Source: Blastocatellia bacterium (GTDB taxonomy: Bacteria; Acidobacteriota; Blastocatellia; Pyrinomonadales; Pyrinomonadaceae). Taken from it: 64,000 bases of DNA. Numbering within the stretch: position 1 is the first letter of the stretch; each line of letters opens with the position of its first letter. The stretch lies in assembly GCA_963834975.1 (NCBI GenBank), contig CAWIDZ010000004.1:127154-191153 (forward strand), read 5' to 3'. The notes beneath the pieces were generated by a model. The model saw only the letters and a list, made by a program, of their open reading frames with translations. It was not told the origin of the DNA and searched no databases. The position numbers and the translations under genes are program-made. This document shows, one piece after another, positions 1-64,000 of this stretch.

Positions 1-1478
1 ATCCGTTTTGACCTTATTAGGACGAGAAGCGCAATAAGCCGGTTGTCGGCATCATACTTAAGGCCGAATCCGTTCGACTCGGCAGGAACATTGAGTTCGG
101 TCAGTTTATCGGTTATGTCATAGACGTAAGCAGTATGAGTTACTGAGTCGAGTTTCAGAGCAGTTCGATTACCAGCAGCGTCATAAACGTTCTCCATCAC
201 GTGGCCGAAAACATCCGTCTCAGTAGCTCTTCGGCCGCGATTATCATAGGTAAACGCGACAGTGCCATTTTGGTTTACAGCGGAGGTCAACCGCGAGAGA
301 TCGTCGTAACCGTATGTGGCGTATTGGGTCGAGCCCGTGTACATTATCCCGGTAAGGCGATTTAGGACATCATAGGCGTAGGTTGTTCCCGCACCGTTAT
401 GATCCGCGCGAGATGTTCTATTGCCGACCGCGTCATACCCGAAACTCATTGTCGTCCCAGCCCTCGTTTCCGATAGTTCTCGTCCCAGGGGATCATAGGT
501 AAACGTGTATTCGTGGCTCAATGCGTCTTTGACCTTGGTTAACTGCAAACGGGCGTTATAGGTGAGATAGGTCGGTTGCATCAGATCATCTGTTACGGTT
601 ATAAGCCGCTGAGCGTTGGGTATATCGTAGGAGTAAGCGTAGCTTGTCATGTGACCGGCAGTGTCTGCATGAGTAGCAACTTCACCAAGTTGGTCGTAGG
701 TAAAGTTTTCTTCCAATCGCGTCCCACCGATAGTCGGCAAAGGATACTTGATCTTCTTTACCCGATTGAAATCGTCGTATTCGACATCTGTGACATTCCC
801 CAGAGCGTCTATCTGAGACGTCAGATTCGACATCAGATCATAGCCATATGTCGTCGCGTGGCTCAGTGCGTCCGTTACGCCAGTGAGCCTGTAATTATTA
901 TCGTATGCATACGCCGTTGAATGGCCGAGTTCATCAGTGACGGATGTCCTGCGGCCCGCGAGATCATAACCAATAGATACAAAGTTCGTATCCGGGAATG
1001 TAATTTTGTTGATACGGTTATTAAGATCGTACTGAAGCGACGTTGCCTGGCTCAAGGCATTTGTAACGCTCGTCACCCGCGCTCGAGAGTCATAACCGAA
1101 GTTAGTGTGTTTACTGTTCGCATCGCTAATTTGCGTTAATCTGCCCGATGTATCGTAGGTCAGCGAAGTGGTGTGGTTGAGTGCGTCGGTGATCGATGAA
1201 GTTTGGCCCGCAGATGTATAGGTAAATGTTGTCGTATGACCGAGCGGATCGGTAGAGGTAAGCAGATTGCCGGTTGAGCTGTAAGTATTCGTCGTGATCC
1301 CGCCCATTCTGTCAGTGCTCGTCAGAACCTCGCCGAAGGAATTATGTGTAAATGTCTGTGTACCCAGAATATCCTGCATTGAGGTTATGTTTCGGTCGCT
1401 ATCATAACTATACAGAGTGTCGTGCAGAAGCGCGTCTCTTTTTCTAACAAGGTTTAGCCGCGCTGCTGCCGAGATCAT
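1..1478 (-). CDS. RHS/YD-repeat family protein, partial (C-terminal part lies beyond the left edge)
   Basis: One minus-strand frame stays consistent in my spot translations: 1380-1439 gives RDALLHDTLYSYDSDRNITS, 601-659 gives TSYAYSYDIPNAQRLI, and 1-59 gives KYDADNRLI. These are repeated Y-x-YD-x-x-(G/N)RL motifs. The ORF is absent from the track because it has no stop inside the window. The first in-frame ATG is at 1478. Confidence 0.8.
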   Translation of the reverse strand, partial: MISAAARLNLVRKRDALLHDTLYSYDSDRNITSMQDILGTQTFTHNSFGEVLTSTDRMGGITTNTYSSTGNLLTSTDPLGHTTTFTYTSAGQTSSITDALNHTTSLTYDTSGRLTQISDANSKHTNFGYDSRARVTSVTNALSQATSLQYDLNNRINKITFPDTNFVSIGYDLAGRRTSVTDELGHSTAYAYDNNYRLTGVTDALSHATTYGYDLMSNLTSQIDALGNVTDVEYDDFNRVKKIKYPLPTIGGTRLEENFTYDQLGEVATHADTAGHMTSYAYSYDIPNAQRLITVTDDLMQPTYLTYNARLQLTKVKDALSHEYTFTYDPLGRELSETRAGTTMSFGYDAVGNRTSRADHNGAGTTYAYDVLNRLTGIMYTGSTQYATYGYDDLSRLTSAVNQNGTVAFTYDNRGRRATETDVFGHVMENVYDAAGNRTALKLDSVTHTAYVYDITDKLTELNVPAESNGFGLKYDADNRLIALLVLIRSKR

Positions 1479-1722
1479 AGAAATACTGCGTGACCTCTGA
1501 ACCGCCGCCGCCGCAGCCACACACGCCCTCCATTTTTGTCACCAGGTTAGTTCCATATTTTCGCGTGTAATAGTATTTCGTTTCCCGTCCCAGAGCATCA
1601 GTTACTGTAAAGATATGGGGTCTGACATGCAAAATTGCGATTCTTGAACACTTCCCCGACCTCCTAAGCAATTTTACACCACGGTGCAAGTTGAGGTTAT
1701 TGACAGGCTGCCGTTTGTTCAT
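1444..1722 (-). CDS. YD-repeat N-terminal ORF, probably the frameshifted 5' end of the same rhs-family gene
   Basis: The 92-aa ORF contains VTDALGRETKYYYTRKYGTNLVTKMEG and ends ...TQYFYD, a YD motif. The YD repeat then continues in another frame (SAAARLNLVRKRDALLHD). There is a GGAG about 4 nt upstream of the ATG at 1722. Confidence 0.5.
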   Translation of the reverse strand: MNKRQPVNNLNLHRGVKLLRRSGKCSRIAILHVRPHIFTVTDALGRETKYYYTRKYGTNLVTKMEGVCGCGGGGSEVTQYFYDLGSSAAKPC

Positions 1723-1960
1723 GATCTCCGGCGACGGGGAACATTTATCGGAGTTCTCTCCGGATGTTCTTGACCGACGACTGCAGGGATTTTCAACACA
1801 ATATCTTCAGGGACTGAGCAGGACTGTTAGCTGCCCCTCCTTAGAAAAGCGGTGTAAGTTAAGTGCTTGTTAAGCTTATGCGTTTCCGGATATGAACTTT
1901 GACTGCTGATTAAATCTCTAAACAACCGGTAGAACGATTAAAATGGCAGAACTTGGAAAA

Positions 1961-2112
1961 TATTGCGAGTATATGTTAAATACTGCGAGTATTTGACATA
2001 TATTGACAGTATTCAATAAATACTGTCAGTATTTTGAATATTTTGCGAGTATTTTATAAATACTGTCAATATTTTTAAAATACTGACAGTATATTTCATA
2101 TTCTGGCATTTT
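1961..2112. repeat. Eight tandem 20-bp-phased repeats, each carrying a palindromic core ATACTG-N-CAGTAT (iteron- or operator-like array)
   Basis: Cores start at exactly 1961, 1981, 2001, 2021, 2041, 2061, 2081 and 2101. They read tattgcgagtat, tactgcgagtat, tattgacagtat, tactgtcagtat, ttttgcgagtat, tactgtcaatat, tactgacagtat and, degenerate, ttctggcatttt. The best unit is AAATACTG-T-CAGTATTT at 2018-2034. Spacers are AT-rich. Confidence 0.9.
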
Positions 2113-2509
2113 CGTCTTGAAAATACCCGTTTAGAGAACCCAGCGGCTGGCAATCGCAAACAGCGGCGGCGGGATCAATAGGCAAGAAGAAATTGAGAAT
2201 TGAGATGGATCGTAAGAAAAGAGCAAACTCTGCCGCATGCGGGTAGGAGCTATTGGGCCGCGTTCGGGCCGCCCCCTTACGGGAGGCGGTACTGACTTTG
2301 CTCTCTGCGATCTCCGCGTTAAAAAATTCTTCTATTCGTGGTGTTCGTGAGATCGGCCGGAGCTTGATGGTTTAGATCGCGGGGTTATGGTTATTGTGTC
2401 CCCTGCACCCGTAACAATAAACGATAAATTGACGCGGAAGAGCAACGTCCGGTTTATATCAATGTCGACGGAAACCTTTGATGTCATGTTTTTTTGCGTC
2501 CGGCCTCGA

Positions 2510-2538
2510 TTCACGCTAAATTAGCGTTTAGGTAGTAT
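2510..2538 (+). promoter_or_regulatory. Candidate sigma70-like promoter with an overlapping palindromic operator upstream of the 2643 operon
   Basis: TTCACG (2510-2515), a 17-nt spacer, then TAGTAT (2533-2538). The palindrome ACGCTAA-A-TTAGCGT (2513-2527) lies in the spacer. This is a pattern match only. Confidence 0.25.
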
Positions 2539-2642
2539 AGATCCTGAATAAGCAGTGCCCCCGCTTTCCCGCAGTTGCGGAGCGGCGTTAAACTGACGCT
2601 AAGCGCCGGCAGCTTTAGGATCGCGGCGTGAGGTTTTTGTAA

Positions 2643-3254
2643 ATGGCGAGACCATTGGTCCTTTCGCTCGACGGTGAAGAATTTTCCGTTGGGCTTGTCA
2701 AAATTGACCGAACTCAATTGTATGGCGATGTTACCGTCGAGGCCTTCGACGAACACGGCCACCCCGCGACGATCAAGGTGCTCGCCTCTGACGGTAATAC
2801 CCTCATCGACAAAGGCGGAACCGCGCTTGAGATGGTCGACAAAAACGGCAACTCGATCAACCGTGACAAGATACGCACCGTGGACCTGGAAGGCAACGAA
2901 CTCGAGACGGTCCCATCTTCATTTAGCCGCGTCAATAACTTAAAGCTCGCCTCCGTCGACGATTATCTTTCGCTGATCGTAAAGTCGGTGTATTGGCTTC
3001 AGGGTTATGAAAACTCCTCGCTCGCGGTTCTGTTTGATAATCTTAAGGAAGGCCATATTTATTCGTTCCCATTCAGCTTTCGCGACGGTATCGAATCGGA
3101 CGAGGCCTTTCTGATAGGCAGCAGCAAAGTTGCCTTTATGGTCATCGGCAATCAGGCGACGCTTGAATTTTTGACGTTCAAACAGGCAGCGGCACTCGAC
3201 ACGACCGAGGAAGACGAGATCTCGGCCGACGATCTGGATTTTGACCTGTTATAG
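2643..3254 (+). CDS. Hypothetical protein (203 aa), first gene of the ligase/PrimPol operon; has an acidic C-terminal tail
   Basis: Long ORF with a GAGG 8 nt upstream of the ATG. I recognise no family motif. It ends EEDEISADDLDFDLL. The next gene starts 12 nt downstream. Confidence 0.75.
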   Translation: MARPLVLSLDGEEFSVGLVKIDRTQLYGDVTVEAFDEHGHPATIKVLASDGNTLIDKGGTALEMVDKNGNSINRDKIRTVDLEGNELETVPSSFSRVNNLKLASVDDYLSLIVKSVYWLQGYENSSLAVLFDNLKEGHIYSFPFSFRDGIESDEAFLIGSSKVAFMVIGNQATLEFLTFKQAAALDTTEEDEISADDLDFDLL

Positions 3255-3266
3255 GAGATCTGACTA

Positions 3267-3974
3267 ATGGCGATAAATATCAGCAATCAGAAAAACCGCG
3301 ATGCGGTCGTCGCCCTCGAGGGGCTTTTTCCTCGTCGTGAGGTGCGATATGTCGACGAGAAAGGCGACCCCGTCCGCACACAAAAGGTCCTCAAATCGGA
3401 CGTCAAACATGACCTGCCCGAACTTCTCAAAAAACGGAAGAACCTCGAAAAAGTGGCAAAAGACCTGATCGCCGGCGACCCTGAGGTAGATCTCGAATCG
3501 TTTGGCACATTCCTCGCCGAAACATCGCGTGTTTACGTTTCAAAAGAGGGCATCGTCCATCTTGTCGAAGAATTTGAGGTCGTTATTGCCCCGGACGGGA
3601 CCGAACGCGAACGCCGGCCGCGGCGTAAGTTGGTGCAAAATCTGAACTCGGACATACCCCTCAGATGGACCGGGAAATTTATTAAGAAGGAAGAAGCAAT
3701 AGCGAAATTTGTCTTTAACAACAAACGCCAGTTGGCGCATGTTAACGGCCTGACGTTTGATTTTTTGTACGAAATGGCCGAGGAGCTCGACAAGAAAAAT
3801 TCGCTTCTGCTGATACGCGGCGGCGAAAAAGGTAATGAACCGATCGTGATGAACCGCGGCGGTAAACCGTATAACGCCTTTCTCGAGGGCCGCATCAAGG
3901 GCGACTCTTACTGCCTGATCCTGCATCTCTCGAACCTCGAACTAAAACGGCCAAAGGAGGTCGAAGATGTTTGA
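3267..3974 (+). CDS. Hypothetical protein (235 aa), second gene of the ligase/PrimPol operon
   Basis: Long ORF with a GGAG upstream. It overlaps the ligase start by 8 nt (ATGTTTGA). It is basic and charged (RERRPRRK) and I recognise no family motif. Confidence 0.75.
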   Translation: MAINISNQKNRDAVVALEGLFPRREVRYVDEKGDPVRTQKVLKSDVKHDLPELLKKRKNLEKVAKDLIAGDPEVDLESFGTFLAETSRVYVSKEGIVHLVEEFEVVIAPDGTERERRPRRKLVQNLNSDIPLRWTGKFIKKEEAIAKFVFNNKRQLAHVNGLTFDFLYEMAEELDKKNSLLLIRGGEKGNEPIVMNRGGKPYNAFLEGRIKGDSYCLILHLSNLELKRPKEVEDV

Positions 3975-5427
3975 CCTCGGCATAACCAAATCAAAATTTA
4001 CATGCAAATTTGGCGACTACTGCTTCGGCAAATCCGCCAACATCGCCGACCCGTCGCTGCAGCTGCGGGCCCAGGACTATCGACGCAAGATGAGCTCGAT
4101 GACCAGAGCCTTTTCAGGAGGCGATATCTATAAGCTGCCGAGGGCAAAAGACTATTACGTCTCGCGAAAATACGACGGCGAATTTGCGATGCTTTTCTAT
4201 GACGGTAAGACGATCTTGTCGATAAACGCCGGTGGTACCGTTCGCGTCGGCCTGCCCGCGTTTGCTGAAGCGGAAAAGCTTTTGAAAAAGGCCAAGGTCA
4301 AATCATGTGTGCTTGGCGCTGAGATCTATCTGCAGGACGTGAAATTTAAGACTCAGGCGATACACCAGGTCGTCGGGATCCTGCGTTCACCCAAAGCCAA
4401 GGCGGACCTCAGCCGCCTCGGCCTCGCGGTCTTTGATGTTATGGAATTTGACGGCAAACAGCCGTCATCGACGCAGGATGTTTTCGCATTACTGAAAAAA
4501 TGGTTCGGCAGCGGCAAATTAGCACACGCCGCCGAGGTCGTCGTTGCGGACGATCTGGACAAGATCACCGATATCTTTAACGAGTGGGTGGTGACTGAAG
4601 GCAGCGAGGGCCTGGTCGTGAGGAATGACCGTGCCGGATGGTTCAAGGTAAAATCCCGTCACAACCTCGATGTAGCTGTCATCGGGTTTTCAGAGGGGAT
4701 AGACGACCGCAAAGGCATGCTCCACGATCTGCTCGTCGCCGTTATGCGTGACGACGGCACCTATCACGAACTTGGCCGCGTCGGCGGCGGATTTACCGAC
4801 GAGAACCGCAAAGAGCTGGTTCGCGACCTGAGAAAGCGCACCGCTCCGTCAGATTATGTCGCCGTCAATAACGACTATGTCGCGTACGAAATGATCAAGC
4901 CCGGCCCCGTCATCGAGATCTCATGCCTTGACCTTATTCCCGAAAGATCAAGGGGCGGCCCGGTCAACCGAATGGTGCTCGAATGGGACGGCAAGCGTTA
5001 TCTCGCACTCGAGCGGATGCCGATCGTCAGCATGATCTCGCCGCAGTTCGTCCGCATTCGCGATGATAAGGAAGCTGTGGTCGCCGACGTGAATATCAGT
5101 CAGATCAACGATCTCGTCGAGGTGCCAAAGATCACAAAGACCGCTCGCGATGAAAAGAAGCCCGAGAGCCAACTTCTCGAGCGCGCCGTTTACACCAAGG
5201 TCATGAAAGGCAACACTATGGTCCGCAAACTGCTGTTATGGAAAACGAACAAGGAAAAGGACGAACAGTTCCCGGCCTATGTCGTTTATCTCACGGATTT
5301 CAGCCCGAACCGGGAAAACGCGCTTGAGCGTGATATCAAGATCGCCCATACCGTTTCAATGGCGCGAAGGCATTTCGATGATATGTCAAAGGCCAAGTTT
5401 ATCGGCGGTTGGGTAAAGGCGGAGTAA
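3967..5427 (+). CDS. ATP-dependent DNA ligase family protein with a roughly 110-aa C-terminal extension
   Basis: Nucleotidyltransferase motifs are present: I SRKYDGEF (Lys68), III VLGAEIYL, IIIa LAVFDVMEF, IV EGLVVR, V WFKVKSRHNLDVAVIG. An OB-domain end FVRIRDDK (motif VI-like) sits at aa 361-368. Residues 375-486 form an extra domain. Confidence 0.9.
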   Translation: MFDLGITKSKFTCKFGDYCFGKSANIADPSLQLRAQDYRRKMSSMTRAFSGGDIYKLPRAKDYYVSRKYDGEFAMLFYDGKTILSINAGGTVRVGLPAFAEAEKLLKKAKVKSCVLGAEIYLQDVKFKTQAIHQVVGILRSPKAKADLSRLGLAVFDVMEFDGKQPSSTQDVFALLKKWFGSGKLAHAAEVVVADDLDKITDIFNEWVVTEGSEGLVVRNDRAGWFKVKSRHNLDVAVIGFSEGIDDRKGMLHDLLVAVMRDDGTYHELGRVGGGFTDENRKELVRDLRKRTAPSDYVAVNNDYVAYEMIKPGPVIEISCLDLIPERSRGGPVNRMVLEWDGKRYLALERMPIVSMISPQFVRIRDDKEAVVADVNISQINDLVEVPKITKTARDEKKPESQLLERAVYTKVMKGNTMVRKLLLWKTNKEKDEQFPAYVVYLTDFSPNRENALERDIKIAHTVSMARRHFDDMSKAKFIGGWVKAE

Positions 5428-5430
5428 GGA

Positions 5431-6711
5431 ATGGTATTTCAGCGGTTTAGAGAATTTGCCGGGAACAAACGACTTCTTTGGATCGCCGAAGAGTGGCACC
5501 GCTATGCCGAAGAGCTTGCCGAATGGGCCATGAAGCGTCTCGTTAACCGACGCGACGTCTGGAGCCAATACACCTTGCGAAACGGTGTCATCGGCGTGGT
5601 CATGCTGCCGATAAAAGAGCTCCGCAAAAAAGGCAATCACATGGTCACGATCAAAAAGCTGGCCCGCCATTTTGCCGGCGAAAAACCCAGCGACCTGATC
5701 GGGCTTCATTCGATCAGCGATCATTCGACATGCAAATGGTTTGCTATCGACGTTGACCTGCATAACGAATCCGTCGCAAATGCTGACGAGGTGGCGGCTG
5801 CAAATTTTGCGGCCTGCCTGCACTGGGCCGACCAACTGCGTTCGCAAAAGATGGACCCGATGCTGCTCGACAGCAACGGGGTCGGCGGTTTTCATCTGTG
5901 GGTCTTGCTGGACAAGGAATATCCGCTGGCCGATACATATGATTTTGTGGACGAACTTCGCTCCAACTGGGAGGACCTCGATCTGCCGCGTCGGCCTGAG
6001 ATATTTCCGCCGAAGCGTGAGGTCGGGCCCGACGATCTGCCGTACGCTCTCAGGGTCCCGGGCCGTCATCATACCCGGCCCTTCTACACACGGCTCTGGA
6101 ATTTTGACCCGATGGGCGAGAACGAATGGCTCGAGGGCGGTGAGGCGATCGAGGCAATGATGAGAACGATCCCGACCAAACTCCCGAAAGCCAACCTTGA
6201 CGACAAACCGGAAAGACCGAAAACGGCCCAACCAAAAAAGAAAAAAGCCAAAACCTCTGTAACTAAATCAAAACCCCGCGTTTGTCTGGATCTGGACGGC
6301 GTCCTCGCTGAGTATGACGGATGGAAAGGGATCGGAAAGATCGGTCCTCCTCTGCCCGGCGCCCGCGAATTTGCCGAAAATTTGTCAAAGGTAGCGGACA
6401 TTGTGATCTTTAGCAGCAGATGCTCAAGCGAACCTGATGCCCGCGGCGATATTTCAGGATTGACCCCCGGTCAGGCGCGGATACACATCATCGAATGGCT
6501 CGAAAAAAATGAGATACCCTTCACCGATGTTTTTATGGGCGAGGGCAAACCACGAGTCGCCGCGATCATAGATGACCGGGCAGTTTCATGCCGGCCGCAG
6601 GAGAGCGAAGAGTCTTATGCTGAAACGCTCGAAGCGGTTGGCCGATTGTTAAAGCGTAAATCGGCCAAAGTTAAACGGCCAGGCCGCATCGTTAAGTCAA
6701 AAGCGACTTAG
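5431..6711 (+). CDS. Primase-polymerase (AEP/PrimPol) fused to a C-terminal HAD-superfamily phosphatase-like domain
   Basis: AEP motifs: FAIDVDLH (DxD, aa 105-111), GGFHLWVLL (aa 152-160) and EIFPPK...ALRVPGRHH (aa 190-213). A Lys-rich linker KPERPKTAQPKKKKAKTSVTKSKPR follows. The HAD motif I is CLDLDGVL (aa 285-292), with IFSSR and IIDDR further on. The gene starts 3 nt after the ligase stop. Confidence 0.85.
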   Translation: MVFQRFREFAGNKRLLWIAEEWHRYAEELAEWAMKRLVNRRDVWSQYTLRNGVIGVVMLPIKELRKKGNHMVTIKKLARHFAGEKPSDLIGLHSISDHSTCKWFAIDVDLHNESVANADEVAAANFAACLHWADQLRSQKMDPMLLDSNGVGGFHLWVLLDKEYPLADTYDFVDELRSNWEDLDLPRRPEIFPPKREVGPDDLPYALRVPGRHHTRPFYTRLWNFDPMGENEWLEGGEAIEAMMRTIPTKLPKANLDDKPERPKTAQPKKKKAKTSVTKSKPRVCLDLDGVLAEYDGWKGIGKIGPPLPGAREFAENLSKVADIVIFSSRCSSEPDARGDISGLTPGQARIHIIEWLEKNEIPFTDVFMGEGKPRVAAIIDDRAVSCRPQESEESYAETLEAVGRLLKRKSAKVKRPGRIVKSKAT

Positions 6712-6766
6712 TCCCAAACTTGCACAAGGCGCTCCGGCACCAGCGAGTCGATCCATCCCCGATTCA

Positions 6767-7252
6767 TCATCCTTTCTTCTCTTTCCTGGACGGAGCCTTG
6801 CTTTTCGCTTTCTTTGCCGGAAAGACCGTCTCGATCTTCCAATCAGGCTCTATGTACTTATCGTTGGCCTTGATCAAAAGCCAGTCTTTGTCTTTTCCAT
6901 TGAGCTTTATCAATGCGAAAGATCCGTGAATCTTTGAGCCGAAAAACGTAATCTCCAGCTTACCCGCTTTTAACTGCCGCAGCGGATCCTCATCCGTTTC
7001 AAATTCGCCTTTGTCCCAGATCCTGACCTCGCCGGCGCCATAGCTGCCCTCGGCGATCTCGCCCTCAAAATCAATATAGCTTAGTGCATGATCGGGAACT
7101 GCCACCGCGAGGCGTTTATCCGCCGGGTTCAAAGAGACGCCTTTGGGTACGGCCCACGATTTCAGGACACCGTCGATCTCAAGCCGCAGATCAAAGTGCA
7201 GATTGGTCGCGTGGTGTTCGTGGATCACAAATCGTTTTCGCATATTGTTCAA
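6767..7252 (-). CDS. Stand-alone LigD-type 3'-phosphoesterase (PE) domain protein
   Basis: RFVIHEHHATNLHFDLRLEIDGVLKSWAVPKGVSLNP...AVPDHALSYIDFEGEI..GSYGAGEVRIWDKG matches the conserved LigD PE signature (H-x-H, HFD-RLE, SWAVPKG, FEG, YGaG). Confidence 0.9.
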   Translation of the reverse strand: MNNMRKRFVIHEHHATNLHFDLRLEIDGVLKSWAVPKGVSLNPADKRLAVAVPDHALSYIDFEGEIAEGSYGAGEVRIWDKGEFETDEDPLRQLKAGKLEITFFGSKIHGSFALIKLNGKDKDWLLIKANDKYIEPDWKIETVFPAKKAKSKAPSRKEKKG

Positions 7253-7263
7253 CCCAGCTTTGC

Positions 7264-7869
7264 CTACGGCTTAGAATAACTAACTCTTACATTCAAAAGC
7301 CGGGCAGGGAATGTCGCAAAATCTTCGACCTCGACATGTGAGCCATTTGCTCCTTTATCCTCTTTCCAGCTTATTTTTGCAGCGGCTATGTAAGTGCCGT
7401 CGCCCTTGCCGGTCGCCGGATCGATGTTTAATTCGATATATCCGAACGGATAGTCGAGTGATCGATATCCGCCGCGAAGTTCGGCAAAACGGGTCCAGCG
7501 TTCAAAGACGATATAGATCCGTCGCATGCCGTCAACGTTTCTTTCCCGAACAGCGTTGATCGTTTTTGCAAGATGGCCGTCAACCGAGAATGATCCGCGG
7601 TCATCGTCCCTTATTCCGTCGAGCAGCGCGTCCTGACCTTTATCCTGCAGCAGGTCCAGAAAGTGCATAGCCCTGTCCGTCGGTGTCTCGTCCTTGATAT
7701 TGATAGTGAAAGTACTGGTAACCGCGCGGGTATTAAAACCGCTGCCGTAACTTAGGATAGTACCGGTATATGTTTCCCGGTTGGCCTGTCCTAATGTCGA
7801 AATTGCAAGAAATGTAAGGCACAAAGCCAGAGCAGTACCAGTGATCTTGAGTTTTTTCATATTGTTCAT
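7264..7869 (-). CDS. Secreted hypothetical protein (signal peptide)
   Basis: 201-aa ORF with an N-terminal hydrophobic signal, MKKLKITGTALALCLTFLAISTLGQA. It stops 11 nt upstream of the PE gene start. No family recognised. Confidence 0.6.
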   Translation of the reverse strand: MNNMKKLKITGTALALCLTFLAISTLGQANRETYTGTILSYGSGFNTRAVTSTFTINIKDETPTDRAMHFLDLLQDKGQDALLDGIRDDDRGSFSVDGHLAKTINAVRERNVDGMRRIYIVFERWTRFAELRGGYRSLDYPFGYIELNIDPATGKGDGTYIAAAKISWKEDKGANGSHVEVEDFATFPARLLNVRVSYSKP

Positions 7870-7907
7870 AATTAGCTCCCCCTTGTTTGTTCATGAACCG
7901 CCGGTCC

Positions 7908-7934
7908 AAAAAAGGGGCCGCTTTTGACGGCCCC
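7908..7934 (-). terminator. Rho-independent terminator (minus strand)
   Basis: GGGGCCG (7914-7920), loop CTTTTGA, CGGCCCC (7928-7934). On the minus strand the hairpin is followed by T6 (7908-7913). It lies 60 nt downstream of the small ORF 7994-8128. Confidence 0.8.
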
Positions 7935-7993
7935 GGGTGCTGATCTTTCGTCTAAATATTTTTCCCATAACTCTCGCGGACACATCCGGCGGT

Positions 7994-8128
7994 TCATGCT
8001 TGATGAATCCACGCGTATAAAGAAAGATCGCTCAGGCCGCTGGCGGCATACTGATCGCCACCTAAACGGCCGATCTTGTCCGGCGGACTGTCGCCGGCAT
8101 AAATGTCATTATTTGTATTTGTCGACAT
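7994..8128 (-). CDS. Small ORF (44 aa), hypothetical peptide
   Basis: MSTNTNNDIYAGDSPPDKIGRLGGDQYAASGLSDLSLYAWIHQA. There is a G-rich stretch 11-14 nt upstream of the ATG, and a strong intrinsic terminator follows. No homology recognised. Confidence 0.35.
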   Translation of the reverse strand: MSTNTNNDIYAGDSPPDKIGRLGGDQYAASGLSDLSLYAWIHQA

Positions 8129-8333
8129 AATAACTAAGCCCCCATTGATAAGGATTGTGGCCATCGGCCACATTAATATCTGACCACGACCTGGCCGTTT
8201 CGTATGTTTAGCCGCATACAATACGGGCGAATATTATTCTTTCCATTGGGTATTCTGCAATACAATCATCGTCTTAAATGATCGTCATAATTATTCTATT
8301 AATTTTTTTCATAGCTGCGCGTTAAGCGAATGT

Positions 8334-8368
8334 GGGTGCCCATTCAGATCGAATGGGCCCCTTTTTTT
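8334..8368 (+). terminator. Orphan intrinsic terminator on the plus strand (candidate sRNA 3' end or leader attenuator of the SRAP gene)
   Basis: GGGTGCCCATTC (8334-8345), loop AGATC, GAATGGGCCCC (8351-8361), then T7 (8362-8368). There is no plus-strand CDS upstream. It lies 78 nt before the ATG at 8446. Confidence 0.6.
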
Positions 8369-8445
8369 CGATCTGTATCCCCGCCTCAGGGTCGGGGACG
8401 GAAGCAAAATAGACCGGCTTTGCTGCATTGTTGTAACCTAGGAAT

Positions 8446-9060
8446 ATGTGTGGACGATATAAGATGACTGCCGAGCAGCAGGAACTGTTCGATCAGATGC
8501 CTTACCTCGAACAGGATGAATATTTTGATATTCACGGCTATAAAAAGCAGCCTGAGATATTTCCGGGAACCGAGATATTGGCGGTCAACAATAAACATAA
8601 AGCCGAGGCCGTCTGGTGGACAATTGAGGATTTTGACTACAAAGGCGTTTGGCGGCGGGCTATAAATGCAAAGTCGGAAAATGTCCGATTTGCCAATATG
8701 TTCAAGGAAGCTTTTTTCACCGACCGCATTCTTATCCCGGCCACAGGTATCTTCGAATGGCAGGATCAGCCCGACAAAACCAAGAAGAAATTTGAGATAT
8801 GGTTTGATGAGCCTGTTTTTGCACTCGGAGGCCTGGCCAGAGAATGTGAGATCAAAGGCGGATCTAAACGCTGCGGTGTGATCCTGACGACTCGTGCCAA
8901 TGAGGTTTTTGCCGAGATCCACAATTCAAAGCAGCGGCAGGCGGTCGTTGTTCGCCGGCCTGACTACGAAAAATGGCTCGACCCGTCCACCCCATTCCAG
9001 GAATTAGAAAGGATTATGGAACCGGTTGATAACGAAGAAACCCACTTTAAGAGCGTCTGA
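8446..9060 (+). CDS. SOS response-associated peptidase (SRAP/YedK-like abasic-site processing protein)
   Basis: It starts MCGRY, the catalytic Cys2 hallmark of SRAP proteins. At 204 aa its size is typical. Confidence 0.8.
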   Translation: MCGRYKMTAEQQELFDQMPYLEQDEYFDIHGYKKQPEIFPGTEILAVNNKHKAEAVWWTIEDFDYKGVWRRAINAKSENVRFANMFKEAFFTDRILIPATGIFEWQDQPDKTKKKFEIWFDEPVFALGGLARECEIKGGSKRCGVILTTRANEVFAEIHNSKQRQAVVVRRPDYEKWLDPSTPFQELERIMEPVDNEETHFKSV

Positions 9061-9070
9061 TCTCTCCCAT

Positions 9071-9112
9071 TTTAAAATAAAAAATGGCCTTTGGCTGTTA
9101 AGCCAAAAGCCC
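9071..9112 (-). terminator. Rho-independent terminator (minus strand) after the small membrane protein gene
   Basis: GGCCTTTGGC (9086-9095), loop, GCCAAAAGCC (9102-9111). On the minus strand it is followed by the T-rich run ATTTTTTATTTT. Confidence 0.6.
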
Positions 9113-9134
9113 ATTCTCCAAATTATAAGTTTGA

Positions 9135-9287
9135 TCAAACGACCGGACGACGGCCGGTGAGAAGCTGTACGACCAAAACGACCAGCGCGATCACCAGCAG
9201 CAAATGTATAAGGCTGCCCGCCGCCGGTACAAAACCAAATCCTAAAGCCCACAATACCAACAAAATTATAAAAATTGTCCAAAGCAT
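9135..9287 (-). CDS. lmo0937-family small membrane protein (50 aa)
   Basis: Manual translation gives MLWTIFIILLVLWALGFGFVPAAGSLIHLLLVIALVVLVVQLLTGRRPVV. This matches the MLWTI...GGLIH...GRR pattern of that family. It is too short for the ORF track. Confidence 0.7.
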   Translation of the reverse strand: MLWTIFIILLVLWALGFGFVPAAGSLIHLLLVIALVVLVVQLLTGRRPVV

Positions 9288-9465
9288 AAAAATAAACCCC
9301 CTTTTCGAATCTCAAATATGTCGAGGCCGAGATCGCCAAATACCTGGCTAGTTCGTTAATACCTTGACTCGCTGGACGAACTCTTTAACACCAACACCCT
9401 TATAGCCTACATATTTTCAAAATAAAGGTATGTACGGTCGCTTACAGTTATCAGAAATAGGTTTA

Positions 9466-9729
9466 TCAACTTTGAGCGTCGCGGGACCGGTCTTGCGAAA
9501 GATCCATGATATGCACTCTCAGATAATGCCGAAGGACGTGGTCTGTATGTTCATCGCAAAGGTCGCGGTGTTCTAAAGGAATCAGCGAACCGTTGATCGG
9601 TTCACCATCAAATACTCTTGCGCCAAAGCAAACATGTTTTGTTGACAGAACGATGCACTCAGCCCACTGACATTGGCCTTGCACCTGGTCCTTTTCCCCG
9701 ACCAGCATGGGTTGCTTTGTTTCGCTCAT
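9466..9729 (-). CDS. Hypothetical protein (87 aa)
   Basis: A strong RBS (GGGGGGAGGATTC) lies directly upstream of the ATG at 9729 (MSETKQ...). It sits downstream of the Crp-family gene on the same strand. Confidence 0.5.
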   Translation of the reverse strand: MSETKQPMLVGEKDQVQGQCQWAECIVLSTKHVCFGARVFDGEPINGSLIPLEHRDLCDEHTDHVLRHYLRVHIMDLSQDRSRDAQS

Positions 9730-9857
9730 TGAATCCTCCCCCCACAAGCAGACAATTCGTAACAAAATCAGCAAAAGAACTAATTGAATGGGAAAAATAT
9801 ATTGAAATCTGAAATTTCTGTCTGTTGCGCATGCAACATATAACGAGGGTCCTGGGA

Positions 9858-10562
9858 TTATTTGTCAACCGCGTAGGCGGCAGCGATAGTAGCGTAACAG
9901 GGACAAGTAAAAGCCTCGAGCCCCGGCCGGTCGATCATCGTAATAATGCCACGCGAATATGAGATCAGGCCGGCATTTTGCAGCTCGATCGCGGTCATTG
10001 TAACCGTTGATCGATTTGCGCCGAGCATCACGGCAATAAATTCCTGTGTGAGATTCATTACGTTTGATTGAGAGCGGTCATGACACATTAACAGCCAACG
10101 TGATAGGCGTAGCTCGGTCGTATGAAGCCTGTTGCAAAGAGCAGTCTGACTGATCTGAACGATCAGCTTACGGACAAATTTCAACAGCAGGTCGTGCAGG
10201 TCGCCACTGCGCGAAAATTCGGCCTGAAGATCTTCTGTCTTGATCCTCCAGGCACTATTAGCCATTTGTGTGATGTGCTCGTTGGTCGACCTGTCCGAAC
10301 CCAGAATAACGTCCAGGCCGGTTGCACCTTCGCTCCCGATCACTGACACCTCCGCACCCTGGCCCGCCTCAGTGTACGCAACGACCGAGATCATCGATCG
10401 CTCCGGAAAATAAACGTGAGAGATGGTTTCGTCGGCGGCGTAGAGTACCTTGCCCTGGCCGAGTTGAATGTGCTCAAGCATAGGACGGATCCTGTCCAAT
10501 GTTTCGGCCGAAAGCGCATTTAAAATTTGATTATGAGTCGCTGTCTGAGAATTGTCGTTCAT
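9858..10562 (-). CDS. Crp/Fnr family transcriptional regulator
   Basis: The layout is a cNMP-binding-like N-terminal part followed by a C-terminal HTH, LTQEFIAVMLGANRSTVTMTAIELQNAGLISYSRG. The probable start is the MNDNSQ Met at 10562 within the longer ORF. Confidence 0.75.
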   Translation of the reverse strand: MNDNSQTATHNQILNALSAETLDRIRPMLEHIQLGQGKVLYAADETISHVYFPERSMISVVAYTEAGQGAEVSVIGSEGATGLDVILGSDRSTNEHITQMANSAWRIKTEDLQAEFSRSGDLHDLLLKFVRKLIVQISQTALCNRLHTTELRLSRWLLMCHDRSQSNVMNLTQEFIAVMLGANRSTVTMTAIELQNAGLISYSRGIITMIDRPGLEAFTCPCYATIAAAYAVDK

Positions 10563-10793
10563 TTCCTGATCCTTTGTCCGGTGACGCGTTTGAACGCAGC
10601 AGACGGCAGAAGGAAATGATTGTTGGACAATTCCCGGTGTCGAGTGGTGAATTCGCAAAAAACAAAATTCGTTGTCAATAGTATCAGCCTATTAGGCATT
10701 ACCCTAGCAATATTTCACACGACCGAGTTCGTCCCTGGTATTCGGAAATCGGGACCGATCGGTTACGGTTACTTTGTTTATCTATAATTAAAG

Positions 10794-10858
10794 GAAAAAA
10801 AGCTGACAGGGCCGCGTATTTACGCCCTTTTAGCACTCCATCACAGCGGCCCTGTCAG
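10794..10858 (-). terminator. Terminator-like long hairpin after the repeat exoprotein gene
   Basis: A perfect 13-bp inverted repeat, CTGACAGGGCCGC (10803-10815) and GCGGCCCTGTCAG (10846-10858). On the minus strand it is followed by a T run (the A run at 10794-10801 on plus). Confidence 0.6.
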
Positions 10859-11018
10859 CAAATAATGGTCAGTTGAAAGAATAGTATATGTAGTGACAAC
10901 GGCTTGTCTGTTGTGCACGCAACACAGGGGCACTATTATGGCTATCTGTCCAAATAGAAAAAGCTGCCCGAAAACCTGTGTTTTCGAGCAGCCTGTTTTT
11001 GCCAATGCCGCTTTCGAT

Positions 11019-13683
11019 CTAGCGGGCTATTGCCGGAATGTCACCGGTGAGTCCAAAGTGGTATGCCTGGAATGTTCCGTCTGAACTTCGCAATACGTAC
11101 CAGTTGCCATCCGATGGACGAAAGACCGCAATGTCCGTTTTTCCGTCATCATCGTAATTACCTGCAACAGGGATGTCCCCGTTCAGGCCGAACGGCATCG
11201 CCTGGAATCCGCCGTCAGAGCTGCGGAGCGTGTACCACGTTCCCATCGAAGGCCGGTAAACCGTCTGGTCTGCTCTGCCGTCGCCGTCGAAGTCACCGCG
11301 GACCGGAATGTCACCGCTTAGACCAAAGTTCGTCGCGGCAAACTGTCCGTCAGAGCTTCGCAGCCAATACCAGTTGCCCTGGCTGGGACGGAACACGACG
11401 AGGTCGTCTTTGCCGTCACCATCCATATCAGCCGGGATCGGCAGGTCTTCGGCAATACCGAAATGGGTTGAGCGATTACCTGTGTTATTGCTCTGCTGGA
11501 TATACCAGACACCGTCTGATGGGCGATAGACCGCAATATCGATGCGTCCGTCACCGTCAAAGTCTCCGCGGACTGGAATATCCGTCGAAAGGCCCCACGA
11601 CGATTTGGTTACGCCTCCGTCCGAGCTGCGATTGATCTCCCAGGTACCCTGGCCGTTGTTGTTGCGGTAAACGGCTGCATCGGTACGTCCGTCGCCGTCA
11701 TAATCGGCTGACACGATCGTGTCCGAAGCCTGAACCGAATGGCAGGGCCGAAAAACCATTGGTATTTTGTACATACCATGTCCCGGTCGAAGGCCGGAAT
11801 ACTGAGAAATCATGACGGCCGTCGCCGTCAAAGTCGCTGTTTCTCGAATGATGTCTGAACGAGCCGCGGATCTCGCCTGCGGGGTTGTTCACGCTCATGA
11901 TCACTGCTGACCAGAGACCAGACCGAAGCTGCTGCACCGCCGCCCCTGATACATTAAAGGTGACGCTGGCAAAATGACCGTTCTGGCCGCCTACTACACC
12001 CAGATCGACGATCGTTGTTGATGTTCCGACCGTTGTTTCTATCCGTGCTCCCGTCTGATTGCTCGACAAATTGTGGAACTCGCCAAAGACGGTCGCTTGT
12101 GTCTCGTCGGCATTTAATGAAACCTTGATCTCACCGGTGGCAGATGTCGTAACCGGGGGCGTTACCTGGCTGCCGCTCAGATGCGTTTCAAAGGATCGGC
12201 CGAATGGGGTCGGGCTTGGTGTGCCGCCCGGTGTACCTGTCGGCGAAGGGCTCGGGCTGGCAAAGCTGCCGAAAGCTCCTGAAAGGATTGAAGCACCGCC
12301 GTTGTTAACAGAGATCGGTGTTCCGACGATGACGGTAGGTACCGTTTGTCCGTTGTCGCTTCTGAGACGGAGCCGGCCCTCGCCGCCGCTCTCGAGTATC
12401 ATCGAACCGGCGGTTGTGCCGTTTACGATAACGTTGAGCGATGTTCCGATCGGCAGGTTGACCTGACGGACGCGAACTTCGAGTTCTGTGCGGCTGCTAT
12501 GGATCTCATACTCTGCAAATCCGGTCGGCAGTACGCCATTCAATGTCGAACCTGTAAGTCCGGCGAAAAGATCGTTCCCATTAGGTGTACCACTTGGTGA
12601 CGGGCTAGGTGTGACCGATGGCGTTCCTGACGGGGTACCAGTCGGCGTCGCACTCGGAGTTCCCGATGGCGTACCGGTCGGTGATGGCGTCGGGCCGCCT
12701 GCTCCGAATATGCCGGAAACCAGAATGGTGCCGCCATTCCGAACCTCTACCGTCGAACCGTCATTAACAAACGGAACAGCCTGGCCGTCCTGGGTCCTTA
12801 ATTTAAGCTTGCCTTTTCCATTGATATCAACAATGGCCTGGCCAATAACGCTGCCATCGACAAACACGTCGAGGCTCGTTCCGGCTGCGAGATTAGTATC
12901 TTCCACCTCGACCTCTATTTCACGCTGTCCATTTGAATAAAGCTGCCAAACAGCCGCTCCGTGCGGGTTGATCGCACCGCTCGGCGCAACTAGATTTGCT
13001 GTACGTACCAATACCGGTGAGCCGGTCGGGGACGGGGAAGGTGTCGCGGTACCTGTTCCGCTGGGGGAAGGTGTCGCTGTACCCGTTCCCGATGGAGATG
13101 GAGTTGCCGTGCCGGTTCCTGATGGAGATGGGGTTGCCGTGCCGGTTCCTGAAGGTGAAGGAGTTGCCGTACCTGTGCCTGATGGCGATGGCGTCGCGGT
13201 ACCAGTACCTGACGGAGTGCCTGTAGGAGTCGGTCCGCCGCCGCCGAAAATGCCATTAACTAATACTGTGGGTCCAAATTGAACCTGAACGGTAGAGCCG
13301 TCATTAACGACCGGCACGGCCTGGCCGTCCTCGGTCTTAAGTTTTAATTTTGCTCTTTGGCGGTCATCAACGATCGCCTGGCCGATCAGATTTCCGTCAA
13401 CGAATACGTCAAGGCTCGTACCCATCGTAAAGTTGAGGTCCTCGGTTTCAACCTCTAATTCACGATTGCCGCTTTGATAGAGCTGCCATGCGGCGGCTCC
13501 GTGCGGATTGACGCTGCCGGTCGGTGACGTCAGATTTGCAGTACGGGTCAATATGACCGGCGTACCGTCGGCTTTTACATTATTTAGAAGAAATGGGACC
13601 GACACCCATGCTGTAAGCAATATGGCCGCAACGGTTAATTGCCAAACTATTTTGTTATACGATCTTGGATTTACTTTTTTCAT
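11019..13683 (-). pseudogene. Large secreted repeat protein (three roughly 105-aa modules, CHRD-like domain, FG-GAP/VCBS repeats) with one apparent frameshift near 11740
   Basis: The 661-aa ORF (11698-13683) has a signal peptide and three homologous modules (TANL..P.G..NPHGAA.WQLY...E.EVE.ED...GTSLDVFVDG). It also has a CHRD-like segment ending AGEIRGSF and begins FG-GAP repeats (DFDGDGRHDFSVFRPSTGTWY). The repeats continue in another frame in ORF 11019-11831 (ASDTIVSADYDGDGRTDAAVYR...). Confidence 0.75.
13029..13212 (-). repeat. Coding 30-bp tandem repeat (6 x SGTGTATPSP linker)
   Basis: The protein repeats GTGTATPSPS six times. The DNA units differ at synonymous positions. Confidence 0.85.
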
Positions 13684-14005
13684 TATTTTTTACCTGTCTG
13701 ATTTTTATTTACCCCATCTATGTGGGTGTCGTCATAAACACAGTGCAGTCAGGCGAGGGAAAAAGACATTAAGTGGACAGAAAAGGTGACGATCCCTAAA
13801 ACCGCATTCCGTTCAGTAAAGATCTGCTCTCAGAACAGCCTTTGGGAGCGTCTCAAATGTAATTGTGAATCCTGAGAAACTTTTTGGGAGCCTTAAACAA
13901 ATATGAGGCTCTTCAACAACACGGTTCAGCTCATTTACTTTCCGCGTTCAACCACCCGCTACCGCAGGTGGTTCTGACCTGGCGGGCCGCCGCCTCGACC
14001 CCTTT

Positions 14006-14183
14006 CTTCCGCGGCTTGCCGCATTGCAGTGCGGCGTGGCTGTGCCTCGACGTAAACTGTGCCTCCCTCTTCTTGTGGCTACGCCACCCTCTCGGCGAGG
14101 GAGGCATAGCCTCGGGAGTTTTGGGGGAGCGGCCACGGCGAGGCCGAGCCACGCCGCCGTGCGATGCGGCAGAGCCGCGAAGA
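14006..14183. repeat. GC-rich nested imperfect palindrome (MITE/REP-like element or structured RNA)
   Basis: The left arm cttccgcggcttgccgcattgcagtgcggcgtggctgtgcctcg (14006-14049) is the near reverse complement of the right arm cgaggccgagccacgccgccgtgcgatgcggcagagccgcgaag (14139-14183). An inner inverted repeat GCCTCCCTC / GAGGGAGGC lies at about 14060-14105. Confidence 0.7.
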
Positions 14184-14462
14184 TGCTGTAAACCTGAGAT
14201 GATCTGGCAAAATCGCGAAGACGCTGCAAAGCCGCCCAGCAGTCGGATACATGATCGAGGCAAAGATCGGAGACGCAGACGGCTATCAGATAGTCGGCAG
14301 ATCAATAAACCACTCATTCAAACACACCGGAGTACAACCCGGCGTGTCGGTCCGATACCGCGTCCGGTCACAAGCGAGGCGCGCAGGCGTCTCAGACTGG
14401 TCGAACGAGGCAGAGCAGTTTACAAAGGATGACGCTGGAATGAAGGCCGCTGAAAAGATAAA

Positions 14463-14488
14463 AGCTGCCCGGAATATTCCAGGCAGCT
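14463..14488 (-). terminator. Hairpin terminator downstream of the S8 protease gene (possibly bidirectional)
   Basis: AGCTGCC (14463-14469) pairs with GGCAGCT (14482-14488). T-rich tracts follow on both strands: TTTTATCTTTT on minus and CTTTTCC on plus. Confidence 0.5.
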
Positions 14489-14569
14489 CTTTTCCGGCTC
14501 GGGAACTCTCCTGAGATCGACGACTATTTCACGAAAGATCCCACTGAGCCAAAATCATTTTCACGACTA

Positions 14570-15925
14570 TTATTCGTTACATGCTGCAGGATTGGTCCCG
14601 CAAGCCGTATTATTGGTCAGAGCGCACAATGCATCGACGCGATTTGTTCTGATCTCTCCGCGAGTAGGATGCGTGCATCTCCATTCGATACCCGTTTCAG
14701 ACAATCGTTCTACGATCTGGTGGGGAACAAAGCCGGGGTTCGTCGCTTTTACCAGGGCAGCGATACCGGATGCGATCGGGGCAGCCATCGAGGTGCCTGA
14801 CCACATACCGTATCGGCCGCCGGGAATTGCGCTGACTATATTCTCACCGGGAGCGACCGCACGAATAAATCGATCACCACCGCTATTGCCAACGGACATG
14901 GTCGAAAAACTGGCTATATGTTCGTATCTCGTGCTTGCTCCAACCCCCAGTTGGGCGTCAATGCGATTACCGGCCGGATAAATAGGATCTCCGTTGCCGC
15001 CATTACCGGCACCCGAAATAACGACGACCTTGGATAAAAGTTCAGGAAATGTCTGAATCCCCGGCAGCGGAACACCATCACAATTATCGAGAAGGGCATG
15101 AAGCAGTTCAGGGTCAGAATCGTAGCCAAAGCTAATATTGATCACATTTGCTCCATGATTTGCGGCCCAAATAATAGCGGCCGTTACACGCCATAATTCG
15201 CCAACCCCGTCGCTATCGAGGATCCGGATAGGCATTATCTTCACATCAGGCGCCGTGAGCGCCACGATCCCTGCAACGTGTGTACCGTGGCCGTAGGCAG
15301 GATTCACTCTAATGATCCCTTCTTCACTCGGATCGGTATCACCCGAAACAAAGTCGTAGCCCGGAACGAGCCGCCCGGCAAATGCAGGATGGTTTAGATC
15401 GATGCCGGTATCCAGGACAGCAACAACGACTGGTTGGCCGTTGTCCACGCGAAGACCTTTATTTATTTGATGCGCTTCAGGAAGCCGCACTGTAAAGGGA
15501 AACCACTGCTTCATAAAGCCCTTTGCGCTGCCGCCGATCGCCCAAGATCGTCCGATGGCCCATGAGCGCCCGAGCGTCCAGGGAAGGCCTTCGTTCTCGA
15601 CCGATGAAAGTTCCCGATTGACCTCGACCCGTGAGATCCTGGCATCGCCCTGCATAGACGCCTGCAGTGCGCACGGCGTTTGAGTATTTGTCGGCAGCAG
15701 GGCCATCCGGTATGTCGGAGGTGAACCGACCTGGTCGATCGGTACAGCATTTAGCCCCCACATCGTTGCGACTGCGCCGAGATCTGATTGATTATTAAGG
15801 TTGACCAATATCTGCCCGGGAACAGCGTCGCAGGCGCTTCCCTGTCCAAAAGCAGAAGCGGCTATAAATAAAACCGTCGAAGCGGCGATAATTAGTTTCA
15901 GCCCTTTTTTATATAGATCTTTCAT
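14570..15925 (-). CDS. Secreted subtilisin-like serine protease (peptidase S8)
   Basis: The catalytic triad motifs are VAVLDTGIDLNHPAF (Asp), GHGTHVAGIVA (His) and SGTSMAAPIASG (Ser). There is an N-terminal signal peptide. The ATG is at 15925, with a TTG alternative at 15931. Confidence 0.9.
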   Translation of the reverse strand: MKDLYKKGLKLIIAASTVLFIAASAFGQGSACDAVPGQILVNLNNQSDLGAVATMWGLNAVPIDQVGSPPTYRMALLPTNTQTPCALQASMQGDARISRVEVNRELSSVENEGLPWTLGRSWAIGRSWAIGGSAKGFMKQWFPFTVRLPEAHQINKGLRVDNGQPVVVAVLDTGIDLNHPAFAGRLVPGYDFVSGDTDPSEEGIIRVNPAYGHGTHVAGIVALTAPDVKIMPIRILDSDGVGELWRVTAAIIWAANHGANVINISFGYDSDPELLHALLDNCDGVPLPGIQTFPELLSKVVVISGAGNGGNGDPIYPAGNRIDAQLGVGASTRYEHIASFSTMSVGNSGGDRFIRAVAPGENIVSAIPGGRYGMWSGTSMAAPIASGIAALVKATNPGFVPHQIVERLSETGIEWRCTHPTRGEIRTNRVDALCALTNNTACGTNPAACNE

Positions 15926-16041
15926 TTCCAATTAACTATTCTGACTATCAGTCCTCACCTTGACAGTGCGTTGACGCCCGTCTAAAAGACACCTTTTCAA
16001 AAAATATTTACACTTTCGATCAAAAACCCTTGTGACCGGCA

Positions 16042-18846
16042 TCACTTTCCGATCAATATGAACGGCGACCAATAATAGGGATGGCCGCCGCGGGTGATAA
16101 AACCGATCTGTGCTGCTCTTAAAGATGCCGAAATTGAACCGCCGCGTTGCAGGTTTTGGTACAGATCGCTCATCAGCCGGCCTGAGGCTTCGTCGTTAAC
16201 AGACCACAAACTCACTATCAGAGCACCTGCACCCGCGGTCAGGAACCCGCGGGCGAGGCCGAGTATCTCGTCACCAGCAAACACTTCACTCAGCCCCGTT
16301 TCACAGGCGCTCAGGGTGACGAGGCTAGCCTTGAGCTTTTGCGAACAAACATCACGCACCGTGATCCAGCCGTCTGAAAGATGCAGGCTCGAGAACATAG
16401 GGCTCTCAGGCCGAAAATGCCCGTGGCATGCAAGATGTATAATGTCGTACCTCGATGCGCTTGCCGTAAAAGCCGCAAAGCTGGCTTCGCCGCCGACAAG
16501 CGCCCGTGCCCGCGGCAGCGTGTTTTGGATCTGCCTGATCTCATCCTCAACAAACGGTATTCGCTCGTCCGCGTAACCCATCAGAAGTGAGCTTTTGGCC
16601 GTTTCATCGGTTCTTTCGTTCAGGACCGACCAGACCGCGGCACTCGGCGCAAATGTCGTTTCAAAACTTTCGACAACATATTTGTGATGGCTGCGCAGAG
16701 CGTGAAAGGGAACGTAATTCAAAATTCCCGCCGGCACAATAACGAGCCGGTCGCCTTTGATCAGGCTGTCAATAGGTTTGAGGAGTTGTCCGTACAGACG
16801 CTCAAGACAGGCGTCGGTGCGTGATCTCATATCGGCCATGAATCGCTCAGGGATGCTGGTGCCGTATCTGAGGGCACCGAACTGAAAGTGAAGTTCCTCG
16901 AGTGAGTGCCGCACATCGTCGGTTCGGGCGAGATCGGCGACGAAACTGACCTTTGACCCGTTTATTACAAATGCTGAGAATAGCCCGTCAAACTCGACAA
17001 ACTCGATCAAAGTCGATGACTTGCCGAGCTGCTTTGACAATCGGCTTACACTAAAATCGACCTGGCTCTTTTCTTCCGAGCCTGATCTCGCCGGCCGCAG
17101 GCTTTCAACCTGTCTGATGGTCGATGTCAGGTTTGATTCGGCCGTCTTTATGTCCGACCTGAGTTTTTCCGCATCCGCGTCTGTTGAGATATCGAGCCGT
17201 CGGTAATACTGGTTCAACTCCGTCCTGTACTCGTCCGCCTGCGCCTGCAGCTTTCGTGTTGATGCGGCATCGGCGGAGCTGGATGACATCGAATCGAGCA
17301 GAGCCCTCGAGCGGCCGCTTTCTAATGCTTCAAAAGCCGCAGCGTACTTTTTCCGGCTCAGATACAGCCGGGCGAGGTTATGGAACGGCTCAAGCCGCGA
17401 CGCAAAGAATGCCATGCTGAACTCTTCGGCGCCGAGCGGGGACCGCATAGCCTCGACCTGCTTGATCGCCGAGGTGAACAGGCGTTTTGCCTTGCCATAT
17501 TCGCCGCGTTCGGCGGCCAGTTTGCCGCCCGCATTGTAGGCTTGCCGGACGGCGTCGGGATGCTGCAGCGACCGGCCCAGTTTGGCAGCGTCGCTGAATA
17601 TTTTGTCGGCCTTGTCGGGGTGGTCCGACTGAACAAAGTACTCGCCCCTCAGCAGTTCCAGGCTCACCCGATGACGCGGATTACCGCTATCCTTAACAGC
17701 CGCCGCGGCGTCACGGATGATCGATCCGGCGGCATCGGGGTCGCCACGTTCGATCTCGTTCCTCGCCCGCTCAAGCAGCACAGACACTTCGCCGGTAAGG
17801 TTCTGTTCCCGTTCGAACAACTGCTGGGCCCTTTTCAATTGCCGGCCCGCAACGGTTCGCTTTCCAATAGCAGCGGCCGTCTTACCATAATTAAGTCTGG
17901 CCCTCGCCTCCTCGGCAGTTAATTTCAGTTGGCGAAAAATTGGTGTGACACGTTCATATATCCCAAACGCATCTTCAGCCAGGTTTAGCTCAGAATAGAT
18001 GTCAGCGATCTCGAGGTCGGCTATTGCTGACTGATGCGGCATCCTGAGCTCGTCGTACATCTGCCTCGACGATTCGAGGTGACGCAGCGCATCGGCGTAA
18101 CGCCCGCGGAGCAGGTCGAGGTTGCCGAGGCTAGCCTCGATCTCAGCCTCGGTTACGCGCATTTTTCCGGAGCGCGCTCCCATTAATGCCATCACATAAT
18201 ACCGGTCGGCTTTTGAGAAATCGTTCAGTTCAGCATAGGTGTTGGCAAGGCCGTTTTCAGCCATGACCTGCCACGTCCGCTCGCCGGACATCCGGAATCG
18301 GCGAAGAGCCGTCAAGCCATATTTCTCGGCCTCACGATGCAGCGCCCGGCGCGAGACAATATTGCTGAGATTCATCTCGATCTTTCCGGCAGCGACCTGG
18401 TCCCCGCTGCGTACAAAGACCTTTAGGGCTTTGCGGCCTGCACCGACCGCCTCGTCATAGCGGCCGAGCATCGCCAGGGCAATGAGTTTTGCGACCTGAG
18501 TCTGTGCCGAATCGAGAGGGCTGTCAATCGTGTCATAGATCTCCGTCGCGTCGTCGAGTGAGGCGACGGCGGCCTCAAATTTTCCTTTGGTTATTAGGGC
18601 GATGCCTTTGACCCAGCTTGCCGCCGCGCGGATCCGCTCGTCTGTGCCGGCCCTCGCAAGCCAACGCATCGCCAGGTCCGCCCGCTGCGCCCTCACAGGC
18701 TCGACGGCCCACGCCGCGTAACAGGCCTTGCGGATAGCATCGGCCAAACGTGCGTCCGCGAGGCGCGGATATTGGGCGAGCAGAGACCGTCGCTCGGCAT
18801 CACTGCGGGCATCGATCAAGTTTTTGGCGAGATCAGCTCTGCGCAT
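16042..18846 (-). CDS. TPR-repeat CHAT-domain protein (caspase-like protease fold)
   Basis: 934 aa. The N-terminal two thirds are TPR-like helical repeats. The C-terminal CHAT domain has DIIHLACHGHF (His) and LVTLSACETG (Cys). Confidence 0.85.
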   Translation of the reverse strand: MRRADLAKNLIDARSDAERRSLLAQYPRLADARLADAIRKACYAAWAVEPVRAQRADLAMRWLARAGTDERIRAAASWVKGIALITKGKFEAAVASLDDATEIYDTIDSPLDSAQTQVAKLIALAMLGRYDEAVGAGRKALKVFVRSGDQVAAGKIEMNLSNIVSRRALHREAEKYGLTALRRFRMSGERTWQVMAENGLANTYAELNDFSKADRYYVMALMGARSGKMRVTEAEIEASLGNLDLLRGRYADALRHLESSRQMYDELRMPHQSAIADLEIADIYSELNLAEDAFGIYERVTPIFRQLKLTAEEARARLNYGKTAAAIGKRTVAGRQLKRAQQLFEREQNLTGEVSVLLERARNEIERGDPDAAGSIIRDAAAAVKDSGNPRHRVSLELLRGEYFVQSDHPDKADKIFSDAAKLGRSLQHPDAVRQAYNAGGKLAAERGEYGKAKRLFTSAIKQVEAMRSPLGAEEFSMAFFASRLEPFHNLARLYLSRKKYAAAFEALESGRSRALLDSMSSSSADAASTRKLQAQADEYRTELNQYYRRLDISTDADAEKLRSDIKTAESNLTSTIRQVESLRPARSGSEEKSQVDFSVSRLSKQLGKSSTLIEFVEFDGLFSAFVINGSKVSFVADLARTDDVRHSLEELHFQFGALRYGTSIPERFMADMRSRTDACLERLYGQLLKPIDSLIKGDRLVIVPAGILNYVPFHALRSHHKYVVESFETTFAPSAAVWSVLNERTDETAKSSLLMGYADERIPFVEDEIRQIQNTLPRARALVGGEASFAAFTASASRYDIIHLACHGHFRPESPMFSSLHLSDGWITVRDVCSQKLKASLVTLSACETGLSEVFAGDEILGLARGFLTAGAGALIVSLWSVNDEASGRLMSDLYQNLQRGGSISASLRAAQIGFITRGGHPYYWSPFILIGK

Positions 18847-18925
18847 AAACTGTCATTATACAATGAGGAAAAGGCGAAGGTTCCTAGGTCCTTCGCCTTT
18901 TGAGGAATGGGGTATGGCAGGAAAG

Positions 18926-19417
18926 TTATTCGAGAATGAGTTTTTCGATAAAGATCTCGAGGCCGTTACCGCGGACGGTAAGACCATATTGGCCCGCCGA
19001 AACGCCTTTTAGGTTGAATCCGCTGGCATCGGCTATTTTGGTTTTGAACGTTATTTCATCGTTAGAGATCTCGACCTCGCCGCTCTTAAATCCGTCACCG
19101 AGGATCTGGCCGCGTATGTCGAAACCTTTTTTCCCTGGTGCGATCCTCAGATCGACCGCATTGTCACCGGCGTCAAAAAGCATCTGCCGGGCCCCGGCAC
19201 CTGATGCAGACCGTTCGCCAAACGCAGCCCGATTCGGAGCCAGGTCCATCTGCAACGCCGCTAAAACGCGGGTCACGACAGACGCCTTAGGTTCGGCAAC
19301 TCTAGAACGAAACAGATCCCTCGCGTATTTCAGCGAGTTTGCCGGTGCGTCAGCCGATCGGTCTGAAAGCATCCGCCCAATGATGTGTTGTAATTTTTGT
19401 TCTTCTGAATTATTCAT
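18926..19417 (-). CDS. Hypothetical cytosolic protein encoded between the ECF sigma and CHAT genes
   Basis: ORF with ATG at 19417 (MNNSEEQ...) or GTG at 19441. It has no transmembrane segment and no zinc anti-sigma motif. The C-terminal part is beta-rich. Confidence 0.6.
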   Translation of the reverse strand: MNNSEEQKLQHIIGRMLSDRSADAPANSLKYARDLFRSRVAEPKASVVTRVLAALQMDLAPNRAAFGERSASGAGARQMLFDAGDNAVDLRIAPGKKGFDIRGQILGDGFKSGEVEISNDEITFKTKIADASGFNLKGVSAGQYGLTVRGNGLEIFIEKLILE

Positions 19418-19481
19418 GACTTGCCGAGTTCCTTGCTCCACTTGAACAGTGCGGCCGCGATCTCCAAAAAGACACTCCTCA

Positions 19482-20087
19482 TCATTTTGTCAGCACTTTT
19501 CCCAGTTTTTTCAAACAGCGTGAACGCAGCGGGCTGATACTGGTTTCACCGACTCCTATTGCCGCACCGACCTCGGCGTAGCTTGCGGCCGGGTCGCACA
19601 GATATATCATCGACAATATTTTTTGGCACCTTTCTTCGAGCTCTGCGAGCGCGTTGCGGATCAGGTGCTGTTCTTCGAGTTCGATCAGGGCGTCGTCCGC
19701 GAGCAGTGTCTTATCGGGAATGGCGGCCATTTCCGCTTCCATTTCCTCAGGCGTGTTTGGTGAATGGAACCCTTTTGAGCCGCGAATTATCCCCCACGTT
19801 TTAAATTTCGCGGTCGTGACCATCCATGAACGGATCTTTTCGGGCTGCTGGATCTCATCGATCTTTTCGACCAGGGTGAGGAACACCTCCTGAAAAACAT
19901 CGGCCGCCTGCTCATCAGACAGACCAGCCCGGCGGGGTATCGTGATGATCAGGCGCTGATAACGGTCGACCAATGCGTCCCACGCGCTCTGGTCGCCTCG
20001 CCGGCACCTTTTAACAAGGTCGGCGTCGATCCTGGATATTTTTAGCGATTCGAGGCTGGCATTACCCTTTACCTCAGCCGTGTCCAT
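19482..20087 (-). CDS. ECF-type RNA polymerase sigma-70 family factor
   Basis: Region 2 reads WDALVDRYQRLIITIPRRAGLSDEQAADVFQEVFLTLV. Region 4 HTH reads SYAEVGAAIGVGETSISPLRSRCLKKL. The ATG is at 20087, with an upstream TTG at 20150 possible. Confidence 0.85.
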   Translation of the reverse strand: MDTAEVKGNASLESLKISRIDADLVKRCRRGDQSAWDALVDRYQRLIITIPRRAGLSDEQAADVFQEVFLTLVEKIDEIQQPEKIRSWMVTTAKFKTWGIIRGSKGFHSPNTPEEMEAEMAAIPDKTLLADDALIELEEQHLIRNALAELEERCQKILSMIYLCDPAASYAEVGAAIGVGETSISPLRSRCLKKLGKVLTK

Positions 20088-20251
20088 ATAGTTTAGATTC
20101 TTAATTAGGAGTTCATATTTAGCAAGAACCCGACCCAGCGTATGCCGCAAACGCTAACGCAACCTTTGGCGGGTATGATAACATTTCGTTTTCGGATATA
20201 TCACGGAATTGAATGCCCGCGGTTAATGCGAAACGCGGAATTTACGCATGT

Positions 20252-21553
20252 ATGGATAAATTTTTGGTACGCGGCGGCAACCCGCTGAGGGGAAAAATAG
20301 AGATCGGCGGAGCTAAAAACTCGGCCCTGCCCTGCCTTGCCGCCACCCTGCTAACAGAAGAGACCGTCATACTTCACAACGTACCGTATGTGAAAGACCT
20401 GATCACGCAGCGGCGTCTGCTCGAGGACCTCGGGGCAACGGTTTTGACGCCTGAACTGCGAACGCACAAGGTAAACGCCCGAGGCGTGCAGATCTTTGAG
20501 GCGCCATACGAACTTGTTAAGACCATGCGGGCGAGCGTTCTGGCTCTCGGCCCGTTGCTCGCGAGATTTGGCCAGGCCAAGGTGAGTCTTCCGGGCGGTT
20601 GTGCTATCGGTACGCGGCCGATCGATCTGCACCTTAAAGCGTTTGAGCAGCTCGGCGCTGTAGTGTCGCTCGAATCAGGCGATGTCGTCGCCCGGGCGCC
20701 CAAGGGGCGTCTTGTCGGAAATGAGATCGCGTTTGAAAAGGTCACGGTAACCGGAACAGAGAACGTGATGATGGCCGCCGCACTCGCCTCGGGTAAGACA
20801 ACAATAAAGAACGCCGCTCAGGAACCTGAGATCGAGGACCTTGCCGAGCTGTTAAATAAGATGGGTGCGAGGATCAAGGGTGCCGGAACGCCCGTTATAG
20901 AGATCGAGGGAGTCGAAGCTCTCGGCGGAGCCGAACACACGATCATCCCCGACCGCATCGAGACCGGGACCTTTATCGTTGCCGCTGCGATAACCCACGG
21001 CGAGATCGAGATCAAGAGCTGCCGCCCCGAACACATCACCTCGGTAATTGAACATCTGCGTCAGGCGGGAGTTGAGATCGAGGAGCTAAATCAGAGCAGC
21101 CTTCTCGTGCGCTGCGGCCCCGGCGGCCTCAAGGCAAAAGATGTCACGACGGAACCGCATCCTGATTTTCCGACCGATATGCAGGCCCAGTATATGGCCC
21201 TGATGACGCAGGCCGAGGGCACATCAACGATTACGGAAACCATTTTTGAGAACCGGTTCATGCACGCATCTGAGCTGATACGTATGGGCGCCGATATCCA
21301 TATCTCAGGAAATACCGCCGTCGTTAACGGCCACAAACAACTGATGGGTGCCCCCATCATCGCATCAGACCTGCGGGCCTCAGCGTCGCTCGTCCTCGCC
21401 GCCCTTTGTGCCGAGGGTGAGACCATGATCGACCGCGTTTATCACATCGACCGCGGTTACGAGACCATCGTCCGCAAATTCCGCTCGCTCGGTGCCGATA
21501 TCGAACGCATCAGCGAAAACATTGCATCAGCGGCGAGTGAGCAACCCGCGTAA
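20252..21553 (+). CDS. murA: UDP-N-acetylglucosamine 1-carboxyvinyltransferase
   Basis: MDKFLVRGGNPLRGKIEIGGAKNSALP... followed by LPGGCAIGTRPIDLH (active-site Cys loop). Typical MurA length. Confidence 0.95.
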   Translation: MDKFLVRGGNPLRGKIEIGGAKNSALPCLAATLLTEETVILHNVPYVKDLITQRRLLEDLGATVLTPELRTHKVNARGVQIFEAPYELVKTMRASVLALGPLLARFGQAKVSLPGGCAIGTRPIDLHLKAFEQLGAVVSLESGDVVARAPKGRLVGNEIAFEKVTVTGTENVMMAAALASGKTTIKNAAQEPEIEDLAELLNKMGARIKGAGTPVIEIEGVEALGGAEHTIIPDRIETGTFIVAAAITHGEIEIKSCRPEHITSVIEHLRQAGVEIEELNQSSLLVRCGPGGLKAKDVTTEPHPDFPTDMQAQYMALMTQAEGTSTITETIFENRFMHASELIRMGADIHISGNTAVVNGHKQLMGAPIIASDLRASASLVLAALCAEGETMIDRVYHIDRGYETIVRKFRSLGADIERISENIASAASEQPA

Positions 21554-21613
21554 GCCGTCGAACTACTAATTAACAATTCCGGAACGTCTGTGATTTAATG
21601 GATTCATTCGCTT

Positions 21614-21964
21614 ATGGGTGTCGAAGACTGTATTTTCTGTAAGATCGCCGCTGGTGAGATACCTTCGAAAAAGGTTTATGAGGACGACGTCTGCATGGCG
21701 TTTCACGACCTGTCGCCGCAGGCTCCGACTCACATCCTGATAATTCCCCGCACGCATATCGATTCGCTGGATAAGGCCGATGAAGATCAAAAAGAAATGC
21801 TTGGGCACCTGCTGATGACCGCAGCCGATATCGCCCGCGGGCGTGGATTCTCTGACGAGGGTTATCGTGTCGTGATAAACACCAATGCCGATGGCGGCCA
21901 GACGGTCTTTCACCTGCACGTACATTTGCTCGCGGGCCGCACGTTCGTATTTCCGCCAGGATAG
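21614..21964 (+). CDS. HIT (histidine triad) family protein
   Basis: CIFCKI near the N-terminus and the histidine triad HLHVHLL. Confidence 0.9.
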   Translation: MGVEDCIFCKIAAGEIPSKKVYEDDVCMAFHDLSPQAPTHILIIPRTHIDSLDKADEDQKEMLGHLLMTAADIARGRGFSDEGYRVVINTNADGGQTVFHLHVHLLAGRTFVFPPG

Positions 21965-21990
21965 GCCTAACTCGGACATCTCAAAGTTTT

Positions 21991-22863
21991 ATGAAAAAGA
22001 TCTTGTTAGTTATTGGACTCGCCGTACTAGCGGCCCCCGGCGCCGGTTGTTCCTGGTTTGCAGGTAATACGAACACAGAGGCAAACACCAACACAGTTGC
22101 CGAATCGCCTTTTGCCAACATCACCGACGCAAATGCGGCTCTCGCAGAAGGCAAGCGGCTGCTCGACGAAAATGATACCGAGATGGCGATCGAGGCCCTG
22201 AAACAGGCTGTAAAACTTGATCCCGATCTCGCAGAGGGGTACTTTCAACTTGGAATAGCATATTCGCTGGTCGAAATGCAGCTGGCAAGGTCGGGCACCG
22301 TCACAGATACCCCTGCAAATACCGAAACCGGCAAGACCAAAACAAAGTCTGAAAAGGCATTTGAAAAGGCGGTCGAGGCGTATAAAAAATGGATCGAGGC
22401 AAATCCTGAGGACGACGTCGCTCAGTTCAATCTTGGCCGCACCTATTCCAAGCTGATGAAAGACGAAGAGGCCGAAAAGGCCTTTCGGCAAGCGGTCAAG
22501 CTAAAACCCGATGACACCGAATATCAGACCGAACTCGGTGCCATCCTGATAAAACTTGCCAAATACCGCGAAGCAATCGATCCCCTGAAAAAGGCCGTCG
22601 AACTGGATGGCGAGAACGCGCGGGCACAGGACCTGCTCGAGGACGCCGAGGCCGGCCGCCAACGCCTCGATTACGTCGCACCAAAGAACACCAACTCCTC
22701 GAATGCGAACACAACCTCAAATTCAAACGCCAATTCCAACTCAAATACCAGTTCGAATTCCAGATCAAACTCAAGCGTCGCCCCTAAACCAACCGAGAGC
22801 AACACAAAAACAAAAAAAGAGGAGCCCAAAAAGCCCCCTCCACCAGCAAACAAACCTCATTGA
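21991..22863 (+). CDS. TPR-repeat lipoprotein with a low-complexity N/S/T/P-rich tail
   Basis: Lipobox-like LAAPGAGC. TPR motifs are AIEALKQAVKLDPDLAEGYFQLGIAY and AEKAFRQAVKLKPDD. Confidence 0.75.
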   Translation: MKKILLVIGLAVLAAPGAGCSWFAGNTNTEANTNTVAESPFANITDANAALAEGKRLLDENDTEMAIEALKQAVKLDPDLAEGYFQLGIAYSLVEMQLARSGTVTDTPANTETGKTKTKSEKAFEKAVEAYKKWIEANPEDDVAQFNLGRTYSKLMKDEEAEKAFRQAVKLKPDDTEYQTELGAILIKLAKYREAIDPLKKAVELDGENARAQDLLEDAEAGRQRLDYVAPKNTNSSNANTTSNSNANSNSNTSSNSRSNSSVAPKPTESNTKTKKEEPKKPPPPANKPH

Positions 22864-22970
22864 TCACATCAGGATTACCTGCGATGGTTGCCGACCCACC
22901 GCAGCCCTGGCTCGATTATTACGCCGGAACCTGGTGCCTGAACATTACCGCAAGTCAAGTCATTCAGCCG

Positions 22971-25900
22971 CTAATACCTGAACGCCGTCTGCGTCGGCCT
23001 GTCACCGTCAGCACCGAATTGATACGCGAAGAACGAACCGTCCGAGCTGTTCTGTCGGTACCATGTGCCATCCGACGGCCGAAATACCGAAACGTCTGCC
23101 TTGCCGTCGCCGTCAAAATCGCCCGGTGCCGGGATGTCGTCCGAGAGGCCGAATATGTTGTAGACGACCTCGCCGTTCGAACTGTTAATTATGTACCAAA
23201 TACCTGTCGACGGGACGATAGACTGCGAGGTCGGTTTTGCCGTCCCCGTCGTAATCAGCCGGGACAATAACATCAGTGCCAAACCCGAAACCTCTCGCCG
23301 GAAACAGCGATCCGTCAGAGCTGTTGAACTGGTACCAGTCCCCGATCGAAGGCCGGAAGATCGCAATGTCAGCCTTGCCGTCACCGTCGAAGTCGCCAAT
23401 TGTCGGCTTATCCTCGCTCGCTCCAAACTGCATGCGCAAAGAATGACCCATCGCTACTGTTCTGCCGGTACCACGTACCGGTCGACGGCCTGAACACCGA
23501 AATATCCGCTTTACCATCGCCATCATAATCCGCCGGCGTCGGCAGGTCCTCTGCCAAGCCAAAAACATAGTAAGCGACCGTGCCGTCACTGCTTTGGAAG
23601 ACATACCAGATACCGGTTTCCAAACGGTAAACAGCGATGTCCGTCTTGCCGTCGCCATCATAATCAGCCGGTGCGATCTTGTCAGTGCCAAAACCAAACA
23701 ACGTTCCATATAGTCCCGCCGTCGACCGTTGTAGATACCACGCTCCGTCCACCGGCCTGAATATCGAGATGTCCGACTTGCTGTCGCCATCGTAGTCAAA
23801 CACCGTCTGGCCGGATGGAGTTGGCATACCGGTCGGTGTCGCTGTCGGCGTACTGGTCGCGGTAGCCGTCGGTGTATTTCTAGGCGTATTCGTCGGTGTA
23901 GAGGTTGGTGTAGAAGTCGGTGTCGAGGTTGGAGTATTCGTCGGGGTCGCGGTAGGCGTCGACGTTCTAGAGCTGCTGGCTCTGCAAGGGTCCAGTCCCC
24001 ATTAAATCGGCTAATTCCGGTTACGTGAAATGTGTTTGCTATTGGGTCGACGATGCCTCCAGGCTGCGTAAAGCCGGCTCGATACATTTGAATGACAAAG
24101 GTCGATTCGTTCGCCGTGACTGGGATGTCGATCGGGTCGAGATAATGAAACATAAGGTCTGCCGACAAATTGTCCGATTGGTATAGTTCCCAATAGCGTG
24201 AGAGAGCCTTTGACGGATCAAATATATTTGGCTGTGTTGCCTGAACTGCTCTTGCAAAAAAACCTCCGGAAATGCTCCTGAAGTAACATCTACGACTATT
24301 GGCGAATAGCCATTTTCTGTCCCCACATCGAAAACGTACGGCCCCTCGGCCTCAAAATAGCGAAGCAAAAATCCATTTATATAGCCATTCGTCCTGGTAA
24401 CGGTTCCGCCAACCGTAAACCACCAAGTGGGGTCCGTTACTGTAACAATACCGTTCATGAGTTCAAGATTACCTGCTACAAATGGGCGACCATTCAGCAA
24501 GATGACCCCCATCGGATTGTCAATGACAACCGTAGATGCTCCGCCGGCCCCCTGAACGCCGCTGCCACTGATCGTTTGCGTAATGGGACCGTCCAGGCGA
24601 ATGGTTCCAGAGAGAAAACTCAAATGGGTGCCCGATAATATATCAATATTCCCCCTTATACTGCCTGACAAGTACAGATCCAGCTTCCCCGCGATCAGTG
24701 TAAGATCATCGATAAAAAAGGAGTTGGAGCCAAAAGACTTGAAATATTCCATTAGTATATTTCACCTCAAAATTTGAATAGGTACGGCCCGAGAGGGATA
24801 GTGTCACATTTCCTCGGAGACTAAAAAGGCTGCCGTGCTCGAACAGAACAACCGACCCGGGTTCTGCCGCTCCGAAAGGGTTATCCACAGCGAACGTAAA
24901 ACCGTCGTTATACCCCATCCGACCATAGTTATTGATTATCGAAGGCAAAGGTCCCTGGGGTAAAAAATAATCGAGTTAGATATCCGTTGATATAGCCATT
25001 TGTCCTGGTCACGGTTCCACCAACACTCATATGGGCCAAATTTTCGGTGGCAACCGCACCGTTTATGAGGTCGAGATCCCATGCCGGAAATGATCGGCTT
25101 AGTATAACGCCATTGGGGTTATTTATGACCAACTTAGACCCACCCCCTGCCCCAGGTGTCCCGACCCCCTCAACGGTTTGTGGTGTAGTCCGTTAAGAAG
25201 CATGGTTCCTGAAAGAAGGTTCAAACGAGTTCCCGATTTGATCGTAATATTGCCCCTTATCGAAAGACCGGGCTCACCGGAAAGATAAAGATCTAGATTT
25301 CCAGCATTTATCGTAAGATCGTCCATGAACATTGGACCGGAAGCAAAAATTCTATATAGCCCGTCGAATAATTCATTTCAAAATTTGCATAAGTCCGACC
25401 CGAAAATGATGGAACCACTTCTCCCTGAAGACTGAATAGGCTACCTGATTTGAAAGTAACCACCGAATCCGGCTCCACAGCACCAAACGGATCACCGCCA
25501 GAAACGCAGATATAGGTCGAACCCCCGGCAAAAATAACAGAATTTAGATTGGTCGTTCCAAACGGGTTTCCGATGAAGCCAGCTCCAGCGGTAAACACGG
25601 CCCCTTCGTTAAATGTGACCGCACCCGGCGTCAACGGCCGTGAGCCGATGAGCAGCCGCACCTAACGACGAAAAAGTCATTGATCCGCTTATGCCGGCGG
25701 TTGAACCCGCTCGCAAGGTTGACAACAAATTCGCTAGAGCCGCCGAAATTAAGTGCCGAGTTTCGATCGACAACCAGATCGTCGCCGTCGCCGCCCGCTA
25801 TAGTCAGAACAATTGCGGCCGCCGATTGCAGATTTACCGTCGAATTTCCTGAGACGATCAATTGACCGATCGTTTGGGTCGGAACATTGGTAACCGTAAT

Positions 25901-26281
25901 CGTTCCGCCAGGATTAAACACAAGAACATCATCAGAAGCCGGCATCGTACGCACCGGCGACCAATTTGAGGGCAATTGCCAGTCGCCGTCAACTCCTTGC
26001 CAGTTGTAGACCGTAGGTGAAGCCGGGGACTCAGCCAACGTGAAGATCCTCATTTTCGGCTGAGCGGAAACAGCGGGGGCAATCGCTCTCCACTCCTGCA
26101 CCACATTCCGTGCCAAATTGTCGCCACCAAGGGGCAGATCAAATTTCGCGGAGGCAGCCGGGATCGCGATCGACTCGATAATTACGAAAGCAAGCGCTAA
26201 AAATAACTTTTGACTGATGATGATCTTGAGAAGATGTGGGACGGACGGCATCATGATCCTACGACAGTTTGATATACACAA
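22971..26281 (-). pseudogene. Decayed adhesin-like exoprotein (signal peptide, beta-helix-like repeats, P/T linker, FG-GAP/VCBS repeats) broken into at least 9 ORF fragments
   Basis: The ORF pieces 25631-26281, 25308-25661, 25123-25332, 24929-25132, 24706-24948, 24039-24752, 23408-23827, 23185-24168 and 22971-23426 read on from one another in different frames. The P/T linker (23830-24000) contains in-frame stops. The C-terminal FG-GAP part is a close paralogue of 26422-28314. Confidence 0.8.
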
Positions 26282-26421
26282 ATTCGTTGAACGTCAGGGC
26301 AAAGTTCCCAGGTGCAAAATAGTGACCTAAATTACCCGGGTGAAAATACTATAGAGTCTGTTCGACGCCAATTGCAATGAAAATTTCGACATGCTGCGGG
26401 CGACCGTCAAGAAGGCTAGGT

Positions 26422-28314
26422 TCAATACCTGAACGCGGCCTGAGTCGGCTTGTCGCCGTTCGTACCGAATTGAAACGCAGCAAATGACCCGTCAGAACTG
26501 TTCATCCGGTACCAGTTGCCGTCTGATGGGCGGAAGACTGAGAGGTCGGCTTTGCCGTCTCCGTCGAAGTCGCCGGGTGCCGGGATGTCGTCTGATAGGC
26601 CGAAGGGATAGGCGGTGTAGACGGCTCCGTTGCTGTTCTTGATGTACCAAAATCCGTTCGACGGGCGAAAGACCGCGAGATCGGTTTTGCCGTCTCCGTC
26701 GTAATCAGCCGGGACCGTCACATCGGTTCCAAAACCGAAAATCTCCCCAAACAGTGACCCATCCGAACTGTTGACCTGATACCAGGCCCCGGTCGATGGA
26801 CGGAAAACCGCAATGTCAGCTTTGCCGTCACCGTCGAAGTCACCCAAGGTAGGCTTGTCTTCGCTCGCCCCAAACTGCATGCCAAAGAACGACCCGTCAC
26901 TGCTGTTCTGCCGGTACCACGTCCCGGTCGACGGCCTGAACACTGAAATATCCGCCTTACCGTCACCGTCATAATCGCCAGGCGTCGGCAGGTCCTCGGC
27001 CAGGCCGAAAACATAGTAAGCGACCGTGCCGTCACTGCTTTGAAATACATACCAGATCCCGGTTTCCGGCCGGTAAACGGCGATGTCCGTCTTACCGTCC
27101 CCATCATAATCCGCCGGTGCGATCTTGTCGGTGCCAAAACCAAACAACGTTCCATATAGTCCCGACGTCGACCGTTGTAGATACCACGCTCCGTCCACCG
27201 GCCTGAAGATCGAGATATCTGTTTTGCCGTCTCCGTCAAAATCAAAACCAGGCCGGTTGACGCTAGTGAGGACAATGTCGTTACCGTCACCGCCCTGATA
27301 TGTGATGCGAAAGGCTAGACTTAGCGGCGCAGCGATCGTCGAACCTTCGGGAGCATTTAGGAACGTTCCGTTGATCTCATCCGTGCCGTCTTTTCGCAAA
27401 ATAATAAACGAATCACCGATTGCCGGACGAAAGAAAGCCAGGGGGAGAGGCTCAAGGCGTGCATTACCAAGTGAAACAATTCCGGTCACATTTAATTGGT
27501 CGTGTCCGTTCACTCCTGGGGTCGTTCCGCCGATCTTACAGGCATAATTTCCGTTTGCCCCGAAAGTCAGTCCATTATTAATATTGAGAATTCCGGTTTG
27601 GTACGGTAAGGTCCCCGCGCTAATAACGCCGGATGTAACGGTAGTTGAGCCAACCGTCCCCGAACCACCAAAACCACTCAGACCTGTTGTTCCACCAATT
27701 GTTCCACCTGAAACTGAGACCGTGCTGCCGGGAATATTCGCGTCCACAACAAGTGAGCCATCATCCAACCTGATAGCACCCGTGTATCCGCCGGTTGAAG
27801 AAATTCGTGATGCACCCGACCCAGTCTTCGTCAGACTGCCTGTTCCGAAAATGAGGCTTATCCCAAAACTACCACCACCATCCAAAGTAAGGACTGTAGT
27901 TTCTGTAAATCCATTGCCGATAAACAATGCGAAGATGGATGCAGTTGACCCTTGTGCTGCATAAAAATTCTGGGAATTTGTAATTTGTATTGTGATGATC
28001 AGGAATTGGGTTCCACCATTGACTTGTAAACCGTTTGTTAACCGCAAGGTGTTACCACTGACTGAATAGTTTCCGCCCTCAATGGTGAGCGAGTTAAAAG
28101 AGAAAAAGGTAGTTGAAAAGTCATTATTGGTCATAAACCGGGCTGACGCCGCGGGAAAAACCAAGTCGTCATCATAAACAGGACTGACATCACTGACCCA
28201 ATTTGCAGCAGTTGTCCAGTTGCCGTCGGCACCTCCGCCGTCCCAGATCTTAACCGCAGAAAAAGAATTGACTGCTGAAAATATGAAGAGTGCTGTTAGG
28301 AAACATATTTTCAT
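26422..28314 (-). CDS. Secreted autotransporter-associated beta-strand repeat / FG-GAP (VCBS) repeat protein
   Basis: Signal peptide MKICFLTALFIFSAVNSFSA. A PATR-like start VKIWDGGGADGNWTTAANW. Eight FG-GAP-like units follow (DFDGDGKTDISIFRPVDGAWY...). The 630-aa ORF is intact. Confidence 0.85.
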   Translation of the reverse strand: MKICFLTALFIFSAVNSFSAVKIWDGGGADGNWTTAANWVSDVSPVYDDDLVFPAASARFMTNNDFSTTFFSFNSLTIEGGNYSVSGNTLRLTNGLQVNGGTQFLIITIQITNSQNFYAAQGSTASIFALFIGNGFTETTVLTLDGGGSFGISLIFGTGSLTKTGSGASRISSTGGYTGAIRLDDGSLVVDANIPGSTVSVSGGTIGGTTGLSGFGGSGTVGSTTVTSGVISAGTLPYQTGILNINNGLTFGANGNYACKIGGTTPGVNGHDQLNVTGIVSLGNARLEPLPLAFFRPAIGDSFIILRKDGTDEINGTFLNAPEGSTIAAPLSLAFRITYQGGDGNDIVLTSVNRPGFDFDGDGKTDISIFRPVDGAWYLQRSTSGLYGTLFGFGTDKIAPADYDGDGKTDIAVYRPETGIWYVFQSSDGTVAYYVFGLAEDLPTPGDYDGDGKADISVFRPSTGTWYRQNSSDGSFFGMQFGASEDKPTLGDFDGDGKADIAVFRPSTGAWYQVNSSDGSLFGEIFGFGTDVTVPADYDGDGKTDLAVFRPSNGFWYIKNSNGAVYTAYPFGLSDDIPAPGDFDGDGKADLSVFRPSDGNWYRMNSSDGSFAAFQFGTNGDKPTQAAFRY

Positions 28315-28619
28315 AAGCCTTAATTGTTTGAACGCTCTTCTATTCCAAAGCTAACTCTTATCCTGTATCATGCGGCCGCGGTCTGGGAAAACTCGCTCTA
28401 TGCACTTAAATGGCAGGTTCAAAGGAGCGAAACAAATGTTGATCACCCAGGTTAGGTACGTTCAATTTTAACCCATGTGGAGCGGTTCTCAACAAAAATG
28501 TTGGAGCATGCGGCCGGAGCGATTTCCACTGTTTTTTAGCTGAGGCTAAAAAAGCGGTTGCAATTGACGTAAGCGATGGAGTTGCAGCACTTTAAAGCAC
28601 AAACTTGGTTTTGGGAAAA

Positions 28620-28900
28620 TCATTTTCCTGACAATTTAGCGGTTTTCTCAAGAGGAAAACGGGTTATTTGCCGGCAGAGTGCTTTTCCGATCGGGAAAGG
28701 CGTTTTCGCATCGGTTCAAGGTGTTTCCCGTCGGTACGGTCGTTGTCCCGGCCGGGGAGCGGTTTTCCTGTCGCGAGAAGCGGGGTTTCTTCGGAAAATG
28801 GTTTTACTGACGGTTTAGGCGTTTTCCCGACAGAGAAGTGGGCTTTACCGGCAGGATGCGGCTTTACCGACAGTTAAGAGGCTTTACCGACGCGGGAACG
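28620..28900. repeat. About 14 degenerate tandem repeats with a roughly 20-bp period (core G-N-TTTNCCGNC-R-G)
   Basis: Units begin near 28621, 28640, 28660, 28681, 28700, 28721, 28742, 28761, 28782, 28801, 28819, 28841, 28860 and 28881. Examples are gcttttccgatcgg, gcgttttcccgacag and ggctttaccgacag (the last form appears about three times at the right end). Confidence 0.8.
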
Positions 28901-28926
28901 TGTGGAATAAGAGATGGCCGACCGAT

Positions 28927-29460
28927 CTATTGAATTGGAGCGTGGACAATTTGCCGCGATCGCGTTTTCAGGAACGCGCCGCTTCTAAGAGGCTTTATGA
29001 TCTTTCGAGTAAGCAGTAATTCGTCGACCATTTTTAGTCGATGGTCAAAGATATATTTCAGTTGGCGGGCGACAAAAAATTGGCCGATGTCGCCGAGCGG
29101 TTCGAGCGGCAGGCGGTAGCGGACCTCGTCCTCCATCAGGGTTTTGCCGGGCTCGGGCTCGGTGAAGCGGTGACGGTGGATCCATTGTTTGTAGGGGCCG
29201 ATGAGCTGTTCGTCTGCAAACTCGTTGGGCGGGTCCCACACCGTTATCTCGGACCGCCATTTCATCGGGAAACCGTACATCGAGAGGCGGTAATCGATGA
29301 CCGTTCCCTGTTTGATGTCGATCGGCGTCGGCGTGACGATGTTAAACCCCAGCTCGGGCGGGGTGATGCGTTCGAGATTTTCGGCGTTCGAGAAGAACTC
29401 AAAAACCTCATCGCGCGGCAGGTCGATCGACTGTGACGCGGTGAAAATATATTCGGCCAT
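28927..29460 (-). CDS. SRPBCC (START/polyketide-cyclase-like) ligand-binding family protein
   Basis: 177 aa with a pattern typical of the COG4276-type SRPBCC family: DLPRDEVFEFFSNAENLERITPP...WIHRHRF. Confidence 0.6.
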   Translation of the reverse strand: MAEYIFTASQSIDLPRDEVFEFFSNAENLERITPPELGFNIVTPTPIDIKQGTVIDYRLSMYGFPMKWRSEITVWDPPNEFADEQLIGPYKQWIHRHRFTEPEPGKTLMEDEVRYRLPLEPLGDIGQFFVARQLKYIFDHRLKMVDELLLTRKIIKPLRSGAFLKTRSRQIVHAPIQ

Positions 29461-29466
29461 ACGGGT

Positions 29467-29997
29467 CTAATTTTTCGACTTGAGATATTTTTTCGGGATC
29501 GGATTATCAGGTGTTTCGCCGAGCCAGTAAATGGTCACAACCCACCAGCGCGTTCCGTCATTCAGCAGCTGAAAACTGTTGATGCCGCGGGCAAAGGGCT
29601 TTTCGCCCGGGGCGTGCCGCGATTCGTAGGTCGAAAATACCTGGGCGATATTGCCGTACATATCTACACGCCGGGCTTTCTCGTTCTCAAAGAAACCTTC
29701 CTTTTCAAGGAATGGCGCAGAACGGGAGATATATTCATCCGGAGTGAACGATGTGGCTCCGATAGCACCGGTCTTGGCGCTTTTGCCCGAAGGTATCAGG
29801 CGGGCGTCTTTGTGAAACAGGGAACGAAAACGGTCCCAATCACGCTTTTGGCCCGCCGGGCCCGAGATCACGTCATAAACGGACTTCATTATCGCGTCGA
29901 GCGAGCCGACATCGGCCGGATCGGCGGCCTTTGCCTGTGCAAAAGTGGTGCTTATGGAAATAATAATTGTCAGGGCGGCAAGTATCGTGGTTTTCAT
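29467..29997 (-). CDS. Secreted NTF2-like (SnoaL/DUF4440-like) protein
   Basis: The internal start MKTTILAALTIIISISTTFAQA at 29997 gives a signal peptide. The remainder looks NTF2-like, ending WWVVTIYW. Confidence 0.5.
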   Translation of the reverse strand: MKTTILAALTIIISISTTFAQAKAADPADVGSLDAIMKSVYDVISGPAGQKRDWDRFRSLFHKDARLIPSGKSAKTGAIGATSFTPDEYISRSAPFLEKEGFFENEKARRVDMYGNIAQVFSTYESRHAPGEKPFARGINSFQLLNDGTRWWVVTIYWLGETPDNPIPKKYLKSKN

Positions 29998-30066
29998 AAT
30001 GAACCAATTATGGCATAAACAATGTCCCGTTTCAGCAGGACGCAGCGGATAAGCTAAGATAAGGGT

Positions 30067-31143
30067 ATGAGCGAAAAGCTTCATCTTTTGGGCCTGTCGA
30101 GACGCGAACTCGAAGATCTCGCCATTGCAGCGGGCGAGCCGAAGTATCGCGCGACGCAGGTCTTTAAGGCGATGCATCAGCGGCGGCTGACCTCGTTTGA
30201 CGAGATCACCGACATGCCAAAACGCCTGCGGGCAAATTTTAATGCAAAGGCCGAACTGTCGCGTCTAACGGTTGAGTCGCGTTATGTCTCGATCGACGGT
30301 ACGCGGCGGTACCTGATGAAAACTAAAGACGGTTACCCGGTCGAGGCAGTTTATATTCCGACCGAGAACCGCGATACCATCTGTTTTTCTTCGCAATCGG
30401 GGTGCCCGCTCAAATGCGACTTTTGCCTGACGGCAAAGCTCGGGCTGCTGCGGAACCTGACGCCGGGCGAGATAGTCGAACAGATCGTGATCGTGCTCAA
30501 CGACGTTTACGGCGTCGGCGTCGAAACGCCGCACGGTACAAATCTGGTAGGGATGGGCGCGGGTGAGCCGTTCCTGAATTTTGAAAACCTGATCGCGGCA
30601 CTTCGTATAATGGCGGACGAGGACGGTCTGTTCATTGTCCCAAACCGTGTTACGGTTTCGACGGCCGGCATCGTGCCAAAGATCTATGAGCTTGCAAAAC
30701 TTGATGATCGTCCTCATCTGGCGATCTCGCTTGCGGCACCTACAGATGAGCTGCGAGAACAGCTAATGCCGATCAATAAGCGATGGGACATTTCGGAACT
30801 GATGACGGCGGCAAAGGAATTTGAGAGCAGCCTCAAACGCGGCGAGCGGTTTACGTTCGAATATGTAATGCTCGGCGGCGTAAATGATTCGGACGCTCAG
30901 GCGGCTGAGCTTGCCCGGCTGCTTGACCGATATCAGCTTAGCCGAGTGAAGATAAACCTGATCCCGCACAACGGCGCCGAGCAGCTCGACTATCAAACGT
31001 CGACGCCTGAGCGCGTCCAGCGGTTTAAAAGCATCCTCGAATCGCGGGGTGTGTCAGCATATGTACGCAGCCCGCGCGGGAGTGATATCTATGCAGCCTG
31101 CGGCCAGTTGGCGGCAATGGAAGGAGAAAAAGTGAAAATGTGA
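30067..31143 (+). CDS. rlmN: 23S rRNA/tRNA adenine-C2 methyltransferase, radical SAM
   Basis: KYRATQVFKAMHQRR near the N-terminus, radical-SAM cluster CPLKCDFC, and C-terminal GSDIYAACGQL. Confidence 0.9.
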   Translation: MSEKLHLLGLSRRELEDLAIAAGEPKYRATQVFKAMHQRRLTSFDEITDMPKRLRANFNAKAELSRLTVESRYVSIDGTRRYLMKTKDGYPVEAVYIPTENRDTICFSSQSGCPLKCDFCLTAKLGLLRNLTPGEIVEQIVIVLNDVYGVGVETPHGTNLVGMGAGEPFLNFENLIAALRIMADEDGLFIVPNRVTVSTAGIVPKIYELAKLDDRPHLAISLAAPTDELREQLMPINKRWDISELMTAAKEFESSLKRGERFTFEYVMLGGVNDSDAQAAELARLLDRYQLSRVKINLIPHNGAEQLDYQTSTPERVQRFKSILESRGVSAYVRSPRGSDIYAACGQLAAMEGEKVKM

Positions 31144-31244
31144 AAAAGTGAAAGAGTGAAAAAGTAAGAGGGGCTTGAGAACGGTTACAAGCATCTTTGC
31201 TCTTAAACTTTTTCACTTTTAACCTTTTTCACTTTTCCACTTTA
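31121..31244 (+). terminator. Long imperfect hairpin built from GTGAAAAA octamer repeats (probable terminator or RNA-stability element after rlmN)
   Basis: The left arm, 31121-31170, contains five GTGAAA(A/G)-type units. The loop is about 29 nt. The right arm, 31200-31244 (ctcttaaactttttcacttttaacctttttcacttttccacttta), is its near reverse complement and is T-rich. Confidence 0.5.
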
Positions 31245-31249
31245 CTTAG

Positions 31250-31769
31250 ATGGAATTATTGATACCAGGATTGATACTCGTTGCCTTAATGGCATATGCC
31301 TCGACGCGTATTAAACGCAGCGCGGCACGGGCTTTTGAATCAGAAACCATCGAAACGGACGAATTTGTCATCCAAAAACCCGAAGGCTTTCTGAATGTGC
31401 TCAACGGCGACCCGAAATTTGCCTTCGAGAGCTACTCAAAACCTTACGGCCAGGAGCCGGCTCAGGAATTCAGGCAGTGCACGGCTAAGTTGAGGATCAT
31501 CGAAAACTCTGGTCTGGCCAAAGTGACGGCCGACATCAAAAATTCCGGCGATCGAGATCGTCAGCGATATAAAAGAAGTCGTCAATGAGATGCATTATCG
31601 GGTGATCGAAGCGACGCGAATTGAAAAGGGGATCGAGTTTCGCGTCATAAATAAACTCGCCCAACGAAACGGTAAAGTGTTTCAGCTCGAGGCCGTAGCT
31701 CTTACTGAAACAACCGACGAATTTATGCGTAAACTCGAAACACTCGTTGATAGTTTTGAGGTCAAATAA
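31250..31769 (+). pseudogene. Hypothetical membrane-anchored protein with an apparent frameshift near 31555
   Basis: ORF 31250-31588 has an N-terminal transmembrane segment (LIPGLILVALMAYA). Its reading frame degenerates after ADIKNSG. The next frame continues without stops (IEIVSDIKEVVNEMHYRVIEATRIEKGIEFRVINKL...SFEVK) to the TAA at 31767-31769. Confidence 0.5.
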
Positions 31770-31779
31770 TCAAAAATCT

Positions 31780-32253
31780 ATGTTTAAGAAACTTCTCAGA
31801 CTCAGTGTATTAGCGGCCGTTGTTGCCGCATTCGGTGTTTTGACGGGCGTTGGGGCCCAGACGGTAAGCGGTTCGATCAAGGGCGGCAGCGTAACCCGCG
31901 GTAAAGCTGCCCGGGCAACCGTCGTTCTGAGTATTCCCGCCGGGCTGCATGTAAACTCAAACCGGCCTACCGGTGAATATATGGTTCCGACGACGGTCAA
32001 GGCGACTGCCAAGGGTGTCAAGATCGGCCCGGTCAGCTATCCCCGCGGCAAGAACCGTAAATTCAGTTTTTCAGATCATCCGATAAATGTTTATGAGGGC
32101 CAGGTGGCGTTCGGGTTTAACGTAACGGCTCCGGCGGGATATCGCGGAAACTCAGTCTCGGTTCGCGTTGTCGTCCATTATCAGGCGTGTACTAATGAGG
32201 TTTGTTACGCTCCAACCAGTAAAGAGTTTACGATGACGGCGAGCGTCCGCTAG
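31780..32253 (+). CDS. Secreted DsbD N-terminal-domain-like protein
   Basis: Signal peptide MFKKLLRLSVLAAVVAAFG. The C-terminal YQACTNEVCYAP resembles the conserved Cys motif of the DsbD N-terminal (DsbC-type Pfam) domain. Confidence 0.55.
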   Translation: MFKKLLRLSVLAAVVAAFGVLTGVGAQTVSGSIKGGSVTRGKAARATVVLSIPAGLHVNSNRPTGEYMVPTTVKATAKGVKIGPVSYPRGKNRKFSFSDHPINVYEGQVAFGFNVTAPAGYRGNSVSVRVVVHYQACTNEVCYAPTSKEFTMTASVR

Positions 32254-33114
32254 CCGCGCCGGCCGATCACCGACATCAGCCGGCCGGTCTTGCCGTATTT
32301 TCGTTTCTCAAGACGATACGAGAAAAACAGTTCCGGCCGCTCCATCGTACAATACGGCGCTGTGTAAATATTGTCACCGTTTACCCCCGCATCGATCAGC
32401 TGGTCGCGATTTGCCATATGCAGGTCGACTAACGCGTGGCCTTCGCGGGTCGGTGAGAAGTATTTTTCACTTCCTTCAAAATTCTCTGCAAAGGCGTCCA
32501 TAACGTCACGGCCGATCTCGTAATTTCGGCCGCACGCGGCTGGTCCAATGGCACATATCATATCCTTAGCGTTTGAGCCATAACTTTCCCGCAGGCTTTC
32601 AACCGTTTTACTAACTATCGACTGAACAGTTCCCCGCCAACCGGCATGGACGGCGGCAAACACATTCGCCGCCGGATCGCCTATCAGAACGGGTACGCAA
32701 TCCGCGGTCTTTACACCCGCCAGTACGCCTGCCATTGACGATATGAGGGCATCAGCATATTCCTCTGAGTTTGCTATATCCGCATCGTCGCGGACCGGTT
32801 TGATCTTATTGCCATGAACCTGCCAGACGGTCGCAAGCTGCCACTGACCTCCAAAGACGGCGAGAAACCGCCGCCGATTCTCTGCAATATTCTCGGACGG
32901 AATCTTCACTAAAGCCTGCGAGGTTGAGGTCGCCATCGGGAAACGGCGAAGCCCCGCCGAGCCTTGTAGAGAAGCCGTTTACAAAACCAGCGTCGTCGAG
33001 AGGACGGCAAACAAGGATCTTTACACCGCCGCTTTCTCGCCAATAAAAGGCGGAATCTGCTAAAGTTTCTTCAACGTCAATTGACGGCTGTTCTATGATC
33101 GTTTCCATAGGCAT
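32250..33114 (-). pseudogene. pgeF: Peptidoglycan editing factor PgeF (YfiH/DUF152 laccase-domain) with an apparent frameshift near 32905
   Basis: The N-terminal piece (32806-33114) has GFSTRLGGASPFPDGDLNLAGFSEDS. The other frame (32250-32936) continues ENIAENRRRFLAVFGG...TADCVPVL...HAGWRGT...CTMERPELFFSYR. Confidence 0.75.
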
Positions 33115-33475
33115 CGATATTGTTGAAGTCTATCGCATACGCGAGACCATCGCCAGAACCCCGCGGTTTGTCGAACGGGTTTTTACTGCGGGCGAGCGAG
33201 CATATTGCGAAGCCAAGGGGGTGGCAGCGGCACAGTCCTTTGCGGCACGTTTTGCTGCTAAAGAGGCTTTCTTAAAAGCTCTGAAAACCGGCTGGCGTGG
33301 GAAAATAACGTGGCATGATATCGAGGTTGTCTCTGACGAGGACGGTGTTCCCTCGCTGAACATAACAGGTGAGGCTCGGACGATCCTCAAAAAGCTGGGA
33401 GCAGAACGCATTCACCTGTCGATCTCACATACGGCGGAACATGCGATCGCTCAGGTCCTGCTTGAGGGTGACTAG
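33095..33475 (+). CDS. acpS: Holo-[acyl-carrier-protein] synthase
   Basis: MIVSIGIDIVEVYRI... and FAAKEAFLKAL. 126 aa. Confidence 0.9.
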   Translation: MIVSIGIDIVEVYRIRETIARTPRFVERVFTAGERAYCEAKGVAAAQSFAARFAAKEAFLKALKTGWRGKITWHDIEVVSDEDGVPSLNITGEARTILKKLGAERIHLSISHTAEHAIAQVLLEGD

Positions 33476-33482
33476 GTACTGA

Positions 33483-35384
33483 TCATGGCGTGGGCTTTGC
33501 TGCCGGCGGTTCGTCTAATTTAAGGAACAGAACGGGCGCATCATGGTCAGAGACTCGTTCGGGCCGCAGCGGATCATTACCCCAAACCAGAGGAAAATCT
33601 GCGTCGACGCGGGCGTATCCAAATTTTGCCAGCCTTTCGCGGACCGGCCTGTTGATGAGGATGTGGTCTATCGCCTGTGCCGTCCCGTCATACACGTAAG
33701 AGTATCGATTTTTCTGATCTATATATTCGATCAGGTTTGCCAGGCCGGTATTGAAAGCTGTTTTTGATGGCGTGATCACGTCAGGGTCTGACTTTCCTTT
33801 CAATATCCCGATCAGGTCGTTGTAACCGTCATTGAACTGGAATGCATTGAAATCACCGCAAATTATCAGGCGCTCGGCCGGGTCTGCCTTTTCACGGTCC
33901 TCGACCCACTTCGCCAGCCATTCCGCTTCGAGCCGGCGTTTGTTGCGAACACGGTCGCCGTCCTTGGGGTCATTAATGCCGCGGTACGATTTGAAGTGAT
34001 TTACGATAACGGTAAAGGCAAGCGGTTTCTCGGTCTTGGTATCCAATACCTCAGCGCGAAGCATGAGCGGCGGACGGTCAAAGAGCTTTTCATCCGGAGA
34101 ACCGCCCGGGTAATTCATCTTAATGTCGGCGGCGAGTTGTTTGGTTTCAATGACCTTGATCTTGCCCGGCTTGACCAGAAAGCCGACGTTGATCCCACGA
34201 ACGTCATTACCGTTTTCCAGATAGGCAACATATTTAGGATCGGGTTGGTCGGCGGCGACAGCATCGGCGCTGATCTTAGCGGCGATCTTTTGCATCACCT
34301 TGAGATTCTCTACCTCTACGATCCCCAGAACATCCGGCATTGAGAGGACATTGCGGATCGCTAACGAGACCTTATTCAATCGATTTTGAAAGACGGCTTT
34401 TGGCAATATCGCTTCTTTAACTACCGTTTTCGAATTATCCTCGTCGTCAAAAAAGTTCTCGATATTAAAGCTGCCAATAGTGACCTCTCGTTCTCCTGCG
34501 GCGCTGACCGGGACAAATCCTTTGATATTCTCAACCGTTGGTGCAGGATCGGCATCGATCAACACCGTGTAGAAACCCTTGTAATAATCGACGACCCCGG
34601 TTAACCCTTTGATCGTAGCTCCGGCAGGTATGTCCAGGACCTTTGCCCCGTTAAGTCCATCACTGTCGACACGCAGAACCTCAGGGTTCATATCAAACGC
34701 CGGTGTCTGGGCCGGCAGCTTTTCCATCAGCTTGGTAAGTATCTCGATACCCGGCTCGCGAAGGGGACGCGGCGCATCGATCAAGGATGCAAAGAAAACT
34801 CCGTTTGAGGTCGAAAGGCCTGTCTTTGCATTCGGCGGATATCCGCCGGTCGGGACGACAACAACGATGTCCGCCCATACCCTCATCCCCTCGAACCGTT
34901 CCATCTGGTCAAGTTTGCCTTTTGGGTCGAGCTCGGCGGATGTCAAAACGATCGGTGCCGGCAGCGGATTGTCTTTTGATATGACCTTGACGGTCGGCCT
35001 TGTTAATTCGGTAATGCTAAAGTACGCCGCTTCGTTCTTTGGAACATATTCACTTACAGTGCCGTCAACCTGAACAAGATATCCGATCGAGACCGCGTCG
35101 ACGCTCTCAGATCCAAAAACATAAATACCCTCGGACGTTTTAGGGTCCTTGTCGGCGTCGGCATCCGGCGTCTGAAGATAAAAACCACGCTTGCTTATCG
35201 CCGTGACAATACCCTTTGTACGGACACTCTGATTAGCGTAGCTTGATTTAACGGAATTACCTTGTATCTCAGCGATCGACAGCTCTTTTTGCGCATAGAC
35301 AGAAACCGAGGTTCCGCCTATAACAAAAGCAACAACTGCGAATGACAGCCTTAACCAGGCAAGTATGGTAGATCGTGATCTCAT
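33483..35384 (-). CDS. Secreted ExeM/NucH-type extracellular nuclease (endonuclease/exonuclease/phosphatase fold)
   Basis: Signal peptide, then IAEIQGNSVKSSYANQSVRTKGIVTA...GFYLQ, an N-terminal OB-like module typical of ExeM/NucH. An EEP core follows (IGSFNIENFF ... SDHDAPVL). Confidence 0.75.
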   Translation of the reverse strand: MRSRSTILAWLRLSFAVVAFVIGGTSVSVYAQKELSIAEIQGNSVKSSYANQSVRTKGIVTAISKRGFYLQTPDADADKDPKTSEGIYVFGSESVDAVSIGYLVQVDGTVSEYVPKNEAAYFSITELTRPTVKVISKDNPLPAPIVLTSAELDPKGKLDQMERFEGMRVWADIVVVVPTGGYPPNAKTGLSTSNGVFFASLIDAPRPLREPGIEILTKLMEKLPAQTPAFDMNPEVLRVDSDGLNGAKVLDIPAGATIKGLTGVVDYYKGFYTVLIDADPAPTVENIKGFVPVSAAGEREVTIGSFNIENFFDDEDNSKTVVKEAILPKAVFQNRLNKVSLAIRNVLSMPDVLGIVEVENLKVMQKIAAKISADAVAADQPDPKYVAYLENGNDVRGINVGFLVKPGKIKVIETKQLAADIKMNYPGGSPDEKLFDRPPLMLRAEVLDTKTEKPLAFTVIVNHFKSYRGINDPKDGDRVRNKRRLEAEWLAKWVEDREKADPAERLIICGDFNAFQFNDGYNDLIGILKGKSDPDVITPSKTAFNTGLANLIEYIDQKNRYSYVYDGTAQAIDHILINRPVRERLAKFGYARVDADFPLVWGNDPLRPERVSDHDAPVLFLKLDEPPAAKPTP

Positions 35385-35473
35385 TACAATTTATCCCGTT
35401 TTAATCCGAATGGTTCTCGCGTGGTCTTTTTGTTATAGGATGCCTCCGTTGGACAAAAGTTCTGAATTACTGT

Positions 35474-37312
35474 TTATCCACGCGCTTCTTTAGTCGGACG
35501 CGAATCTTGCGGCCGGACGTTGGTCAGGAAATTATATCCGGTAAGCTGCTCGATCCTCGCAATGTTAGTGCGGTATTGAGTCCAGGGCCTGGTGACGCTT
35601 TGGGTGTTCGGCATTAGCACCGTGATAACGCGGGTAAAACTATTGACGCGTTGAGCATCATTTGATCCGACCGGCAAAACGACGATCACTTTCCACGTCA
35701 TAGCGGGAACCGTAACGTGTCCGTTGGCGATCGTATTTATAACATTGCTGCTCATCGAACCTACCCCGCCCATGCCTATGCCGCCGTCATAGATGTAAAG
35801 CTCATAGCCGCTCTGCACCAGCGACCGGCAATAATCCTCGAGATCGGCCCAAACAAGCTGGTTGTTATTTGGCGCCTGCGGCATCATGTTGGTCATTAAG
35901 AACGTCGCCGAATTGCTAGGCACCGTATCCGTCCGGTCGCCCGAAGGGCAATGATGGCCCCGGTCAAAGCCATATGTAGCGAAGTCATAGTCTGACGCCT
36001 GGACCTGATACCACCCCGCGGGAAGCGACGTATCGGGCCTGAAATCGTCCTGCCTGCTCGTCGTGCCGAGCCATGACGTATCCAGATGCCATGCGACCCA
36101 GTTAGGAATGCCCCGGTCGCGGTGATAGGACATTACATACTGGCTTTTTGCCAAAAGGTAATTCGTCGGGCTATTGACGTTCGTTACTGCTCCGGACGGA
36201 TTGCCCAATACCAAATGCTCTGCCGCGCTGTGCGGTGTGGTTACGGTTACCGTGAGGCTTATCGATGTTGTTGCTGTCCGTAATTCGGCGTCGGCAATAT
36301 TTACCGGTAAAGAAAAATTGCCTTCGACTGAATTTCCCGGAACGGCTTCCGAATACGAAAATACATTGTCGCCCGCCGTCACATCGCCGTGAGTTCCGTC
36401 GTCGAAAAACGATTGAGTCGCAGAACCGCCGACTTGTGTAAGATCAGTGCGAACTGTAATGCCTGTGCTCGGCGGCGAAGCGGCGGGCACGACCGTTACC
36501 GTAAGCAATGTTGTTCCGCCCGGAGCAACCGAATTTGGACTTGCGTTGCCAAAGCCCTGAAGTTCGCCGCTGCCGCCGCCGCACGGAGCAAACTGGCTTG
36601 CAGTGTTGCGTGGTGGCGGTATCGGTGCCACTGGAGGATTTGTGTATACGTCGAAGTCCGCGTTGTTATTATCAGTATCCGTGCAGCCGCCGGATTTCCT
36701 TGCGGCACCCTGGACAGAAGTGATCGCGACCCCATTATTAACAGGTGGATTACCTCCTTCGCCGTTGCCGGCCGTTCCGTTGCCAGCTGCTCCGTAAGCG
36801 ACCCAATCTACAAACGCCGCCAGTTGAGTGGCATTACATGGCGTCGCCGACGCTCCACAAATGTTAGCGCCCAATGCCGCGGTGTTCACGAGGCCGATCT
36901 TGCCGCTCGAGCCCGACATATTGATGTTTGTGGTCGAAGCATCAGGCGATACGGGCAAAGGCGTACTTCCAGGTGCGGCGCTGCCCAATTGGACGAGGTA
37001 ATATTGTCCCGGCGCCACTGATGTGTTCGGCAGAGCAAAAGCACCAGCACCGAAATTGCCGGTGGCCGAACCATAATACAGGGAAAGGCCGTTGAGCGAT
37101 TGCGCGGCAGCAGAAACATTCTTGATCTCAACCCAGTCGTTCGAGTAATAGCCGTTGCCGCCCGAAACCTGGCTAAGGACCAGGGAAGTAGATACGACCG
37201 GTGCGTTATCGTTTGCTAATCCCTCAGATCGTGCCGATGCGGAGATCCCGGACCAAAACCAGACAGATGCCAAGAGCGTCAGAATAGAGAGGCTCAGGTA
37301 AAACTTCTTCAT
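35474..37312 (-). CDS. Secreted DNA/RNA non-specific endonuclease (beta-beta-alpha-Me, NucA/EndoG-like) with an N-terminal lamin-tail-like domain
   Basis: Signal peptide. The LTD-like segment is SQVSGGNGYYSNDWVEIKNVSAAAQSLNGLSLYY. The catalytic FDRGHHCPSGDR ... NMMPQAPNNN carries the DRGH motif. Confidence 0.8.
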   Translation of the reverse strand: MKKFYLSLSILTLLASVWFWSGISASARSEGLANDNAPVVSTSLVLSQVSGGNGYYSNDWVEIKNVSAAAQSLNGLSLYYGSATGNFGAGAFALPNTSVAPGQYYLVQLGSAAPGSTPLPVSPDASTTNINMSGSSGKIGLVNTAALGANICGASATPCNATQLAAFVDWVAYGAAGNGTAGNGEGGNPPVNNGVAITSVQGAARKSGGCTDTDNNNADFDVYTNPPVAPIPPPRNTASQFAPCGGGSGELQGFGNASPNSVAPGGTTLLTVTVVPAASPPSTGITVRTDLTQVGGSATQSFFDDGTHGDVTAGDNVFSYSEAVPGNSVEGNFSLPVNIADAELRTATTSISLTVTVTTPHSAAEHLVLGNPSGAVTNVNSPTNYLLAKSQYVMSYHRDRGIPNWVAWHLDTSWLGTTSRQDDFRPDTSLPAGWYQVQASDYDFATYGFDRGHHCPSGDRTDTVPSNSATFLMTNMMPQAPNNNQLVWADLEDYCRSLVQSGYELYIYDGGIGMGGVGSMSSNVINTIANGHVTVPAMTWKVIVVLPVGSNDAQRVNSFTRVITVLMPNTQSVTRPWTQYRTNIARIEQLTGYNFLTNVRPQDSRPTKEARG

Positions 37313-37449
37313 TAAAAATTCCTTTATAGCGAAAAAACAAGAATCGGATACTAAAGCGCAAACAATCTTTGTAACATAAGTTCGCGCGGAAATGAATTCA
37401 AAAGTTCAGTCAGTTAACCGCAGGTCAAAGTGGACGCCCCCCTTCGCAT

Positions 37450-38052
37450 TCACCTCTTTATATCAAACGCCCTTAAATGACTGCCGTCGGCCGAATAAAG
37501 CAAAGCAGCTGCTTCGTCGGTTACAAAATATCTGTCCGGATTCGAAATGAGAACATACCTGGCGTCCTCGCCCGTATGGACGTTCACTCCCACCAGGCCT
37601 TTCGTATTAAAGGGTTTCGGCAGATCGGTATAGAAATACATATGGTTTGACCTTAGTTCGGCTAGGCGCTTTCGTCTTAAGAGATAATTTGACAACTTTT
37701 CCATCTGCCTTACCGGATCAACTCTATCAAAGATGCTTTCCTGCACTTCGCTCCGGCTGGGTGTCGCCTGGTCAACGGCTCGCCCGATAACTTTCCCCCG
37801 CAGATCGGTGGCATTGGGTATCCCTATATCAAGGCCGCCAAAACGATCTAATAGGCCCGACGAGCGCCCAACCGAACCGTATACATAAATTCGCCTGGAA
37901 AAATAGTCTTTTGCCGAGTTGCTTGCAAGAGTTGAAAGGTCAAATGAATCGAATCTCGTCCTTAACCCCGACCATCGAAACGAATTAACCGCGGCGGCAG
38001 CGCTTAGTCCGGTCCAGCGCCAGATTGATAGCAGAGGTGGCCAGACCGCCAT
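37450..38052 (-). CDS. Hypothetical ORF, possibly the frameshifted C-terminal continuation of the upstream beta-propeller gene
   Basis: The 200-aa ORF overlaps the end of 37985-39343 by 68 nt in another frame. There is no Shine-Dalgarno before its ATG. Confidence 0.4.
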   Translation of the reverse strand: MAVWPPLLSIWRWTGLSAAAAVNSFRWSGLRTRFDSFDLSTLASNSAKDYFSRRIYVYGSVGRSSGLLDRFGGLDIGIPNATDLRGKVIGRAVDQATPSRSEVQESIFDRVDPVRQMEKLSNYLLRRKRLAELRSNHMYFYTDLPKPFNTKGLVGVNVHTGEDARYVLISNPDRYFVTDEAAALLYSADGSHLRAFDIKR

Positions 38053-39343
38053 ATCGGAAATATATTGCGGCGGCCCGCAATGCTATTCCCGCCACTACAC
38101 GAAAAACACCTCTTCCAGGCGGCCCGTGTTTGACGCGCCATAGTGCCGGTGCTTTAGGGTCGCCGATCTCAAACGCCGCAATTTCGTCCCGGCCTCCTAC
38201 AACGGCTTTCAGACTCTCATTGATCAAAACAAATTGCGCCTTTTCGACCTTATGATCGCGTTTCGAGATGCGTTTACCGGTTAGGGCATCAAGGGCAATA
38301 AGGTCGTCACTATCAGCGATCAGGATGGTGTTCACGTCGGAGAAGGCAAAATTCGTTAATCCTTTATCGGCACCCTTATATCGCCAAACGGTCTTGCCTG
38401 TGGCAGTATCGATGGCCGATACGCCAAAGGGCCCTTTCTCTTTCAATTCTCCATCCTTGAGCCGCGTAAACTGACCGCCGGTGCGAACATAAAGCCGATT
38501 GCCAACCACGGCCATTTCAGCACAGATCCCGAGGTCATTCGCTTTCCAGTCTTCTTTACCAGTTCGGCGGTCGATCGCGCGGACCTTGCCCCGTCCCGAT
38601 ACGTAAAGATGAGCGTCGTCAAAAACAGGGTCGGCCTCGGTTAGAGCAAGGCCATCTTCGTTGATCTTAAATTTCTCGCGCTCTTTTTCCTTTCCGCTGC
38701 GGGCTTCGTATGAGGTTGAACCCTCGTAAAAAAGAAAGAGCCGGCCATCGAGAAGCAGCGGCGGCCTGTAATTATCTAGAGTGAAATCTATTTCGCCGAG
38801 GCCTTCGCCGAATCGCGAAGGCATCATCTCAATATTGCTGTCCAGATCACGTTTCCACAGTTCGTCTCCCGTCGAAAGCTTTAAGACATGGACGACAGGT
38901 TTTCGTTTTAGATCATCTCCCGCTTTGCCTCTCGGATCTTTAACGAGAACGATCGCCATCAGATCGTTTGCCGGATCAACGGCCAACTGCATTACATCGC
39001 CTTTTACCTTGTCGCTTTGCCAGATCCTCGATCCGGTCAACAGGTCGATCGCTTCGAGACGGGATTTGCTGCCGAGGTCACGGGTGAACAAGATCAGGTC
39101 GGTGTTCGGGACAGGCGTGACGGCGGTTTCGTCGATCTTACCCGTCGAACGCCGCCAGATCCGCTCGCCGGTAGTACCGTCTATTGCATAAAGGCTCTTT
39201 TCGGTGCCGGCTAAAAGAATGCCGAAATCCGTAGTCTGATAAAAGCGAATTTTCGCGTCGAGATCGGATTGCCAGTTGGTTTGGGCGTGGAAAGTGGCCG
39301 ATAATATAAACAGGACGCACAACAGTACTGCAAGTGCCTTCAT
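37985..39343 (-). CDS. PQQ-like (BamB-like) beta-propeller repeat protein
   Basis: Signal peptide and repeated motifs: LYAIDGTTGERIWR, LEAIDLLTGSRIWQ, VRAIDRRTGKEDWK, VSAIDTATGKTVWRY, LIALDALTGK. Confidence 0.75.
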   Translation of the reverse strand: MKALAVLLCVLFILSATFHAQTNWQSDLDAKIRFYQTTDFGILLAGTEKSLYAIDGTTGERIWRRSTGKIDETAVTPVPNTDLILFTRDLGSKSRLEAIDLLTGSRIWQSDKVKGDVMQLAVDPANDLMAIVLVKDPRGKAGDDLKRKPVVHVLKLSTGDELWKRDLDSNIEMMPSRFGEGLGEIDFTLDNYRPPLLLDGRLFLFYEGSTSYEARSGKEKEREKFKINEDGLALTEADPVFDDAHLYVSGRGKVRAIDRRTGKEDWKANDLGICAEMAVVGNRLYVRTGGQFTRLKDGELKEKGPFGVSAIDTATGKTVWRYKGADKGLTNFAFSDVNTILIADSDDLIALDALTGKRISKRDHKVEKAQFVLINESLKAVVGGRDEIAAFEIGDPKAPALWRVKHGPPGRGVFRVVAGIALRAAAIYFRYGGLATSAINLALDRTKRCRRG

Positions 39344-39381
39344 ACCGTTATATTATCTCTAATAACGCAGCAATGGAAGAT

Positions 39382-40534
39382 TTACTGAATGCGGTAAGCC
39401 TTTGACTTCCAAACCACCACGACGGTTCCACCCAACGTATTGGCGATGTTTCGAAGCCCGCTGTCGAGTTTATTATACTCAGGTGTACTTCGGCGGACAT
39501 TTGTGGTCGCCTGGCCATGATACGCCGAGTCATACCAGACGCCGTCCCGGTTATTAAAAGATTTGCGGCCCACGCGAACGGGAAACCGACATATCATATG
39601 CCCGGTTATTCACCTGATTTGACTGATTTTGCAGCGGGCCGGAGCGTACCGGTCCTGATTTGGACGCCGGCGGCGGCAGATCGCGACGGTAACCTTCACG
39701 ATCTTCGGCTACTTTGCGTTTCGCGGGTTCCATATCTTTGTCGCGTCCCGGGGCCATTGCAGAGTCAAGTTTTTTCTCATCCTGTTCTGCCATGACACCA
39801 TCAATGACTGGTGGGGGCGGGGCAACAGGGGCCGGTTTTGCGAGGCCGCTCGACGCTCCACCGGTCGTCGCGTCGCTCGAAGCAGCCCGATCATCCAAGA
39901 CCTCGGTCTTGGCCTCTCCGGTATTCATCCGTCCCCCGGTGGCAGGGGCCGATTCTGAGACCATGCCCGATTTTGAAGCGTCAGAGTTTGCCTTGGTGTT
40001 TGACGCAGGAGAAAGCAAGCTTGGCGAACTCGCCGGTTGTGCAATATTAGCCACTGCTCCTTCCGTCTCATTATTAAAATAAGGGCCGCCATGAGATGCC
40101 TCTGGTTCATTTACCTGAGAAATCTGGGCACTTCTGATATCGCCCTTATTTTGCAACACCAGATAGCCCAAAACTCCTGAAAAGACAAGCACCAAACCAC
40201 CCATCGCAAACGCCAGATTCGACGTTTTGAACAATTTTTGATACCAGGGTGCGACGGCTTCGGCAACCGGCGTCGAAACGACCGAAGAAGCGGCCGTCGC
40301 ATCCGCTTCTGAATTTAACAGGATAGATTGCGAGAGCATTTTTCGGCATCGGTCGCAATCAGCGAAGTGCTCGAGGAGCGGGCGTTTTGCCTTATCAGGC
40401 AGAGCGTTTTCGGCAAATGCTGCGATCGTGTCAGCATCCAGGTGCGGTGCGGCCGCTGTCGCGTTCCGCACATTCCCCGAGCCACCCGCCTTTCGCAGGA
40501 TCGCATTTATCTCTTTGTCGAATTCCAGTTCCAT
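39382..40534 (-). pseudogene. Zinc-binding anti-sigma factor (ZAS motif, one transmembrane segment) with an apparent frameshift near 39575
   Basis: The H-x3-C-x2-C motif is HFADCDRC, and the transmembrane segment is LAFAMGGLVLVFSGVLGYLVL. The C-terminal conserved block RVGRKSFNNRDGVWYDSAY...VVVVWKSKAYRI is in another frame (ORF 39382-39597). Confidence 0.7.
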
Positions 40535-40672
40535 CTAAATCTTTATGCCGCAGAGGCCACAAGGTTTATAGCGACAAATAACGCTATGTTAATGGTCATG
40601 ATATCCATCTGATAGACGACATCTGCCCTATTCGAAACCCCGATACCTCTGCGGCAAGGTTTCGTAACCCAA

Positions 40673-41635
40673 CTAGAGAACGCCACTCATCGCCAAATCT
40701 TGCACAAGCAATATCACAATTAATGCGGCGAACATAGTTTCAAAACTGATGCCTAGCCCGGTCGCCGTGTCGCTCAAATGGCGTTTGACCTCGTTGTCGG
40801 TCCAGCCGTGCCGTTCACGAAGGGCTTTTTCGACACATTTACGGATCTCGGTCTGCACCCTCACCAGCTTACGGCTGGCCGTCGCCTCGTGATAGCCAAA
40901 AGTCGCGGCAATGTCCTTCAGCTTTAGGTCGTCGAAATAATATAGCTTTAAGATCAGCCGGTCCTCGGCGTCAAGCTCTTCGATCGATCGCTGAAGAGCC
41001 TCGGTCACATCGTCTGCGGTGCGTTTTTCGGTAAGCAGCATCTCAGGGTCGTCGTGATGCGAGACAATACCGCCCTGCGAATTCTCCGACGCAGCGTTAG
41101 CGAGATTTTCAAACTCGCGGTCCTCTTCGATCTGAACGAACTTTGACTGCTTTCGATATTGATCGACGGCCAATTGCGAAACTACGGCCCGAAGCCAACC
41201 GCCAAGCGAACCCCGGCCAGAGTAATACGCCAGCTTACTTTTTTTGTTGCCGTCGGCATCCTGGCGAAGGCCATAAAGCTCAGCCCATATCGAGCTTGCA
41301 AGGTCCTCGGCATCCTCATTGTTAGACGAGATCTTGCGGGCGGCTGACTTTACGGTCGAATCGAAGTTCGCGACCAGGTCCTCCCATGCTCGTTCGTCGC
41401 CGCGTTCGCATGCGATTATGAGGCACAGGTCGTCCGCCCTGATCTCATCGATAAATTCCTTGATCTCAGTATTTGCGGCACCGGGGTCGTCGCGAAGCAG
41501 GTATTTATCAATCGCCGCGGAAACCCGCGAAGAAATGTCCGAACCGGCCAGCCCACGCGGGTTCTCGGCGCGCGAGATCAAGTGCTCTATCGCTTCTTCG
41601 ACCGTGTGTTTATGCTTTTCGGCGATCGGGCTCAT
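40673..41635 (-). CDS. Sigma-70 family (ECF-like) sigma factor with N-terminal extension and hydrophobic C-terminal tail
   Basis: Region 2 reads ERAWEDLVANFDSTVKSAARKI...AEDLASSIWAELY. Region 4 reads DRLILKLYYFDDLKLKDIAATFGYHEATASRKLVRVQTEIRK. About 45 aa follow, ending ISFETMFAALIVILLVQDLAMSGVL. Confidence 0.8.
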   Translation of the reverse strand: MSPIAEKHKHTVEEAIEHLISRAENPRGLAGSDISSRVSAAIDKYLLRDDPGAANTEIKEFIDEIRADDLCLIIACERGDERAWEDLVANFDSTVKSAARKISSNNEDAEDLASSIWAELYGLRQDADGNKKSKLAYYSGRGSLGGWLRAVVSQLAVDQYRKQSKFVQIEEDREFENLANAASENSQGGIVSHHDDPEMLLTEKRTADDVTEALQRSIEELDAEDRLILKLYYFDDLKLKDIAATFGYHEATASRKLVRVQTEIRKCVEKALRERHGWTDNEVKRHLSDTATGLGISFETMFAALIVILLVQDLAMSGVL

Positions 41636-41728
41636 TCAAAGGATGCAACGATTTTAACATCGTTTTGATGAAAGCCTGAGCGATAAGCGTTGTTGGCAAT
41701 TCCGAAACTAAATTCGGGGTCCACCACC

Positions 41729-42730
41729 TCACTTCAAATGTTTCCGCAAAAACGACACGATCTTATACCCGTCATAATAAACCCAGGGTTTTTCACCTAA
41801 GGTGTAGTGCCCACAGGGGAGAGTTACCTCGCTGTGTTTTATCTTGTGTTTGCGAAGGGCTTTCATCGTGTCGCGTGAGAGATCGACCGGGAAGCTTAGG
41901 TCGTAAAGTGTGTAAATGTAACGCTGCGGCCGGGGCGGGAAGTTTGGCGAGACGCTCCATATACGCCATTGGCGAAATCGGAAGCCAATATTCGCGGAGT
42001 TCGTCAAGGGTCAGGTTGCCGCCGATGCTTTCCTTTACGTGATAGGTCGAAAGGCCGTGCCAGACGACGTCGGCCGGATAACCGGAAACGTGATTAAACA
42101 CCGCGGTGTCGATCTGCAGATCATGCGTAAAAGCAAAAAACCCGACGCACGAACCGATACTCGTGCCGACGATGCCGATCTTTTCGTAGCCTTGCTGTTT
42201 TAACCAGCGAACAGCCGAGCGCGTGTCGACAACAGCCTGCCGCAGGCTTTGCAGCGTCCGGCCGACATTGGGGGCAACCAGGTAATCTGCCCTGTTAAGC
42301 TCAGGCGGCATACGCTGCTCGTGATACGGCAGCGTCATGCGTAATGCCGACAACCCTACACGGTTAAATACTTTGCACAGATCGAAGTAGGTGCCAGCCT
42401 TGGCGTTCCAATGTGGTAACACCAGAACAGCGGCCTTTTTGTTCGTCTCGTGCGGGAAATATTTGGCGTAAACGGTATTGTTTTCTGACGAAGTGCGTTT
42501 CAATGCCGCTGGTCCAAGTCAGATCGTCGCCATCCAAGATCGAAGTCCGAGGTTTGCGGCGAAAAGAAAAACTCCTCACTGTTTGCCAGGGTTTCCCTGG
42601 AATATTCACGAAACAGCTTGCCCGGATCGTCTCCATTGGGGTGATCGGTTATATACTCAGTGCCCCAATCGAACGGGTGGACGACGCGATCGTCGTCACG
42701 CATCGCGAAATGCCTTTCCCGGTTGTGCAT
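41729..42730 (-). pseudogene. Alpha/beta hydrolase-fold protein, at least 3 frameshifts
   Basis: The pieces are MHNRERHF...FFFSPQTSDFDL (42500-42730), DGDDLTWTSGIETH (frame of 42364-42636), SENNTVYAKYFPHE...GIVGTSIGSCVG (nucleophile elbow G-x-S-x-G, 41793-42503) and PRPQRYIYTLYDLSFPVD...LPCGHYTLGEKP (41729-42007). Confidence 0.75.
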
Positions 42731-42752
42731 GTAGCGTTTGAGCACGATTAAT

Positions 42753-43895
42753 CTATGCGGCGGCGGACTTGGCCTTTTGAACGATCTTTTCGTAAAAAGC
42801 GATGTATTGAGGAATGATCTTTGAGGTCGAGTATCGCTGTACGGCAAGCTCACGGCCCTTTTCTCCGAATGAGCGTCGGAGGTCCTCGTCAGCCAGCAGC
42901 GTAAGTGTGTCTTTCGTCATCTTGTCGACATCGCCGACATCGCTGAGAAAACCGGATTCACCGTCGTTGATCACCTCAGGGATGCCGCCTATCCGGGTCG
43001 CGATCACCGGGACCTCGCAAGCCTGGGCCTCTAACGCTGCAAGGCCGAACGATTCTAATTCCGACGGCAGCAGAAAGATATCGGCCACGCCCAGGTAATC
43101 AGAAATATTAGCCTGCTTTCCAACAAAGATCGCGTTGCCATTGACGCCGAGCTGCTCGGCACGATACCTAACTGCAGAAAGTTCCGGCCCGTCGCCGACC
43201 ATTACAAGCAGCGCGTTTTCACCCGCAGCGCGAACCTTTGCAAGTATCTCAACACAATCGGCCGGGCGTTTGACGGCTCGAAAATTTGAGACGTGAACGA
43301 GCAGCCGTTCACCATTTGGGGCAAGTTCCGTCCGCAGCGGAGAATCAACGAGGCGTTTGTAATGATTCTGGCAGATAAAATTAGGTATCACCTCGATCTC
43401 GTCAAAATCGAATGTCTCGATGGTTGCCTGTTTCAGGAATTTCGAAACCGCCGTCACTCCGTCCGATTGCTGCAGGCCGTATCGGGTGATCGGCAAATAA
43501 CTGCGGTCAGCACCGACCAGCGTAATATCGGTTCCGTGAAGCGTCGTGATAACAGGCACATAACGCTTTTGTTTTATCGATTCCCGCGCCAGGATCGCAC
43601 TGATCGAATGAGGGATAGCGTAATGAACATGAAGCAGGTCGAGCTTTTCGGCTCTTGCGACGGTTGCCATTTTTGTCGCCAGAGCGAGGTCGTACGGCTG
43701 ATGTTCAAACAGCGGATACGACATCATCTCGACCTCGTGAAAATGGATCCGCTCACCAAGCTCTGTAACCCTGGTCGGCAAAAACGAAGAAATAAAATGG
43801 ACATTATGCCCGCGTTCCGCAAGGTCCCGTCCAAGTTCGGAGCCGACGATCCCGCTGCCGCCGTATGTTGGATAAACCGTAATTCCGATATTCAT
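42753..43895 (-). CDS. bshA: N-acetyl-alpha-D-glucosaminyl L-malate synthase (bacillithiol biosynthesis glycosyltransferase)
   Basis: MNIGITVYPTYGGSGIVGSELGRDLAERGHNVHFISS, HFHEVE, HVHYAIPHS, TTLHGTDITLVG, VSNFRAVKR and ESFGLAALEAQACEVPVIATRIGGIPEV closely parallel Bacillus BshA from memory. Confidence 0.85.
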   Translation of the reverse strand: MNIGITVYPTYGGSGIVGSELGRDLAERGHNVHFISSFLPTRVTELGERIHFHEVEMMSYPLFEHQPYDLALATKMATVARAEKLDLLHVHYAIPHSISAILARESIKQKRYVPVITTLHGTDITLVGADRSYLPITRYGLQQSDGVTAVSKFLKQATIETFDFDEIEVIPNFICQNHYKRLVDSPLRTELAPNGERLLVHVSNFRAVKRPADCVEILAKVRAAGENALLVMVGDGPELSAVRYRAEQLGVNGNAIFVGKQANISDYLGVADIFLLPSELESFGLAALEAQACEVPVIATRIGGIPEVINDGESGFLSDVGDVDKMTKDTLTLLADEDLRRSFGEKGRELAVQRYSTSKIIPQYIAFYEKIVQKAKSAAA

Positions 43896-44071
43896 AATTC
43901 CATTAAAGCCAAACGAATATCGTATCACGCGCTTTGCATCAAAACGAGGTTAGCTGAGGCCGCGCAAGAGTACGCCGGCAAACAACAAGACTAGAGAGAA
44001 GCACGTTTTTGAAGATTCAACTGATGGATGGCGTATTTGCCGGAACGTCGGATATTGGATCGGTTTTCGGT

Positions 44072-45269
44072 TCAGGTGAGCTCTATCGGCGTTGCCGCGC
44101 CTTTAGGCCGTACAAGATAAACGATCCCTGAGTAGTCATCTGTAAACAGAAACGAGCCCGCGTCGAGCTTCATAATGTCGCACGGCCGGCCGATGACCTT
44201 TCCGCCCTTCAGAAAGCCGCTGATCAGGTCCTGCACCTTTTCGCCCTTTCGCATAATGACTATTTTGTAACCGTGGCCGACGGCCTTGTTCGTTGACCCG
44301 TGCAGCGAAACCAGGAACGCGTTTTTTATCGCATCGGGCGAATCGGCTTCGTCCCAGTAATCAAAGCCGAGTGCCGACGCGTGTGCCGGAAAATAGGCGT
44401 ACGGTGCCGGTACATTTTTGCAGCCGGCGGGCCGTTTGAATTTCGGATCAGAAATGATCCTGCCCGAGGCCGAGTAACAATACGGCCAACCGTAATCAGT
44501 GCCGTCCTTTAATGCGTAAAAGGTCTCGTCCGGCTTTTGCAGCCCAAGATGGTCAGAGCCCTGGCCCGATGCCCAGAGAAAATTGCCTACCCATTTCAAC
44601 CCGACGGCATTGCGAAGGCCGCGGGCAAATTGGTGTTGGCCAGATCCGTCAGGGTTCATCTCGATCACGCTTGCACGGACGGATTCTTTTTCGACGCAGG
44701 CATTGCAGCTCGACCCTACAGAGATGTAAAGCTTGCCGTTCGGCCCAAAGGCGATCGTTCGTGTCAGGTGCCAGCCCCCGTATTTATAACTCAAGCCGTA
44801 GTCCGGAAACGTGGCAAGCGTTTGCGGATGATCATCAGTAGGTTTTGTCTCGCCTGCCGTAAATTTGCGCCGAGTTAGTTTGTCAGTCTCAGCCAGATAG
44901 AACCAGTCCTGACCGTTTTCGTCACGATAAAACTGCACACTGTTAGGGTTTCGCAGACCGGTCATATAGGGAATAACCTTGCTGAATTTCCCTGCCTTCG
45001 GGTCCCAACCGTCGAGGATATATACCGCGCCTTTCTTGTTGTCGGTCAGGTTATACATATCGGTGACAAAGATGCGGCCGTCCGGCGCCTTGGCAAAAAA
45101 GCGAACACGTTTCAGACCCTCGGCGGCCGGGATGATCTCAAACTCCGATGGCAGATTCGAGGTTTATCGACTTTCCGGTCTTAAGCGTGATCTTGTGCGG
45201 TACAAGTTTCGGCTGCGAGAATATGCTCAACACAGGTACAACAATTAAGAAAAGCGTTAGTAATTTCAT
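44072..45269 (-). pseudogene. PQQ-dependent sugar (sorbosone/glucose) dehydrogenase-like beta-propeller, apparent frameshift near 45168
   Basis: The signal peptide piece MKLLTLFLIVVPVLSIF...TGKSINL (frame of 45138-45365) continues in the frame of 44072-45058 as NLPSEFEIIPAAEGLKRVRFFAKAPDGRIFVTDMYNL...YGWPYCY. Confidence 0.7.
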
Positions 45270-45308
45270 TTGATTCGTGATATTCGTGTAACTCGCAGGC
45301 AAACCATT

Positions 45309-46178
45309 ATGAAGATAGATAAATTCCGCATAGCTGAGGGTTCGATGGTAAACCTTAAAGACCATGCGACCGACTTTACCGACGGCTTTAATGACAAAAA
45401 AGAGGCGGTAAAGGACCTCGCAGAAAACATTGAACGCCTTACCGAGTTGCAGGACACACTATATGCAGAGAATGTTCACTCACTTCTGCTCATTTTTCAA
45501 GCGATGGACGCTGCCGGCAAAGACGGTACCATTAAGCATGTAATGAGCGGGATCAATCCGCAAGGCTGCCAGGTCACTTCGTTCAAGGCCCCATCGTCAG
45601 AAGAATTAGAACACGATTATCTGTGGCGCTCGCAAAAGGCGCTTCCCGAACGCGGACGGATCGGCATCTTTAACCGCTCGCACTACGAAGAGGTCCTCGT
45701 CGTCCGTGTGCACCCGGGAATATTGCAGGGCCAGCTGTTGCCCGATGCGATAAAAAATGACAAGAACATCTGGAAAAAGCGATTTCAGCATATTCGCGAT
45801 TGGGAAGATCATCTGGCAGAGAATGGCACCCACGTGCTGAAATTTTTCCTGAATGTGTCGCGTGATGAACAGAAAAAACGCTTTCTTGAGCGGATCAATT
45901 TGCCGGACAAGAACTGGAAATTTTCTGCCAGCGATGCAAAGGAACGAGGCTTTTGGGACGAATATATGAAAGCCTATAAAGAGGCGATCGAGGCAACATC
46001 CACCGACCTTTCGCCGTGGTATATAATCCCGGCGGACAAGAAATGGTTTACCCGCCTCGCCGTTTCCGAGATCATTGTCAATAAACTGGAATCGCTCAAT
46101 ATGAAATATCCGGTCGTCACCGAAGCTCACAAAGCCGACCTGTTAGAAGCGAAAAAACTGTTAGAGAGCGAAGCTTGA
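45309..46178 (+). CDS. ppk2: Polyphosphate kinase 2 family protein
   Basis: LLIFQAMDAAGKDGTIKHVMSGINPQGCQVTSFKAPSSEELEHDYLWR (Walker A-like and PPK2 signature) and IFNRSHYEEV. Confidence 0.9.
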   Translation: MKIDKFRIAEGSMVNLKDHATDFTDGFNDKKEAVKDLAENIERLTELQDTLYAENVHSLLLIFQAMDAAGKDGTIKHVMSGINPQGCQVTSFKAPSSEELEHDYLWRSQKALPERGRIGIFNRSHYEEVLVVRVHPGILQGQLLPDAIKNDKNIWKKRFQHIRDWEDHLAENGTHVLKFFLNVSRDEQKKRFLERINLPDKNWKFSASDAKERGFWDEYMKAYKEAIEATSTDLSPWYIIPADKKWFTRLAVSEIIVNKLESLNMKYPVVTEAHKADLLEAKKLLESEA

Positions 46179-46231
46179 AACTACAAAGTTCCTTAATTCG
46201 TTAACTCGCTCCATAGGAGTCAATTTTCAAA

Positions 46232-46843
46232 ATGTTTTGTCCTGAATGCGGTAAAGAAGAAAATCAGTCGGTCCCGTTTTGCCGTGCATGTGGAACCGAT
46301 CTTAAAAGGGTCCGCGTCGCGGTCGGATCGTCGGAAAGCATTTCACAGTCAGCAGCATCGGCGCGTAGCGAGATCGGACGCGCCGTGGCGGAGAAGATCA
46401 GGGAAACGCGCGGCACCAGTGAGCTGAAAAAGGTAGCAGAGAATGTACTGCCGGAAATCGAAAAGTTTCTCGAGTCGCCCGAGGAAAAACGTCTTAGGCG
46501 AATGCGGACCGGGATGACCTTGTCGTCTGTCGGAATTGGTGTGGCGATATCGCTTTCGATCGTGGCTCTGATCACCGCTAAAGAAGAGTTCCTTTTTATG
46601 GCGGGACTTGGATCCGTTGCGTTCTTTATCGGTCTCGGCTTTATTCTAAACGGCGTCTTTCTGTCAGTGCCTCGAGGCCGGCAGACCGGCGGCTCAGTCG
46701 GTGTCGATATTCAACGAGAACTTAATGCTATGCGAGGCGATACAAATGAACTTGATCTGCCTGAGCCTGTAAATTTATTTTCTTCGGTAACAGAACCTAC
46801 TACGCGGCACCTGAAAAAAGAGCCGCGGCAGGGGCGCGATTAG
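46232..46843 (+). CDS. Zinc-ribbon domain membrane protein
   Basis: MFCPECGKEENQSVPFCRACGTDL (CxxC...CxxC) and two hydrophobic segments at about aa 95-150. Confidence 0.6.
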   Translation: MFCPECGKEENQSVPFCRACGTDLKRVRVAVGSSESISQSAASARSEIGRAVAEKIRETRGTSELKKVAENVLPEIEKFLESPEEKRLRRMRTGMTLSSVGIGVAISLSIVALITAKEEFLFMAGLGSVAFFIGLGFILNGVFLSVPRGRQTGGSVGVDIQRELNAMRGDTNELDLPEPVNLFSSVTEPTTRHLKKEPRQGRD

Positions 46844-46889
46844 GTTTTGTCGAACAAACACCCGGCTCGCCTGCTAAAGCACTCCCCGA

Positions 46890-48062
46890 TCAACGTTTAC
46901 CCTCAACAGGTACCATTCGCATTATTCTGTCATCGTCCTTTGCCGGCGAGCCCCGCCCGTCGCGGTTCGAGGTAGAGAAATAGATATAACCGTCCGGGCC
47001 CTCTTCCATCTCGCGGATCCGGCCATAAGCGCCGTCTAACAGGTTTTCCTGACTAATAACCTTTCGGCCGTCGAGGACCACGCGAACGATACGCGCGGAC
47101 CTAAGGCACCCGAAAAAGAAATTTCCTTTGAACGCCGGAAATGCTGAGCCATCGTAGAACATTGCACTGCCGGGAGCACAGGCCGGTGTATATTCGAGGA
47201 TGGGCGAGACCATACCCTCGCGGGAATCGGTGTGATGGATGACCGGCCAACCGTAATTCTTCCCCGCCTCGAGGATGTTCACCTCATCCCCGCCAAAACC
47301 TCGGCCCTCAAAACCGCTGGGCCCATGTTCGGTCTCAAACAACAAGCCCGATCCCGGCTGCCAGGCGATCCCCTGTGGGTTCCGATTGCCGAGTGTCCAG
47401 ATCTCAGGCCGGTAGCCGGCCTTGCCAACAAACGGATTGTCGGTCGGAACCGTGCCGTCGTCGTTTAACCGCAAGGTCTTGCCGGCGAGTGAATTAGTAT
47501 CCTGCGCCAGATTCCAGTCTGTCGAGTCTCCGGTCGTGACATACAATTTGCCGTCAGGGCCAAACCGGCAACGCATACCTGCGTGCAAAGCCGTCCCGGG
47601 AATGTTATCGACTATCGATTTGGGCTCCGTGAATTTGCCGTTTGCGTACTTATACCGAACGACCTTTACATGCTTTCCGTCCTGATTGTAAGAATAGGCG
47701 AGGTAGACAAGGCCGTTCGAGGCAAAGTTCGGGTGAAGCGTGATATCCATCAAACCGCTCTCAGCCGACGGCTCGACATCCGGGACGGTAAAGACGGGCT
47801 CGGCCCGCAGTTTACCGCTTTCGACAATTCGCACACGTCCGGGCCTTTCTGTCACAAGCAGATCTTTGTTAGGCAGCCACGCAAATCCCCAGGGAACCTC
47901 AAGTCCGGCGGCAACGGTCTCGATGCGGAATTTTACCTCGGCATTTTGCGTTGAGAAAACTGCATTGTCCCCAAAACTTGCAGCCGTTCCGGCACACACT
48001 GCTTGGGTGACGCAGAGAAAGACGACGCAGAGATGCAAGATCAAGTACTTCATATAATACAT
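46890..48062 (-). CDS. PQQ-dependent soluble aldose sugar dehydrogenase (YliI-like)
   Basis: Signal peptide from the internal Met (MYYMKYLILHLCVVFLCV). Conserved blocks are GLMDITLHPNF, GLVYLAYSY, HAGMRCRFGPDGKLYVTTGD, RNPQGIAWQP, EHGP and NYGWP. Confidence 0.85.
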   Translation of the reverse strand: MYYMKYLILHLCVVFLCVTQAVCAGTAASFGDNAVFSTQNAEVKFRIETVAAGLEVPWGFAWLPNKDLLVTERPGRVRIVESGKLRAEPVFTVPDVEPSAESGLMDITLHPNFASNGLVYLAYSYNQDGKHVKVVRYKYANGKFTEPKSIVDNIPGTALHAGMRCRFGPDGKLYVTTGDSTDWNLAQDTNSLAGKTLRLNDDGTVPTDNPFVGKAGYRPEIWTLGNRNPQGIAWQPGSGLLFETEHGPSGFEGRGFGGDEVNILEAGKNYGWPVIHHTDSREGMVSPILEYTPACAPGSAMFYDGSAFPAFKGNFFFGCLRSARIVRVVLDGRKVISQENLLDGAYGRIREMEEGPDGYIYFSTSNRDGRGSPAKDDDRIMRMVPVEGKR

Positions 48063-48174
48063 ATTATTCCCCAGATGGCAGGCGAAAAGCCAGCTTTTGC
48101 CTGACTGTGATCGTCGAGCGGCTAAACTGGCTTTCCGGAAGTTGGTCTTACGCAAATGATACGGCAAACCGCAA

Positions 48175-48816
48175 TTATTTCTTCATAATCTTGTCGCGGA
48201 CCGCTTTCATCGCGTCTAGATGCTTTTGAATGATCGGCATATTTTTCGCCGCAAAAGCCTTGACGTCCGGGTCGCTGCTTCCGTCAGCCTGTGCCTTGAA
48301 CGCCGTTAACTGGTTTTCGCTGGTTGATAGCACTATGTCTACATACAACTTATCAAATCCCCCACCTTCAGCTTTTGAGATCCTGTCAACCGTCGCCTTA
48401 TAGTCGCCTGTGCCGGCCGGTATCGTGACATTCTTCTTGGCCGCGAGAGCCTTTAGTTCGCCGTTCATTTTTGTATAATCGGCGGCGGTCGATGGGCCCA
48501 TTTTCTTTATCTCCGCGTTATCAGCGTTTTTGCCTGCCGCCGTACCGAGCTCGGCCAATGCAAGTTCGGCCGGCCCCGCCTCTGCCAGAAACCCATTAGG
48601 ATTCGACGACGGAATGCTTGCGATAGCATTGGGCGGAGTGCTGATCGGGTTTACCGCTGTGCTCATTACGCTGTTAGTGTTTTGGACCGGTTTATTCACA
48701 GCGTCCGGTTTTGACGCCGAGGCGGAATTTTCATTGCCGGTACTGCTGCCGCCGCATGCCGACAGGCCAAAAATACCAAAACATCCCAAAGCTGCTAAAA
48801 ATAATAACTTTTTCAT
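48175..48816 (-). CDS. DUF4142-like lipoprotein
   Basis: MKKLLFLAALGCFGIFGLSAC (lipobox) and a low-complexity linker. The C-terminal helical domain has ELALAELG...KMGPSTAADYTKMNGELKALAAKKNVTIP...FAAKNMPIIQKHLD. Confidence 0.65.
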   Translation of the reverse strand: MKKLLFLAALGCFGIFGLSACGGSSTGNENSASASKPDAVNKPVQNTNSVMSTAVNPISTPPNAIASIPSSNPNGFLAEAGPAELALAELGTAAGKNADNAEIKKMGPSTAADYTKMNGELKALAAKKNVTIPAGTGDYKATVDRISKAEGGGFDKLYVDIVLSTSENQLTAFKAQADGSSDPDVKAFAAKNMPIIQKHLDAMKAVRDKIMKK

Positions 48817-49329
48817 AATTTTCTCCTTCTCCAGATAACGAGTAGATCTCTCTTCTATATTTGTTCGCATAGCGGTGACAACTCTATGTCCAAACGCTAA
48901 TACACGAGGCTCAATAGTAAAAAGCACTACAACAAAATCTACGCAATTATTGGGAATGCGGTCAAGTGCGTTCAAATGAAATGGCCGGGAGATACCCGCG
49001 GTTTCCCGGCCTCAGATCTTTAATGGTTCATAGATTAATTAGGGGACATAGAACGACATTGTTAACTTTGGAATTTCAAACGAACGAGGCCAACGTTTTT
49101 GGGAAAGTAAATAATTACTTTTAGCCATCAAATAGTTTTTAAAACTCTTAGAAAAACTAATTAGAGGTTGAAAGAGCTTATGAAAGCCTTAAAAGACGTG
49201 GAAATTCCGAAAATAGCTTCGCAGACCGTAAAAAAACACTTTCGGCAGCAAAAAGCTGTTTCCGGGGTTAAAAGAGCGAGATTTTCTATTAGCTTTCGTG
49301 TGAACTATAATTTGAAGTCTGAGCAAGAG

Positions 49330-51443
<2,114 letters not shown>

Positions 51444-51512
51444 ACAAAGCAACCGAACTCATGGTTCGAACACCCAACAGGTAAAAAGATATCCTGTTGG
51501 GTGTATTTCTTT

Positions 51513-52952
51513 ATGCTCTATTTCAAATACCTGGTTTCAGGCTTCTTATCCTTAACGATCTGTCTTGCGACGAGCTTGGCGGCGGATGCACAAGGCGAAT
51601 GCCTCCCTGCCCACTTTCTCACTGGCGGGCCTTCTGATCACCCATATTGGGTGTCCGATATTGTATTTACAGGCACGGCGGAAAAGGTCATTTTCGACCA
51701 GGACCGCAAATTAGTACGGTTTAAGATCGATCGGCTTTACCGGGGTACAGCGGGTGAGTCCGTCGAGGTTTACAGTTTATTGTCCGTTACTGAGAAGGAG
51801 CAATATTTTGTTTACGCCAAAAACGGCAGTGATGGACGGCTGAATATATTGAACGACGGTCCCTGTGGAACACCTCCGATTGTGCTAGCCAAGGCCGGGG
51901 ATGAACTTGATTATGCCGAAGAGGTGGCTTCAGGAAAAAGCGGTACGCGGATATCTGGCGTAATTTACGAGGACCATTGGGAACTTGGCAGCCGGCGACG
52001 TAATGTCCCAATACCGGATGTGGAAGTCACTGTCCGAAGTAAACGTAATAAATTTACCACCAGGACAGATGCCAATGGTAAGTACATCTTTAAGGATATT
52101 CCTGTAGGTCAGTATCATGTCACCGCGCATTTTCCGACAGGGCTGCGAGAGAGGTCTCGTCCGGTATCATGGAAGGCCACGCCTTACAAAATGAGCGAGG
52201 GCGTTATCGTGATCGGGGAATATTTTGCTTCTGACATGTTCGCCATACAACCCCCTGCTAAGCCGAAGAGATTTTACAGACATACTGCATCTTTAGATCT
52301 CGTCGGCACCTCCTTAAGTTCGATCAGTGGAAAATTCATTGGCAGCGACGGAAACACTCCTCCGCAACAGGCCGTGCTGCTCATTCGGGTCGGTGATACC
52401 GGAAATGCTTTGTCAGATGGTGAAGTGGCTAGAGTTTGGGCGGGCGGTGGGTCGGGGGAACTGCATTTCGAGGACGTCCCCGAAGGCAAATATCTTCTGG
52501 TCATCAATCCGAATAATTGTCACGATCAGCGTGCTCCCCAATATGGCAGGACTTTCTATCCAGGTGTGCCGGATGAGGGAACGGCAACGATAATTGCAGT
52601 TGGAAAAGATCAGCGGTTGAATATAGGGACCTTCACCCTTCTTCCGCCATTGAAAGAGAGATGGTTCTCGGGGGTTGCAATGTCCGCTGATGGATCGCCA
52701 ATTGACGATGCCACGGTGGTTCTCTTTAACAAAACACGGAGTAAGTCTCCCGACAATTGCTCCGGCATGGTGGACGAGGTCAAAACAGGCAGCGACGGCC
52801 ATTTCAGGTTAAAGGGTTATGAAAGTTACGGATATAGCATTAGAGCATTTGGCCCCGGAGAGCCGAGTACCAGACGGTATTCAAAAATATTCGAGATCTC
52901 TCCGATGGGAAAAACTGAAAATACTGAGTTAACAGTTATGGTAATCGAGTAA
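51513..52952 (+). CDS. Secreted protein with carboxypeptidase-regulatory-like (Ig-like) domains
   Basis: Signal peptide MLYFKYLVSGFLSLTICLATSLAADA. TDANGKYIFKDIPVGQYHVTA is typical of CarboxypepD_reg-like domains. Confidence 0.5.
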   Translation: MLYFKYLVSGFLSLTICLATSLAADAQGECLPAHFLTGGPSDHPYWVSDIVFTGTAEKVIFDQDRKLVRFKIDRLYRGTAGESVEVYSLLSVTEKEQYFVYAKNGSDGRLNILNDGPCGTPPIVLAKAGDELDYAEEVASGKSGTRISGVIYEDHWELGSRRRNVPIPDVEVTVRSKRNKFTTRTDANGKYIFKDIPVGQYHVTAHFPTGLRERSRPVSWKATPYKMSEGVIVIGEYFASDMFAIQPPAKPKRFYRHTASLDLVGTSLSSISGKFIGSDGNTPPQQAVLLIRVGDTGNALSDGEVARVWAGGGSGELHFEDVPEGKYLLVINPNNCHDQRAPQYGRTFYPGVPDEGTATIIAVGKDQRLNIGTFTLLPPLKERWFSGVAMSADGSPIDDATVVLFNKTRSKSPDNCSGMVDEVKTGSDGHFRLKGYESYGYSIRAFGPGEPSTRRYSKIFEISPMGKTENTELTVMVIE

Positions 52953-53011
52953 TCGGGCAACGTGGATAGTCCCTTTGCAACCATAATGCGATTGAGTACC
53001 TGATCTCCGGT

Positions 53012-54556
53012 TTGACACAACGTCTACACGATAAATACACTTCCAACGTGAATCCAGACCCAACCGACATACACGCCGGGGCCGTACCATTGCCGCTGAC
53101 GGATCGTCAGACTGCCGGTTGGGATGTTAAGAACGCTGTTCGCAATTACACCACGCTCGTTGCCGCGCAGATCGCGGTTGCGATGTTTTCATTTGCGTCG
53201 GTCTGGCTTATAACGCATTATCTCGGGACCGAGGGCTATGGCGGCGTGGTTGCGATAATTGCCGCATCGCAGGTTGCTCAGATCTTTGTAAATTGGACGT
53301 GCATTTCGCTTGCGCGATATGGCGTCGAGGAATTTGTCGGATCGGGGCGGATCACAGATTCGTTTTGGGCGCGGACAGCGATCTTTCTTCCTAATACTCT
53401 GCTTCTGCTTGTGTTTGGATCACTCTGGCTGCCGATCCTCTCAGGCTGGTTAAAACTTCCGCCCGAGGCAATTTGGTTTGTTGCTGCCCATTTTGTCGCG
53501 AGCGCAGTCTGGCTACATATCCAATATACAATGCAGGCCGCTAAACTGCCGCGACTGCAGGGAGTCATGCTGGCCGTAGAAAGGATGTTGATCTTTGCAG
53601 GCTTAGGCGGGCTTATTCTGGCTGGACGGTTGGATGGCTTGACGGCGATCAGCGCTTATATTGCCGCCCCTGTAATAATGACCGTTACGGGCTTGTTTGT
53701 GATACGAGGGCTATTTTCATGGCGGATACGGATCAATTCGGACTCCGTTAAAAGCTTGCTAAAATTTTCGCTGCCACTGATTCCATATTCATTGATTGGT
53801 TATTTCTCAACAAATTATCTGGACGCGATATTTATTTCGCAATATCTGACAAAATCTGATCTGGGCATTTACTCGGTCGCTTATCAGATGAACGGTATAT
53901 TAATGCAGTTTCCGCTGCTCGCCGGTTCTTTGCTGCTGCCTCTGTTTGTTACTCTACAAACAGGCGGAAACAACGAGCGCGTTACTATATACATGGAGAG
54001 AGTTTTGCCGTTGCTGACGTTTATCGGCGGACTTGGCGGCATCTGCGCGGCTCTAGCGATGAAATTTTTCATCCCGCTTGTATTCGGTCAGCAGGTTGAT
54101 CAGGCGGTGATCATTTTTTGGATATTGATATCCAGTGCGGTTCTCGCGATACCTACGGTGATCGGATTTGCTCCATATACAAATGCGATCTCAGCGACAT
54201 ACATCGCGTCGATCGTTGCGCTGGTCGCGGCGTCGGTCAATCTGCTGGCCAATTATGTGCTCATACCGCGATACGGCCTAAAGGGATGTGCTTGGGCGAC
54301 GGTCTTGGCATATGGTGCGGGCGTACTCGTGGTCATCGCTATTGGACGGTTTCGCTTTTCGCTAAGGCATATCTGGACGATACCTGCGTTCATTCCGGCC
54401 TTGACCGCGTCTGTTTACGCCTCCTGGACCGGCGACCTGATAACGGCATTTCTGCTTGCGATCGCCGCGGTGTTTGTTATCGTTTTGATCTGGCGAAAGC
54501 CTGTGTTGGACGGTGTTAGGATCTTGAGGGACTACCGGTCATTTGCTGCAGGCTGA
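53012..54556 (+). CDS. Polysaccharide/oligosaccharide flippase (Wzx/MOP superfamily)
   Basis: 514 aa and polytopic, with about 12-14 hydrophobic segments. It is the first gene of the glycosyltransferase cluster. The start codon is uncertain (TTG at 53012). Confidence 0.7.
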   Translation: MTQRLHDKYTSNVNPDPTDIHAGAVPLPLTDRQTAGWDVKNAVRNYTTLVAAQIAVAMFSFASVWLITHYLGTEGYGGVVAIIAASQVAQIFVNWTCISLARYGVEEFVGSGRITDSFWARTAIFLPNTLLLLVFGSLWLPILSGWLKLPPEAIWFVAAHFVASAVWLHIQYTMQAAKLPRLQGVMLAVERMLIFAGLGGLILAGRLDGLTAISAYIAAPVIMTVTGLFVIRGLFSWRIRINSDSVKSLLKFSLPLIPYSLIGYFSTNYLDAIFISQYLTKSDLGIYSVAYQMNGILMQFPLLAGSLLLPLFVTLQTGGNNERVTIYMERVLPLLTFIGGLGGICAALAMKFFIPLVFGQQVDQAVIIFWILISSAVLAIPTVIGFAPYTNAISATYIASIVALVAASVNLLANYVLIPRYGLKGCAWATVLAYGAGVLVVIAIGRFRFSLRHIWTIPAFIPALTASVYASWTGDLITAFLLAIAAVFVIVLIWRKPVLDGVRILRDYRSFAAG

Positions 54557-55341
54557 GTATTGGTTGGAGACGAAATTGAGTTTAGTTAAAGATACGGCTT
54601 ACAAAGCTTTGGACGCGGTCACATTTGGCCGCGGGGTTAGCCGTGTGATCGGCGGCGAAAAGATCAGGTTTCCGGCGCGATGGAGTCGGTATTACGAGAG
54701 CGGAGTACGAACCCGAAACATTCGATTTCTTTAGAGCGAACGTCAAACAGGGCGATACCGTGTTCGATATCGGCGGTCATATCGGGCTGTTCGCCGTGCT
54801 GACAGCCCGGCTTGTCGGGCCTGAGGGCAAGGTCTATACATTTGAACCAACGCCATTTACCCGGAGCGTTTTGCAGGAGGTTGTGGATCTCAATAACTGC
54901 TCTGAAACGGTCGAGGTACGCGGAGAAGCAGTTTCCTCAAAAAGCGGTGAGACTGTTTTTTTCGACACCGGAAATGAGATCTCCAACGCAAATTCGCTTG
55001 TTAGGACCGAGCTAAGCAGGCAGGAAATCCCGATCACAATGATCAGTGTTGACGAATTTGTTAAGGAACGTGGGATCAAGGTTAACTGCCTAAAGATCGA
55101 TGTTGAGGGCGCGGAACTCGACGTGTTACTGGGTGCCCGCGAAACATTTCTGACCCAGCGGCCGACGGCTCGCCTGGGGCTTCATCCGCCATTTATCAAG
55201 CAAAATAGCCAAACCCTGGATGAGATATGGCAGATCCTATCGGATCTCAATATGAATGTCATTTTTGAGGGCAGCACGGTCGAAAAAGATTGGTTTTGTT
55301 CGCAGCCAGAGCTCTTTGACGTTAATTTGTTACCCTCGTGA
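54543..55341 (+). pseudogene. FkbM-family methyltransferase with an apparent frameshift near 54700
   Basis: The N-terminal piece ...KIRFPARWSRYYES (54543-54734) continues in another frame as YEPETFDFFRANVKQGDTVFDIGGHIGLF...LKIDVEGAELDVL (54760-55341). Confidence 0.65.
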
Positions 55342-55343
55342 GT

Positions 55344-56456
55344 ATGCACGTTTGTCATTTTTGCGACTCATCGGTCGGGGGCGATTATTTTCGGAACATC
55401 GCCGCCGGATTATCGCGAAAAGGTGTGCGTGTAACCTTGGTCGAACTCGGGCCCGGATCACCGCCAAAATGGCTGAACGAAATTCCGGGCGTCGCATATT
55501 TAGCCTGGACGCGGCTGGTAAATTTTCGTATCCGCCAGCCGTCCGGCGGCTTGCAAGGTATTTTGAGAGACGAGCAGGTCGACATTCTTCATACTCATCT
55601 GTTCTTTTGCAGGGCTGATCGGCGTTTTGGCAAAGCGGTTCAGCACCCAAGACCACTGTTGCGTTGATGCGTCATCACACAAGTGTGGTGCGGATGCTCG
55701 GGTCGAGGCTGCATATCGCAGCTGACAAATGGATGGCCGGGAAGGGCCGATCATGTGTTGACGGTCTCCGAGGCTGCAAAGCGGTTTATGGTCGAAACAG
55801 ACGGGATAAAGCGGGATGACATTGAGGTCGTTTATCTGGGTTTCGATTTTGACAGGTTAAAGCCCGATGCCGACGCCCGAAAATGCTGTTAAGGCAGGAA
55901 CTGGGCTTTGCCGACGATGATGTCGTCATCGGTTATGTCGCTAATTTTGCCCGCGGCAAAGGGCCACGTCCAGTTGATCAGTGCATTTGAAAAGATCGCT
56001 GCAGAATTTCCAAACGCGAGACTATTTTTCGCCGGCCGCGGAATGCTGGCCGAGGTCAAGGAGGCTGCGGCGAAGCTGCCCGAGGCAAGGATGTTTTTGC
56101 CGGATGGCGTGACGACATTACGGCGTGCCTGAACGCGATGGACCTGTTTGTTCAGCCTTCACTTTCAGAGGCTTTCAGCCAGGTCTTGATCGAGGCGATG
56201 GGTATCGGGCTGCCGTGATCGCGACCGATGTGGGCGGGGCGAACGAGGTGATCGAAAGCGGCGTGAATGGAATATTGGTCCCTCCAGATGATCCGGATGC
56301 GATATATCGCGAGGTTTGCAAGGTGTTTCGACGACGATGATCTGAAAACATCTATGGCAGAAGCGGGTATGCTTAACGGTCCGCGAAAAATTTACGGCTG
56401 ATCGAATGGTAGATCGGCATATGGAATTGTACGAACGCTGGTTGAGCCAGCGATAA
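55344..56456 (+). pseudogene. GT4-family glycosyltransferase, at least 4 frameshifts
   Basis: The fragments are MHVCHFCDSSVGGDYF...HTHLFF, HVLTVSEAAKRFM...VVYLGFDF, DDVVIGYVANFARGKGH...FAGRG, LFVQPSLSEAFSQVLIEAMGIGLPVIATDVGGANEVI and RFTADRMVDRHMELYERWLSQR. They lie in different frames. Confidence 0.8.
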
Positions 56457-56457
56457 G

Positions 56458-57256
56458 ATGGCAGAATCAGAGAGATTTCAGGGTGCAAATGTGGTAGATG
56501 CCGGACGTCTGTCGCCTTATTGGGGCGAGCATGCGGCCGCGTTATGTTTTTGCCCTGCCTTTCGTTAAAAACCAGAGAGTCCTGGACATCGCTTGCGGAA
56601 CGGGCTATGGGATAGGTCTGCTGAGATCGAACGCGCGAGTTTGTCACAGGAGTTGATATCGATGCCGAAGCGGCTAAAGATGCCAGACGATGAGTGCGGC
56701 GACAATGCGGCGGTTATTGCTCGGAAACGGTTTGGGACTTGCCGTTTCCTGACGGCAGCTTTGATGTGATCACTTCGTTTGAGACTCTTGAGCATCTTCA
56801 TGAGAGAGCCCAATTCCTGTCCGAACTCAACCGGGTGCTGCGAACTGGCGGCATCTGATACTGTCAACACCAAATGCCGCATACACGATGCCGGTCAACG
56901 GCAAGCCCTCAAACCCGTTCCATATCCACGAATACACACCGGACGAGCTACAGGCTGAATTGTCGGCGTACTTTACGATCGACAAATTCCTTGGCCAGTC
57001 GCTGGATGAGAGGATCCGGATACCGCCGTTTTACGAGGCCCAGCGGCGTCTGCCAAAGGATGCTGTCACACAGATCAGGCTGTTTGGGTGGAAGGCATTT
57101 AACAAAATACCGCTCGCCATTCGCGAGTGGCTGAGCGGGGCGATCTGGGGCAAACCGTTCTATCCGACTGAAATGGATTACAATTTTGATGAGGACACTG
57201 TCAGGCACCGCACCGTACTTTGCTCGCGGTGTGCAGAAAGATCTAATCAGCGATGA
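56458..57256 (+). pseudogene. Class I SAM-dependent methyltransferase (type 11), at least 3 frameshifts
   Basis: The fragments encoding VLDIACGTGYGIGLL, PFPDGSFDVITSFETLEHL, GGILILSTPN and ORF 56888-57256 lie in different frames. Confidence 0.75.
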
Positions 57257-58143
57257 AATTGGTCAGCGTCATAATTCCAAACTATAACTACGCCCATTTT
57301 TTGCGCGAGACCATCGAGAGCGTCTTGTTTCAGACCTATCCGAACATCGAGATCATAGTCGTCGATGACGGTTCTAAGGACGGTTCGCGTGAGATCCTGG
57401 AAAGTTACGGTGGAAAGGTGCAGACCATCTTTCAACAAAACCAGGGTGTGTCCGCGGCCCGGAATAACGGTGTCGCCCGGAGCAGCGGCGAATATATCGC
57501 TTTCCTCGATGCTGACGACGCCTGGCTGCCGCCAAAGGTCGGTAAACAGATCGCAAGCTTTGAGGACGATCCGGGCCTGGGCCTCGTCCATGTCGGGGTT
57601 CATGAGTTCGACGCAGCGGGTGATCCACTGCGGGACCGGCTAGAGGGGCTCGAGGGGCAGGTCGCCGACGAGCTTTTGATGCTGAAGCGAGAGGGCATCC
57701 TCGGCGGCGGCAGCGGGCTGATGGTCCCCCGAAGTATTTTTGACGAGGTCGGAGGGTTTGATACCCGGCTGTCGACGTCGGCCGACTGGGACCTGTTTTA
57801 CCGGATCGCCAGCCTATATCCGGTTGGTTTTGTGCCCGAGATCCTGGTCAGGTATCGTGTCCATACGACCAATATGCACGGCAACGTTGCGGCGATGGAG
57901 CATGACATGACCATCGCCTTTGAAAAAGCTTTCGAGGGTCAGGATTCAGCGCTGGGCCGGGAAGCGTACGGTAATTTGTATAAGACGCTTGCCGGTTCTT
58001 ACTTCAGGGCCGGCAGGTATTCGGCGTTCATTCGTACGGCGATAAAGAGCCTCGGTTACCAGCCGGGCAATGTCATGCATTTCATCAAATTTCCGCTGCG
58101 CAGGCTTAATGCCCGAAGCAAGGCATCGGCCGATCATCAATGA
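57253..58143 (+). CDS. GT2-family glycosyltransferase
   Basis: VSVIIPNYNYAHFLRETIESVLFQTYPNIEIIVVDDGSKDGS and FLDADD (DxD). Confidence 0.9.
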   Translation: MKLVSVIIPNYNYAHFLRETIESVLFQTYPNIEIIVVDDGSKDGSREILESYGGKVQTIFQQNQGVSAARNNGVARSSGEYIAFLDADDAWLPPKVGKQIASFEDDPGLGLVHVGVHEFDAAGDPLRDRLEGLEGQVADELLMLKREGILGGGSGLMVPRSIFDEVGGFDTRLSTSADWDLFYRIASLYPVGFVPEILVRYRVHTTNMHGNVAAMEHDMTIAFEKAFEGQDSALGREAYGNLYKTLAGSYFRAGRYSAFIRTAIKSLGYQPGNVMHFIKFPLRRLNARSKASADHQ

Positions 58144-58252
58144 TTGATAGAGTAAAAAAGACCCTGTTGGGCCTGCGAAGATTCTTTACCCACCGCCGCT
58201 TGAGAACGTGCTGTTGTTCTTTCTCCGCGGCAGCGCCTACGGGGGCACTGCG

Positions 58253-59035
58253 ATGAAGCTCATCCCGCCGCCGGAATATTATGAACCCGGTTTGTTCAAA
58301 AGGGTGGAACGCGACGGATCGGTCTTTGAGCTTGACCGCAGCTGCCTGATGCAGTGGTTCATTTACTGGGGCCTCAGGGACATCACGCGGCCGAGGTTGT
58401 ATTCGCTTGTTGAGCAAGGCGATGTTGTCCTCGACGTCGGCACCAATGTCGGGGAAACTCTGCTCCACTTTGCCAATATGGTGGGGCCAGGCGGTTATGT
58501 TTACGGATTTGAGCCTGACGAAACCAATTACAAGAACGCTCAGCGGAACATCACACTCAATGATCTTGAAGATCTGCACGTTTTCAATATCGGGGTTTCG
58601 GACCGAAAGGCATCTGAAAAACTTTACAGGGTGAATGCCCATAACCTGGGGATGAACCGGATCCTTAGCGAGGATGAGGCCGCGGAGTTTAATGACTTTA
58701 CAACGATCGAAACTGATACTCTTGATAACATCGTTTCTGAGAACGGCATCACCAGGGTTGACCTGATCAAGATCGACATCGAGGGCTATGAAATGCACGC
58801 CCTTCGAGGTGCCGGACAGATGCTGGAGAAATTCAAGCCAAAGCTGTTTGTCGAGGTCGGTTATACCCGGTTGATTAAAAACGGCACCAGCCCGGCTGAG
58901 CTCGTCTCGTTTTTGCATGGCCTCGGCTATACCGTTTACCACGCCGAGACCGATGAGATGATCGGCGACAAATACGATTTCTCTCCGCTTGGCGACGGCG
59001 GGATCGATGTATACGCGGTTGTTGCGGCGGGCTAG
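58253..59035 (+). CDS. FkbM-family methyltransferase
   Basis: VVLDVGTNVGETLLHFA...YGFEP...IKIDIEGYEMHALRGAG. The start is uncertain, with a GTG at 58208 possible. Confidence 0.8.
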   Translation: MKLIPPPEYYEPGLFKRVERDGSVFELDRSCLMQWFIYWGLRDITRPRLYSLVEQGDVVLDVGTNVGETLLHFANMVGPGGYVYGFEPDETNYKNAQRNITLNDLEDLHVFNIGVSDRKASEKLYRVNAHNLGMNRILSEDEAAEFNDFTTIETDTLDNIVSENGITRVDLIKIDIEGYEMHALRGAGQMLEKFKPKLFVEVGYTRLIKNGTSPAELVSFLHGLGYTVYHAETDEMIGDKYDFSPLGDGGIDVYAVVAAG

Positions 59036-59043
59036 TTTTATTT

Positions 59044-59775
59044 ATGCAGGGCAGCTCACTTCACAGAATGCTGTACAAATGGGCATGGGACACACGATGC
59101 CGCAATATTGACGTGTCCCGGGTCTTACGGCCGATGATCGGCGGCGAGTCTACGATCCTGGACGCCGGTTGCGGCGAGTATGGGCTGTCGGCGTTTGTTT
59201 CGGCAAAGAGGGTTGTGGGTGTCGACGTCATCGCGTCGGAGGAGGATGCCGACGGCTTTACGTTCGTCCACGGCAGCATCGCGGCATTGCCGTTTGCCGA
59301 ACGTTCATTCTCAATCGCGGCGTCGGTCGATGTTCTCGAACATCTCCCGCAAGCGATACGGCCCGGGGCTATTAGACAGTTGGTCAGGGTCGCAGACGAC
59401 GCCATCGTGGTGACTTTTCCCTGCGGCGAGCTGGCCCGGCGGGCAGACGAAGTATTTAACAGGGAATTGGTCGATTCGCATCAGCAAATTCCCGACTGGC
59501 TCGCGGAACATCTCGAGAATGAGTACCCCGATACTGATTCGGTTGTGGCTGAGATCGAACAGGAGGCAGAAAGCCGGGGCCGAAAGGTCAAAACATCAGT
59601 GTATTACTCGGAAAATCTATCGGTGGCGAGGTTTTTGAGATGGTCGGCGGTCCGGTCAAAATACCTGTATCTGATCTCAAATCTGCTGAGCGGCATATTA
59701 CTTCCTTTGTTGCCGGGCGCGAACGAGGCCAACGCATACCGGTCTATCGTTGTTGCTCAATTTGAAAATGACTGA
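59044..59775 (+). CDS. Class I SAM-dependent methyltransferase
   Basis: ILDAGCGEYGLSAF (motif I) and FSIAASVDVLEHL. Confidence 0.75.
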   Translation: MQGSSLHRMLYKWAWDTRCRNIDVSRVLRPMIGGESTILDAGCGEYGLSAFVSAKRVVGVDVIASEEDADGFTFVHGSIAALPFAERSFSIAASVDVLEHLPQAIRPGAIRQLVRVADDAIVVTFPCGELARRADEVFNRELVDSHQQIPDWLAEHLENEYPDTDSVVAEIEQEAESRGRKVKTSVYYSENLSVARFLRWSAVRSKYLYLISNLLSGILLPLLPGANEANAYRSIVVAQFEND

Positions 59776-61027
59776 ATCCGGACCCGCTAAACACACCCTC
59801 TATATTTGCTACTTCGGGCTGCGGCAGCCGCTGGTCCGGACGCAGGTGATACCGTACCTGCACGAGATCGCAAAAGCGGGCACCTCGGTCAGCCTGCTTA
59901 CCTTCGAGCCGGATCTTGATGCAAATTGGAGCGACGGGCAGATTGCCGAAGCACAGCAGGAACTAGAGGAACTGAACATCGAATGGAGCTGCCTTGCCTA
60001 TCACAAGCGGCCGTCGGCGATCGCGACCGCTTATGACATCCTTCGCGGGGCGCTGTTCATAAGGCGAAAGATCAGGGATGAGAATATCGACATCCTGCAC
60101 GGCCGGGTCCACGTTGCGACGCTGATGGGCGCTCTTGCCCGAAAATTCTCAAAACGAAAGCTCAAGCTGCTCTTTGATATTCGCGGCTTTTTCCCTGAGG
60201 AGTATACCGATGCAGGTGTATGGCCCGAAAATGGCTGGTTATTCCGGTCAGCCAAGCGAGTCGAGAAGTGGCTGATGGGCGAGTCGGACGGGTTTGTTGT
60301 CCTGACTGAAAAAGCGAAAACGATATTGTTTCCCGATGCGAACGGGGCCGATAAACAAGGCCGGCCGGTCGAGGTCATTCCGTGCTGTGTCGATCTTAGG
60401 GGCAGGTTTGCGGCCGGGAACGAGGATTCACGTGACGCGGTCCGGACGAGGCTGGGCATAGGCAGCCGTTTTGTTCTTATCCATCTCGGGGCCCTCGGCG
60501 GCTTGTACCTGACCGAACAGTTGGCGGACCTGCTGGCTGCCGCCCGTTCTGTCGATACCGGGACGTTTGCAATGTTCCTGACCCAGACGGACCCGTCTGA
60601 GATAGTTTCGCTCCTGCAAGAGAGGGGCTTTACCGAGGCTGATTATTTTGTCGCGATGGTAGCGCCTGATGAGGTCCCCAAGTATTTGAATGCCGCGGAT
60701 GCGGGCCTGTCATTTGTAAAGGCGACCTATGCAACACAGTCGCGCTCACCCACAAAGATCCCTGAATATCTCGCTGCTGGCTTGCCGATCATCGCAAATC
60801 CCGGTGTCGGCGACGTTGATGAGCTGATCAGCGAAGAAGGCGTTGGCGTCCTGGTAGATGGTTTTGACAATGAGAGCTACTTAAAGGCCATCAAACAGAT
60901 CAGGGAGCTTGGTGATATCGGGGACAAATGCCGCAAGACGGCACTAAAACGCTTTGACCTTGAAACGGTCGGGGCCCCTCGTTACCGCCGGTTATACGAG
61001 AATCTTTTTTGCAATGACAGCGATTAG
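59768..61027 (+). CDS. GT4/GT1-family glycosyltransferase
   Basis: GT-B architecture, with a C-terminal part carrying SPTKIPEYLAAGLPIIANPGVGDVDELI (E-x7-E-like region). Confidence 0.75.
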   Translation: MTESGPAKHTLYICYFGLRQPLVRTQVIPYLHEIAKAGTSVSLLTFEPDLDANWSDGQIAEAQQELEELNIEWSCLAYHKRPSAIATAYDILRGALFIRRKIRDENIDILHGRVHVATLMGALARKFSKRKLKLLFDIRGFFPEEYTDAGVWPENGWLFRSAKRVEKWLMGESDGFVVLTEKAKTILFPDANGADKQGRPVEVIPCCVDLRGRFAAGNEDSRDAVRTRLGIGSRFVLIHLGALGGLYLTEQLADLLAAARSVDTGTFAMFLTQTDPSEIVSLLQERGFTEADYFVAMVAPDEVPKYLNAADAGLSFVKATYATQSRSPTKIPEYLAAGLPIIANPGVGDVDELISEEGVGVLVDGFDNESYLKAIKQIRELGDIGDKCRKTALKRFDLETVGAPRYRRLYENLFCNDSD

Positions 61028-61051
61028 TTGCTAACATCTCATCCTTTGTTT

Positions 61052-62140
61052 ATGCGAGTTTTAGCGGTAGTACCCTCCCTTTACGATACCTCACCAGGCC
61101 AGCGTTTCAGGATCGAACAGTGGGAACCAATATTAAGTGAGAATGGGATCGAGATAACGTACGCCCCGTTTGAGACCGAGGAACTGAAAAACGTACTTCA
61201 CGGCCGAGGCAGGGTTCTTGCCAAGGTCAATGCCGTGACCCGCAACATGCGGCGGCGTAGCCGGGAACTCTCAGATCTGGGTGAATTTGACCTTGTTTAT
61301 CTTTTTCGTGAAGCCGCCTTGCTGGGCCCCCCGTGGTTTGAGCGTAAGATCGGACGATCAAAGGTGCCGGTCATCTTTGACTTTGACGACGCCATATTTC
61401 ACTCATATAAAAGCCCGTCAAACGGTTATCTCAGCTACTTAAAGTTCCCCGGCAAGGCCGCCGAGATCTGCAGATTGTCCACGCACATAATGGCCGGCAA
61501 TGAATATCTTGCAGATTACTCAAGGCAATATAATCAAAATGTAACGATCGTCCCGACGACTATCGATGCAGACAAATATAAGGTTGCCGATAAGGGCGCC
61601 GGCCCCGCAACCTTGACGATCGGCTGGAGCGGCAGCTTTAGCACGATCCAGCATCTCGATACGATCCGCGATGTGTTGCAGGAGTTGGCACAGACAGAGA
61701 GCTTTCGTCTGCGGGTCATAGGTTCACCGGATTACGAGATCGAAGGCGTCGATGTTGACTCTGTTCAGTGGAGGTCAGAGACGGAAATTGCCGATCTCGA
61801 AAAGATGGATATCGGCCTAATGCCGCTGCCCGATGACAATTGGAGCAAAGGTAAATGCGGACTCAAAGCCCTGCAATATATGGCTCTTGAAATACCGACG
61901 ATTTGCTCGCCGGTCGGTGTAAATTCTACAATCATTCAAGAGGGAAAGAACGGTTTTTTGGCCGGCGACAAGGCTGAATGGATCGAAAAGCTAAAGCTCC
62001 TGATACATGACACTGATTTGCGGCGTCAGATCGGGCGGGCAGGACGCCTAACGGTCGAGCAGGAATACTCGGCAAAGGTCATCGCCCCCAGGGTTGCAGA
62101 GATCTTTCGCACTGCGGCGAAGCGCCCTCAACAGGCTTAG
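61052..62140 (+). CDS. GT1/GT4-family glycosyltransferase
   Basis: MRVLAVVPSLYDT... and C-terminal KCGLKALQYMALEIPTICSPVGVNSTIIQEGKNGFL. Confidence 0.75.
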   Translation: MRVLAVVPSLYDTSPGQRFRIEQWEPILSENGIEITYAPFETEELKNVLHGRGRVLAKVNAVTRNMRRRSRELSDLGEFDLVYLFREAALLGPPWFERKIGRSKVPVIFDFDDAIFHSYKSPSNGYLSYLKFPGKAAEICRLSTHIMAGNEYLADYSRQYNQNVTIVPTTIDADKYKVADKGAGPATLTIGWSGSFSTIQHLDTIRDVLQELAQTESFRLRVIGSPDYEIEGVDVDSVQWRSETEIADLEKMDIGLMPLPDDNWSKGKCGLKALQYMALEIPTICSPVGVNSTIIQEGKNGFLAGDKAEWIEKLKLLIHDTDLRRQIGRAGRLTVEQEYSAKVIAPRVAEIFRTAAKRPQQA

Positions 62141-62141
62141 A

Positions 62142-63266
62142 ATGGAACAAATGAACATATTGGTCACCGGCGGTGCCGGATTTATCGGCTCGCACCTTGT
62201 GGATGCTTTGATAGACAGGGGGCACCGGGTGCGGATACTCGATTCGATAGTCGAACAGGTTCACGGCAAGGATCTGCCCGCGCACCTTAACAAAAACGCC
62301 GAATTTATCCGCGCCGACGTTTGCGACGCGGACGCCGTCTCAAAAGCCCTCGACGGTATCGACGTTGTTTATCACCAGGCAGCCGAGGTCGGCGTCGGGC
62401 AATCGATGTACGAGATCGTCCGCTACGTTAAGGCGAATGATCTCGGCACGGCTGTGTTGTTGGAGGAGATGATCAAGCGGCCTGAGCAATTTCGCAAGCT
62501 TGTCGTCGCGTCATCGATGTCCATCTATGGTGAGGGAGCCTATCGGTGCGAGGCGTGCGGCAAAAACATCTATCCGAATCTGAGGCCGAACGAGCAGCTT
62601 GCGGCACACGACTGGGAGTTCAAATGCGAGAGGTGCAGCGGTGTTCTCGAGACCATCGGCACCGCCGAAGACAAACCGCTGTACCCGACCTCCGTTTATG
62701 CAGTCACAAAACAGGATCAGGAGCAGTATTGTCTCGCTGTTGGCCGTGCGTACAAGATCCCGGCTGTTGCGTTTCGCTACTTCAACGTTTACGGCACGCG
62801 GCAGGCCCTGTCTAACCCGTACACGGGTGTGTGTGCGATATTCTCGTCGCGGCTGCTGAACGATCAGGCCCCGACGATATTTGAGGACGGCGAACAATCG
62901 CGCGATTTTGTCCACGTCAGCGATATCGTACAGGCAAATCTGCTTGCGATCGAGACGGACAAGGCTGATTATGAGGCGATGAATATCGGCACCGGTAGGG
63001 CGACCACGGTAAAGCAGATCGCCCGGGAACTGGCAAAAGGACTGGGCAAAGACATTGAGCCTATCATTGTCGGCAAATATCGCGAGGGCGACATCCGCCA
63101 TTGTGTAGCGGATATTTCAAAGGCCGAAAGGCTGCTGGGCTATAGCCCAAAAGTCACACTCGAGGCCGGCCTTGCCGAGCTTCTGGATTGGCTTGGCGAA
63201 CAGGACGCCGAGGACAAGGTCGAGAGTGCGACCGCCGAACTCGCCCAGCGAAGTCTTGTAAGATAG
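62142..63266 (+). CDS. NAD-dependent epimerase/dehydratase (extended SDR) with an inserted Cys4 zinc-ribbon-like segment
   Basis: ILVTGGAGFIGSHLV (Rossmann) and catalytic YAVTK. A roughly 45-aa insert, YRCEACGKNIYPNL...FKCERCSGVL, lies between SSMSIYGEG and PLYPTSVY. Confidence 0.85.
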   Translation: MEQMNILVTGGAGFIGSHLVDALIDRGHRVRILDSIVEQVHGKDLPAHLNKNAEFIRADVCDADAVSKALDGIDVVYHQAAEVGVGQSMYEIVRYVKANDLGTAVLLEEMIKRPEQFRKLVVASSMSIYGEGAYRCEACGKNIYPNLRPNEQLAAHDWEFKCERCSGVLETIGTAEDKPLYPTSVYAVTKQDQEQYCLAVGRAYKIPAVAFRYFNVYGTRQALSNPYTGVCAIFSSRLLNDQAPTIFEDGEQSRDFVHVSDIVQANLLAIETDKADYEAMNIGTGRATTVKQIARELAKGLGKDIEPIIVGKYREGDIRHCVADISKAERLLGYSPKVTLEAGLAELLDWLGEQDAEDKVESATAELAQRSLVR

Positions 63267-63320
63267 AGCTTTGTCAAAATGGTGAAAAACAAGTTTCGGA
63301 TCGAGCCGTTGAGATAAAAA

Positions 63321-63563
63321 ATGTACTTTTCAGTAAAACGTGTGGAACCTAAAGAAGGCTTTTTGCTGGCACTGACGTTTGAAAACGGCGAAAAGAAGGT
63401 GTTCGATATGAAACCGTTTCTCGACACCGGTGATTTTCGAGAGCTTAAGAACGTCGAGCTTTTCAATACCGTTCATATTAGCTTCAACACCGTGGCATGG
63501 GCTAACGAGTTAGATTTTGACCCGGAGGCCCTATACGAAGGCGGACTCCCTATATCGGAATAA
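63321..63563 (+). CDS. DUF2442-like small protein
   Basis: 80 aa. The pattern V..V.P...F.L.L.F.NGE...FD..P.L....F..L ... W.N..D..PE.LY is typical of DUF2442. Confidence 0.6.
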   Translation: MYFSVKRVEPKEGFLLALTFENGEKKVFDMKPFLDTGDFRELKNVELFNTVHISFNTVAWANELDFDPEALYEGGLPISE

Positions 63564-63570
63564 ACTATTA

Positions 63571-64000
63571 ATGTATGTACTTGGCCTTACAACTCTCGGC
63601 GACTCCGCCGCCTCGCTTATCAAAGATGGCGAGATCGTAGCTGCTGTCGAGGAAGAGCGTTTTTCCCGGACCAAGCATCACAGCGGATTCCCTTACCACG
63701 CGATCCAGTTCTGTTTGGATCAAGCCGGCATCACCCTAAAGGACGTTGAGCATATCGGGCACTACTGGAAGCCTTGGATCCTGCGTCACAAAGCTGTCCA
63801 GGCCGCCAAATCAGCATTCATCTCGCGCGATATGTTCAAGGCCCGGGCCGACCGCGGCGTTGCCCAGGTGAGTAACAGTTATCTGGGGATGTTCAAACAT
63901 CCGCAGCGGCTTCGCGAGCATTTTGGCCCGAGCGATTTCAAATTTCACTACCTCGAGCACCACCAGACCCACGCCGCATCGGCGTTTTTTATTTCGCCTT
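63571..64000 (+). CDS. Carbamoyltransferase (NodU/CmcH family), N-terminal part, continues beyond the right edge
   Basis: MYVLGLTTLGDSAASLIKDGEIVAAVEEERFSRTKHHSGFPYHAIQFCL...LEHHQTHAASAFF is the typical family N-terminus. Confidence 0.85.
   Translation, partial: MYVLGLTTLGDSAASLIKDGEIVAAVEEERFSRTKHHSGFPYHAIQFCLDQAGITLKDVEHIGHYWKPWILRHKAVQAAKSAFISRDMFKARADRGVAQVSNSYLGMFKHPQRLREHFGPSDFKFHYLEHHQTHAASAFFISP

Follow-up and report, generated by a model that had tools for sequence, protein, structure and literature searches.

Bacterial signalling makes central use of the controlled proteolysis of anti-sigma factors. Site-1 proteases known so far are serine or metallo enzymes of the membrane or periplasm and, to our knowledge, the sole demonstrated example of a CHAT protease in such a role is RNA-guided and CRISPR-bound. 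In the type III-E CRISPR 'Craspase', the TPR-CHAT protein Csx29 acts with Cas7-11 to cleave Csx30, which frees the ECF-like factor CASP-sigma (Strecker et al. 2022, PMC10028731). Could comparable logic operate without CRISPR? A 64,000-nucleotide stretch of Blastocatellia DNA (hereafter the window) raises this question by encoding an ECF sigma factor, a small protein, a TPR-CHAT protein and a subtilase side by side. The original prediction was that these genes form an operon in which CHAT cleavage of the small protein, acting as an unconventional soluble anti-sigma factor, could release the sigma factor to transcribe a regulon that may include the subtilase.

A conserved gene cluster in the Blastocatellia core genome

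Re-reading the ORFs and their domains recovered the four minus-strand genes with gaps of 64, 79 and 116 nt, exactly as predicted. These genes exist, but the conserved unit is larger than four and extends to a fifth gene encoding a CHRD/FG-GAP protein. The genes, in the order in which they are conserved, are as follows.

19482-20087, minus strand: sigma-70 family factor of ECF type (group IV), 201 aa when counted from Met22 of the ORF
18926-19417, minus strand: small soluble protein, truncated homologue of ZAS-family anti-sigma factors, 163 aa
16042-18846, minus strand: cytoplasmic TPR-CHAT protease (clan CD, caspase-like), 934 aa
14570-15931, minus strand: secreted subtilisin-family (S8) serine protease, likely start ATG at 15925
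11019-13683, minus strand: exported CHRD/FG-GAP repeat protein, fifth conserved gene, with Pfam CHRD and FG-GAP matches

Conservation of gene order in other genomes had been proposed as a check on the prediction, and we found that the order recurs class-wide in Blastocatellia as well as in a sister clade. Our comparison set comprised 60 loci from Blastocatellia/Pyrinomonadales MAGs, or 61 sequences including the window. The five-gene order was present in every sufficiently long contig, representing 59 species-representative Blastocatellia/Pyrinomonadales genomes plus locus L001, and the CHRD gene lay downstream of the S8 gene in most long loci. The sister clade keeps a cassette of sigma factor (48-51% identity), ~200-aa protein (34-36%), TPR-CHAT (38-39%) and S8 protease (36-41%), with the S8 homologues in the equivalent position. 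In both deep clades the CHAT gene stays between the anti-sigma and S8 genes, and the genes flanking the cluster differ. The cluster adjoins murA in ~20 loci. This arrangement is far beyond chance, and we assign the cluster to the core genome of the Blastocatellia, a class of Acidobacteriota.

The sigma factor matched TIGR02937 at 76.3 bits (cutoff 42.9), Sigma70_r2 at 32.5 (cutoff 24) and Sigma70_r4 at 28.4 (cutoff 24.1). It has sigma2 and sigma4 domains only, as is characteristic of ECF (group IV) factors. Its orthologues were 59-80% identical in all 59 loci covering the position (L051 begins downstream of sigma), and the closest solved structure was SigW (5wuq_A, E 2.6e-7), the partner of RsiW.

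The TPR-CHAT protein matched Pfam CHAT (PF12770) at 209 bits (E 1e-61) and TPR_12 at E 1e-20, and no transmembrane or signal segment was found in it. Its predicted catalytic dyad, His808 (codon at 16425) and Cys848 (codon at 16305), was intact as originally described and was kept among orthologues in 47/47 cases for His and 46/47 for Cys. The nearest solved relatives were Csx29 CHAT domains (E ~5e-7). However, the protein scored 66 bits against the Csx29 model NF041237, whose cutoff is 300, and the match covered the CHAT domain only. The TPR-CHAT protein is therefore not of the Csx29 family. By structural search, the small protein is not related to Csx30.

The final two genes encode exported products. 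The S8 protein matched Peptidase_S8 (PF00082) at 136 bits (E 2e-39), and its triad motifs LDTGI (173), HGTHV (215) and GTSMA (379) were present and conserved in orthologues. A hydrophobic signal segment followed by a propeptide-like region at its N-terminus agrees with the prediction of a secreted protease. The CHRD protein likewise has a signal-like N-terminus. Its gene is split in the window by a frameshift near 11729-11731, and the 915-aa homologue from L001 aligns to the window in two frames. The sigma factor, small protein and CHAT protein, by comparison, are without hydrophobic segments.

The small protein is homologous to zinc anti-sigma factors

The small protein had been described as lacking any transmembrane or zinc anti-sigma motif, and it indeed contains 0 Cys and no hydrophobic segment. 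Scans with Pfam and NCBIfam returned no match to it. We found 508 homologues. The window protein consists of two helices (residues 3-37), an invariant loop DLAPNRAAFGERS (residues 58-70) and a CarboxypepD_reg-like beta-sandwich (residues 77-163). AlphaFold2 (AF2) was confident for the beta-sandwich and of low confidence for the N-terminal 73 residues. Pfam CarboxypepD_reg matched the family weakly, being sub-threshold in 16/30 members with a best E of 3.5e-4.

When 1.8 billion representative proteins were searched with an HMM, relatives of ~200 aa emerged, in which an extra 40 residues bear the motif HxxxCxxC. Several long-form representatives came from contigs of only ~1 kb, which show little of the surrounding genes. 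Across 35 of these long forms, H7, H32, C36 and C39 were nearly invariant, giving the signature H-x24-H-x3-C-x2-C. Pfam zf-HC2 was above its gathering cutoff in 2/10 long forms (P0270 and P0294), and several had been named 'anti-sigma factor RsiW' by JGI. When compared with the PDB, the long-form profile matched the RsiW chain of the SigW-RsiW complex (5wuq_C, E 5.8e-4); its match to the ZAS domain of DdvA was weak (E 0.05).

Short and long forms aligned by hhalign over 158 columns with a probability of 100% (E 3.4e-41), and the alignment starts right after the CxxC. Consistent with this, the ZAS zinc motif (H/C-x23-26-H-x3-C-x2-C) is absent in the window protein, whose sequence begins just past the CxxC position. 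Direct hhalign comparison of the short-form profile with the RsiW fragment was not significant (probability 1.5%). The small protein is thus linked to ZAS anti-sigma domains by a transitive homology, which passes from short to long forms and from long forms to RsiW and zf-HC2. Structural searches with Foldseek yielded no significant PDB match for the AF2 model of the small protein, only generic beta-sandwiches, and Csx30 was not among the matches listed. The AF2 model of a long form returned generic beta-sandwiches and a weak match to ChrR (E 0.034).

On this profile evidence, the small protein is an N-terminally truncated member of a ~200-aa zinc anti-sigma family. The short form appears to have lost anti-sigma helices I-II together with the zinc site, and to have kept the last two anti-sigma helices. 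The idea of an unconventional soluble anti-sigma factor therefore survives in amended form: the protein is homologous to the zinc-type factors, and it is unconventional because its zinc-binding helices were lost. By its ancestry, it would bind and inhibit the sigma factor.

The loop AFG-x-R-S was the most conserved linear element in both clades and fell in low-confidence, exposed segments of both AF2 models. This makes the invariant AFGERS loop, with its invariant Arg69, a candidate site for CHAT cleavage. Naming Arg69 as the P1 residue is a guess, because CHAT substrate specificity is unpredictable.

A shared promoter motif and several transcription units

We asked how the genes are likely to be transcribed. 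The spacers contain the following elements.

20097-20125, minus strand: putative promoter of housekeeping type ahead of the sigma gene (TTGCTA, 17 nt, AAGAAT), read from the sequence
19446-19474, minus strand: motif copy 1 in the spacer between the sigma and small genes, TGTCTTTTT-N13-GCACTGT (= GTCTTT-N16-CACTGT)
18870-18901, minus strand: terminator-like 12-bp GC-rich hairpin with flanking A and U runs, between the small and CHAT genes
18855-18862, minus strand: putative housekeeping-type promoter of the CHAT gene, TATAAT within TTGTATAAT, read from the sequence
15963-15991, minus strand: motif copy 2, ~32 nt upstream of the S8 start
14460-14491, minus strand: intrinsic-terminator-like 14-bp hairpin and T-run after the S8 stop, from a sequence scan
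13740-13768, minus strand: motif copy 3, 57 nt upstream of the CHRD ATG

The bipartite motif occurs at three exact sites in the window, compared with 0.04 expected. Copy 1 sits 29 nt upstream of the small-gene ATG, and copy 3 is the sole conserved part of the S8-CHRD spacer. Across the 60 loci and the window, the motif preceded the small gene in 51/61 sequences, and it preceded the S8 gene in 45/48 loci containing the CHAT-S8 spacer. Its spacing was identical at 142/142 sites in a search that permitted 13-19 nt, and all sites were on the coding strand except two, both in locus L039. Sites preceded the small, S8 and CHRD genes, and in no case did one precede the sigma or CHAT gene. In the sister clade GTATTT replaces GTCTTT at -35, and the -10 element, spacing and equivalent positions are unchanged.

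These regularities suggest that the motif is a putative target promoter of the cluster's own sigma factor. It is unlike the common ECF promoter consensus (AAC ... CGT), and another sigma factor or a regulator could use it instead. A role as part of a known RNA element was rejected, as an Rfam scan of 10500-21000 detected no RNA family. The S8 gene is most likely a regulon member because it carries this cluster-specific promoter motif, in line with the role originally proposed for the subtilase.

The sigma and CHAT genes are preceded by different sequences. Upstream of the sigma gene we sought an ECF-type autoregulatory promoter and found none, only a housekeeping-like TTGCnA-N17-CAGAAT. The pattern TTGCnA-N17-CA(G/A/T)(A/T)AT recurs at an equal offset in 25 related loci, and in the window 9 nt lie between the -10 box and the ATG in a leaderless-type arrangement, so the pattern probably acts as a promoter. 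The CHAT gene has a TATAAT box 8 nt upstream of its ATG, also leaderless-type. A -10-like box preceded CHAT in 42/55 loci; its distance from the ATG was 6-14 nt with one exception, and in 30 it was exactly TATAAT, which points to a working promoter here too. The hairpin ahead of this box folds at -20.8 kcal/mol (z -3.6), and 54/55 related spacers between the small and CHAT genes fold at -10 kcal/mol or lower. It was missed by the promoter/terminator scanner on account of its 9-nt loop and was confirmed by folding.

The cluster is several transcription units rather than one operon, because of the motif sites, the housekeeping-type promoters of the sigma and CHAT genes, and the hairpin before CHAT. 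The single operon of the original prediction was not borne out, as separate promoters and terminators were seen. Constitutive expression of CHAT is nonetheless not a universal wiring, since in the sister locus L066 the CHAT gene trails the anti-sigma gene by only 21 nt.

A candidate protease-gated sigma switch

How might these parts work together? In the model that we favor, a housekeeping-type promoter would supply the ECF-type sigma factor, which the 163-aa ZAS-descended protein would keep inactive. The TPR-CHAT protein, made constitutively from its own promoter, would serve as a sensor-protease. Upon reading a cytoplasmic cue through its TPR array, it would cleave the anti-sigma protein and so free the sigma factor, the likeliest site of the cut being the conserved loop that connects the sigma-binding helices to the beta-sandwich. 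Freed sigma would then transcribe from the three TGTCTTT-N16-CACTGT promoters, which would drive the anti-sigma gene, giving negative feedback, as well as the genes for the secreted S8 protease and for the exported CHRD/FG-GAP protein. Within this scheme we infer the binding of sigma by anti-sigma, the recognition of the motif by sigma, CHAT cleavage and its site, the input signal, and the biological role.

The model is supported by precedent, because Csx29 cleaves Csx30 (PMC10028731) and DdvA fuses a ZAS domain to TPR-CHAT (PMC11506125). We place the chance that the cluster is a cytoplasmic, CRISPR-independent, protease-gated sigma/anti-sigma switch at about even. A fully specified version, in which a constitutive cytoplasmic TPR-CHAT protease cuts a two-helix ZAS-derived anti-sigma factor at the Arg of its invariant loop, freeing a non-autoregulated ECF sigma factor that drives its inhibitor, a subtilase and a surface protein, is more tentative and falls somewhat short of even.

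The best-surviving alternative retains the small protein as an anti-sigma factor, with the TPR-CHAT protein relieving it by docking or partner switching, or with CHAT cutting a different regulatory substrate. TPR arrays are protein-binding modules, and the conserved loop might serve as a peptide ligand for the array instead of being cut. Yet the conservation of the CHAT His and Cys across deep divergence argues that catalysis matters, and cleavage is the demonstrated or proposed mode of action of the known TPR-CHAT/sigma systems (PMC10028731, PMC11506125). We consider this alternative fairly unlikely.

Two further readings are each improbable. CHAT might degrade or process the sigma factor itself, as reviews suggest for ECF54, leaving the small protein as an adaptor or output. 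The ECF54 group, filed under 'proteolysis' given its carboxypeptidase, subtilase and CHAT neighbours (PMC8999054), is compatible with this view, as is the lack of an anti-sigma factor for ECF54 in Casas-Pastor et al. 2021 (PMC7826278). Here, however, the middle gene is homologous to ZAS anti-sigma factors and stands under the cluster-specific promoter, the classic layout for sigma/anti-sigma feedback, and at 201 aa the sigma factor is a minimal sigma2-sigma4 protein that shows no obvious extension to trim. Alternatively, CHAT could be a neighbour that is conserved but plays no part in sigma control, serving for example in maturation or quality control of S8 or CHRD precursors, or in general proteostasis, while some other cue frees the anti-sigma factor. 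Co-localisation alone is no proof of a regulatory link, and CHAT has its own putative promoter and is set apart from the small gene by a hairpin. Against this, S8 and CHRD are exported but CHAT is without a signal peptide, the truncated anti-sigma factor has neither Cys nor a zinc site for sensing by itself, and in both deep clades CHAT has kept its place with the anti-sigma gene on one side and the S8 gene on the other.

Finally, an anti-phage or abortive-infection system, Craspase-like without CRISPR and with TPR sensing a phage protein, would be compatible with the switch mechanism and is suggested by the ties of both characterised TPR-CHAT/sigma systems, type III-E and DdvA, to defence (PMC10028731, PMC11506125), but it has a slim chance given a core-genome location in 59 species-representative genomes, the murA neighbour, the sigma identity of 59-80%, and outputs that are secreted or surface proteins. 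In agreement with the predicted absence of Cas genes, no Cas families were detected among 37 window ORFs scanned with Pfam, including every ORF of at least 300 aa, and no CRISPR array was found in the window. A PADLOC scan matched generic subtilase and TPR families only, and none that is specific to a defence system.

Significance

If the favored model is true, the cluster would be a free-standing, CRISPR-independent, caspase-like signalling pathway and a core circuit of Blastocatellia. It would also be a first regulatory circuit for these abundant soil bacteria, for which there are almost no genetics. The system is compact enough to be rebuilt in E. coli from five genes, with three near-identical promoters as the read-out. 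It offers a defined candidate substrate in the small protein with its invariant loop, and natural controls in the form of zinc-bearing and zinc-less versions of the anti-sigma factor. Such work could reveal how a cytoplasmic cue switches on a bacterial caspase-like protease. It could also explain the ECF54-type neighbourhood, which has been noted for long without an explanation: we propose the 'carboxypeptidase-like' protein as the anti-sigma factor missing there. Should the cleavage step fail, an ordinary sigma/anti-sigma pair beside an unusual neighbour would remain.

Comparison with known systems

Among classical ZAS pairs, which include SigW-RsiW, ChrR-SigE and RsrA-SigR, SigW is the best solved relative of the window sigma factor and RsiW that of the long-form partner family. 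The spacing H-x24-H-x3-C-x2-C of the long forms is the ZAS signature, and the spacing in ChrR is the same. RsiW is a membrane protein from which PrsW/RasP intramembrane proteolysis frees sigma, and ChrR and RsrA sense oxidants via the zinc site. The window protein differs from all three in having no membrane helix, Cys or helices I-II, and a transthyretin-like beta-sandwich instead. Soluble ZAS partners are represented among ECF groups by ECF270/271.

ECF54 was reportedly first described by Huang et al. in 2015. Proteins with carboxypeptidase(-regulatory-like), subtilase and CHAT domains are its neighbours (PMC8999054). The group was described as actinobacterial. The same three domain types surround the window sigma gene, a likeness of genomic context: Peptidase_S8 and CHAT are clear neighbours, and the CarboxypepD_reg-like matches are sub-threshold. 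In contrast to ECF54, the host belongs to Acidobacteriota and the middle protein is a ZAS anti-sigma homologue. Locus L039, labelled Actinomycetota, was set aside as a bridge to ECF54 because its contig looks chimeric, with a GC of 0.68 over the first 4 kb, ~0.5 thereafter, and fragmented genes.

CalpL-CalpT-CalpS resembles the proposed switch in that a protease that is soluble and switched on by a signal cuts an anti-sigma factor that is likewise soluble, thereby freeing an ECF-like sigma factor. However, CalpL is a SAVED-Lon rather than a CHAT protease, is activated by cyclic oligoadenylate and is associated with type III CRISPR (bioRxiv 10.1101/2024.05.08.593097).

Craspase shares with the cluster a cytoplasmic TPR-CHAT protein encoded beside an ECF-type sigma factor and a soluble, two-domain, linker-joined sigma inhibitor, as well as sigma target promoters within its own locus (here putative). 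The window cluster differs in having no Cas7-11, CRISPR array or Csx31, so target RNA cannot be its activator. Its inhibitor is ZAS-derived with a beta-sandwich rather than Csx30-like, and its locus is core-genome rather than a defence island.

DdvA of Myxococcus xanthus, the anti-sigma factor of DdvS, joins its ZAS domain by way of a transmembrane helix to a TPR-CHAT in the periplasm; CHAT (self-)cleavage is proposed as the releasing step, and RseP is required (PMC11506125). Both systems combine an ECF sigma factor with a ZAS-type anti-sigma factor and a TPR-CHAT whose dyad is His-Cys. DdvA is one membrane protein, whereas in the window separate genes encode soluble products without a transmembrane segment, and the window clade has lost the zinc motif. 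The outputs of DdvA-DdvS are CBASS and CRISPR, as opposed to a subtilase and an exoprotein. The original idea was therefore partly anticipated by the ECF54 neighbourhood (PMC8999054) and the DdvA fusion (PMC11506125). If the switch is real, a module of this kind could be the ancestral type of building block behind both the DdvA fusion and the sigma arm of Craspase.

Organization and conservation of the cluster

We found the four consecutive minus-strand genes originally predicted at 14570-20150, with intergenic gaps of 64, 79, and 116 nt, and a fifth gene beyond the protease:

Genes of the cluster
19482-20087, minus: ECF-type sigma factor, 201 aa from the ATG at 20087 (TIGR02937 76 bits; cutoff 42.9 bits)
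18926-19417, minus: small protein, 163 aa (no match in Pfam or NCBIfam)
16042-18846, minus: TPR-CHAT protein, 934 aa (Pfam CHAT E 1e-61, TPR_12 E 1e-20)
14570-15925/15931, minus: S8 protease (Pfam Peptidase_S8 E 2e-39)
11019-13683, minus: CHRD/FG-GAP gene encoding an exported repeat protein

The products also had the character expected of them. The TPR-CHAT protein retains its His/Cys dyad (His808 and Cys848), and a search of its 934 residues for a signal or membrane segment revealed none. A sequence scan of the small protein found no cysteine and no hydrophobic segment, consistent with the predicted lack of a transmembrane or zinc anti-sigma motif. The S8 protease has an intact Asp/His/Ser triad and a hydrophobic, signal-like N-terminus. 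The window was likewise confirmed to be free of Cas genes: no Cas domains were detected in 37 ORFs scanned against Pfam, which included every ORF of at least 300 aa and whose functions concern housekeeping and the cell envelope, and a search for CRISPR arrays came back empty.

Small protein homologues (n = 508) were nearly all 157-163 aa long. A locus scan with one genome per species yielded 59 loci, all from Blastocatellia, Pyrinomonadales, or 'Chloracidobacterium' MAGs. The gene linkage, which might have been peculiar to one genome, thus extends across 59 species-level loci. The order sigma factor, small protein, TPR-CHAT, S8 held in every sufficiently long contig, the CHRD/FG-GAP gene came next in most of them, and a divergent murA gene lay upstream in ~20 loci. 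Identity to the window proteins was 59-80% for the sigma factor, 36-63% for the small protein, 35-58% for CHAT, and 36-79% for S8. Orthologues kept the CHAT dyad motifs (His in 47/47, Cys in 46/47) and, in essentially all cases, the S8 triad motifs. Location and a vertical pattern speak for a module of the core genome and against a mobile island.

One contig labelled Actinomycetota (CAWGWR010000010.1; locus L039) was rejected as proof of the cluster in Actinobacteria. Its GC content is 0.68 at the start (first 4 kb) but only ~0.5 across the cluster, and its CHAT and S8 genes are fragmented. The contig is probably a chimera or was mis-binned, and does not count as evidence for an actinobacterial cluster. 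It also carries two extra copies of the bipartite motif, on the opposite strand upstream of the sigma gene.

The CHRD/FG-GAP gene is frameshifted near 11729-11731. A 915-aa homologue from the related locus L001 aligns in frame -2 over residues 1-679 and in frame -3 over residues 680-915, which makes the gene a pseudogene unless the shift is an indel of the assembly. The same homologue matches another FG-GAP repeat gene (22995-23827) across three different frames, pointing to more indels; the assembly behind the window may be an error-prone long-read one. Upstream of the cluster, 26422-28314 and 23185-24168 encode further FG-GAP repeat proteins that share 46% identity over ~290 aa with the C-terminal portion of the CHRD/FG-GAP protein, and the bipartite motif is absent from them.

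Elsewhere (3967-6711 and 8446-9060), the window contains an ATP-dependent DNA ligase gene, immediately behind it a gene weakly matching the AEP-TOTE domain (primase-polymerase, conflict-system), and nearby an SRAP peptidase gene; the arrangement may represent a conflict system or a LigD-like repair pair. A second sigma-70-family gene (40673-41635; 320 aa, r2 and r4_2 domains) exceeds the usual length of ECF sigma factors. Near the window start lies a tandem AT-rich array (1956-2092) with 3-5 copies of a 20- or 40-nt unit.

Ancestry of the small protein

The AlphaFold model of the small protein, built from a 30-sequence alignment, consists of helices at residues 3-17 and 28-37, a low-confidence stretch at 33-73, and a confident beta-sandwich at 77-163. 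CarboxypepD_reg (Pfam) gave weak, sub-threshold matches to the beta-sandwich region in 16/30 members (best E 3.5e-4). Within the low-confidence stretch, residues 58-70 (DLAPNRAAFGERS) are the linear element best conserved in the family.

Searching 1.8 billion representative proteins with the small-protein profile revealed a second population of 195-205-aa proteins that match the whole query and have ~40 extra N-terminal residues containing HxxxCxxC. Across these long forms (n = 35), H7, H32, C36, and C39 were nearly invariant, and the resulting pattern, H-x24-H-x3-C-x2-C, is the zinc anti-sigma (ZAS) signature, with spacing identical to that of ChrR. Pfam zf-HC2 exceeded its gathering cutoff in 2/10 long forms, and JGI annotates several as 'anti-sigma factor RsiW'. 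The long-form profile matched RsiW in the solved structure of its complex with SigW (E 5.8e-4), in an alignment extending into a helix that the window protein keeps, and the ZAS domain of DdvA (E 0.05). SigW, the partner of RsiW, was the best solved relative of the window sigma factor. In an AF2 model of one long form (pLDDT 85), three helices bundle together, and the model also contains a fourth helix, an exposed loop, and the beta-sandwich.

Short and long families aligned with 100% probability (E 3.4e-41), placing window residue 5 at long-form residue 42, directly C-terminal of the CxxC. The predicted unconventional soluble anti-sigma factor was therefore supported by homology to ZAS proteins through the long forms, but direct profile comparison of the short form with RsiW was not significant, making the assignment transitive. 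By this route, the small protein is a putative ZAS-family soluble anti-sigma factor minus helices I-II and the zinc site, and we consider it likely to be the anti-sigma factor of the cluster. Precedents for such a minimal inhibitor include NepR and CnrY, whose anti-sigma domains have two helices.

Three large contigs of a sister clade (L065-L067) encode an ECF sigma factor, a 201-203-aa ZAS/beta-sandwich protein, a 941-946-aa TPR-CHAT protein, and a 707-821-aa protein that BLAST identified as homologous to the window S8 protease (36-41% identity, E 1e-73 to 1e-86). Identity to the window was 48-51% for the sigma factor and 38-39% for CHAT. Because these zinc-bearing loci share the same sigma/ZAS protein/TPR-CHAT/S8 set, the four-gene cassette predates the disappearance of the zinc motif. 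The wiring differs in L066, where CHAT begins 21 nt after the anti-sigma gene.

Putative promoter motif and transcription units

A bipartite motif, TGTCTTTTT-N13-GCACTGT (GTCTTT-N16-CACTGT), occurred three times in the window versus 0.04 expected by chance, and the whole 64 kb contained no further sites.

Predicted signals in the cluster
20097-20125, minus: housekeeping-type promoter of the sigma gene, -10 box ~9 nt from the ATG
19446-19474, minus: motif copy 29 nt before the small gene
18870-18901, minus: GC-rich hairpin in the small gene/CHAT spacer (-20.8 kcal/mol, z -3.6)
15963-15991, minus: motif copy before the S8 gene
13740-13768, minus: motif copy 57 nt before the CHRD gene

We scanned 60 loci (59 species representatives and L001) and the window, allowing spacings of 13-19 nt. 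Spacing was exactly identical in all 142 sites, and all but two were on the coding strand, both exceptions lying in the probably chimeric L039. Sites lay upstream of the small, S8, and CHRD genes; among the 142, the motif never preceded the sigma or CHAT gene. Since its spacing is fixed, its spacer sequence unconserved, and its sites strand-specific and 20-60 nt from start codons, the motif resembles an alternative-sigma promoter. We infer that the adjacent sigma factor targets it, and the motif is likely to be the promoter of the cluster's own sigma factor. In the sister clade, whose sigma factor is only ~50% identical, the -35-like half is GTATTT in place of GTCTTT, with the -10-like half, spacing, and positions unchanged. 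This difference may reflect co-variation of sigma factor and promoter.

The cluster is not the single operon originally predicted, because its spacers carry separate promoter-type signals and hairpins. Housekeeping-type signals precede two genes: TTGCnA-N17-CA(G/A/T)(A/T)AT stands before the sigma gene in 25 loci, and a -10-like box before CHAT in 42/55 loci, 6-14 nt from the ATG in all but one and an exact TATAAT in 30 (8 nt from the ATG in the window). Hairpins follow two others: 54/55 related small gene/CHAT spacers fold at -10 kcal/mol or below, and the S8 stop codon is followed by a 14-bp hairpin and T-run. The -10-like boxes of sigma and CHAT, 8-9 nt from the ATG (20087-20125, 18844-18862), form a leaderless-type arrangement; leaders of the three motif-driven genes are 21-60 nt.

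Judging from these signals, expression of the sigma and CHAT genes appears constitutive, and that of the anti-sigma, S8, and CHRD genes appears to depend on the sigma factor, for the S8 gene in agreement with the proposal that the subtilase is a regulon member. The sigma factor is apparently not autoregulated, its inhibitor is, and placing the inhibitor under a sigma-type promoter would thus create negative feedback.

The S8-CHRD spacer (13769-14459) is ~890 nt long in the window (relatives: median 333 nt), and only the 90 nt beside the CHRD promoter are conserved. It contains an imperfect palindrome of ~180 nt (14005-14183) and an ORF (13884-14432, plus strand) with no family match.

Proposed mechanism and alternatives

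Four components come together in the cluster: the sigma factor, a soluble partner of ZAS descent, a cytoplasmic TPR-CHAT protease that is catalytically intact, and a local regulon of three promoters, two of whose products are exported. We propose that the partner would sequester the sigma factor and that the TPR array would read a cytoplasmic cue. CHAT would then cut the partner, plausibly at the exposed AFG-x-R-S loop, whose Arg is invariant in both clades. Such a cut would split the sigma-binding helices from the beta-sandwich, and the released sigma factor would drive the three motif promoters. Because the truncated partner has no cysteine, the usual redox route of soluble ZAS proteins is unavailable, and a dedicated protease would therefore be the most economical release mechanism. 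We give cleavage of the partner by CHAT an even chance. Its main competitor is a non-catalytic partner switch, followed by proteolysis of the sigma factor itself and by a CHAT function unrelated to sigma control. A defence role is a further, less probable alternative, for which PADLOC returned only generic subtilase and TPR matches.

Comparison with known systems

Part of the original interpretation was supported, and part had been anticipated in the literature. Craspase is the closest mechanistic analogue; there, the TPR-CHAT protein Csx29 cuts Csx30, which inhibits the ECF-like CASP-sigma (PMC10028731). The presumed likeness to type III-E loci held for a TPR-CHAT protein beside an ECF sigma factor and a soluble partner, and Csx29 CHAT domains were the nearest solved relatives of the window CHAT (E ~5e-7). 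The window CHAT scored only 66 bits against a Csx29 cutoff of 300 bits, Csx30 was not among the listed structural matches of the small protein, and the window has no Cas genes. The cluster would thus be Craspase-like in its working and not a Craspase member. In DdvA of Myxococcus xanthus, one protein joins a ZAS domain and a membrane helix to a periplasmic TPR-CHAT (PMC11506125), and the window system would be its split, soluble counterpart.

Our literature search for TPR-CHAT proteins and anti-sigma cleavage returned only CRISPR-associated cases and DdvA. What we propose, from comparative sequence analysis, is a protease-gated sigma/anti-sigma switch using a free-standing cytoplasmic TPR-CHAT protein and a zinc-less ZAS derivative, with an unusually clean and testable promoter read-out. 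ECF270/271 are listed with soluble ZAS partners of unknown mechanism. Actinobacterial ECF54 has neighbours with carboxypeptidase, subtilase, and CHAT domains, and proteolytic regulation without an anti-sigma factor was proposed for it (PMC8999054); Casas-Pastor et al. list no anti-sigma factor (PMC7826278). If the 'carboxypeptidase' neighbour is homologous to the small protein, the missing anti-sigma factor of ECF54 would be explained.
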